A DNA stretch of 48,161 nucleotides, filler included, from Jimgerdemannia flammicorona (GCA_003990765.1; 2 parts of 2 records of this genome joined end to end with filler, not necessarily neighbours in it), one strand, 5' to 3'. Shown: positions 1-48,161, counted from the first letter of the whole stretch. Program-made: numbers and translations. The notes: generated from the letters alone by a model not told the origin.

Positions 1-860
1 TTTTAATAGTCACTTGGACTCTATCTTTATTACCAGTCTATGAATAAGTATACAATATCACCACCCACTATCTGATCCCCATAGGGGGGCCCCTCCCCAC
101 CTCTTCATAGATAAAGACCACCCTCTCACCAACGACTCCAACTCTCCCACCACTCTGACTACAGATTTTCTCCACCAAGTAGCACCTCTGACCCCTCTGT
201 AGCCCCCAACCAAGCCACCAGCCTGTCAAGGTGTCCTCCATAAGGCACTGCCACCATGATAACTGGCTCCCCAAGCTCTGTCATCTCTCTTCCTCAAAAA
301 TAAATAGCCAGTGACTGGCCAGCCCAATCTAAATAGCCAATGCCCAGCCTAAGGTAATCCACTCCATCTCTACCCCTCCTACCAATCGATTCCTCAGGTC
401 CTCCCACCTCCCCCATACATCATCTCCCCTACACCTCACCCCCAAGTAGTCTCCAATGGCCTGTCAAAAGTCTCCCAACACCTCACACTCTCCTAGCCAA
501 TGTTCCGGCATCTATACAAATCCCCCTTCCTGCCCTACATTATGGCACTCCTTACAGTCAAAGCAACCCCCCATGACAAGGTGTTCTGTGCGGAAGTTGA
601 GCATCATATTCCTCCTCAGCATGTACCACCAGACTACCCAGTACTTCAGTAGCATCCATTTATTCACTGCAGTACTCCAGATCCAAACACTATACCAGTT
701 CCACTCCTCTCCAATTCCAACTCCTTGCCAACCACTAGGCCACAGATCCTGGTCTGGTCCCCTTTGGCATTCTACTCCATCACCAATGTCGAACTCAAGT
801 AAAGGTATGCCGCCCAGTAGAATGCCATCCCATCTCCACATTGCCAGGTCCTGGAAAGTA
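1..860 (-). mobile_element. 3' end of degenerate L1/Tx1-like LINE (ORF2 C-terminal zinc-binding region and 3' UTR)
   Basis: Minus frame reads CFDCKEC...*MPEHWLGEC, a zf-RVT-like CxxC..EH...EC motif. AATAAA on minus at 26-31 next to a T-run. Sequence is similar to 24139-24850. Confidence 0.7.
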
Positions 861-2345
861 TGATCAAAAGAAGATCATACCAGATAGGTGAATAAGTATA
901 AATACCCAAGGCAAGAATACTCCACAACTCTTATTCCCCTCTTATCACAAAGAAAGGACAAGACAAGAATGCCTGCTACCTACCACCAAACTGCCCACTA
1001 TAGCTAGCCTCTCCTAAGCCAGATTGACTGCCTTTTTGGACACATCCAGATTACTATCCAAGGAAGGAACTGCTGCTCTGAGGCCCTTAACCTCTCCAGC
1101 CCAGACCTAAGACAATATGTTCTTAACTACTATGAACTAATTAAAAGGGCCTACCTTGTCACCAGCCACCTAGAGATCTGGCATGAATACAAAATTGATC
1201 ACTAGCTTCTACAACATACAAATGGCCTATCCACTGACCAGATCTCAGACTAGACCCCTGGACAGACATGAGCAAAGACTTGTCAAGAAGATCTATCAAA
1301 TTATGTGCCATGTACTTTTTGCAATCTCCAATCTCAACTACATACAACTGAAGGATTTCCAGAACCTCTCTTTCCCTGAGGTTGATGAGCTAGAAATCAT
1401 GGTAGCCCAGGAAGCCAACTTCTGAATTGCCCTCAAGTCTACTGACATCAAGCCCCACTGGAGCCTCCTCCTGAATGACAACCCAGATCAATAGCTATAA
1501 GACCTCTCTGATCTCTTCAAAGGACCACCTATCCAAATAGATATTTCCAGGTATGAGAATCAAGAACTCTACTTGGATGGCCCCAACTGCATTAGATAGA
1601 GAATCCCTACACTAGCACTCATACCAATACAAGAACCATTTGCAGACCTTATTGACTTCTCTATTCTGGATAGTGAGCCATCAGTAATCACCCCCTCTGT
1701 CACTGAAAAAGATGGCAACAATACTGAGGAAGACTCTCCACCTTTCTCTCTCCTAGTTCTCAATTTCTAAATCAATAAGGATGTTGATTTCTAAGGAGAG
1801 AAGAATGTAATAAAATGAGTGAACAGATGAGACATGATAAGCAATTACATGACCTAGTGATGATGTCATCATACAATTGAGTGTGACATATGATATTATG
1901 AATGACAAACATAATGTATGATGTGAACAATATGAATAAACAATATCTAGCTTATCCCCAGTAATCAGTACTACAGTATAGTATTGCAGCAATCAGTATG
2001 GCAGTAATTGGCACTGTAGTAACCAGTGCCACAGCAATGCTGATCATTGCCTAGCAATAGATATTACAATCACAAACCTCACCATAGTTACCAAATTATA
2101 GTTAGTCAGAAATTGTAAACTAACTTATATAAATACCCCCCCAGTTTCTATCTGAAATAAAGCAGTTTTAGTTCAGTCCTTGATACAAGAATCAAGTCCC
2201 CCCCACACACACACATTTCCCTGAATCTTAGTAATGATATCTAAGTGACTCTAGTATTTCTAACTAAACTCCAGAAGCCTAGCTAACTTCTGCCCAAACT
2301 GAGACTGGTATATAAATTTTCAAAGACTTAAGTAAATCCATTAAA
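861..2345 (+). mobile_element. Diverged, probably solo or truncated, Gypsy LTR related to element A LTRs
   Basis: Carries a homologue of the A-LTR ORF. TATAAATA...CTGAAATAAAG at ~2128-2162 matches the same block in the A LTR. Ends are not clearly defined. Confidence 0.6.
969..1770 (+). pseudogene. LTR-encoded accessory ORF of unknown function (~265 codons; stops and one frameshift near 1255)
   Basis: MPAT start. Blocks IWHEYKI, KKIYQIMCHVLFAISNLNYIQLKDF, LNDNPDQ, LFKGPPIQ and FADLIDF align with the A-LTR ORF. Confidence 0.75.
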
Positions 2346-2579
2346 CCTGAATTCTAAGGCAAATTCAGTCTATATATAGCAAAGAATAAGACTCTTGAAA
2401 GATAGGGCAAAAGAGAAAGATCTTTGAAAGATAAGGTACTATTACTATAACTACTTTAAGTAAGTACTTTCTCAAACAGAAGGCTTCTTGGTATACATTG
2501 TGTACTAAGTCCCTAAGTAATAGTCTTACTTCCCTAATTATCCAAAGGATAAGAGAGAGATAGAAGTGAGAGTTATTAT

Positions 2580-3780
2580 ATCTCCCATCCATCTCTCTAA
2601 CTATAGTATCAAATCACACAATACCATCATCTCACCCAGTATCTCCAGGACTCTCACTATCTTCCTTCAGAAGTCCCAGGGTAGACCATCTTCCCTAGGT
2701 ACTATGCTCAGTATAGTTGCAGCAAGAATCTGATAGATCTCCTCTTTTTGGACTGGCAATACTAAGCCACTCAGCCCTTCCACCTGTGGGGGGTACCAAT
2801 CCTCCAACATCTGGTCAATGGCAACAGCATCAGCCCCACCCTCCTCCTTATTCCATAAACCACTTCATTGCTTCTTTAATGATCCAAGAATGTCCTGTAT
2901 ATTATATACCAGCATACCATCAGAGTCTAGTACTCCTCCCCACCTCTGCTTCACTCTTCTCACCTGAAGGGCCCTCATGAGATACTTCAAGAGCCTTTTC
3001 CCTTCCTCCAAACTCTGCCAATGATGCTGTGCCACCAAGTTCTGCACACTTGCCTCCTCCTCTTTCTACAATACCTGTTGTAGTTCCCCAATCTCTATTT
3101 TTATCTGTATTAATCTCCAATCCTCTCTCCCCTCTAGTATTACTAGCCCTGCCCAATCTTCTAAGAGTTTAGTCAGTCTAGTAGAAGCCTATCTCACTTT
3201 TTGCCTCCTCTGTTTCCTAGCCTCCTTGCCAGCCTCACTCCAGTAGACTCTGGCCATCTCATCCACCCGACACCAACTGGGGCACCTTCCTGTCTCCAGC
3301 TCTCTACTCTCTGTTGAATGTCCTCAGCCCACTTATCCCACAGTACTCTATTATCTAATAAAGAGGAATTGAGGTGCCAATGTCCAGACCCATCTCCACT
3401 CCCCCCAAAATATCTCTGTCTTAGCAGCCCCCAATGATTTAATCATAGATACCACTCCATCTCCAGCAACTTCCAAACATCCAAACCCCAGCAGCTTGCT
3501 ATCAAAATCCAGTCAATCCTTATCCTCAGGCCCTCTGCCTAATATATGTATACTCTTCTATTACCCCAACACTCCCTGCCAGTATCTATCAGAGTGCTTA
3601 GTCTTTCTACTTTCTCCTATACCACCAGCTCTCCACTCCTGCCTTCAGCTCTCTGTTCTCCATCAGTTCTATCCACCAGCACATCCCAGACTATATTGAA
3701 GTCTCCACCAAGCATATCCACCCTGGCCTCTACAAGGGCCCTACTCTCCTAGAGACCCTTCACCCAAGGATCTGATTCTC
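2580..3780 (-). mobile_element. Degenerate LINE ORF2 fragment (APE endonuclease to start of RT)
   Basis: Minus strand LGGDFN at ~3712-3695 and a PxEDGLP-like pre-RT motif near 2695. Similar to 19400-19800. Confidence 0.65.
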
Positions 3781-4112
3781 TCTAATGGAATATGTAAAGA
3801 ACTTACATATAGAGCAGAAAGAGACCTCTAATACCTCACTACTCAAGTCTATAGGTCTCAATTGTATATTATATCAGCTCTTAGTTCTAGTTAAGTATAG
3901 CTCAAATATCTAATCTAGATAGCCTCAGGCTCTCCAATAGCCTCAAATAACTAGAGCCTAATCTCATATATTACTATAAGCTACTAAGAGTGATACCTAT
4001 TACTTAACTACTCTGTATCAATTAGAAGATCTCATTGATATAGTATTTATAATAATCCTAACAACTATTATTCATTTAATATCTGACTGATCTAATATAA
4101 TTACCTCTTTAT

Positions 4113-4530
4113 CTTTTTTTTTTTTTTTTTTTTTTATTGTTTCTTAAACTTTTTTTTTTTTTTTCAAATTAATCTATATTTACAAATATACAGTATCTCT
4201 ACCCTCTACTCAATCTCTCTGAGGGTTCTCTTTTTTTCTCTATTATAATAGAAGACTACTAGACCATCTACTACCACAACTCTCTTATCACTAATTACTC
4301 TTCTGTCTATCTATAATAGTCATCTCTTCTCCCATCTTAATACTATCTAAAAAATAGTTACCTATATCAAAACTACACTCACTAAGAAGCTTACTAAAGC
4401 TTAGAGAGCCCTATTATAAATACTAATAATCTACAGATAATCTATATTGGTACTTAATGCTCAAGATTAGCTGACTCTCTTTATAGTCTATAATATAGTG
4501 TAATAATATATACCTTATTGATAATTAATG
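4113..4530 (-). mobile_element. Poly(A) tails and heavily decayed 3' end of a non-LTR element
   Basis: Two T-runs (~4113-4135 and ~4150-4164) followed by pyrimidine-rich decayed sequence. Confidence 0.35.
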
Positions 4531-4559
4531 CATCACAACCCAAGCTGACCCATGTACAT

Positions 4560-4800
4560 ATTTAACCTGACCCAGAATTATATGTCACCTATCTTTAACC
4601 CAATCTAGAATTATATGTTACCTATCTTTAACCTGACCTGGAATTAAAAATCACCCATCTTTAACTCAATCTGGAAATATATGTCACCCATCTTTAATCT
4701 GACCCAGAATTATACATAACCTGTTTTTAACCCAACCCAAGAAATATATATGACCTGACCTGAGAAATATATGTGACCCAACCCTGACCTATATTTAACC
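4560..4800 (+). repeat. Left subterminal tandem array, 33-bp unit TTTAACCTGACCCAGAATTATATGTCACCTATC
   Basis: About 6 head-to-tail copies with no spacers. Reverse complement of the array at 18880-19115. Confidence 0.9.
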
Positions 4801-4986
4801 TAATACAGATCCATCTTTAATCTGCCTTTAAGCTACAAGGTACCAAAAAAAAAAATATTACACATCTAAGATATATATTTGGAATAAACAAACAGAAACA
4901 TAATTAGGAATCAGAAATCAAAATGAAATTAGAAATAAATAGGAAGTAAATTAGAAAAATAAAGAACTTGTCAGTATAAATAGATC

Positions 4987-6297
4987 TTACTTTTCATCAC
5001 TATAAACTAACTGATCCTCCTCCTTCTCATATTCTGAACTATCTTCCTCCATATATTCTAAACTGCTTTCCTCTATATCCTCCTCCTCCATATCCTTCTC
5101 TATGCTGATCTTCTCTGTATCAACCTTTATTTCATCTTCTGTGCTGATCTCCTCATATTCCTCTATACCAACCTCCTATGTACCAATCTCTCCATATTCC
5201 TCTGTGCCAACCTCCTCCATACTGACCTCTCCATATTCCTCTATACTGACCTCTCCTGCACCAACCTCCCCCATACTGACCTCCCCCACACTGATCTCCC
5301 TCACACTGACCTCTCCATATTTCTCCATGCTAACCTCCCCTATACCAACCTCTCCCATACTGACCTCCCCCATGCCAATCTCTCCACTGACCTCTCTACT
5401 GACACTGACCCCTCTACTGGTACTGACCTCTCCCATCTCTCCATCTCCTCCACTACTACCTTTCTTAACAAAATGCACAAGCCTGCTATCCATCAGTCAT
5501 ATATAAATTATTTTGTCATTCTTCACTAGTATTTGTTCAAATATGGCCAGTAGTTTTTTGTATTCATCTATGATGATAATTCCATCTGAACAATCTTGCT
5601 TATTCCATGCTTTGGCATTCACCTTGAAGCTAGTATAGTATGATAAATATTTTATGATTTTTGCATAGTTTTCTATCACTCTTATGACTTCTTGCCTCAG
5701 TTGGTTGTTATGTACTTTCTTAATACATTTATTGGTTATAGTAAAAGTATACCTAATGTCTGATTTATAAGACCTTTTCTCCATAAGGTTTGGAGCATCT
5801 AGGAAATTAGTTTGACAATGCTTCCAAGTAGTGCTTGGGCAAACTTGATAACAAAAATGGCAATTGTAGTAAGATTTGTACTCCAGCCCAGACTTAGAAG
5901 CTGGAGGATATGTATATTTCGAATATTATTAGAAAAAAAATTCAGCCATTGATTTAAAAAGAAAAAAAAAAAAAAAACTAACTTTTTTGAGCTATGTTAT
6001 TGAGATCTGGTGGGGGACCTTGTACTTGTGGACTGGCAGTGAGCTAGCAGTCAAGCTGGAGATTGGGGAGCTGAGAGTCAGTGAGCTAGAAATCAGTGAG
6101 CTCAGCAACCTCAGTATCAGCAAGCTCAGCAGGCTGAGTATTGACAAGCTTAGCAGGCTGGGTGTTGGCAAGCTCAGCAGACTGGGTGTCAGCAAGCTGG
6201 GCATCTTTAGGGTGCCAAGCTTTGGGACAGCAAGCTGAAGTACATTAAGCTTGAGGGGGGCTAAGTAAATACTTATTAGCCAGGCAGTCATATTCAC
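4987..6297 (-). pseudogene. Second gene inside the hAT element: Pro/Ser/Leu-repeat exon 1; exon 2 with CxxC...WKH motif, (GEV[GS]x)n repeats and acidic tail
   Basis: Frame 5925-4987 is open for 313 codons except TGA at 5499-5497 and TAG at 5178-5176. GTTAGT donor at 5982 is phase 0. Probable decayed acceptor (TAG>TAA) at 5928-5926 is phase 0. Confidence 0.6.
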
Positions 6298-6424
6298 ATA
6301 TTCTCAACATAGTGGTAAATTGAGTGAGACAAAGTAAAGGATGAGGTGAAGTGAAGAATGAGGCAAAAAGAATGAGAGGCAAAAGTAAGCTTTTGATATC
6401 TTAAATGTTCAAAAGCTATAACAT

Positions 6425-6535
6425 CTTTCAGAAGCTCTTTTGGAATCTCTCCAAAATCTCTTTCAGAAGCTCTTTCAGAATTTCTTTGAAATCTCTTTTG
6501 GAATCTCTTCAAAATCTCTTTTGAAACTCTTTTCT
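6425..6535. repeat. 11-12-bp tandem repeat (TTTCAGAAGCTC-like)
   Basis: About 9 degenerate copies visible directly. Confidence 0.8.
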
Positions 6536-6619
6536 AAATTACATGTTGTTTGAAATCTGAGGAATAAGAGTAAGGGAGGTGGAGAAATATGTGAGGATTG
6601 TACAAGAGGAGTGGAATGC

Positions 6620-6822
6620 AAGAGGAGTGGAATGTAGTGAGAAAAGCTCCAGATTGTAAGCATAAGCATAAGCATAAGTACAAGCTTTGCTCTACTCAGC
6701 TGATAGCTGATATTATATGATATCAGCTTATTATCAGCTTGTCAGACTGAGTAGAGCAAAGCTTATACTTATGCTTACACTTGTAATCTGGAGCTTTCCA
6801 TACTACATTCTACTCCTCTCTA
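6620..6822. repeat. Inverted repeat / hairpin 1 (~90-bp arms)
   Basis: GAGGAGTGGAATGTAGTG...CAAGCTTTGCTCTACTCAG pairs with CTGAGTAGAGCAAAGCTT...TACTACATTCTACTCCTC. Confidence 0.85.
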
Positions 6823-6835
6823 CATAATTCAGCAG

Positions 6836-7252
6836 ATTCTGTATAAGCCCTAATTGGGTGAGGTTTGTAATAATATTTGAGTGAGATTTGTAGTACATTT
6901 GAGTGAGATTTGCAGCAAGATTTATAGTGAGGTTCAAGCAAGATTTGTAAGTAAGATTAAAGCAAGATTTGCATAAGCCAGAATTTATAAGCCTTGTGCT
7001 TGCAAGCTCAGCTAATAGCTGATATCACATGATATTAGCTTATATAGATGTCATATCAGCTTGTGACTGAGCTTGTCTAGACTTATAAGTGCAAGACTTG
7101 TAAAGTCTGGCTTATGCAAATCTTGCTCAAACATTGTTTGCAAATCTCACTTGAACCTTACTGCAAATATTGCTGCAAATCTCACTCAAATGTACTACAA
7201 ACCTTGCTCAAATGTCATTACAAACCTCATTCAATCAGAGCTTATATAGAAT
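6836..7252. repeat. Inverted repeat / hairpin 2 (~170-bp arms)
   Basis: ATTCTGTATAAGCCC...TTGAGTGAGATTTGCAGCAA...GCAAGATTTGCATAAGCCAGA pairs with TCTGGCTTATGCAAATCTTGC...TTGCTGCAAATCTCACTCAA...GAGCTTATATAGAAT. Confidence 0.9.
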
Positions 7253-7374
7253 ACACTAAATCATACAGAACATACTGAATCTCCAAAGTATGTTTGCTGT
7301 TTGCAGTTGCATAATAGGTACCAGTTCACCACCCATATATATTTATTCATCTATTCTCTGTCTACAATTGATCA

Positions 7375-9758
7375 TTGGCTATTACATCTTACACCACTAC
7401 CTCATTACTCTCTATCTTACTGCCCTCTAGCTCACTAACTTCTATTTCAGGCCCCATAGTTCCTGGCTTTCCCTGCCACTTACCACTCCCCCCAACTCCC
7501 TGTCCCCTAGTTCACTGCCCCCCCAGCTCATTCCCAAGTTCACCACTCCCTAGCTTACCACTTCCTAGCCACTTTTCAGCTCTTAGTCCCTCACTCAAGC
7601 TCTCAGTCCCTGCTATCATCAAACACTTTTTGAAATATCTAAAGATCAAGAAGTATATTTAGGAGAAATCTCAGAACCATCAGATGATATATCAGAGGAT
7701 ATATCAGAGGATATATTGGAGGATATATTAGAGGATAAATTAGATATCTTCATCAGTTTATTATCACTAATGAGTACAAGAATAAAAATAAAATAAAACA
7801 TAGTGATAGCTAAGTGTGGAATCATATCATAAAGGTAGTTTTATATATTGTACTAATGGTTACATTCATAGGGGTAGTTGGTCTCATCAGTTGTAAGGGT
7901 GATCAGTCATAAGAGTGATTAGTTGTAAGCAGTTGAGGTTTTAATATAGTCTCATATCTCTCTATTCAAATAGAATTTACAAAGTAAGCTCATCAGTTGT
8001 AACTATTGTATGTATGACTTGGAGCTATATATCAAAGAATGACAATATCAATAATCTTAAATAATATCTCTGGAAGCATTACAATGCCATACTCTTACCT
8101 CTCCAGCATACTGAGAATCCTTGCTGGTCTAAGAAAGATAATATTGTAAGTATGAATAGAATGGAATTCAGGAAGTACTTAGGAGGTTATTAGAAAAATA
8201 ATTCATCAAATTTTATTATTACAAATAGAAATACACTAGCTAAACTTTAAGTGATGAAAATTTCTGTCAGTTAATTGCCAACTTTATTATCACTGGATAT
8301 CAGCCATTCTCTACTATTAAAAATGCTGGCTTCAAGTATCTCCTTCACATATTATACCCTAATCTAGTCCTTCCATCAGCTGATATGATTTTGCAAGTTA
8401 TTTGAAAGGAATTAAAACTATTGTAGACTCAAGTAAAAGCAAGGCTAGTAAGGCTCAAGTTGAAGGTGTCACTTATACTTGATTGTTGGACATTAAATGT
8501 TAATATCAAGGCCTTTTTTGGAATAACAGCTCATTGGATTGACAGTGATTAGAAGATATATGACATTATCTTAGACTTTATAAATATTAGTGAAATAACA
8601 TATATGAGTGCCAATCTTGTAAAAAGTCTAGAGCTGGTAATAGATGATTTGTTGCCTAGTGATAATCAAATTATTACTATTGTGTGACAATACCAGTAAC
8701 AATGATACTCTGTTTGAGAATCTCCATCATCTGCTTGCTTATATATACTGTTTTGGGTATATACTGAATATCATCATTCATGATATTCTTGGTTCTCTTA
8801 GCAAGCCTATTGGAAAGCTACAGGAGTTGATAAAGAAGATTAAAAATTCAGTATAATGATAAGTACAACTGGTGAAGGACTGTGAATCCTCCAGAATTCC
8901 CATTTTGAAGCCTCTCTTAGATATTATAATAAGATAGAGTTCTATATATAAAATATTAGTACATACTCTGGAGATTTATAAGATAAGATTTTGAATCTAT
9001 TTGTATAGATTTTGGAATATGATTCAGAAGTATTTTGGTACTAAATAAATTGATATTACATCCAAATAGAGCTTAGATATATTGTGTACTATGGATAAGT
9101 AAATGAGCAATATATCTGAAGATATTTGGTAACAATTTAAATTGATTTGCCAATTTCTCAAGTCTTTTGCCAAAGTGACAACCATGATATCAGCTTCAAA
9201 GTATTCTATAATAGTGGCTATTATCCCACTATTTAATCAGCTATGTGATCACCTCAAAGATGTCATCAATACATATCAAACTGGTGAACATTTTAATCAG
9301 ATATATGTATATATAATTTTAAAAGTAATTTTATTTATAAATTTAAGAACTAATTTAGTAAGTAATTGGAAAGTAATATGTATATATTTTCATTTATTTT
9401 TTATTTTTTATAGATAATGCTTACTGTTGCTGAGAATATATATATGAAACTTCTAAAGTATTACTGTAAGACAATACCATTATACAGCATAGCTTAAGCC
9501 TTATATTCACATATCAATATATGTTATTTCCATTATAAGCAATAAAAAAAATCCTTAATTGATGAATAGAAGAATCAGATAGAATATATCTGAGAAAAGG
9601 AGTATATGTAAGCCTATTAATACTGTCATTATATTCTCAATATCCTGTGATGCTGATGAGCTTGAATGGTAGGTATTGTTTTTATGTTTTTTGGTTGACT
9701 TGGTTGATTTTTACTCATATTTCTCTGTGTCAGTTATTTGTCAGAGAATTATATAGAT
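7375..9758 (+). pseudogene. hAT transposase, N-terminal and catalytic part, with several short introns
   Basis: BED-finger remnants (VWNHI..CNYC..WKH), QPFSTI..GFK..LPS, SLILDCWT..FFGITAHWID, CDNTSNN, YCFGYILNII and LLDIIIR*SSIY (decayed DVxTRWNSTY). Confidence 0.85.
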
Positions 9759-11321
9759 TGTCACATAGTGGTCACTGAGTTCTTCAAATACATCAGATTC
9801 TCTTCAAGGTGTATCTCTTAGACTAACTTAAGTTTGTTATAAGCAAGTTCTTATTGGAGTGCCTTCCCAAGGTCTTATAGTCCTCAAACTTCTTATCTTT
9901 AAACTGTCTTGTTATCTCTTTAGATTGCTTATAAGAAATTGTGTATATTGTACTGAGAGGAACTGACTTTATTTCAGAGAAAATAAGAGGAATATTTATA
10001 CAAAATATAATTCAATGGTTGCTAATATATAAAGCTAAATATAAATTCCAATAACTAAAATAAAATTCCAGAACATAGAAAACTGCTAAGTTCCAGTGTC
10101 AATACTGATGGTTGCATAGGTTTAGGATGCTGGTATAATTTTGGTGATACAGGAAAATGATGCTGGAATAATTCTGAGTCACATCAGAATACCAGTGGAG
10201 AAATAGCTGTTATATAGGAAAAGAGTACTGAAATAATTCAGTATAATCAAGAGACTTAGAGCAGAATGTTCAAGACCATAGGGGCTTCATTCTCATCAGA
10301 GGTCAGGATGTCTTCAAAGGAGATGAGGTCTGCGAATATTTTATCTATCTCATCATTATTGCATAGATCACATATTTTGCATATATTGCACAGGATGAAG
10401 TCATCGCCAATTATGTCATCACATTCAGTGGGGAAATCAGAGGCTCTCTAATCTATGAGGTTCTCTTCTACAAAATAGGGGACAAATGTAGGATCTTAGA
10501 GAGATCTAACCTAGATGCTTAGACCTTGGAATACTGAGATCAATTCTTGTAGAAATTGGTCTGGGTTGTCCTGGAGGATGGGATACCAGAAGTCTTTTAC
10601 TTAATTACTATTGAGGGTGATAGTGGACTGGACTTCTGTAGCCACTCTGGCTTCTAGTATATTGATATAACAGGCTGACAGGTCTCTGAAGTCTGAGACT
10701 CTAATATACTCTAAGTTGGGGATCAACAATAGTACATGTCTGAAGATCTGATGGATCTTCTTAGCTATTTTTGTTTTGTATATATCCATGGGAGTGGCAT
10801 CTTGTAACTCTTGAGGGCTGGCCTGTGAGAACTCCTGGTAGAGGAGATTTCTTATTTCATACTCCTGCCACATTTAGAGACATTCAGTAGTAATGGTGAT
10901 CCTTATTTCTATTTCATGGCAGTAGAGAATAAAGTGATAAGAATCTGCAGTATCTAGGTTGACACTAGGAGTCCTTCTTGTGTGTCCTCATAGCTCTTCT
11001 GATGTCTTAGAATATCCTTTCTTCAACTGAGATACCTTGATGGTTCCTTGACCTTGAGGTTTGGCAAGTAGCAGGCATTTCATTTATTATAAGTCTTTGA
11101 GCTATTTTGGGATTGGTGGGTCTTATTGAGTTGCTGCTACTATAGTTTCTTGATCCTTCTTTTATATTTCTCAAGATGTCTATACTGTGGTCACAATGAC
11201 TCACAGTTAGTCATAATTGCTCATCTTGTATGCTATATAATCTTCTTGTGCTCCAATCTGGTGACTTTTAAGAAAAGGCTGTCTCCTGTGCTGATATCAT
11301 CATTCTGGAGTCACTGTTACA
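9759..11321 (-). repeat. Element A 3' LTR (1563 bp)
   Basis: Direct repeat of 16978-18546. Preceded on minus by PPT CAGGAGGAAGA (11332-11322). Confidence 0.95.
10256..11078 (-). pseudogene. U3-encoded accessory ORF, 3' LTR copy (2-bp deletion near 10985)
   Basis: MPATCQTSRSRNHQG...KKIHQIFRHVLLLIPNLEYIRVSDFRDLS...FADLISFED. Spans 823 nt versus 825 nt in the 5' LTR. Confidence 0.8.
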
Positions 11322-11759
11322 TCTTCCTCCTGAATAAGGATCTTCTTGAGTATTTTTATTCATTGGTCCAGTTCTGAAAAATTTGTTGATCCCATAACCT
11401 CTGGTAAGGGGTCAAAAAGTGGTGTTTATAGACTAGTATCTTCTCTATATATTTTGACATAATGGTGAAAGATTGCTCCCTTCATATAGAGTAAGGTCTG
11501 ATTCTAATCTTGACCAATTAGTTGATGGTTCAAACTCCTCTGGCTTTGAAAGTCTTATAGATGAGTAGTTGCTGGTACTGTATCCCTTAGAGAATGGTTC
11601 AGACAGATAGTCTGCTGGTCATGGAATATGCTGTTATGATTTGTGAACTAGAATCTCATGGATGGTCATCATATTTTACTTCTCTTATATAGGTTTATGG
11701 TACTTCTTGAGTCTGTTTCTATGTACTGTAGTAGGCAGTATGGTTCCTGAGATTTTTCT

Positions 11760-12750
11760 AAGCCAGAAGGTAGTTCTTTTAATATCTTGCACATAAAAGG
11801 GTTCTTCTCATTTGGGCTTCAGTTTTTGTAACTATGAGGCTTCTACTATATTTCAATACAATAGAACCTTTTCTCCAATTTGGATGAGTTCTAGGGTCTT
11901 GTGATTCTTTTCTACATTCTTTCTTATCAGCACTTGTGACTTGATGATGTAATATTTAGCCTTCTTCCTAATTTGGTATAGTCTCTGGATTTCTGCATTG
12001 ACCCATCTCTAAGTTAGGTCTAGATTTGTGGCTGAGATTCCATCAGAATCTTCTTCTCCAAAGAGCAGTTCTCTTGAGGTAAAGTATGTGCTCTGTGACC
12101 ATATGTCTCATAGGACAGAGAGGGCAGTTGGGAGGTAGTTATCCCAATTCTCATATATCTCTGAGATTTTCACCAAGATGTTCTTAAGGGTCTTGTTGGT
12201 TCTTTCTATCTGTCCATTTCCTTGAGAGTGGTATACAGTAGTCTTGATGTGTTGAATCTTATATTTCTGATACATTATCTCATGGAATCTATTGACAAAT
12301 TCTGTGTCACAGTCTGTTGTGATTTGCTTTGGTGTCTTGTAGTGGCAGATAATTTCTTGGTGCAGGAAGTCAGCTATAGAGAGGATATTGGCTTCTTATA
12401 ATACTCCTGCTTCTATCTATTTGGTAAAGAGGTCTACAATAACTATAATATAGCAGTTTCCTGATAGTATTACTGGTAGTGACCCAATGATATCCATTGT
12501 GATGTAGTGGAAGAGGATAGGCTCAATTCTTGATGACCCAGATGCCTGGTCTTGCTGATCTTATTTCTGTTTTTAGCACTTGTCATACTCTTTGACAAAT
12601 TGGTACAGATCTTCTTCTATCTTGAGCCACCACATAGTTCTTCTTACATTGTCATATATATTAGTTTCTTCTAGGTATTCTTACTCATGTACTTCTTTTA
12701 TTACTTGATACTTCTTATATTCAGGTATTACAAGTTTTCCTCCTTTTCTG
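11760..12750 (-). pseudogene. Integrase of element A
   Basis: ITMDIIGSLPV..GNCYIIVIVDLFTK, ITTDCDTEF and TTVYHSQGNGQIERTNKTLK motifs. Confidence 0.9.
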
Positions 12751-12929
12751 AGTATGGTGTTGTCTAGTTCAAACTATTTTCAAGTCTGGTTGATGATGGT
12801 GATTGTCCAGGGTTTGAGATAGTTGAGCATCTTCTACTGCTCAAGGTAGCTAATTAATCCATAGTATAACTCCTTATTTATGTTGAATAGTCTTAATGGG
12901 GGTGTTTTGGAGTGTCCTTGAGAGTGCAT

Positions 12930-14170
12930 CAGCATTGGTGTTGGTTCTTCCTGATTGGTGCTTGATATATAGTCATACTCTTGCATTCTGTAGATCTATC
13001 TAGTATATATTTCTTTAGGGTTCAGAGTATGGAATAGCCAGGCAAGAGTAGAATAGTCTATTTTAATAGTAAAGTATTTCCTGGCTAGGTAGTAGTGGAA
13101 CTTATCTACTGCCCAAACTACTGCTAAGCATTCAAGCTTATATGACTCATAGTTCTGTTCTGCTCTATAGATACCTCAACTTGCATAGGAGATAACATAT
13201 TCATGTCTATCTTTCTTCTGAGCTAGGACTGCTCTAAGTCCTATAGCACTCACATCTGTCTGCAGGATGAATTCTAGGTTCCAATCTGGTCTTCTGAGGA
13301 TAGATACTTGGATCAATCTGATCTTGAGTTCATTAAAGGTTTCTTGGCATTTCTTGGTCCATTTGAATTTAGTTTCCTTCTTCAGTAGCTTGTAGATAGG
13401 TGCTGTAATGTTAGAGTATTCTTTGATGAATCTTCTATAGTAGCTGGCCAGTCCAAGGAAGGCATGGACTTCTGTGGTTGTTCTGGGTCTCAGGTAGATT
13501 ACAATAGCCTCAATTTTTATAGAGTCTGTGTGGATTCCAGTCTGGTTGATGAGATGTCCTAGGTAGGTGATTTCTTGAGCTATAAACTTATATTTCTTGA
13601 GCTTGATGTAGAGGCCATACTCCTTGAGCTTCTTGAGGGCTAGCTATATGTGGTTGACATGTTTCTGTACAGTGTTGCTGAAGATGATTATATCATCAAC
13701 ATAGACAAAGAGCTATTTTCCAATCTTATTACTGAAGACTCTGTTCATTATTTGCTAAAAACTTGCTGGGGCATTACACATTCCAAATGGTATTTGCACA
13801 TAGATATAGATGGTATCAGGTATAATGAAGGCTGATTTCTCACTGGCATCTTAAGTGAGATCAATCTGATGGAAGCCTGAGAACAGATCTAAGGTAGTGT
13901 AGTATTTGGCTTCACTTCCAAGAGTGGTAAGAATTTCTTGAATATTTAGTAAGAACTGCCTATCTTTCTTAGTAATTGTATTGAGCTTCCTGTAGTCAAT
14001 ACAGAGTCTTGGTGCAAACTCTCCAGGCTTGCTTACTTTCTTTGGGGTGAGGACAATGGGTGAAGTCTAGGGACTGATAGCTTGCTTGATGATTCCAGCT
14101 TCTTCCATTTCCTTGAGTTCTGCTTGCAGTCATTCTCTATAGGCAGGTGGTATAGGTCTGGCTTTCTGGT
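12930..14170 (-). pseudogene. Reverse transcriptase and RNase H of element A
   Basis: PRLCIDYRKLN, TLDLFSGFHQI, VYVDDIII (~13700), FILQTDVS, ECLAVVWA and NADALSR motifs. Confidence 0.92.
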
Positions 14171-14384
14171 AGATCAGCTTGGTATTGCCAGTGTCAACTT
14201 TATGATAGTACTTAAGTAGATATCCCTGAAGTCTGTAGCAAGTACTCCTTCATTCTGGTGCAGGATCTTGAGAAGTTGTTCTTCTAGGGAAATGTTTTCT
14301 CCAATAGTATATGTGTGCTTATTCTGGTTCTTGTCTTTCTTGTGCTCAAGTTTGGTGATCTTAGTGGTAGTATAGACTTCTCTT

Positions 14385-14770
14385 CCAGTAGATCCAAAGC
14401 CTTGTTCTCCTCTCTTGGTCTTGATGAGTTTGATGGCTTCAGTGATCTTAGGCTTCTTGATTTCATAGATCAGCATCTGGTCAATCCTGTCATACTTTTG
14501 ACTTCAAATGGGGTGGTGGGGTTGTGATTCCTAACCATGAGGAAGATCTCACCAGTGTAATCAGAGTCAATTACTCCTCCTTCAATTGAGATTTCACTTT
14601 TGGTCAGACTGCTCCTGGTCTTGATAATTCCAGTATAGTTCTCTGGTAACTTGACTCCAATTCCAGTACCAAGTAGAGTAGTGGTCTGTAGTTCAAGGGT
14701 AGCATCTTGAATACTGGCAGGTCTATTCCTATGGCTCCTTCAGTCTTATATTCTGGAATCTTGGCTTCAG
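14385..14770 (-). pseudogene. dUTPase domain within pol of element A
   Basis: RSSL (motif II), GGVIDSDYTGEI (motif III) and RGEQGFGSTG (motif V). Confidence 0.9.
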
Positions 14771-15169
14771 AGTGGAACTTCTTGACCTTGAGGGTGATAT
14801 CTGGTTCTTGTTTCTCCTCATCATCACTGTTAGCTTGAAGCTCTGGGGGCTGGTCATCTTCTTCAGCTTTCCTTTTTGCTTCAGTGGCTTCTTGCTCATA
14901 CTTCTATTGGCAGATTTTCCTGATGTCACTGATACAGGACCAGCAGTCATTCAGGTGTTCAGAGCAGTACATCCTAGTACTATGGGGACATCTTTCTTGA
15001 GGGATATAGCTATCAATGATCTTATTGTACCACTGCTCATCTGTAAGCTTGGGTGTCTTATTTTTATTCTTGTTTACCAAGTATATGAAGACTTCTGTGT
15101 CCTCTTCATCTTCTTCCTCCATGTCTGATAGAACTCCTTTGTAGATATTAATAGAGACTTGTACCTTTC

Positions 15170-16950
15170 TTTCTCTATAGTTGATCTACATCTTCTGGAC
15201 ATTGAGGTCAATGATGGCCTTGGCCTTATGAAGCTATTGATTATCAATGAGGATGTCATAGTTGGTGGCACTTATAACAATCACATCTACTGGGATGGTA
15301 GCTCCTCCTATCTTGATGGGGACTTCTCGGATTTTGCCAAGAGGGGTAGCTTATATATCATCTGCTATAATATAGACCATCTTGGTGGACTCTTCAATGT
15401 CCCAGCCTAGGTGGTCAATTGCCTTCTCACTTATGAGGTATCCTCTAGCATTAGTATCAATGATGGTATCAAAGATATAATCTTCAATCTGATATAGGGT
15501 ATAGGCTGATGTTTTGTACTGATCTTCAGATTCTTCTTGTATATTGTGAGCTTCTACAATCTTATACTCTTAATTCATGGCAGTAGTTACAAGTCCTACT
15601 CTCAACTGCTGTCTGAAGGCAGGGACTTCAGCTAGCTGTCCAAATGTAGCATTGATCTTTTGTTCTTTAAGGTCCTTATAGATATCATACTGATGGATCT
15701 TGGTCTTGTGCAGCTTCTGTTTCTTCTTGCTTTCACTTTTTCCTGAGACTGGAGTAGTGCCTTCAATGATTTGGCAGACAGCTTTATCTAACTCCATGTC
15801 TTGATCAATCTTCTCAGGTTGGGTCTTGCTTTGGATAATGACAGCTGGGGTCTTCTTTGGTCTTCCAACTGGCTTACTGTTGCTCTTCTTATCATAGGGT
15901 TTGGACTGGGTTCTGGTACCTTCAGTAGCAGGGTAGAATTTGAGCTCTTTAGAGTATTCTTCATCATCAGTGTCACCAATCTCCTTGATGACTACTACAT
16001 TGATTTGTTCTCCAGTTCTGCTAGCATTACTTGGTTGGGCTTTGTGTCTTATTTCAGTCATGCAACTCTTTGCATAGTGGCCTTCTTCTCTATATCTAAA
16101 GTATGTGATATTGTATTCTTCTGTAGCAGCTGCAAATCTCTGCGCTGGTCTTCTGTTAGTGCTTCAGACTTCTCTAACAATATCACTAAGGTATATAGTC
16201 ATCTCAATGAACTACTTGGCAAGTTCCTCTACTGGATCAGCTTTGGCTACCTTGGAGATAGATGGGGATGATTGTCTGTTTACAACTGTAGTAGATATAT
16301 TACTAGTTGGCTTTGATATGTAGCTCTATCTTGATGCCAGTTATTTTCTCTATTGAATATTCAGCAGAGTGTCTGGCAGTCCAATATCTCTGTATAAAGA
16401 CCACTTTCTGATCAAGAGTCAGTACAGCTGGGGTAGATCAGATTGCTAGGGCAATTTCAGGGTGAACTTCTTTGAGGAAGGTTGAATCTGCTATTTGTTC
16501 CTTGAGGGTATCATCATAGCCAGCCAAGACAATCTGGTGGCAGATTTGGGTACAGAATGAGTTGAGATCTTCACTGAGTCCCTGGTAGATAGTATTGAGT
16601 TGATCCTTGAGAGCTTGCTTGATCTCTTCAGTATAGTATATTATTCTGAGAAAGGCCTTTATATTGGTAAGTTTATCAGCAATAGTAGCTGTATTGAACT
16701 TATCTCTGGTAGGTCCTCTGAGGCTGACAGGTAGAAGAGCCAATTGTACATCCACACCAAGGGCTCATATGGTGGCAAATTATTCAAAGTCTTCAATGAA
16801 GGTCAGGATTGACTCTTCAGTAGTATATCTATATAATGTGAGAGGACATATTTCTATCTTATCTTGAATTCTTGCAGGGGTAACTCTTGTAGTCTGGGGA
16901 GTTATTGTGGTGGTTGTTTATTTTTCAGCTTGAAAGTGAGGAATTCATCT
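15170..16950 (-). pseudogene. gag and aspartic protease of element A
   Basis: gag homologous to B gag, with a decayed knuckle near 16110-16060. Protease IIDTNARGYLISEKA (decayed DTGA) near 15460, followed by DILIDN. Confidence 0.8.
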
Positions 16951-16957
16951 TGAATCA

Positions 16958-16974
16958 CCAGCCAATGAGCACCA
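16958..16974 (-). promoter_or_regulatory. Primer binding site of element A (TGGTGCTCATTGGCTGG); priming tRNA not identified
   Basis: TGG lies 3 nt downstream of the 5' LTR. A near-identical site occurs in B at 41801-41785. Confidence 0.7.
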
Positions 16975-16977
16975 AGT

Positions 16978-18546
16978 TGTTACATAGTGGTCACTGAGTC
17001 CTTCAAATATATCAGATTCTCTTCAAGATATATATATCTCTTAGACTAACTCAAGTTTATTATAAGCAAGTTCTTATTGAAGTGCCTTTCTAAGGTCTTA
17101 TAGTTCCCAAACTTCTTATCTTTAAACTGTCTTGTTATCTCTTTAGATTTCTTGTAAGGAATTGTATATATTGCACTGAGAGGAACTGACTTTATTTTAG
17201 AGGAAATAAGAGGGATATTTATACAAAATATAATTCAATAGTTGCTAAGATATAAAGCTAAATATAAATTCCAATAACTAAAATAAAATGCCAGGACATG
17301 GAAAACTGCTAAGTTCCAGTATCAGTACTGATGGTTGCATAGGTTCAGGATGCTGATATAATTTTGATAATATAGGAAAATAATACTGGAATAATTCTGA
17401 GTCACATCAGAATGCCAGTAGAGGAACAACTATTATACAGAAAAAGAGTACTGGAATAATTCAGTGTAATCAAGAAACTTAGAGCAGAATGTTCAAGACC
17501 ATAGGGGCTTCATTCTCATTAGAGGTCAGGATGTCTTTGAAGGAGATGAGGTCTGCAAATATTTCATCTATCTTATTGTTATTACATAGGTTGTATGTTT
17601 CACATATATTGTATAGGATAACATCATTGCTGATGACATCATCATATTCAGTGGGGAAATTGGGAGCTCTTCAATCTATGAGGTTCTCTTCTATGAAATA
17701 GGGGACAAATGTAGGGTCTTGGAGAGATCTAACTTGGATGCTTGGGCCTTGGAATACTGAGATCAATTCTTGTAGGAATTGGTCTGGATTGTCCTGGAGG
17801 ATGGGATATCAGAAGTCTTCTACTTTATCACTATTGAGGATGATAGTGAACTGGGCTTCTGTAGTCACCCTGGCTTCTAGTATATTGATACAGCAGACTG
17901 ACAGGTCTCTGAAGTCTGAGACTCTAATATACTCCAAGTTGGGAATCAATCATAGTATATGCCTGAAGATCTGATCGATCTTCTTAGCTGTCCTTGTTTC
18001 ATATATATCTATGGAAGTGATATCTTGTAACTCTTTAGAGCTGGTCTGTGGGAACTCCTGGTAGAGGAGGTTTTCTATTTTGTATTCCTGCCATATTTAG
18101 AGGTATTTAGTAGCAATAGTGATCCTTGTTTCCATTTTATGATAGTAGAGGATAAAGTGATAAAGATCTGCAGTATCCAGGTTGATACTAGGAGTCTTTC
18201 TTGTGTGGGTCCTCATGGCTCTTCTAATATCTTGGAATATTCTTTCTTCAACTGAGGTGCCTTGGTGGTTTCTTGATCTTAAGGTTTAGTGAGTAGCAGG
18301 CATTTCATTTGTGGTAAGTCTTTGAGCTATTTTGGAATTAGTAAGTCTCATTGAGTTGCTACTACTATAGTTCCTTAATCCTTCTTTTATATTTCTCAAG
18401 ATGCCTATACTGTGGTCACAATGACTCACAGTTGGTCATAATTGCTCATCTTGTATACTGTATGATCTTCTTGTGCTCCAATCTGGTGGCTTGCAAGAAA
18501 AGACTGTCTTCTGTGCTGATGTCATCATTCTGGGGTCACTATTACA
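16978..18546 (-). repeat. Element A 5' LTR (1569 bp)
   Basis: Direct repeat of 9759-11321, followed on minus by the PBS. Confidence 0.95.
17479..18303 (-). pseudogene. U3-encoded accessory ORF, 5' LTR copy (274 codons, no frameshift)
   Basis: ATG at 18303 to TAA at 17481-17479 is 825 nt in one frame. Internal stops are all TAA/TGA revertible by a single transition. Confidence 0.85.
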
Positions 18547-18715
18547 AGATATACTAGATTGGTAGCAGTGAAATCAGTCAGTATATCCTAATATTTCATG
18601 AATGACTCATAATTATCTTGCTATTTTGGTGACATCTGTTCCATCTGAATATATTTTTTCTATTGCTGGTGAGATAGTGACTGAACATCAAAACAGCTTG
18701 TATATAAATACAATT
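18547..18715 (+). pseudogene. hAT C-terminal dimerisation domain (continuation after Gypsy A)
   Basis: Removing A plus one AGAT restores YID-ILDW*Q*NQSVYPNIS*MTHNYLAILVTSVPSEYIFSIAGEIVTEHQNSL. Confidence 0.9.
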
Positions 18716-18879
18716 TATACATATATATATTTAGATTCTTAGTGGTCTTCCAATATTTTTCACTTTCAATTACTCTGAATATTATCTAAATATTATCTGA
18801 ATCATTTTTTCAGGGCAGAGTTCAGAGGGTCAGATTCAGGGTCAGGTTCAGGGATTGGGTTTAGATTTGGGTTAAAGGT

Positions 18880-19165
18880 AAATAATAGGTTGGGTGATGT
18901 ATATTTCCAGGTCAGATTAAAGATAAGTTATATTTAATTCTAGGTTAGGTTAAAGACAAGTAATGTATATTTCCAGGTTGGGTTAAAGATAGGTGACATA
19001 TAATTCTGAGTTAGGTTAAAGATGGGTGATGTATAATTCTGGGTCGGGTTAAAGATAGGTAATGTATAATTCCAGGTTGAGTTAAAGATGGGTGATATCT
19101 AATTCTGGGTTGGCTGTTTTACAGGTCAGGTTTCAGGTTAATCAGATTGAGTTTGCAGAGCACTA
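18880..19165 (-). repeat. Right subterminal 33-bp array and terminal inverted repeat of the hAT element
   Basis: About 7 copies of GATGGGTGATGTATAATTCTGGGTCGGGTTAAA-like units. Ends in GAGCACTA. Confidence 0.85.
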
Positions 19166-22100
19166 CTCTCCTCCTCCTCTACCTTTCTGTTGTCTTACCA
19201 GCTTTACTCCAGTAGATACTAGTAGTCTTCTTCAACCTCACTCACCAGATGCCAACTGCAGCCTCCTCCTGTATCCAGTCCTCCATTCTCTGCTAAATAT
19301 CCTCCACTTACTTGTCCCACAAGCTCTTCTCAGCCAACAAAGAGAAATTGAGACACTAATATCTAGGTCTATTCTCACTTCTCTCAAAATATCCCTATCC
19401 CAATAGTTTCCAGTGATCAGATCATGGACACCACTCAGCCTCTAGTGACTTCTAAACATCCAAGCCCCAATAGTCTGCTATTGGTATCTAATTAATTCTT
19501 ATACCCAGACCATTTATCCAGTACATACATATATATTCTTTGATTACTCCAGAACCCCCTGCCAGCATCTACCAGAGCACTCAATCTCTATACTTTCTCT
19601 CATGTCTCCAACCTGCCACTCCTGCCCACAGTCCCCCACCTTTCATCAGTCCTATCTACCACATATTAAAGTCCCCTCCACAAATATCCACTCCAGCCCC
19701 TGCAAGAATCTCACTCTCCAGGAGTCCCTTTATCCAGTCTACTCTCTCATTGTATATAGCAGGGCAGTAATAGGACCCCACCATAACTAGCTTTCATCCT
19801 GGTTGAATCCACTCTCCCCAGACTAGCCTGTTCCCCCAGCTTCTTATATCTTGTATCTCCCCTCTGCCTCTCCATATCAAGATCTCAACCTTTCTCTTCC
19901 AAACTACTACACTTCTCCATTCTGTTGTCCAATTCAGTCTGTCTAAATCATCTTCACATCTAACATTCTGCAGAAGAAAGAGATCAGCCTCCAAGCTCTT
20001 CAACTAAGTAAAAATATTCCAACACCTAACCAAACTCTATTGCCCATTCATATTTAAAAAAAATATATTCATTATACTATTTATAATAAATAATATTAAG
20101 AGTTATACCTACTCTCTACAACTCCACATTCATTCTTTTCTGAGCCAAGTTCAAGTTGTGTTCCCCAGCTACTGCCTCCTCTTCAACTCTTCTTACCTCC
20201 AATCTAATCTGAAGTTCAGTTAATTTACCATCCTTTTTTTCCTCAAAATCTTCATGATACTCCAGGCAGACCTCCTGCCAGAACTGTAATCTATAATGCT
20301 CTATTCAACAGAAGGCAGCTCTCTCACCAGCAGCCACTGCCAGCTCAGCCTCTCTCTCCTTATCAATCTCATATCCTTTCTCTTTCAGGAAAACTGCAAG
20401 TACCTCTGCCTTCAGTACCTCTACCACTCCATCACCACACAGGACCTATGCCCAATACTCATCACTCATCACTCTCAGGTCCACTTCTCCCAACTCCTCA
20501 GCAAAGTTATTTATTATCCAGCACATCTATAATAGATTTCCTACCTCCTTCTTCTCTGAAGTTACTGCCCTTCCTTTATCCAATATTGAGATATCTGCCC
20601 CTACACTCACAGTCTCATTCCACTCCTCCTCTAAGACATCTATCAGTTCATCCTCACTAGCCACCACCACCTGTCCCCCCCTTGCCACCTCAGGAACTCC
20701 AAAGTATACTTTCTGGGCACCATACATTGGCACATCCTCTGCTGTCTGGTCTCTTACCACTGGCCCCCATCTGATAAGAGGAGTAGGAGTATCCTCTTAG
20801 ACTTCAAAAGTATCATCCTCATATGAGTCCTTATTTGGTGCCTTCTTGGTCCCCTTCAGACCCACCTCTATATTCTCTTCACTTCTGCTGGCCCAGACAC
20901 TCACTTTGGCTCCTCTAGTATCCTCACTACCACTAGCAGTCCTCTTCACCTCTTTTTCTAGTTTTACCAGCAACTCCCTCTACCTTGGGACCTCTCTCAT
21001 GGCCCCTTATCCACTCAGATTCACTTTCTATCAATAATCTCCAAGTGCATCAACTCTACATATGCCTTCTAAGCCTTCACTCTCTGCACCATATACTACT
21101 CAGCTCCTCTAGCACCTCCAACAGGTCCTCTTCCTCCTTCTCACCCCTCTTCACTCTTATCACCTTGTATATGAAGGCTCTCTACACCATCACTGAAGGC
21201 CAATTATGAGCCTTCCCAGTAGCCTTTCTCTCTGCCAACTGAATCTAGATATCAATATCTCCTGTCTGAAAGGAGGTCTTTTCTCAGATCCTGAATCCTA
21301 TATCAACTATCTCTCTATACTTGACCATGACTTCCTTAACTCTCCTCCTTGTCTCCACAGTAGTTACTATAGGAACCCCTTTTATCAGAAGCTGTACCAT
21401 TCTGGAATCTCACCTCAAGTAGGATACACACCTCCCCAACCATCAACCTAGCCTTCAGTGCATCCTCTAATAACCCAGTCTCCTCAAAACCCACCTCTAC
21501 TCCTTCCAGGCTCCTCAGAAACTTAACAGACACTACACCTTCCATTTGCTTCATGATTAGCCCCAGGACCATTTTTGCCATTACTGCCAATTCCTAGAAG
21601 TACAAGGTAACTACAAACTCTGAGATCGACTTCTTGAGTAATGGGGCTACTGCCAGGCTTGTTATACTATTGATCAGATTACTAGGCCTCATACTCTTCT
21701 CACAACTCAGTCTAACATCAGCAGTCCCATCTAGATTTTTTTCCAGATTGCCTATCATGCTCTCATCAGCAGCCACTCTCTCAGTTACTACACTGTCAGC
21801 CCCCTTACTCTGACCCCCCAGAGGGACTCCTCCCTATAGCTACTGCCCCACATTCATTATCAACTTCTTGCCTCTCCTCAGTCAACCTTCCAGTCTAGTT
21901 ACTGGCTATCTCTCCTTTACCTTATCAGCAAAGCTTGCCCTCCTAATTCTCTGTCCTCTTATACTGCTTCCTCTTCTTCTATATTCACCTGCCAGCAGAC
22001 CTCTCATACTTCTCCCCAAGTCAGGGCCCCTCCCTACATGCTGCCAGTTGAATATACTTGGGCCCCCCTGCTCAGTACATATCTCAGAATACTCATTACT

Positions 22101-22290
22101 CACTATGTTACTAGTATTATTTCTCCAAAAACTGTATTATGAGGATTGTCAGAAGGTTGTGTAACCTGAATATTATCAGAAAAAGATGGAAAATTCAGAA
22201 TACCCCTATCATATCTACTAAACAAAAGCCATTCAAGATAATATTTGTTAAGAAACCCAGAACTATTCCTTAAAGATATTCTCAAAAGAC
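19166..22290 (-). mobile_element. 5' part of degenerate L1/Tx1-like LINE (5' UTR, ORF1, APE endonuclease)
   Basis: ORF1 blocks APLLKKSISEFVVT and VSVKFLRSLEGVEVGFEE match the + copy. GGDFN near 19678 and DLFLLQN (decayed LQE) near 19980. Confidence 0.8.
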
Positions 22291-22319
22291 AGAACAATTA
22301 TATAATTAAGCCGGAGTAT

Positions 22320-24038
22320 AGATAATTAAGAACCAGAAAAAACAAAAGAAGTACTATAATCAGAAATAGAAAGATCAGAAGATTAAGATTGAAGATCAAG
22401 TACTAGTTTATAGGAGTATGACCAAACAAACACATGGTCGTCCTTTCACCAGTAACATTCGGGTGACACAAGACTCAGACAACACTTTTTACAATGTTTT
22501 TGGTGTCCAACGACTAACAACATGGATGGCAACAATCGATCTGGTGAGCGTACTGGCCAGGGGAGTGATGGCGCCTTTGGCTGGCAGTAGGTGGGGAGGA
22601 GGGGAGATGGTTTGGGGATGCCAGGGGCCTCGATGGCTAGCCGTGGCCCCAGCGGCGGAGGGAGGGGTGGTCTGCGACAGAGAGGAGGGGAGAGGACGAC
22701 CTTTGCTGACAAGGTCAGGATGAGAAAGATGGCTTCTGGGCTGGATAGTTGGCTGGGCCTGGGGAAGGCGCCGATGGCTACTACTGGGGGTCAGGGAGGT
22801 GCACCCCTGAGTACTTCTGGTAATAGGGAAGGGGCCAGAGTAGGGGCTGGAGATGTGATGGTTGATGGGGCTGTGACTGGGGATCTGGCAAAAAATCTAG
22901 ATGTGTTGGCGGTTGGCAATTCAGGCCTTGGAGGGGGTACGAGGCCCGGGGACCTGGCGGATGGGGTGACGGGCATGGTGTCGGCCCCATTACTCAAGAA
23001 GTCGAGGTCTGAATTCGTGGTCACGATGTGCTTCCGAGGCTTGGCAGTGACGGCGAGGATGATTTTGGGGCTGGTGGCACAGGAGGCTAAGGGAGCGGTA
23101 TCGGTGAAGTTCTTGAGAGAAAAGGAAGGGGTCGAGGTAGGGTTTGAGGAGGAAGATGCCTTGTTGGCAGCCATGGAGAAGGGGGTGATGGTTGGCGGGG
23201 TTGTGGTCCCTATGGCCTGGTGTATGTGCTGGGACCCCTGGGTGGTGCAGTTGACGGTATTGGACCTTCCCACGGTGTCGAAGGAAAGGACCAGGGAGTT
23301 GGTGTTGGAGGTGATCAAGAAGTATGGTGAGATTGTGGATGTTGGGTTCAAGGTCTGGGAGGGCACGGAGCTTAGAACTGAAGACGTTGATGTCAGGGTG
23401 AGACTGGCTAGAAAGGAGAATATGGAGAAGTCGAGGGACTGGCCGGCGGTGCTGAGATGGGGACCGGTGGAGTGTAAGGTCACTAGGGTAAAGGGGACTC
23501 AGGAGGAGGAGGAGGACCTGTTGGAGGCTCTGGAGGACCTGGAAGGGGCAGTTGTGAGGAGGAGATTAGCCTGGAAGGAGTTTGAGGCGTACAAAGACAA
23601 AGGAAGGAGGGAGGACTGGAAGAACTGGAGGCCGATCATGCTTTTGGATATGGACAGGAAGATAGTGACTAAGGTGATTGTCGCTAGGCTGCAGAAGGTT
23701 GCCCAATAGGTGCTGGGGGAGGAGCAGAGGGGCTTTGTTGGGGGTAGGCTAATAAGGGATGGGACTGCTTGGGTCCATGGTGTCATTGAAGGGGCCCGGG
23801 CCTGTGGACTGGATGGGAGGCTGGTCTTTCTGGACCAGGAGAAGGCCTACGACCGGGTTCGGTGGGTGTGGCTGGGGAAGGTGTTGGACCGCATTGGAGT
23901 CCCATCGACGTTTAGGGCCTCTATGTTGAGTCTGCTGGAAAGTAGTCGGGCCGCGCTGACGTGTAATGGTCACCGCGGGAGGGCGTTTCCCTTGGGAAGA
24001 GGGGTACCTCAGGGGGACCCTCTATCCCCTATTCTCTA
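22320..24038 (+). mobile_element. Younger LINE copy of the same family: 5' UTR, ORF1 joined in frame to RT, cut by the gap
   Basis: ORF1 from ATG 22522 with TAG at 22588. RT motifs KNWRPIMLL, QRGFVGGR, LDQEKAYDRV and GVPQGDPLSP. CpGs are retained. Confidence 0.9.
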
Positions 24039-24138
24039 NNNNNNNNNNNNNNNNNNNNNNNNNNNNNNNNNNNNNNNNNNNNTTAATTAATTAANNNNNN
24101 NNNNNNNNNNNNNNNNNNNNNNNNNNNNNNNNNNNNNN
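24039..24138. other. Assembly gap with linker: N44-TTAATTAATTAA-N44
   Basis: Exactly 100 bp and symmetric. The 12-mer gives stops in all six frames. Confidence 0.97.
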
Positions 24139-24850
24139 TTTATAGTCACTCAGACTTCTATTTATTACCACCCAATCTATAAATAATACTACATACATAC
24201 CCACAACCCCTCAGCTGATGCCCTTGGATCCTCCTCCCCACTCTCTATCACTCCCCACCAAAGTACAACCCAGCCACCCACTACCTGAACCCTCTCTCCA
24301 CTCTTCTTACAAATATAATTTACCAGATTCTGATGGCCCCCCTCTACCTGGTCTCCACTCTCTCTACCAACCATTCAAAATGTCAAGTAATAATCATTTC
24401 CAATATGCTACCCTAGCTCCAAATGCAACCTGCTGGCCCTCCTTAAAGACATGAAGCCAATGACTGGCCATCCCTATCCAAATTGCCAGGACTCATCTCA
24501 AGGTCAACCATTCATCCCCCACCCCACTCACTAACCTTCACCAGAGGTCCCCCCATCTCCCTCCTTCCTCTCTCACCAGGGGCCTCAATCTCAATCTGCT
24601 AGAAATACTATGCCAACTCCCCCAAAACTTCACACTCCCCTAGCCAATATTTAGGTATTTGTACCACTCCCCTCTCCTGATCAATGTCCATATATTCCTT
24701 ATACTCAAACATGCTGTCTACCACCAAGTACTCAGACCAATAGTTCAGTATCATATTCCACCTTAAGAACCTCCACCAGACCATCCAGAACTTGAAAGAA
24801 AGCCATTACATCACCCACTTACTCTAAGGTCAAATACCATTCCAGTTTCA
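24139..24850 (-). mobile_element. 3' end of LINE, same family as 1-860
   Basis: AATAAA on minus at 24166-24161. WLGECEV motif. Colinear with 1-720. Confidence 0.7.
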
Positions 24851-24919
24851 CAAAAGAATACTATCTATATATACTTAAAATATAAGAAAATATTGTAAAA
24901 ATAAAGAGATCTCAAAGAG

Positions 24920-25745
24920 ATAGTATATTAAAGATATATTTACCTGATTAGGCAATTTATACATATATATATATATAGTATAAAATCCACTTATGCATTC
25001 AACATCCTGTCTTCTTTCTCTTATACTCAATTGTCATTACTATATATTTTATTCTCACCCATCTCTCTATTTATATATCTCTTATATATATAATAAGTTC
25101 TTCAAACTGACCAATATAAAGTATTTAAGTCTGAAACATTTCTCATATATATATATATATATCCAAAATGTATATATGATAATTTATATATAATAATTTT
25201 ATTTATCTAATTTATTATTATCTATGATTTGTTATTTATAGTCTAATATTTATAGTCTAATATTCTTAGATAACTATTAGTAACAGATATATAGGTTAGC
25301 AAAGGAGTAAAATGGAGATTTAATGAAAGAATTCCAAAATAATAGTATATTAAAGATATATTTATCTAATTAGATAATCTATATATATATATATATAGTA
25401 TAAAATCTACTTATATATATAATACTCTATCTTTTTCTCCTTATACTCAATTATTATTACTATATATTTCATTCTCACCCACCTTTCTATTTGTACATCT
25501 CTTATATATCAGATTCTTTAAACTGACTGATACAAAGTATTCAAGTCTGAAATATTTCTTATATATATATATATTTAAAAAATATATATAATAATTTATA
25601 TATAATAATTACACTCATCCAATCTATTATTATCTATGACTTAGTATTTATAGTCCAGTATTTATAGTCTAGTATTTACAGATAGCTATTAGTTGTAGAT
25701 GATTTAGCAAAGAAGTAGAACAGAGATTTAATATAGGATATAGAT
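24920..25745. repeat. Tandem duplication of a ~420-bp AT-rich unit downstream of the Copia fragment
   Basis: TAGTATATTAAAGATATATTTA... starts at ~24921 and again at ~25343, with colinear continuation. Confidence 0.85.
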
Positions 25746-25849
25746 AGGTTCTATTGATGGAAAAACTCAAATATAGAAAAAAAATAAGATAGAGACTAGT
25801 AAATAACTATATTGCTTAGCTGAATTCTAGTATATGTAGAAATATATAT

Positions 25850-26793
25850 TTCTTGAGTATATTACTTAAATTTAGATTCTGGAAGAGCTTTGGTAAGTAA
25901 ATCTGCAATTATATACTCTATAGAGATATATTTTAAGCACACGATCTCATTCTCTATATACTCTCTTATATAATGATACTATATATAAAATACTTTATTC
26001 TGAAATAATATACTAAGTATTTTATTATAGTAATATAGATTAATTGTCTGATAAATAAGTATAAGGTGCTATTTCTGATTGAAGCCAAGTATCTTTAATA
26101 ATTAGCATAGCCAAAATTCTTTCTTTATTATAGTAGATAGAGCTTGATATTTAGCTTAAGTAGAAGAGATGACTATAAAAGACTGCTTATATATTTGCTA
26201 TAAAATAGTAGACTCTTTAATAGTAGACTCTTTGTTAATATAAAAGACATATTTAATCATAGATTAGTAATCATCTAAATCTCTAATCCAATCAGTATTA
26301 TATATACCAGATAGTTATATATTATTCTTATTATTATTCTTACTCAATTTTCTAAGAGTAAGTATATAGTATATTATTTCTTTAATATATCTGAAAATTC
26401 TCTTAACAGTACTTCAATATAAATTATTATAGAAGAAGATATATTATACTATCTTATTCATAGTATATGATATATTAGATCTCATTCTAAGTATTAGATA
26501 TATAAGAGAACTAACTACTTATTAATAGAGAATATTAGTATAGTTATCATTTTTATTGATTGCAGACTTCTTTAACTTTATAGATATATCTATAAAAGTA
26601 TCAATAGACTTATATTTACTTATACTGAAATATTCTAGATATATATTACTTATAAGAGATATATATATAGTATACATATATATCTTTATTATATATAATT
26701 GATATCTCTAATAGAATAATGAGTTACTTATATCTATCATCTTGAACTCCTAGCATAAGGCTTCTTTAACTCTATTAAGCCTGTTTTTGATAG
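25850..26793 (-). mobile_element. Ty1/Copia RT C-terminus and RNase H fragment
   Basis: Decayed TDWIRDLDD (DWxGDxDD), SST*AKYQAL (SSTEAEYxAL) and YHYIREYI...IADLLTKALP. Confidence 0.85.
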
Positions 26794-29700
26794 TTTAATA
26801 TAGTAGATATATAACTATATAAGTATATTAGATTTCTGTATTTTGAAAACTTAATCTCCTTTAGTTCTTGAGATGTAGAGATAGGTGAGTTCAAAGTATA
26901 TCTACCTACAGACTTACTAGTTCTCTTGCTTTCTCTTTACTTTGAACTATTTCTATCTGAGGTTCATTTACTCTAGATACTGAGAATATTTATATAAGTT
27001 TGCTAGCTATAGAGTGACTAAGTTATAACTATATTTCTATAAGTCATTTTTCATAAGTATTAAATCTTTTTAATATCTGTAAAAGATTTTGATAATTGTA
27101 AGAATTTTGACATCTGCAGAAACTTTAGCAATTGCTAAAGTTTTCTATATTACAAAATATGACTGCTATTTTATAAGGCTATACTATATTTAGGAATTAG
27201 ATTTAGATACTATAATCAAATATCTATATTCCTGATTCTTATTCCTAATTCAGATCCACTATTATAACTTCCTTTTAAATAGATAATTTATCTCTAAAAT
27301 ATCCTATTCAAACTCCTAAGCTTTGATCAGTTGAATCTCCTTGTACTATATAATTTATATCATTATATTCTCCTAATATTATCTCTTAATATATCTAAAG
27401 TCACCTGGAGCTACTCCTCAGAGATGGGCTAGGATAGGTTCATCCTTCTTAAATAACTTATATACTCTCTTAGTAGTAGTAATTTGAGTATAAGAGAGCT
27501 AATAATAGTACTCTAAACAAGTCAATTTAATTTAGATTAGATTTAGATTAGATTCAGATTGAATCTCATTTAGATCAACTTAGATGGAAAATGAGTTGAT
27601 CCAGATCAATTTAAATTGATCATTGTTTTGATTTCTAAATTAGACAATTAAATATTTGCATCAATAACTCTATGAATAATCATCCAATTTTGATGATCTT
27701 GGTGTCATTTGTAAGCCCTTAATAAGATATTTCTAATAATATCAAGAATATTAAAATTGGATTATGCATTACTGAGCTATTAAGAAAAATGTTCTTTTGA
27801 AGAAATTTTCAAAATCAGCAAGTTGAATAATTTCAAAAATTGGTAAGTCAGATGTTTTCCTTGATAACTCAGCAATGTATAATCCAATTTCAATGTTTTT
27901 GATATCATTAGAAGGGTCTTATTAAGGGCTTTCAAATGATACCAATATCATCAGAATTAGATGATTATTCATTGGGTTATTGATATAAACATTTAATTGT
28001 CTAATTTGGAAATCAAAATAATGGTTGATTTGAATCAATCTGAATTAGCTCATTTTTTCATCTGAGTTAATCTAGATGGGATTTGAATCTGATCCATATC
28101 AGCTTGTTTAGAGCACTAGCTGACACTCTCTGATCTAGTTTTCTTTTTTCATTTCTAGCTTTAAGTTTAGTAGCTATCCTAACTTAAAGTATTTCTAGAA
28201 CTCAGTTTGGTTCTAATAGACCTTAAAATGTGAAATTTATAACAAGTGTATCTATACTATATTCTGGATACTATTAAAGGATTCTTCTATAGTTGGCATC
28301 TCAGTAGAATACTACTGTCTTTCTATGGTCTATTATATAGTACTAGTGATCTTGAGGATAATAGCATTACTATACTAGCTGATCATAATATTTCTTAAGT
28401 TGGTTTCAATAAATAGTAGTAGGGATGATTGTATCTGAGAGTTTTTATAGCCAAAAGGTGGTTCTTTTTATATCTTATACAAGATAAGGTTCTTCTCACT
28501 TAGGCTCTAGTTTTCATGACTATGAAGTTTCTACTATATTCTGATATACTAGGACTTTGTCTCCTATCTTGATAATCTCTAGAGGCTTGTGAACCTTTTC
28601 TACATTATTTTATTATAGAGCTTGTATCTTGGTTATATAATCCTCAGCCTTCTTTCTGATTTGGTATAGTCTCTATATCTCTATATCTGTATATTTCCAT
28701 ATAGTATCTCTATTAAATAATAGAGTTTCTTTAAGAACTTTTTTCTCTAAACAGCATCTTCTGAGGAGTAAAATAGGTACTTTATAATTAGATATCTCAA
28801 AGAGCAGATAATACTATTGGTAGATAGTGATCTTAGTTTTTATAGTTATTATAGATCTTAGTAATAATATTTTTAAGAGTCTTGTTAATTCTTTCTATAT
28901 ATTCATTTTCTTAAAAGTGATAGGTTATAGTTCAAATATGCTAGATCTTATACTTCTTATAGAGAATCTCAAAGAACTAGTTCATGAATTCTGTCCCTCT
29001 ATCTATAGTTACTTATATTGGAGTCTTGAATCAGTAAATGATTTCTTTGTAGAAAAAATTAACAATTAACTGTATATTGACTTCTTTGAGGGGTCTCACT
29101 TTTATATATTTTGTAAAAAAGTCTATGATGATAATGATATATTAATTACTATTCAAAATCAAAGATAAGAGGTCAATTATATCTATTACTATATAGGTAA
29201 AGGGTACTAATTCTATATATACTAATCTTGAGATCTAATTTTATTGATCTTATTTCTGTTTCTGATATTTATTACAGACTTTGACAAATCATCTGATATC
29301 TTTCTCTATTCCTGGTCACTATATTATTCTTCTTACTTTTTCATAGATATTTATTCCTCCTAGATAGCTAAGTTTATATATTAATTTTATTATTTGCTCC
29401 TTCTTATATTTGGATATAACTAGTAGCTTTCCTTTCTTTAGTATTTCTTTATCAGTTTTGAAATATTTCCATATTCTGTTAATAATTATTTATATTTATT
29501 CTTTCAGATATTGGAGTATCTTTTACTGTCTCAGGTAGGTGATACTTTTATAGTAGAGCTTCTTATTTATGATTAATTTATTGGTTGAGAGTCCTTTGAG
29601 ATATTTATAAGAGAGTATCTATATTGGCATTGGTTCTTTTAGAGTAATATATAATAGTTATATTATAGACTTGTAACTTTATAATTCATCTAGCATATAT

Positions 29701-32585
29701 TCCTTTGAGTTGTCTAATAATCAGTAGTTAAGTGAGGGCTGAATAGTTGATCTAAATGGTAAAGTATCTTCCAGCAAAGTAGTAGTGAAATTTTTCCACA
29801 GTTCAGATAACTGTGAGATATTCTAACTTATAAGATTCATATTCCTTTTCAGCTCCTTGAGTTCCTCAGCTAAGATATATAATGATATACTCTACTTTGC
29901 CTTTCTTTTAGACTAGAACTACTATTAGTCATTATATATTTGCATCTATTTTGCAGGATAAATTCTTAAGTCTAATTGGGTCTTCTAAGTATAGATGCTT
30001 GGGTCAGTCTGATCTTGAGCTCATCAAATGCTTTTTATTATCTGACAGTCTATTAGAACTTACAATTCTTCTTATTGAGTTTATAGATTGAGTCTATAAT
30101 ATTGGAGAATCCTCTAATAAATTTACAATAGTATGAGATAAGTTCCATAAAGACTTGAGCTTCAGTAACAATAGTAGATCTTAGGTATACTACTACTATT
30201 TATATCTTGAGGAGATCTGTATATATTTTATCTCAGTGGATGATATGGTCAAGATAGAAGATCTCAATTTCTATAACTTTACATTTCTTAAGCTTAATAT
30301 ATAGATCATACTTTCTTAGCTTCTCTATTATCTGCTGAATGTACTACAGATATTCTTCAGATATATTGCTATAGATAATAATATCATTTATATAAACCAT
30401 CATTCATCTTCTCATATTATAGTAGAAGATTTTATTCATCATTCACTAGAAGCTCACTGGTATATTATATATTCTGAATAGTATTTGCAAATAGACATAG
30501 GTTTTATCTTGAGTAATAAAGGCTGACTTCTTACTTACAGCTTCTGTGAGACCAATTTGATAGAATTCTGAATATAAATCCAAAGTACTATAATACTGTA
30601 CTTTATCTCCCAGAGTTATAAGGAATTACTGATAAGTAGTAGTAGTTGGTAGTCCTTCTTAGTCATTATGTTGAGCTTTTTGTAATCAGTATAAAGTCTT
30701 AGGTAAATTCTCCTAGCTTTCTTTCTTTCTTTAAAACTAGTATAACTGGTAAAGCCTCAGGACTACTGACTTTTTTGATAATACTAGCTTCTTCTATTTG
30801 CTTAATTTCTTCTCTGAGCCATTTATAATAGGCTGATATTATTGGCCTTACTTTTTGGTAGATTGGTTCATCAATATTATAATAGTAGTGTAATGTCTTT
30901 TCTTTAATGTCTTTGAAATCTGTGACCAGAATATCTTCAAATTCATAGAGAATCTTCTTGAGTTCCTTCTTGAGTGAAAATTCATTTCCAATAGTATAGC
31001 TATACTTATTTGTAATTTCCTCCTTCTTGTAGTCTAGTTCAGTAATCTTGATACTAGTGAATACTTCTTTTCTGATGGATCTGAATCTCTTCCTTCCTCT
31101 CTCTATTTTATTTAACTTCTTGACTTTTATAATTTTTGGCTGAAGAATCAGAAAGATTAATATCTGTATCAGTCAGTCCTTCTTTTTGATTGAAAATAGA
31201 ATTATAGAGTTATGGTTTCTAGTAATAAGTAGTATTTCTCTAATATACTCTGAATTGATGACTCTTTTGATAGTAATCTCACTTCTCACTAGACTATTTC
31301 TTATCTTAAAGATTCTGACATAGTCTTTTGGAATGATTATCTCTAGGCTAGTTATAAGTAGGGTGATTGTGTGAGATTTGAGTATAGTTTCTTCTACTGT
31401 AGCAATATCTAGTCTAGCTGTATTCTCTGACTTGTATTCTGGTAGAACTACATCAGAGTGTATTTTTTGAATTTTGATCTTGATTTTCTCTTCATTGTCA
31501 CTATCTTTCAGAAGGGCTAGTGGTTTGTCATCCTCTTCTTCTTTCTTCTCTTCTTTTGCCTGTTTTTCAAGAACCTTCTGTTTTCCTTTATGATAGATCT
31601 TCTTGATTCTACTGGTATACTAGTAGTAATTATTGATGTGCTCCATATAGTATATTTTAATCCTGTAGAGACAGGCTTCTTATAGTATATATCCTTCTAC
31701 AATCTTCTTACATCAATCTTCTTTACTGATCCATTTAACTTTCTTTTTCTTTTTCTGAGTAGTTATCATATAAGCTTCTTTCTGCTCACTTTCTTCTTTC
31801 TTCATTTCAGGTAGGACTTCTTTATTGACATTGATGGAGATTTACATCTTCTGTCCTTGGTAAATAATCTGCATCTTCTGGGCATTTAGATTGATTATTA
31901 CCCTGGCTTTATAAAGTTATTGGTTACTGATAAGGATGTCATAATTGGTTGTATTGGTCATAATTACATCTACTAGAATAGTTGCTTCTCTGAACTCAAT
32001 GAAAATATCTCAGATCTTTCCTAAAGATATGGCTCTTATACTATTTGCTATAATAAACATCAATTTTGCTTCTTCAACCTCTCAATCTAGGCAGTCTGCT
32101 TCTTTCTTACTGAGAAGGCATTCTCCTACTCTAGTGTCAATAATGACTTCAAATATTCTATCTTCAATCTGATAGGATACATAGGTAGAGGTCTTGTAAT
32201 TGTCTTTACATCCTTCTCTTGAGTCTTCTTAAACATTATTGGTCTCAGTTATTTTCCAATCTTGCTTCTTAGTTATTTCAGTAAGTCTATATCTTATTTG
32301 CTATCTGAATGTGGGAATTTCTAATAGCTGGCCAAAGGTTGAATTGATCTTTTATTAGCTGAGATCCTTGAAGATCTCATATTTAAAGATTTTAGTTTTA
32401 TAAAGCTTCTTCTTCTTTTCTCTCTCACTAGCTGGGGTAGTTCCTTGAATGATATCTTGAATGGTCTGTTCCAACTCTATGTCTTGATCTATTTCTTTAG
32501 CTTGGCTTTTTATAGTAGTTTTTATCTATTTTTCCAGAGTTCTTCTTAGGTCTCCCTAATAGTCTCTTATAGAGTTCCTTATAGA
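26794..32585 (-). mobile_element. Gypsy element C (older B-family copy): 3' LTR 26794-27266, accessory region, IN, RH, RT, dUTPase, PR, gag C-terminus
   Basis: Colinear with B throughout but with heavier C>T/G>A decay. dUTPase remnants near 31450-31070. Confidence 0.88.
27506..28118. mobile_element. Non-autonomous hAT-type foldback MITE (613 bp)
   Basis: TIRs TAGTACTCTAAACAAG and CTTGTTTAGAGCACTA. Arms of ~290 bp are mutually complementary. Flanks GCTAATAA and GCTGACAC resemble a decayed 8-bp TSD. Confidence 0.85.
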
Positions 32586-33789
32586 AGTAAGTCTGTAGAT
32601 AGATATACTTTGAACTCACTCACCCCTATATTCTAAGGACTCTGCAGAGTCAAAGAGAATTAAGTTTTTAAGATACAGAAATCTGATATACTTATACAAT
32701 TATGTGTTTACTATATTATAACTTCATATCTATTAGCTAGTGATTCAAGATGAATCCCTCACTTTCAAGCTGAATAATGAACAATTATAACCATCTGAAC
32801 AAATACTCAAATTGAACCAAAACATCTAGATAAGATAGATATAAGACTATCAGTATTCTATGAATATACTTCAGATGAATCAATCATTATCTTCATTAAT
32901 GATTTTGAGTAGTATACTACTATAAGGACTCTGACAACAAGACAGCAAGTAGCCCTTATACTCTTTAGTTTCTGAGGTCCTGCAAGAGCAGCATTCACAG
33001 CTATAATCTATGTAGAAAATAATAATAATACTATATTGATAGTACAGAAGATCTGACTCTAAGCTATCTATTATATAGATAAGATCAAGCAAGCACTAAA
33101 GAATTAGCTCAATACAATATACTAAGAAATAAGTGAGGATCCAAACATATTTTATACCAGAATCTGAATCAGATAATTCTTATAGATTATGCTACTACTA
33201 TCTAAGACCAAGTAGCAGAGATAATCTTTATAAAAAGAGTCTATCCAGAAATAGCTATGGCCATCTACTCATTACAAGTAGTTCTGGATTAAGTACAGCA
33301 GGTCACCTATACTTAGTAATATTGAATAGCCAGATATTTACAAGACCATATAATAGAAAGAGTCACTGGAGTCAGAATTGAAGTATTTAAGGCAACTAGT
33401 ATAATCTCTACTATAGTGATCAATCAAAATATACCTTAACCAAGAACTATTGAATAGTAGAAGAATAGTAACTCTATGGAGGAACTTGCTAAGAAGTTTA
33501 CTGAAATAACTATCTATCTAGAAGATATAGTAAAAGAAATCAGAGAAAGAGACTGTCACCTAGTTCAAAAGTTTGCTGCTATCTCAGTTAAGAAGAGAGA
33601 TATCTACTATATCTGTAGAGAAGAGGGTCACTACTTATATAAATGTATAAGTAAAACTAAATATAAGGTCCAGTCAAGCAATGCTATTTAAAATAGAGAT
33701 CAAGCCAACACTATTACCTTTGAAGATATTGAAGAATCTGATGAAGAAGAATAGAAGTCCTACTCTATCTAGACCACTAAGAAGGATGA
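32586..33789 (+). mobile_element. Inverted 5' segment of element C (end of 5' LTR to 32720, decayed PBS, gag)
   Basis: gag reads MEELAKKFTEIT...YYICREEGHYLYKC and ends at AAGAAGGATG, where the minus-strand gag resumes at ~32585. Confidence 0.8.
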
Positions 33790-35520
33790 ATTTGGGAGAG
33801 AGATTGATTAGGATATATTTGCAGTTCTTAGTATCATACTGTAGGGCAGAGTGCAATAAGTATAAGAGAGAAGTATTATATAATATCAAGGTTAGAGATA
33901 ATATGAGGAGTAGTAAGTAGGTAGTGAAGAATAGTATTTGGGGTAACTAAAAGATTGGAAAGTGGTGTAGTTGCTTGGGTGAGAGTAAGTTCCTAAGGGC
34001 ATTAGAGTGGGTTATAGAGGTATTGAGTTTATCGATAATCTTTACTATAGCAGAAACATATAAGCATAGATATAGCCTTTTCAGTAGTAGTTAGAGTCCT
34101 TTACAGGAAGTTTATTGATAAGAATACTGTTGAAAGAGTGGTATATGGGTTGCTAGTTAGTACCAGAAGTTTGGATAAAGAAGTATTATTAGTCAATAGC
34201 TGGTAAAGAGGGTCTTGAAACTTTGAGTATAGTTTTGGGAGATGACCAGCAGTCAGAAAGGTATAAGAATATTAATGTAGGCTGAGGACATTGAAGAGAT
34301 CAAGATTGCATCAAGCCCAGCAAAGGCACCAACTGAGCAATATACTGTCATTAGTGATCTCAGCAATGCATTTTATATAAAAGGATATATAGTAGTTAAG
34401 AAGAGCAGACCAGAAGGAGGATATTGAAAGAAGGATAAAGTCAGTAATATAGGTAAAGAATGATATAGGATCTATGAGGCCAGAATAGATATTATAGAGG
34501 ATGCTGAAATAGATGAGAAGTATGACCAGGAAGGATGGAATATTAGAGAGATCTTTGATAAAAGATAGAGACTTCTATAAGAAGACTCATATACTAGCTT
34601 TATTGAGAGACTCAATGAACTAGATTTCTAGAGAGAGACTATTTAAGATAATATTATATTCTAAGAAATAGCTAAGTAAGGTAGTGGAGAATGAGTTATT
34701 AACTACTATAGTTAGGAGACTTGATTGATATAGGTGGATTTCAGAGAGAGATTGATGCCCCAGACAATGGTATGAGATAGAGCTACTGAGTAATTGGTTA
34801 GTATAGTAGACAACTCACTGTGAGAGGTACTAGAGGGGCCTTGGTCACTAGATGGACTAGAAGTAGAAACTACTATAGGGGGCTAGAGAATAGTCATAAC
34901 AGCAGCTGAGATATGTAGAAGCCATGGTATAGTTGATAAATACTTAGTCTATAATAGGGATTATTAGAGAATAATCTTGTTGTGAACATAATAAGAGGAG
35001 AATTTTGTTAAGTTGATAGTTCTGCATAGTAGCATAATCTTAAAGTAGAGCAATACTATCTTCAATAAATATATCAGATGGAAGTAGAAGTATCATTAAG
35101 ATAGATATAGTAAAGGTGGAAGAGACTAATAGAGCCAAAGCCTTGTCTATGACTTGGGTGGAGGATTAAGTAGGGGTATATATAGCTAGTATGTCTTTAG
35201 AGAGATTGGCAAGGTAAGTTTTGATAATATTGATATCAGTACTATCTTCATCATTGAGATCATCTTATTGGAATTGGAGAATATATTTGATAAATAGAAT
35301 ATTAGAGCAGAGTGGACAGATAGGTGAGCCTAGCTCATATTGACCCTTAGAGATACCAGAGGGATTGTGATAGCAGAGAATATAGACACATATTGAGTAT
35401 ATATATAAAACATATGTATAAAGTATATATATAAAGTGATTTGAGTAAAACTAGATATAATACAGATATATATATTAGATAGTATAATAGAGAGGTATTT
35501 CCTAGCTAATACAAAAGCAA
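33790..35520 (-). mobile_element. Heavily degenerate, probably non-LTR retroelement-derived sequence
   Basis: Purine-rich + strand like the other LINE pieces. Only weak RT-like remnants near 35350-35250. Confidence 0.3.
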
Positions 35521-36409
35521 GCATATTGGTGTCAGAGATCTATACTCTACCAAAACTTATATACTATCTATATAGTATCTTAAATATTTCTATAAACATT
35601 GACCTATAATTTTTAATAAAATCTCTCATTATACTTAGTAACTATTAACTAAAAGATCTTAAAGAAATAGTGTAGAAAATATTTTATTTTTCATAAAAAT
35701 CTTATTTATCTAAGATATTAAATCTGAGAAATCTTATCTAATAAATTTTAAGAAAATTATTATAAATAGTACTTTGAATAAGTAAATAACAAAACTTATC
35801 TTATATATCAAATGACTATATTCTATCTACTAAATCTTTATACTATACTCTGTATTAAGAAGCTGCATATATTTACCAGATTTAAGCAAAAGGGCTAATC
35901 AGTCTTATATTAGAGAGTTGATATAACTATTGTAATGTAGCAGATGCTTACTCTTGAAAGTATGTCAGATTTCTATATCTTGAAAACTTAACTATTCTGA
36001 CTCTCACAGAGTCTCTTGAAGTTACAGGGAAGGGTGGGTGAGTTCGAAGTGTATCTGCCCACAGGCTTACTAGTTCCTTTGCTATCTCTTTGCTTTGAAC
36101 TATTTTGATCTAAGGTTTATTCACTCAAAGATACTTGGTTATTTATATAAGTTTACTAGCTATGAGATGGTTACTGGGTTACATGGCTAAGTTATGAGTT
36201 ATTTAACACTTTGTGAAATATTTTGCCAGTTGCGAAATACTATACTAAATCAAGAAGCTCAATCTCGCACTTTGCGAAATATTTAGCAAATGGTGGAATT
36301 GAGGACTACTAACTATGTGGCTATACTACTTTGGGACTGGGTGCGATCAAGTGTCTGTTCCCTATTTCCTTCTTCCAAATCTGGCTATACCATCACAACT
36401 TCCTCCTGA

Positions 36410-36600
36410 ATAGATGATCTCATCCTGGAAGCATCTATTCAAACTCCCAAGCTTCAATGGTCTGTATGGTCTTGTATTGTGCAATTTGTTGCATTACTGT
36501 TTCCCAATAGTGTTGTCTGACTCGGTTGAAGTCTGAGGGAGTAACTCCTCACAGGTGGGCTAATGCTGGTTCATTCTCTTAGAATAACTTGTGGATTCTC
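36410..36600 (-). pseudogene. C-terminal remnant of post-pol accessory ORF of B
   Basis: RIHKLF*ENEPALAHL*GVTPSDFNRVRQHYWETVMQQIAQYKTIQTIEAWEFE. Same peptide in C at ~27470-27305. Confidence 0.65.
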
Positions 36601-37310
36601 TTTTTTTTTATTTAACGGACTCATGTCCCCCAGATTTTTATTGGAAGGGAATCTAGACTATATAGGCCAAAACCCTCCCCCACCACCCACCAAGTACTGC
36701 CCCCCCATTAATCTAGGCTAGCTATTGTCCAGCAGCTCAACCATGCCAGGTGCAGCAGGGCCTATGTTGGCCCACACCTCATTCTGTGCACCATGCTCTC
36801 CCTACTACTAGGGGAAACCCAACCATATGCCAACGACTGAAAGTGCATGCCTGAGAACCCAACATATGTACAAGACCATGCCTAAGCCGAATAGAATAGC
36901 CCCTGCCACCCCAAAGAGAATGATAGATAAATAAAAAACTCTCATCAAAGCACAATACGGTGGGTAGAGCCTGGTTCTCCCAGTTGAGGTGAGTAAAGGA
37001 CTTACACATGAGGCAGGAGGAAACCCCCAATACCCCTGCAGGCCTCAATCACGTTGCCATGTCAGCTCCCGGTTCCAGTTAAGTATAGCCAAGATACCTG
37101 AAATGGGTAGCCTCAGGCCTCCTGACCCCCTCTGATGACTGGGGCCCAACCCCACTGACCGCCAAAAGAAGCCGATAGTGACATCTACCACCTAACTGTG
37201 CTGCACCAATCAAAAGGCCCCACCAAAGCAGCACCCACCCCGCCCCCAGCCTGGCACCCTACTGGTCTACCATTATCACCCTTCTGCCTATCTGTGATGG
37301 CCATCTCCCA
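36601..37310 (-). mobile_element. 5'-truncated non-LTR insertion with poly(A) tail, replacing B integrase
   Basis: T-run at 36601, a CLMC motif and GC-richer composition. B integrase stops at AHIAIDVISPL. Confidence 0.6.
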
Positions 37311-37749
37311 GAGGGCTGATTACATCTATTGCTATGTGGGCAAATAATACTGGTTCTATGCATACTGATCCTGGAGCTTGATTTCATTGGTCTTGTTTCT
37401 GTTTCTGGCATTTGTCATAGGTTCTGATGAGTTGTCTGATATCTTCTTCTATTCCAGACCACCATATTGTTCTTCTTGCCTTGTTATATATATTTGTTCC
37501 TCCTAGATGGCCAAGTTCATATACTGATTTCATCACTTACTCCTTCTTATGTTCTGGTATAACTAGTAGTTTTCCTTTCTTCAGTGTTTCTCTGTCAGTT
37601 TCGAATTGTTTCTATGTTCTGTTGATAATTGTTTATGTCCATTCTTCCAGATGTTGGGGCATCTTTTGCTGTCCCAGATATGTGATGATTCCATAGTAGA
37701 GCTCCTTATTCATGATTGATTTGTTGGTTGGAGATAGTTTGGGGTATTC

Positions 37750-39000
37750 ATGAGAGGATATCTGCATTGGCATTGGTTCTTCCAGAGTGGTATACAATGG
37801 TTACATCATAAGCTTGTAACTTCATTATCTATCTGGCATAGATTCCTTTGGGTTGTCCAGTTGTCAATAGCCAGGTGAGAGCTGAGTGGTCTGTTTGGAT
37901 AGTGAAGTGTCTCCCAGCTAAGTAGTAGTGGAACCTTTCTATGGCCCAGATGACTGCGAGGCATTCCAACTTATAGAATTCATATTCTTTTTCAGCTCCT
38001 CAGGTTCCATGGCTGAGGTATGTAATGACATACTCCTTTTTGTCTTCCTTTTGAGCTAGGACTGCTCCTAGTCCCTGTGCACTTGTGTCTGTCTGCAGAA
38101 TGAATTCTTGAGTCCAATTGGGTCATCTGAGGATGGGTGTCTGAGTTAGTCTGATCTTGAGTTCATCAAATACTTTTTGTTGTCTACCAGTCCACTGGAA
38201 TTTGGTATCCTTCTTATTGAGTTCATAGATTGGTCCTGCAATGTTGGAGAATCCTCTAATAAATCTGTGATAGTAAGAGGCAAGTCCCATGAAGGCTTGG
38301 GCTTCTGTAATAGTAGTGGGTCTTGGGTATGCTGCCACTGCTTGTATCTTGAGAGAGTCCATGTATGTTCCATCTTGGTTGATAATGTGACCAAGATAGG
38401 AGATCTTAATTTCTACAAACTTGCACTTTTTGGGCTTGATGTCTAGGCCATGCTTTCTCAGTCTTTCCATTATCTGCCAGATGTGTTGCAGGTGTTCTTC
38501 TGGTGTCTGGCTGTAGATGATTACATCATCAACATAGACCATCATCCATCTTTCCATATCATAGTGGAAGATTTTGTTCATCATTCACTGGAAACTTGCT
38601 GGTGTATTGCACATTCCAAATGGCATTCATAGGTAGACGTAGGTTCCATCTGGGGTGATGAAAGCTGACTTTTCACTTGCCATGTCTGTGAGTCCGATTT
38701 GGTGGAATCCTGAGTATAAGTCCAAAGTGCTGTAGTACTGTACTTCATCTCCCAGTATTATGAGGATGTCATTGATGAGGGGCAGTGGTTGGCGATCCTT
38801 TTTGGTAACCATGTTGAGCTTTCTGTAGTCAACACAGAGTCTTGGGGCAAATTCTCCAGACTTGCTGCCCTTTTTCAGGGCTAGTACAACAGGTGAGGAC
38901 CAGGGGCTGCTGGCTTCTTTGATGATACCAGCTTCTTCCATCTGATTGATTTCTTCTCTGAGCCATTCTCAGTAGGCTGGTGGGACAGGTCTTGCCTTCT
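37750..39000 (-). pseudogene. RT and RNase H of element B
   Basis: SPWSSPVVL, RLCVDYRKLN, TLDLYSGFHQI, VYVDDVIIYS, ECLAVIWA and NADILS motifs. Confidence 0.95.
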
Positions 39001-39228
39001 GATAAATTGGTTCAGTGTTTTCAGTATCTATCTCATGATAGTAGTGTGGGGTCTTTCCTTTGATATCCTTGAAATCTGTGGCAAGGACATCTTTGAATTC
39101 GTGAAGTATTTTCTTGAGTTCTTTCTTGAGTGGGAATTCCTTTCTGATGGTGTAGCTGTGCTTGCTTGTGTTTTCCTCCTTCTTATGCTCGAGTTCGGTG
39201 ATCTTGGTGCTGGCAAATACTCCTCTTC

Positions 39229-39620
39229 CTATGGATCCAAATCCTTTCTTTCCTCTTTTCATTTCCTCCAGCTTTTTAACTTCTATGATCTTTGGTTGTA
39301 GGATTGGAAAGATCAACATTTGCACCAATCAGTCCTTCCTCTTGACTGAAAATGGGATTGTAGGATTGTGATTCCTAGCAATGAGTAGAATTTCTCCAAT
39401 ATAGTCTGAATCAATGACTCCTCCTTCGATTGTGATTTCGCTTCTAGCCAGGCTGCTTCTTATCTTGAGAATCCCGATATGATCCTTTGGGATGGTCATC
39501 TCCAGTCTAGTTGCAAGTAGGGTGGTTGTCTGGGGTTCCAGTACAGTCTCCTCTACTGTAGCAATATCCATTCTGGCTGCATTTTCTGACTTGTATTCTG
39601 GCAAGACTGCATCAGGGTGG
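39229..39620 (-). pseudogene. dUTPase domain within pol of element B
   Basis: AARMDI, RSSLA, GGVIDSDYIGEI and RGKKGFGSIG. Confidence 0.92.
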
Positions 39621-39857
39621 ATCTTTCAAATCTTGATCTTGATTTCTTCTTCATCATCACTGTCCTCCAGGAGGGCTGGTGGTTCGTCATCTTCCTCCTT
39701 CTCTTCTTCCCTAATCTGTTTTTTGAGAGCTTTCTGCCTTCTTTCCTGGGGTTCTGATAGTGTACTGGTAGCAATCATTGATATGCTCCATACAGTATAT
39801 CTTGATTCCATGGGGACAGACTCCTTGTGGGGCATAATCTTCTGTGATCTTCTTGCA

Positions 39858-41775
39858 CTATTCTTCTTCACTCATCCATCCAACTTTCTTCTTCTTTGGA
39901 GTAGTCACTATATAAGCTTCCTCTTGCTCACTCTCTTCTTCCTCTATATCAGGCAGGACTCCTTTATTGACATTAATGGGAATTCGTATCTTCTGTCCCT
40001 GGTAGGTGATCTGCATCTTCTGAGCATTGAGATCGATTACTGCCTTGGCTTTGTGAAGCCATTGATTGCCAATGAGGATGTCATAGTTAGTGGCATTGGT
40101 TACAATTACATTTACTGGGATGGTTGCTCCTCTAATCTTGATGGGAACAGCTTGGATCTTTCCCAGAGGTGTGGCTCTTGTGCCATCAGCTGTGATGAAC
40201 ACTAGTTTAGTTGCTTCTTCCACATCCCAACCTAGGCAGTCTGCTGCCTTCTTGCTAAGGAGATATCCTTCTGCTCCCATATCAATGATGGCTTCAAAGA
40301 TTCTATTCTCAATTTGGCATATTGTACATATAAGCAGAGGTTTTGTGATTGTCCTCACTTTCTTCTCCTGAGTCCTCTTGAATGTATTGGCCTCAGTTAT
40401 CTTCCATCCCTGTTCCTTAGTTGTTTCGGCAAGTCCAAACCTCATTTGCTGTCTGAATGTTGGGATTTCTGTGAGCTGACCAAAGGTTGCATTGACGTTT
40501 TGTTGACTGAGGTCCTTGAAGATATCATACTTGAAGGTCTTGGTCTTACGAAGCTTCTTTTCTTTTTCTCCTTCACTGGCTGGAGTGGTTCCTCAAATGA
40601 TATCTTGAACTGCTTGCTCCAGCTCGATATCTTGGTCCATCTCTTTGGCTTGGCTTTTTGTGGCAGTTTCTATCCACTTTTTCACTGGGTTCTTCTTGGG
40701 TCTTCCTGGTGGTCTCTTGTAGGGTTCTTTGTGAGCATCCTTCTTGGTGGTCTGAGCAGGATAGGCCTCCTATTCCTCTTCATCAGATTCTCTGATTTCT
40801 TCAAAGGTGATTGTATTGGCCTGCTCCTTGTTTCATGTAGCATTGCTTGGTTGAGCCTTGTGCTTGGTTTTGCTCATGCATTCATAGGAGTAGTGGCCTT
40901 CTTCTCTGCAGCTGTAGCAGGTACCTTTCTTCTTGTCTGAGGTAGTGGAAAACTTCTGAACAGGGTGGCAATCTCTTCTGCAGATTTCCTTTACCACATC
41001 TCCCAGGTGGGCAGTCATTTTAGTAAACCTTTTGGCAAGTTCCTCCATAGGGTCACTGTTCTTTTGCTGCTCTGTAGCTTTTGGCTGAGGTGTGTTTTGA
41101 TTGATCATTGTGGTGGAGATTACACTGGTTGACTTAGGTGCCTCAATTCTAACTCCTGTAACTCTCTCTATCATATGGTCTTGTGGGTGTCTGGCTATCT
41201 AGTATCGCTGAGTATAGGTGACCTTTTGTGGCAGATCCAGAATCACTGGTGATGAGTGGATAGCCATGGCTATTTCCAGATAGACTTCTTTCATAAAGAT
41301 TGCTTCAGCTACTTGATTCCAGATAGCAGCAGCATAATCTGCAAGAATTATCTGATATTGAATTCTGGTATAGAATGTGTTTGGATCCTCACTCATTTCT
41401 TGGCATATTGTATTGAGCTGATCCTTCAGGGCTTGCTTGATCTCATCTGTATAATATATATTTCAGAGCCAGGTCTTCTGTGCTATCAGTATACCATCGG
41501 CATCATTTCCTGCATGGGTTGCAGCTGTGAATGCTGCTCTGGCAGGACCTCATAGGCTGAAGGGCATGAGGGCTACTTACTGTACTGCTGTCAGGGTCCT
41601 TATAGCAGCATACTGCTCGAAATCATCAATGAAGGTGATGATTGATTCATCTGAGATATATCTATGGAATTCTGGTGGTCTCATATCCATCTTATCTGGG
41701 TATTGGAGCTCAGTTTGTATGGTTGTTCAGGTAGTGGCAGTTGTTTGTTGTTCAGCTTGAAAGTGAGGGATTCGT
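39858..41775 (-). pseudogene. gag (CCHC knuckle) and aspartic protease of element B
   Basis: CYSCREEGHYSYEC; AIIDMGAEGYLLS...YDILIGNQWL. Confidence 0.9.
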
Positions 41776-42559
41776 CTTAAATCACCAGCCAATGGGCACT
41801 AAGTTGTAATGTAGTGGATGCTTACTCTTGAAAGTACGTCAGATTTCTGTATCTTGAAAACTTGACTGTTCTGACTCTTGCAGAGTCTCTTGAAGTTGTA
41901 GAGGAGGGTGGGTGAGTTCGAAGTGTATCTGCCTGCAGGCTTACTAGTTTCTTTGCTATCTCTTTGCTTTGAACTATTTTGATCTGAGGTTTATTCACTT
42001 GAAGATACTGGGTTATTTATACAAATTTACTAGCTATAAGATGGTTACTGGGTTACGTGGCTAAGTTATGAGTCATTTAACACTTTGCAAAATATTTTGC
42101 CAGTTGTGAAATGCTATACTAAATCGAGAAGCTCGATCTCACACTTTGCAAAATATTTAGCAAATGGCGAAATTGAGGACTGCTAACTATGTGGCTATAC
42201 TACTTTGGGACTGGGTGTGATCAAGTGTTTTTTCCCTATTTTCTTCTTCCAAATCTGGCTATACTGTCACACTATTTTATTTATTTATTTTTACATATAT
42301 ATATTGAGTATAAAAGAGATTCTTTGTATATTCTTATCAGTTTTACTACTAATGAGAGATCTTTAATTTATAATATCAGTAAACTATAAATCATACTATA
42401 TTAGTAATTATAACTACTTCTATACTGATATTCTGTCCAAAGCCAAAAAACAGCCAATTAAGTGCAATACTTCTTATACTTATAGCAATCACTATACCCA
42501 GTATATCTATTTACTCATTGAATAACTACAAAGTCACTATGGGTACATATAATATATAT

Positions 42560-45500
42560 TATAATATACTGGCTCAATGAAGACAAATTAAAAAATTAGA
42601 GCTACTATGTAGATTGACTTAAGCCCTTAATTACTTTGTCAAAAAGTAATAAAATATTCAATAGCTTCTCTCAGAAAATAGGTATAAGTTCTGTTTTGCA
42701 TATTATAGATAATTTTGGTGATTTCCTAATTAGGCAGCGAATTCCTAAGTAGGATGTAATTTTCTTAGATGGCAGACTTCTTAACAAATAGCTCAGATAA
42801 TATAAACCAGTAGATTTCATAATAATGATAGCTTTTTCTTAAGTAGTAAGTTACTTAAAATTAGTAGATAACTTATATAACATAGATTCTTTCTGAATTA
42901 GTGAGCTTCTTCTTCTTTATATTGAGATGAGCAATAGAATTATACTACTAAAATTATAAATTAACTATATACCATATCTAGTATACTAAGTAATCAAGAC
43001 TGCCTTACTGTACCAATCTGTATAATTAGCCAGAGATACTAGAAACACTATGTTTACCTATACTGAGTAGGATACTGTACTGAGTGGGTATACTATACTA
43101 AGTGGGTACACTATACTATCTAGGAATACTTATGATAAATAGCAATCTATAGTTAGCAATATAATAATCAGATAGTAATCACAACTATATAAAATACTCT
43201 AGAGATAAGAGTGAATAAACCTCAGTCCAAAATTGAATCTAAAGCAACAGCTTCTCTTTCCACTCTAGTCCACTTTTTGATACAAAGATTGAAGAGTCTG
43301 AAATCCAAAGTAAAAGACAAGTCTGCCTACTACACTTCAAGAGATATACCTGCCAAAAGCCACTTGATCCTAAAGAAATTGAATTGCAATACTTAGGAGA
43401 AATGCCTGCTCTAAAGCCACTACTAGGAGATTGTGAGCTCTGTTATTTCCACTCTGAATGAGTCTATTTTCAAGAGTAATCTGCTACTTAAGGAATAAGC
43501 TACTATTTTCAAGAAGAACCCACATTCTCAGAGAACCTATAGGAATCTTACCACAAGCTAGTCTATTTGATACAACTTCACAGTAGAGCCAGTCTATGAC
43601 ATAAATCTATCAAAGCCAGTCTTTGATATAACTTACCAAGAATCTACTATCCAACCTTCTGAGTTATCTGAGTTATTGAATTATCTATATTATTTAAGTT
43701 ATCTGAGTTATCCATACTATCTGAGTTATTTACTCATTTCTAGTAAGCTGATTCAGAAGAATCTATGCCAAATTGAGTTATCTACTAAAATTATATAAGA
43801 AAACTACCAAATTACCAGATCATCATACATAATGAACCTGCTGTACTATACAGAGATTATCACATAGAAATCACATACTTTTGGAGAATACTTGTACCAC
43901 ACCAATTGCTACTATATCTAGAGAACTATCTCAATAAGGAAATTACTCACAGATATCCAGCTTTGACTATTAAATCACTAAATACCAAGAACATTTTGTT
44001 ACTTTTAAAAAAGTAACTAGGGGCTCAAGCCAAACTACATCAATCTCTAATTTTGTAATTTGCCTCTATTGAGCCAGATATATTACATTTGGGGGCTCAA
44101 CTGAGAAGATATCAAATTGATATAACTTTTCAGCTCATAAGAACTCATAGTTAAACTAGATATATTTAATATAATACCAATATCTACTACTATAGAAGAA
44201 TTAGTTATCACCAGTATTTGGACAGAAAGAGAAGTAATCACTTCAAAACTTGCCAACTACCCAGTATCGGAAGGATTCTAACCAGATATCTGTATAGTCT
44301 AAAATCCTCAACTAGATCAATCAGACAACACAGGCAGCCCTGTTGGAAACTTTGAAGAACTTGCATAAGTACTAGAAGATCTTATTATACAAGCCTGATA
44401 TCTTGTAGCCAAATACTCCAGAGAGGTCCCACCAATCTCACTCATTGAATCTTTACCACCAGCCCTCAAAAAATTGAAAGTAGCTCCTTCAAGAATACCT
44501 AGACTCATTCTACTTTATCTGAGGTCTATATCACCATCCTCAAGATACCCAAGCACCTCCATCTCTAGCAATAGTTCAGAAAGCAAATCTGAATCTAAAT
44601 CTGAATCTGAATCAGAATCTGGACCAGAACTAGAATTAGAAGAAAGTGATGATAAAATAACTACCCCATTGCCAACCTTCACAGGATATCTAGAGGAAGA
44701 TTTTAGAGAATTTCTTGATAGAATTGATGACATTACAGCCCTGAGAAATCTTTCAGATGAAAGGAAAATTGCCATCTATAAGACTCAGCTCAGAGAACCA
44801 GCTAAAGGGATTTTCTACCAAATAGCAAATGACCCACATTCTGAACTTATAGCAGAAATACAAGCAGCAATATCTTATTAGCTAGAATATATAGTCATAG
44901 TCTACTGGCTTATCAAAAAATATGTAGGAAATGAAATCCACTACAAGGCTCAAGAATCTGTCATAGGAATAAAGATGAATCTTAGAGAATCACTCAGAGC
45001 CTTCTTCATAAGAATTCAGAAGAGAATGTATGCAGCCAGGTTCAATATCACCAACTAAGACATCAGAGGTCCAATGATCTTCAAGAATGGAATTTCTCTA
45101 AACATTGCCCAATATGTTCATACTCTAGATATCAGAAGGTCTGAAGAGTAAGTAGATATAGTCTAAGGATCCTTTGATATCAGACAAGGAACTATCTGGA
45201 GTGACTATGATAAGAAGGATGACAAAGAAGACATTCTGGTCAAAGCTCTATAAGAACTCTTTTAAGAACAGGAGAGGTCCAAAGAAAGAAGGCCAGCTAA
45301 AGAAGAAAAGAAGAACAGAAGTGAAATTCAAGAACTCAGTTCCAAGCTAGACTGATTGGTTGGACAGATTGAAAAACTTACCACATGCAAAAATAGGAGT
45401 TATCAAGACAATAGAGGATATCCACCACAGAGAATTCAAGATCATCTACTCAGAGATAACAGGAATTACTGGCAAGAAGAAAGAAGATACCTTATCTAAG

Positions 45501-47620
45501 ACAGAGCTCAAGTCTAATACTTCTACTATGGACAATTCAGACACTATACTACTGAATGGAACAATAGAAGAAATGACTGAAGGGACTCAGAACCACCAAA
45601 CTGAAGGAATGAAACTCAGTATAAGAAGACTAAAGCTCATTCTGTTGAAGATTTTGATGAAGAAAGCAACAGTGAAGACTACAGTGACCTGGACTTGTAC
45701 CTAGCCAAAGTCAGTATCTGAAAGATAGTCTATCCAGCAGAGAAAAGGAAGAGACCTATAGGAAGACCATTCAGAAATATCAGCAGAAGAATCCAAGAGA
45801 AAGACAAAGAATATGAAGAGGAGCAAGTAGAAACACCTTCCTGGTCTCTCTCACCTTTTGTCTCCAAAACAAATGAGCTACCCCCAGAGGATGAAGAAAT
45901 GAAATAAAAAGAATAAGAACCTACTGCCCCAAAGCTCAAGAAGAAGTATACCTCAAAAACCATACCTATAGATATCTATAATAAAGCCTGGCAGAAGATT
46001 TAAGAAGCTAAGATAGAAGTCTCTCTTTTGCAGTTCCTGTAACTGACACTAGCTAGAGTCTGAAATAAATTGCTGAGGACCACTAGGTCTAGTACTGGTC
46101 AAGTTCCAATCCCACAGTAAGAGCTAGCTCCCATCTCTATCTAAGCTATAGAGAGATATATCAGCACCTATCTATATAGAGATATTGGAAGACAAAAGAC
46201 AAAAATCCTCATAGATATAGGAGCAGCTATCTGTATCATTGCCAAACATTCCTAGATACCCTCCAATGGTCTATTGATGGACTATCTAGCCTTAGCATCA
46301 TAGTAGTAGATAGAGCCCAAACTCAACTAATTGGAGAAGTATGAAATATCACCATCTCTCTTAAACACATTTAGTTCTCTATCTCAAAAGCTATTATTAC
46401 TGAAGCTATTACCTATAACATGATCCTTGGTACCAACTGAATGAAGGAAATGAATGTGGTTATTGATATCAGTCAACAAATACTCAAGTTTGACTACTGA
46501 GATAAGAAGGATAGAGTTAAGATGACCAGCTATAAGTAATCAAAGAAGAAGAAAAAGGTTACTATTTAGAAAGAATATATCAGTAGTGAAGAATCTACCA
46601 CAGAATCTGAAGATAGAAATGATCCCAGGCTCAACCCCCAAATCAACTTAGTAGATGATAGGTCAGAAGATAATATATGGACTAGAAATACTATCTCTAT
46701 TACAATTAGAGCTATTGCAGGAGAAATCAAAGGATGCTCTATCTGCATCAAGAGACACAAGTGCCCTGAGCACTCCTCCAAAATCATTGGGACAAGGAAT
46801 TTGCCTGATACAGCTTGCCTAGAGTATAGAAAGAAGAAGAAATACAGATATATTTCAGGGACATCTGCAGCCAAAGCTGTAGAAGTATAAGCAATCTGGG
46901 GTCAAGAATCATCTAAGAAAGAAGAAATCTCTGAACAGGAGGTTTCTGAACAAGAAGTACCTAAAGAAGAAGAAGTTCTCAAACTCATTTTCTGAGATAA
47001 TTCTCACTAGACACTACCCAAAAACAATGGCCCCTAGAATATTGAGGAAGGACTCAGCATAATCTCTATTATTTCTAAGCAAGAAACTCACCAAGAAAGA
47101 ACCTTTCAGCTAAGAAGATATCTATATCAAATAGTCTTCCACTCTTCCTGAGACTACTGCTATCAGTGCCACCTGTTGAACCAATAAGAAAGACAGAGAC
47201 TCTGAAGATTAGAACTCTCAACCATAGTTATACAGTCAACTACCTTTTAAGAAGTCACCACTAAGTTGTAAAGCTGATTCAGAGGATAAGGTCTCTTTAC
47301 CCAAATAGAAGTATATCTCTTGACTACTCTTTCTTCAACTTATGACCAAGATGGATATTGATTCCTAAGACAATAAGAGATCAGTAACTAAAAACAGCAT
47401 TTCTGAGTAATGAGACATTATAACTATGGAAGGCACCCAGACTGCTGAGACTACAGGCACCAGAAGATTCACCTCAGTCAGGATGTTACAATTCACACCT
47501 TAAAGAGAGGAGACAATAGAGACCAGATCCAAAAAAGGAAAACCAAGAAGCCTGGAAGAATAACTCTCAAGATCAATAATTTAGGAGAAAACATCCCAGC
47601 TCTCATCAGATATACAACCC
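42560..47620 (+). mobile_element. Truncated Gypsy-like element D: LTR region ending at 44087, PBS, gag, protease, acidic/Cys-rich linker; no RT
   Basis: ...TATTACA followed by TT-TGGGGGCTC. gag LPTFTGYLEEDFREFLDRI. Protease ILIDIGAAICII near 46210 and MILGTN*M. Confidence 0.8.
44090..44107 (+). promoter_or_regulatory. tRNA-Pro-like primer binding site
   Basis: TGGGGGCTCAACTGAGA resembles the canonical Pro PBS TGGGGGCTCGTCCGGGA after CpG decay. Confidence 0.7.
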
Positions 47621-47699
47621 ATTAAGTAGAACTGTAATTCTGTACCCATAAGTCTCACTATTGCTACTATTAATAATATCATCCTTGCTGAAATCCACA

Positions 47700-48121
47700 A
47701 GTTTTCATTTATTATCTAATAACTTCTTACTGATGAGGCTCTTACTGTACTTGTAAGGATTGAGAAGAAGAAATCACCAGGATTGATTGAGGCAATATAT
47801 CATTTCTGATTTTTTAAACAATATCTGATACTATATCAATATATTTTCACAAGCATTTTCATGATATGAGGCTACTGACAGATTATACCTGGTGAAGTTT
47901 TCAAGACATATTTGCTGAGGATAGATATTCTGTATATGAGCATCATGAAGTCTTGAGTTTGAGACTGAGTAGAGGCAAGCTGAAAAATTGCAACTACAAA
48001 TGAATGAAATATGTAACAGAAAAATTTCTGGAGGAATATGGATAATAGAAATCATACAAGGACAGTTGAGTTCTTGCAGCAGATATGGACATCAATGGAG
48101 CCCATCCTTAATACATATCAT
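47700..48121 (-). pseudogene. Possible F-box-like gene fragment
   Basis: IHIPPEIFLLHISFI resembles the F-box start LPxEILxxIFxxL. No other support. Confidence 0.25.
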
Positions 48122-48161
48122 TCTTGAATTTTTTGTGTTTTTTGTATTTTTTTTTTTTTTT

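Follow-up and report, generated by a model that had tools for sequence, protein, structure and literature searches.

A putative accessory gene inside the long terminal repeats of a decayed Ty3/Gypsy retrotransposon

Element A, its insertion site and the layout of its LTRs

We analysed a stretch of 48,161 nucleotides of Jimgerdemannia flammicorona DNA (GCA_003990765.1; two parts joined end to end with filler), referred to below as the window, and its positions are used throughout (Table 1). The window contains a degraded retrotransposon, element A, whose two long terminal repeats (LTRs) are 88% identical (blastn), begin with TG, end with CA and are flanked by a 4-bp target duplication, ATCT, at 18547–18550 and 9755–9758. 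A Pfam scan of the 5.6-kb interior, performed on frames read through stops, returned Asp_protease/RVP_2, dUTPase (1.2e-10), RVT_1 (1e-28), RT_RNaseH_2 (8e-28), Integrase_H2C2 and rve in this order, with a CCHC knuckle upstream of the protease; the layout is gag–PR–dUTPase–RT–RNaseH–INT, with the integrase after the reverse transcriptase. On its LTR ends and target duplication, its domain order and its primer-binding region and polypurine tract, A is a Ty3/Gypsy (Metaviridae) retrotransposon, inserted into a DNA transposon. The insertion exactly split a hAT dimerisation domain (18548–18700; 4.8e-13, Pfam), and because this domain resumes at 18548, the outer border of A is fixed independently of the LTR comparison. 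Inverted arrays of a 33-nt tandem repeat (4557–4756 and 18891–19113) bracket the hAT-like element, and the DNA around A is likely to be a hAT-type transposon with sub-terminal repeat arrays. The dUTPase of A lies between protease and reverse transcriptase, at 14000–14900 on the minus strand. Excerpts of published accounts place a dUTPase at the same position in fungal and rotifer Gypsy elements (PMC6431247, PMC2864245), and part of an Entomophthora preprint describes dUTPase as enriched together with retroviral domains.

Table 1 Features of element A and related elements in the window
Feature	Position	Strand	Remarks
Element A, degraded Ty3/Gypsy LTR retrotransposon, 8788 bp	9759..18546	minus	LTR pair, TG..CA ends, ATCT duplication, Pfam domains
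5' LTR of A, 1569 bp	16978..18546	minus	from borders; hAT dimerisation domain resumes at 18548
Upstream TATA-like box TATAAAA, LTR position 156	18385..18391	minus	88 nt before ATG; candidate ORF promoter
LTR ORF, 5' LTR copy	17479..18303	minus	274 codons + stop; ATG at 18303, terminal TAA 17479–17481
Spacer with three CAGTA motifs, ORF to main TATA	17326..17453	minus	candidate enhancer/response elements
Main LTR TATA box TATAAATA, LTR position 1324	17216..17223	minus	256 nt 3' of ORF stop
AATAAA, LTR position 1351	17191..17196	minus	27 nt after main TATA; presumed poly(A) signal
Putative primer-binding region	16955..16977	minus	directly after 5' LTR; near-identical stretch after 5' LTR of C
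Polypurine tract AGGAGGAAGA	11322..11331	minus	directly 5' of 3' LTR; same tract in element C
3' LTR of A, 1563 bp	9759..11321	minus	repeat match to 5' LTR
LTR ORF, 3' LTR copy	10256..11078	minus	6 premature stops and a 2-bp deletion in codon 32
LTR-like unit B, solo or truncated LTR	786..2460	plus	borders approximate; same layout as LTR of A
Third, diverged ORF copy, P0009 subfamily	969..1769	plus	7 in-frame stops, one frameshift near 1257
Sister Gypsy element C	35930..42271	minus	LTRs 468 bp, 35930–36397 and 41804–42271, 91% identical

Elsewhere in the window, tblastx revealed another decayed Gypsy interior, a relative of A (28361–32514, minus), and, beside it, an inverted leader/gag fragment (32733–33753, plus). 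A GC-rich stretch (57% GC) at ~23000–24038 on the plus strand shows non-LTR reverse-transcriptase motifs in translation and adjoins two 44-base N gaps (24039–24082 and 24095–24138), at which, at ~24 kb, the assembly is evidently broken. C-rich, strand-skewed repeats (GC skew about −0.45) pair 3–704 with 24139–24851 and 3225–3766 with 19194–19736; the copies are 61–66% identical, and one of them ends about 80 nt before the LTR-like unit B.

As originally predicted, a sense-strand open reading frame (ORF) of 274 codons is present in both LTRs of A, on the minus strand of the window and at LTR positions 244–1068. The prediction also placed this ORF within U3, a position that we infer from motifs, by which U3, R and U5 were assigned. 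The assignment draws on sister element C, whose 468-bp LTR has TATAAATA at 251 and AATAAA at 277, and no ORF. The same module, TATAAATA followed 26–28 nt later by AATAAA, is common to A, unit B and C, and the primer-binding region and polypurine tract of C are nearly identical to those of A. Given these common parts, the LTR of A can be read as the promoter backbone of C plus about 1.07 kb upstream of the TATA box; and because the ORF lies upstream of a module that it has in common with the ORF-less LTR of C, it would fall within U3. Element C thereby offers a natural comparison without the ORF.

Further motifs surround the reading frame. Both LTRs of A have a TATA-like box 88 nt upstream of the ATG, and in unit B the ATG at 969 is preceded, 72 nt upstream, by TATAAATA at 897, followed downstream by a second TATAAATA at 2128 and AATAAA at 2156. 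Between ORF and main TATA box, CAGTA occurs three times in A (0.16 expected from shuffles), two of the motifs sitting inside ~30-nt direct repeats, and five times in unit B (1959–2006, plus; 0.44 expected); in each of the two LTR types that bear the ORF, the CAGTA cluster thus precedes the main TATA box by 100–230 nt. The U3 of element C has three occurrences of a related motif, AGTATAG.

The recurrence of a TATA-like box 72–88 nt before the ATG, in both LTRs of A and in B, would also fit an arrangement in which this upstream box is the main promoter and the ORF, lying outside U3, is the first gene to be translated from the genomic RNA, as a leader gene. We regard such an arrangement as improbable. 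The TATAAATA/AATAAA module is held in common with the 468-bp LTR of C, where TATAAATA must be the promoter, and a genomic RNA initiated at the upstream box would run into AATAAA about 1.2 kb on, still in the 5' LTR and before gag.

Decay of the ORF copies and evidence of past coding selection

In line with the original prediction of a copy free of frameshifts and interrupted by transition-type stops only, the 5' LTR copy has no frameshift and five premature stops: codons 6 and 69 read TAA, and codons 118, 165 and 211 read TGA. All five fall on glutamine or tryptophan columns when aligned with intact relatives, which identifies them as CAA-to-TAA and TGG-to-TGA transitions. Across the two LTR copies of A, premature stops occupy nine positions, of which seven are found in one LTR only; codon 211 was stopped separately in each (TGA versus TAG), and codon 69 is the only stop that both have in common. 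Because the LTRs of a pair are identical at the time of insertion, the ORF held at most one stop when A integrated and was therefore intact or nearly so. It has since been free of constraint, given that the two LTRs diverge by 13.7% within the ORF compared with 9.9% and 9.1% in the non-ORF parts.

The decay has a marked bias. The LTRs of A differ by 171 transitions and 11 transversions, mostly C/T changes before A (41) and before C (36) and G/A changes after T (35) and after G (15). In the whole window, the observed/expected ratio of CpG is 0.07, and AG/CT is enriched (about 1.4). This pattern is indicative of genome defence by some form of cytosine deamination, or of methylation decay, extending beyond CpG alone. 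All three ORF copies in the window are dead, probably ruined by transition hypermutation after insertion.

The third copy lies in unit B and bears out the predicted homologue: the peptides quoted for it are present, and a tblastx comparison of the LTR of A with unit B gave E 1e-28, in the ORF frame only. Its protein is 28–44% identical to that of A, and its identity to the database relative P0009 is 56% and 53%, whereas the DNA of A and B is barely alignable: blastn found only patches of 10–44 nt, at the start codon, one peptide motif and the TATA/AATAAA module. The reading of unit B as a diverged LTR agrees with its layout, which is that of the LTR of A, but within the window we found no partner LTR, target duplication or adjacent Gypsy interior for it.

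We then asked whether the conservation between A and B follows the reading frame. In a codon alignment, first, second and third codon positions were 45%, 61% and 36% identical, respectively, and the difference between the second and the third was highly significant (Fisher p 1.4e-8). In the true frame, pS was 0.73 (saturated) and pN 0.46, giving a pN/pS of 0.64, compared with 0.90 and 1.41 in control alignments shifted by one or two bases. This ratio for A and the third copy is below 1 only moderately because both of these copies have also decayed neutrally; the database relatives described below are known here from protein sequence alone. Protein similarity that outlives DNA similarity, the codon-position bias and the uninterrupted homologues in several subfamilies together support the view that an accessory protein encoded in the LTR was once under selection, as had been proposed.

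That all three window copies are broken might suggest that no gene is involved and that a long non-coding U3 happened to hold an open frame. This explanation is contradicted by the frame-specific conservation between A and B, by stops that are mostly private to single LTRs and by the existence of uninterrupted relatives of 271–342 amino acids (aa) that keep 27–47% identity between subfamilies, and we give it next to no credence.

Relatives and features of the encoded protein

To place the protein, we searched public protein sets in three ways. A word-seeded protein search matched 5 of 224 candidates; a profile search that ran exhaustively through 1.84 billion representatives, unrestricted by length, gave six matches, one of which (P0012) was discarded as a spurious repeat protein; and a profile search of 90% clusters gave 12 matches among 8000 scored candidates. 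In all, 13 distinct relatives of 87–342 aa were recovered, on contigs of 567–4848 nt. They form at least four subfamilies, with 27–47% identity between subfamilies, and those that include the N-terminus all begin with MP. Full-length, uninterrupted members are P0004 (271 aa), P0013 (325 aa) and P0010 (342 aa), which have common motifs along the core and come from three of the at least four subfamilies. No relatives were found in viral contigs or in prokaryote genome contigs. A metagenome locus that matched the search pattern NSEEVEDF, and nothing else, was set aside as a chance hit, being AT-rich and free of repeats and homology.

LTR elements can take up foreign sequence, and the ORF might accordingly be a passenger, a captured piece of a host gene that is of no use to the element, with the database proteins representing the host family. 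The ORF does appear to have been gained or lost as a block, given that element C has the same promoter backbone without it. However, A and B, which cannot be aligned as DNA, both hold the ORF between the same motifs, and this common layout indicates that the linkage to the LTR predates the split of the subfamilies and that the frame was kept meanwhile. The exhaustive search, moreover, yielded stand-alone proteins of 138–342 aa on short contigs, and no longer, fused or multi-domain host protein among the 1.84 billion representatives. We therefore hold a passenger origin to be very improbable.

The original prediction described the protein as unrecognised, and the same conclusion was reached with Pfam, PDB profile searches, and structure prediction followed by Foldseek. 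Pfam assigned no family, its sole match being MCM_WH_arc at a chance-level E of 0.12; across 12 members at E up to 1, it returned nothing but three unrelated chance-level matches, and at E up to 10 no match to a Sag-type family. A PDB profile search gave no matches at E up to 10, and hhalign of the family profile against the gag segment of A gave a probability of 0.1%. AlphaFold reached a pLDDT of 35.9 with 5 sequences and 46.5 with 12, and its model, of low confidence, suggests a helical core (residues 18–185), a small beta unit and a disordered tail. Foldseek searches of the PDB and viral libraries with this low-confidence model returned no matches at E up to 0.001, which is weak evidence for the absence of a known fold; the top rows were random helical proteins, which we dismissed. 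In the ESM Atlas the best feature score was 0.83 with a TM score of 0.33 or less, which is uninformative. Because model confidence was low (pLDDT 36 and 46.5), fold-based readings are empty here. By these comparisons, the ORF product belongs to a new orphan protein family carried inside a Ty3/Gypsy LTR.

The proteins are acidic (pI 4.5–4.9), and charge is unevenly spread: in P0004, the first 40 residues have a net charge of +8 and the last 71 a net charge of −17. Strong N-terminal basicity is confined to subfamily A, the corresponding values being +1 in P0010 and +5 in P0013. The tail contains short hydrophobic–acidic motifs that recur across subfamilies. No transmembrane segment was detected, the highest 19-residue Kyte–Doolittle mean being 0.59–1.07 in five members, which upholds the earlier remark that no transmembrane helix is obvious.

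Possible expression and function, and parallels in known elements

Taken together, these data make it probable that the ORF is an accessory gene, once functional, of one Ty3/Gypsy lineage, located in U3 of its LTRs; for the product we offer a soluble nuclear regulator as our best guess. This guess, which is a tentative one drawn from patterns of charge and motifs, follows from a basic N-terminal part, a conserved core with predicted helices and an acidic–hydrophobic tail that resembles an activation domain. Such a regulator would act in trans, either on the element's own promoter or on the host's control of the element. The regulatory or anti-silencing role suggested in the original prediction is still speculation.

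A real LTR gene with another job is a reading that we rate as about equally likely: the product could be a Rev/Rex-like RNA-binding adaptor for export or packaging, or an antagonist of host defences, by which we mean small-RNA silencing or the cytosine methylation or deamination that ruined the copies of A. The arginine-rich N-terminus of subfamily A and the short hydrophobic motifs near the C-terminus would suit such functions. The extreme CpG loss and the excess of transitions between the LTRs would fit a defence to be countered, and A already encodes a dUTPase, which limits the uracil content of DNA. However, the arginine-rich stretch is weak in the other subfamilies, and the protein has no sequence or fold similarity to known factors of these kinds.

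If the accessory gene lies in U3, it is present on the genomic RNA through the 3' LTR only, and its expression would call for splicing to a sub-genomic RNA or for a dedicated promoter. By the first route, the ORF at the 3' end of the genomic transcript would be translated from a spliced sub-genomic RNA; branch-point-like and pyrimidine–AG sequences can be read 20–25 nt before the ATG in both A and B. By the second, the TATA-like box 72–88 nt before the ATG would drive transcription and the poly(A) signal of the LTR would end the message. An own promoter would make a complete gene of every LTR, solo LTRs included. In its full form, in which each LTR is a self-contained gene (TATA box, ORF of 270–340 codons and poly(A) signal) encoding a trans-acting regulator, and solo LTRs stay live, we consider this proposal rather unlikely. 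Full elements would then carry two expressed copies, and solo LTRs would remain live genes after loss of the element. The product might in turn control the main LTR promoter by way of the clustered CAGTA repeats, in a feedback circuit resembling that of Tas and the spumavirus internal promoter, or, alternatively, might blunt the host's cytosine-directed genome defence.

Whichever the route, a gene placed in the LTR is doubled with each insertion, outlasts recombination down to a solo LTR and is tied to a promoter that it possibly controls. Were the protein to act in trans, the whole family could draw on a factor made by thousands of solo LTRs; and if each LTR is a self-contained gene, solo LTRs would be a dispersed, dosage-amplifying source of that family-wide factor. 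Trans action would also raise a public-goods question in transposon evolution.

LTRs are normally non-coding and, to our knowledge, those of retrotransposons are treated as purely regulatory, with annotation pipelines masking them and never seeking genes there. A search of the full text of openly accessible papers found no report of an LTR-internal or U3 ORF in an LTR retrotransposon; the term 'LTR ORF' occurs almost exclusively in papers on mouse mammary tumour virus (MMTV) or means pol.

The closest positional analogue is MMTV sag, a superantigen ORF of about 300 codons that is wholly inside the unusually long U3 of a betaretrovirus LTR. Like sag, the ORF of A is present in both LTRs and, if in U3, at the 3' end of the genomic RNA. 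Whereas Sag is a membrane glycoprotein (type II) made by a vertebrate retrovirus, the product of the ORF of A has no hydrophobic segment and no match to the Pfam family (MMTV_SAg), and its carrier is an env-less Ty3/Gypsy retrotransposon. Lentiviral nef overlaps the U3 of the 3' LTR and encodes a myristoylated, membrane-associated protein; the ORF of A would likewise share its DNA with U3, but nef overlaps only the edge of the LTR, and its sequence is unrelated, with no Pfam match. The comparison with sag and nef made in the original prediction thus stands as an analogy of position.

In terms of function, the closest analogy, without homology, is spumavirus tas with its internal promoter. The spumavirus genes tas/bel1 and bet are accessory regulators at the 3' end, adjoining or overlapping a long U3, and are served by an internal promoter. 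The protein encoded by A resembles Tas in size and in its acidic tail, and would do so in its second promoter and activator role if our reading is right; by contrast, its ORF is entirely within the LTR, and sequence or fold similarity is absent. Similarity to spumavirus Tas/Bel1, HTLV Tax/Rex or lentiviral Tat/Rev/Nef was not found by Pfam, PDB profile or Foldseek searches, the last of these with a low-confidence model.

Among Ty3/Gypsy elements, the nearest counterparts are accessory ORFs of the internal region: the extra ORFs of plant Ogre, Athila and Tat elements, the ORF3s of bdelloid rotifers and the fungal 'add. ORF', which, in the excerpts of these sources, are located either 5' of gag or in the stretch from pol to the 3' LTR (PMC6431247, PMC5408684, PMC2864245). 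As far as those excerpts go, they are like the ORF of A in being lineage-specific and unassigned in function, and the fungal and rotifer elements are like A in having a dUTPase between protease and reverse transcriptase. Unlike these internal ORFs, that of A is in the LTR and hence duplicated, and would be kept by solo LTRs. Our finding suggests that the U3-ORF strategy of MMTV arose independently outside the retroviruses.
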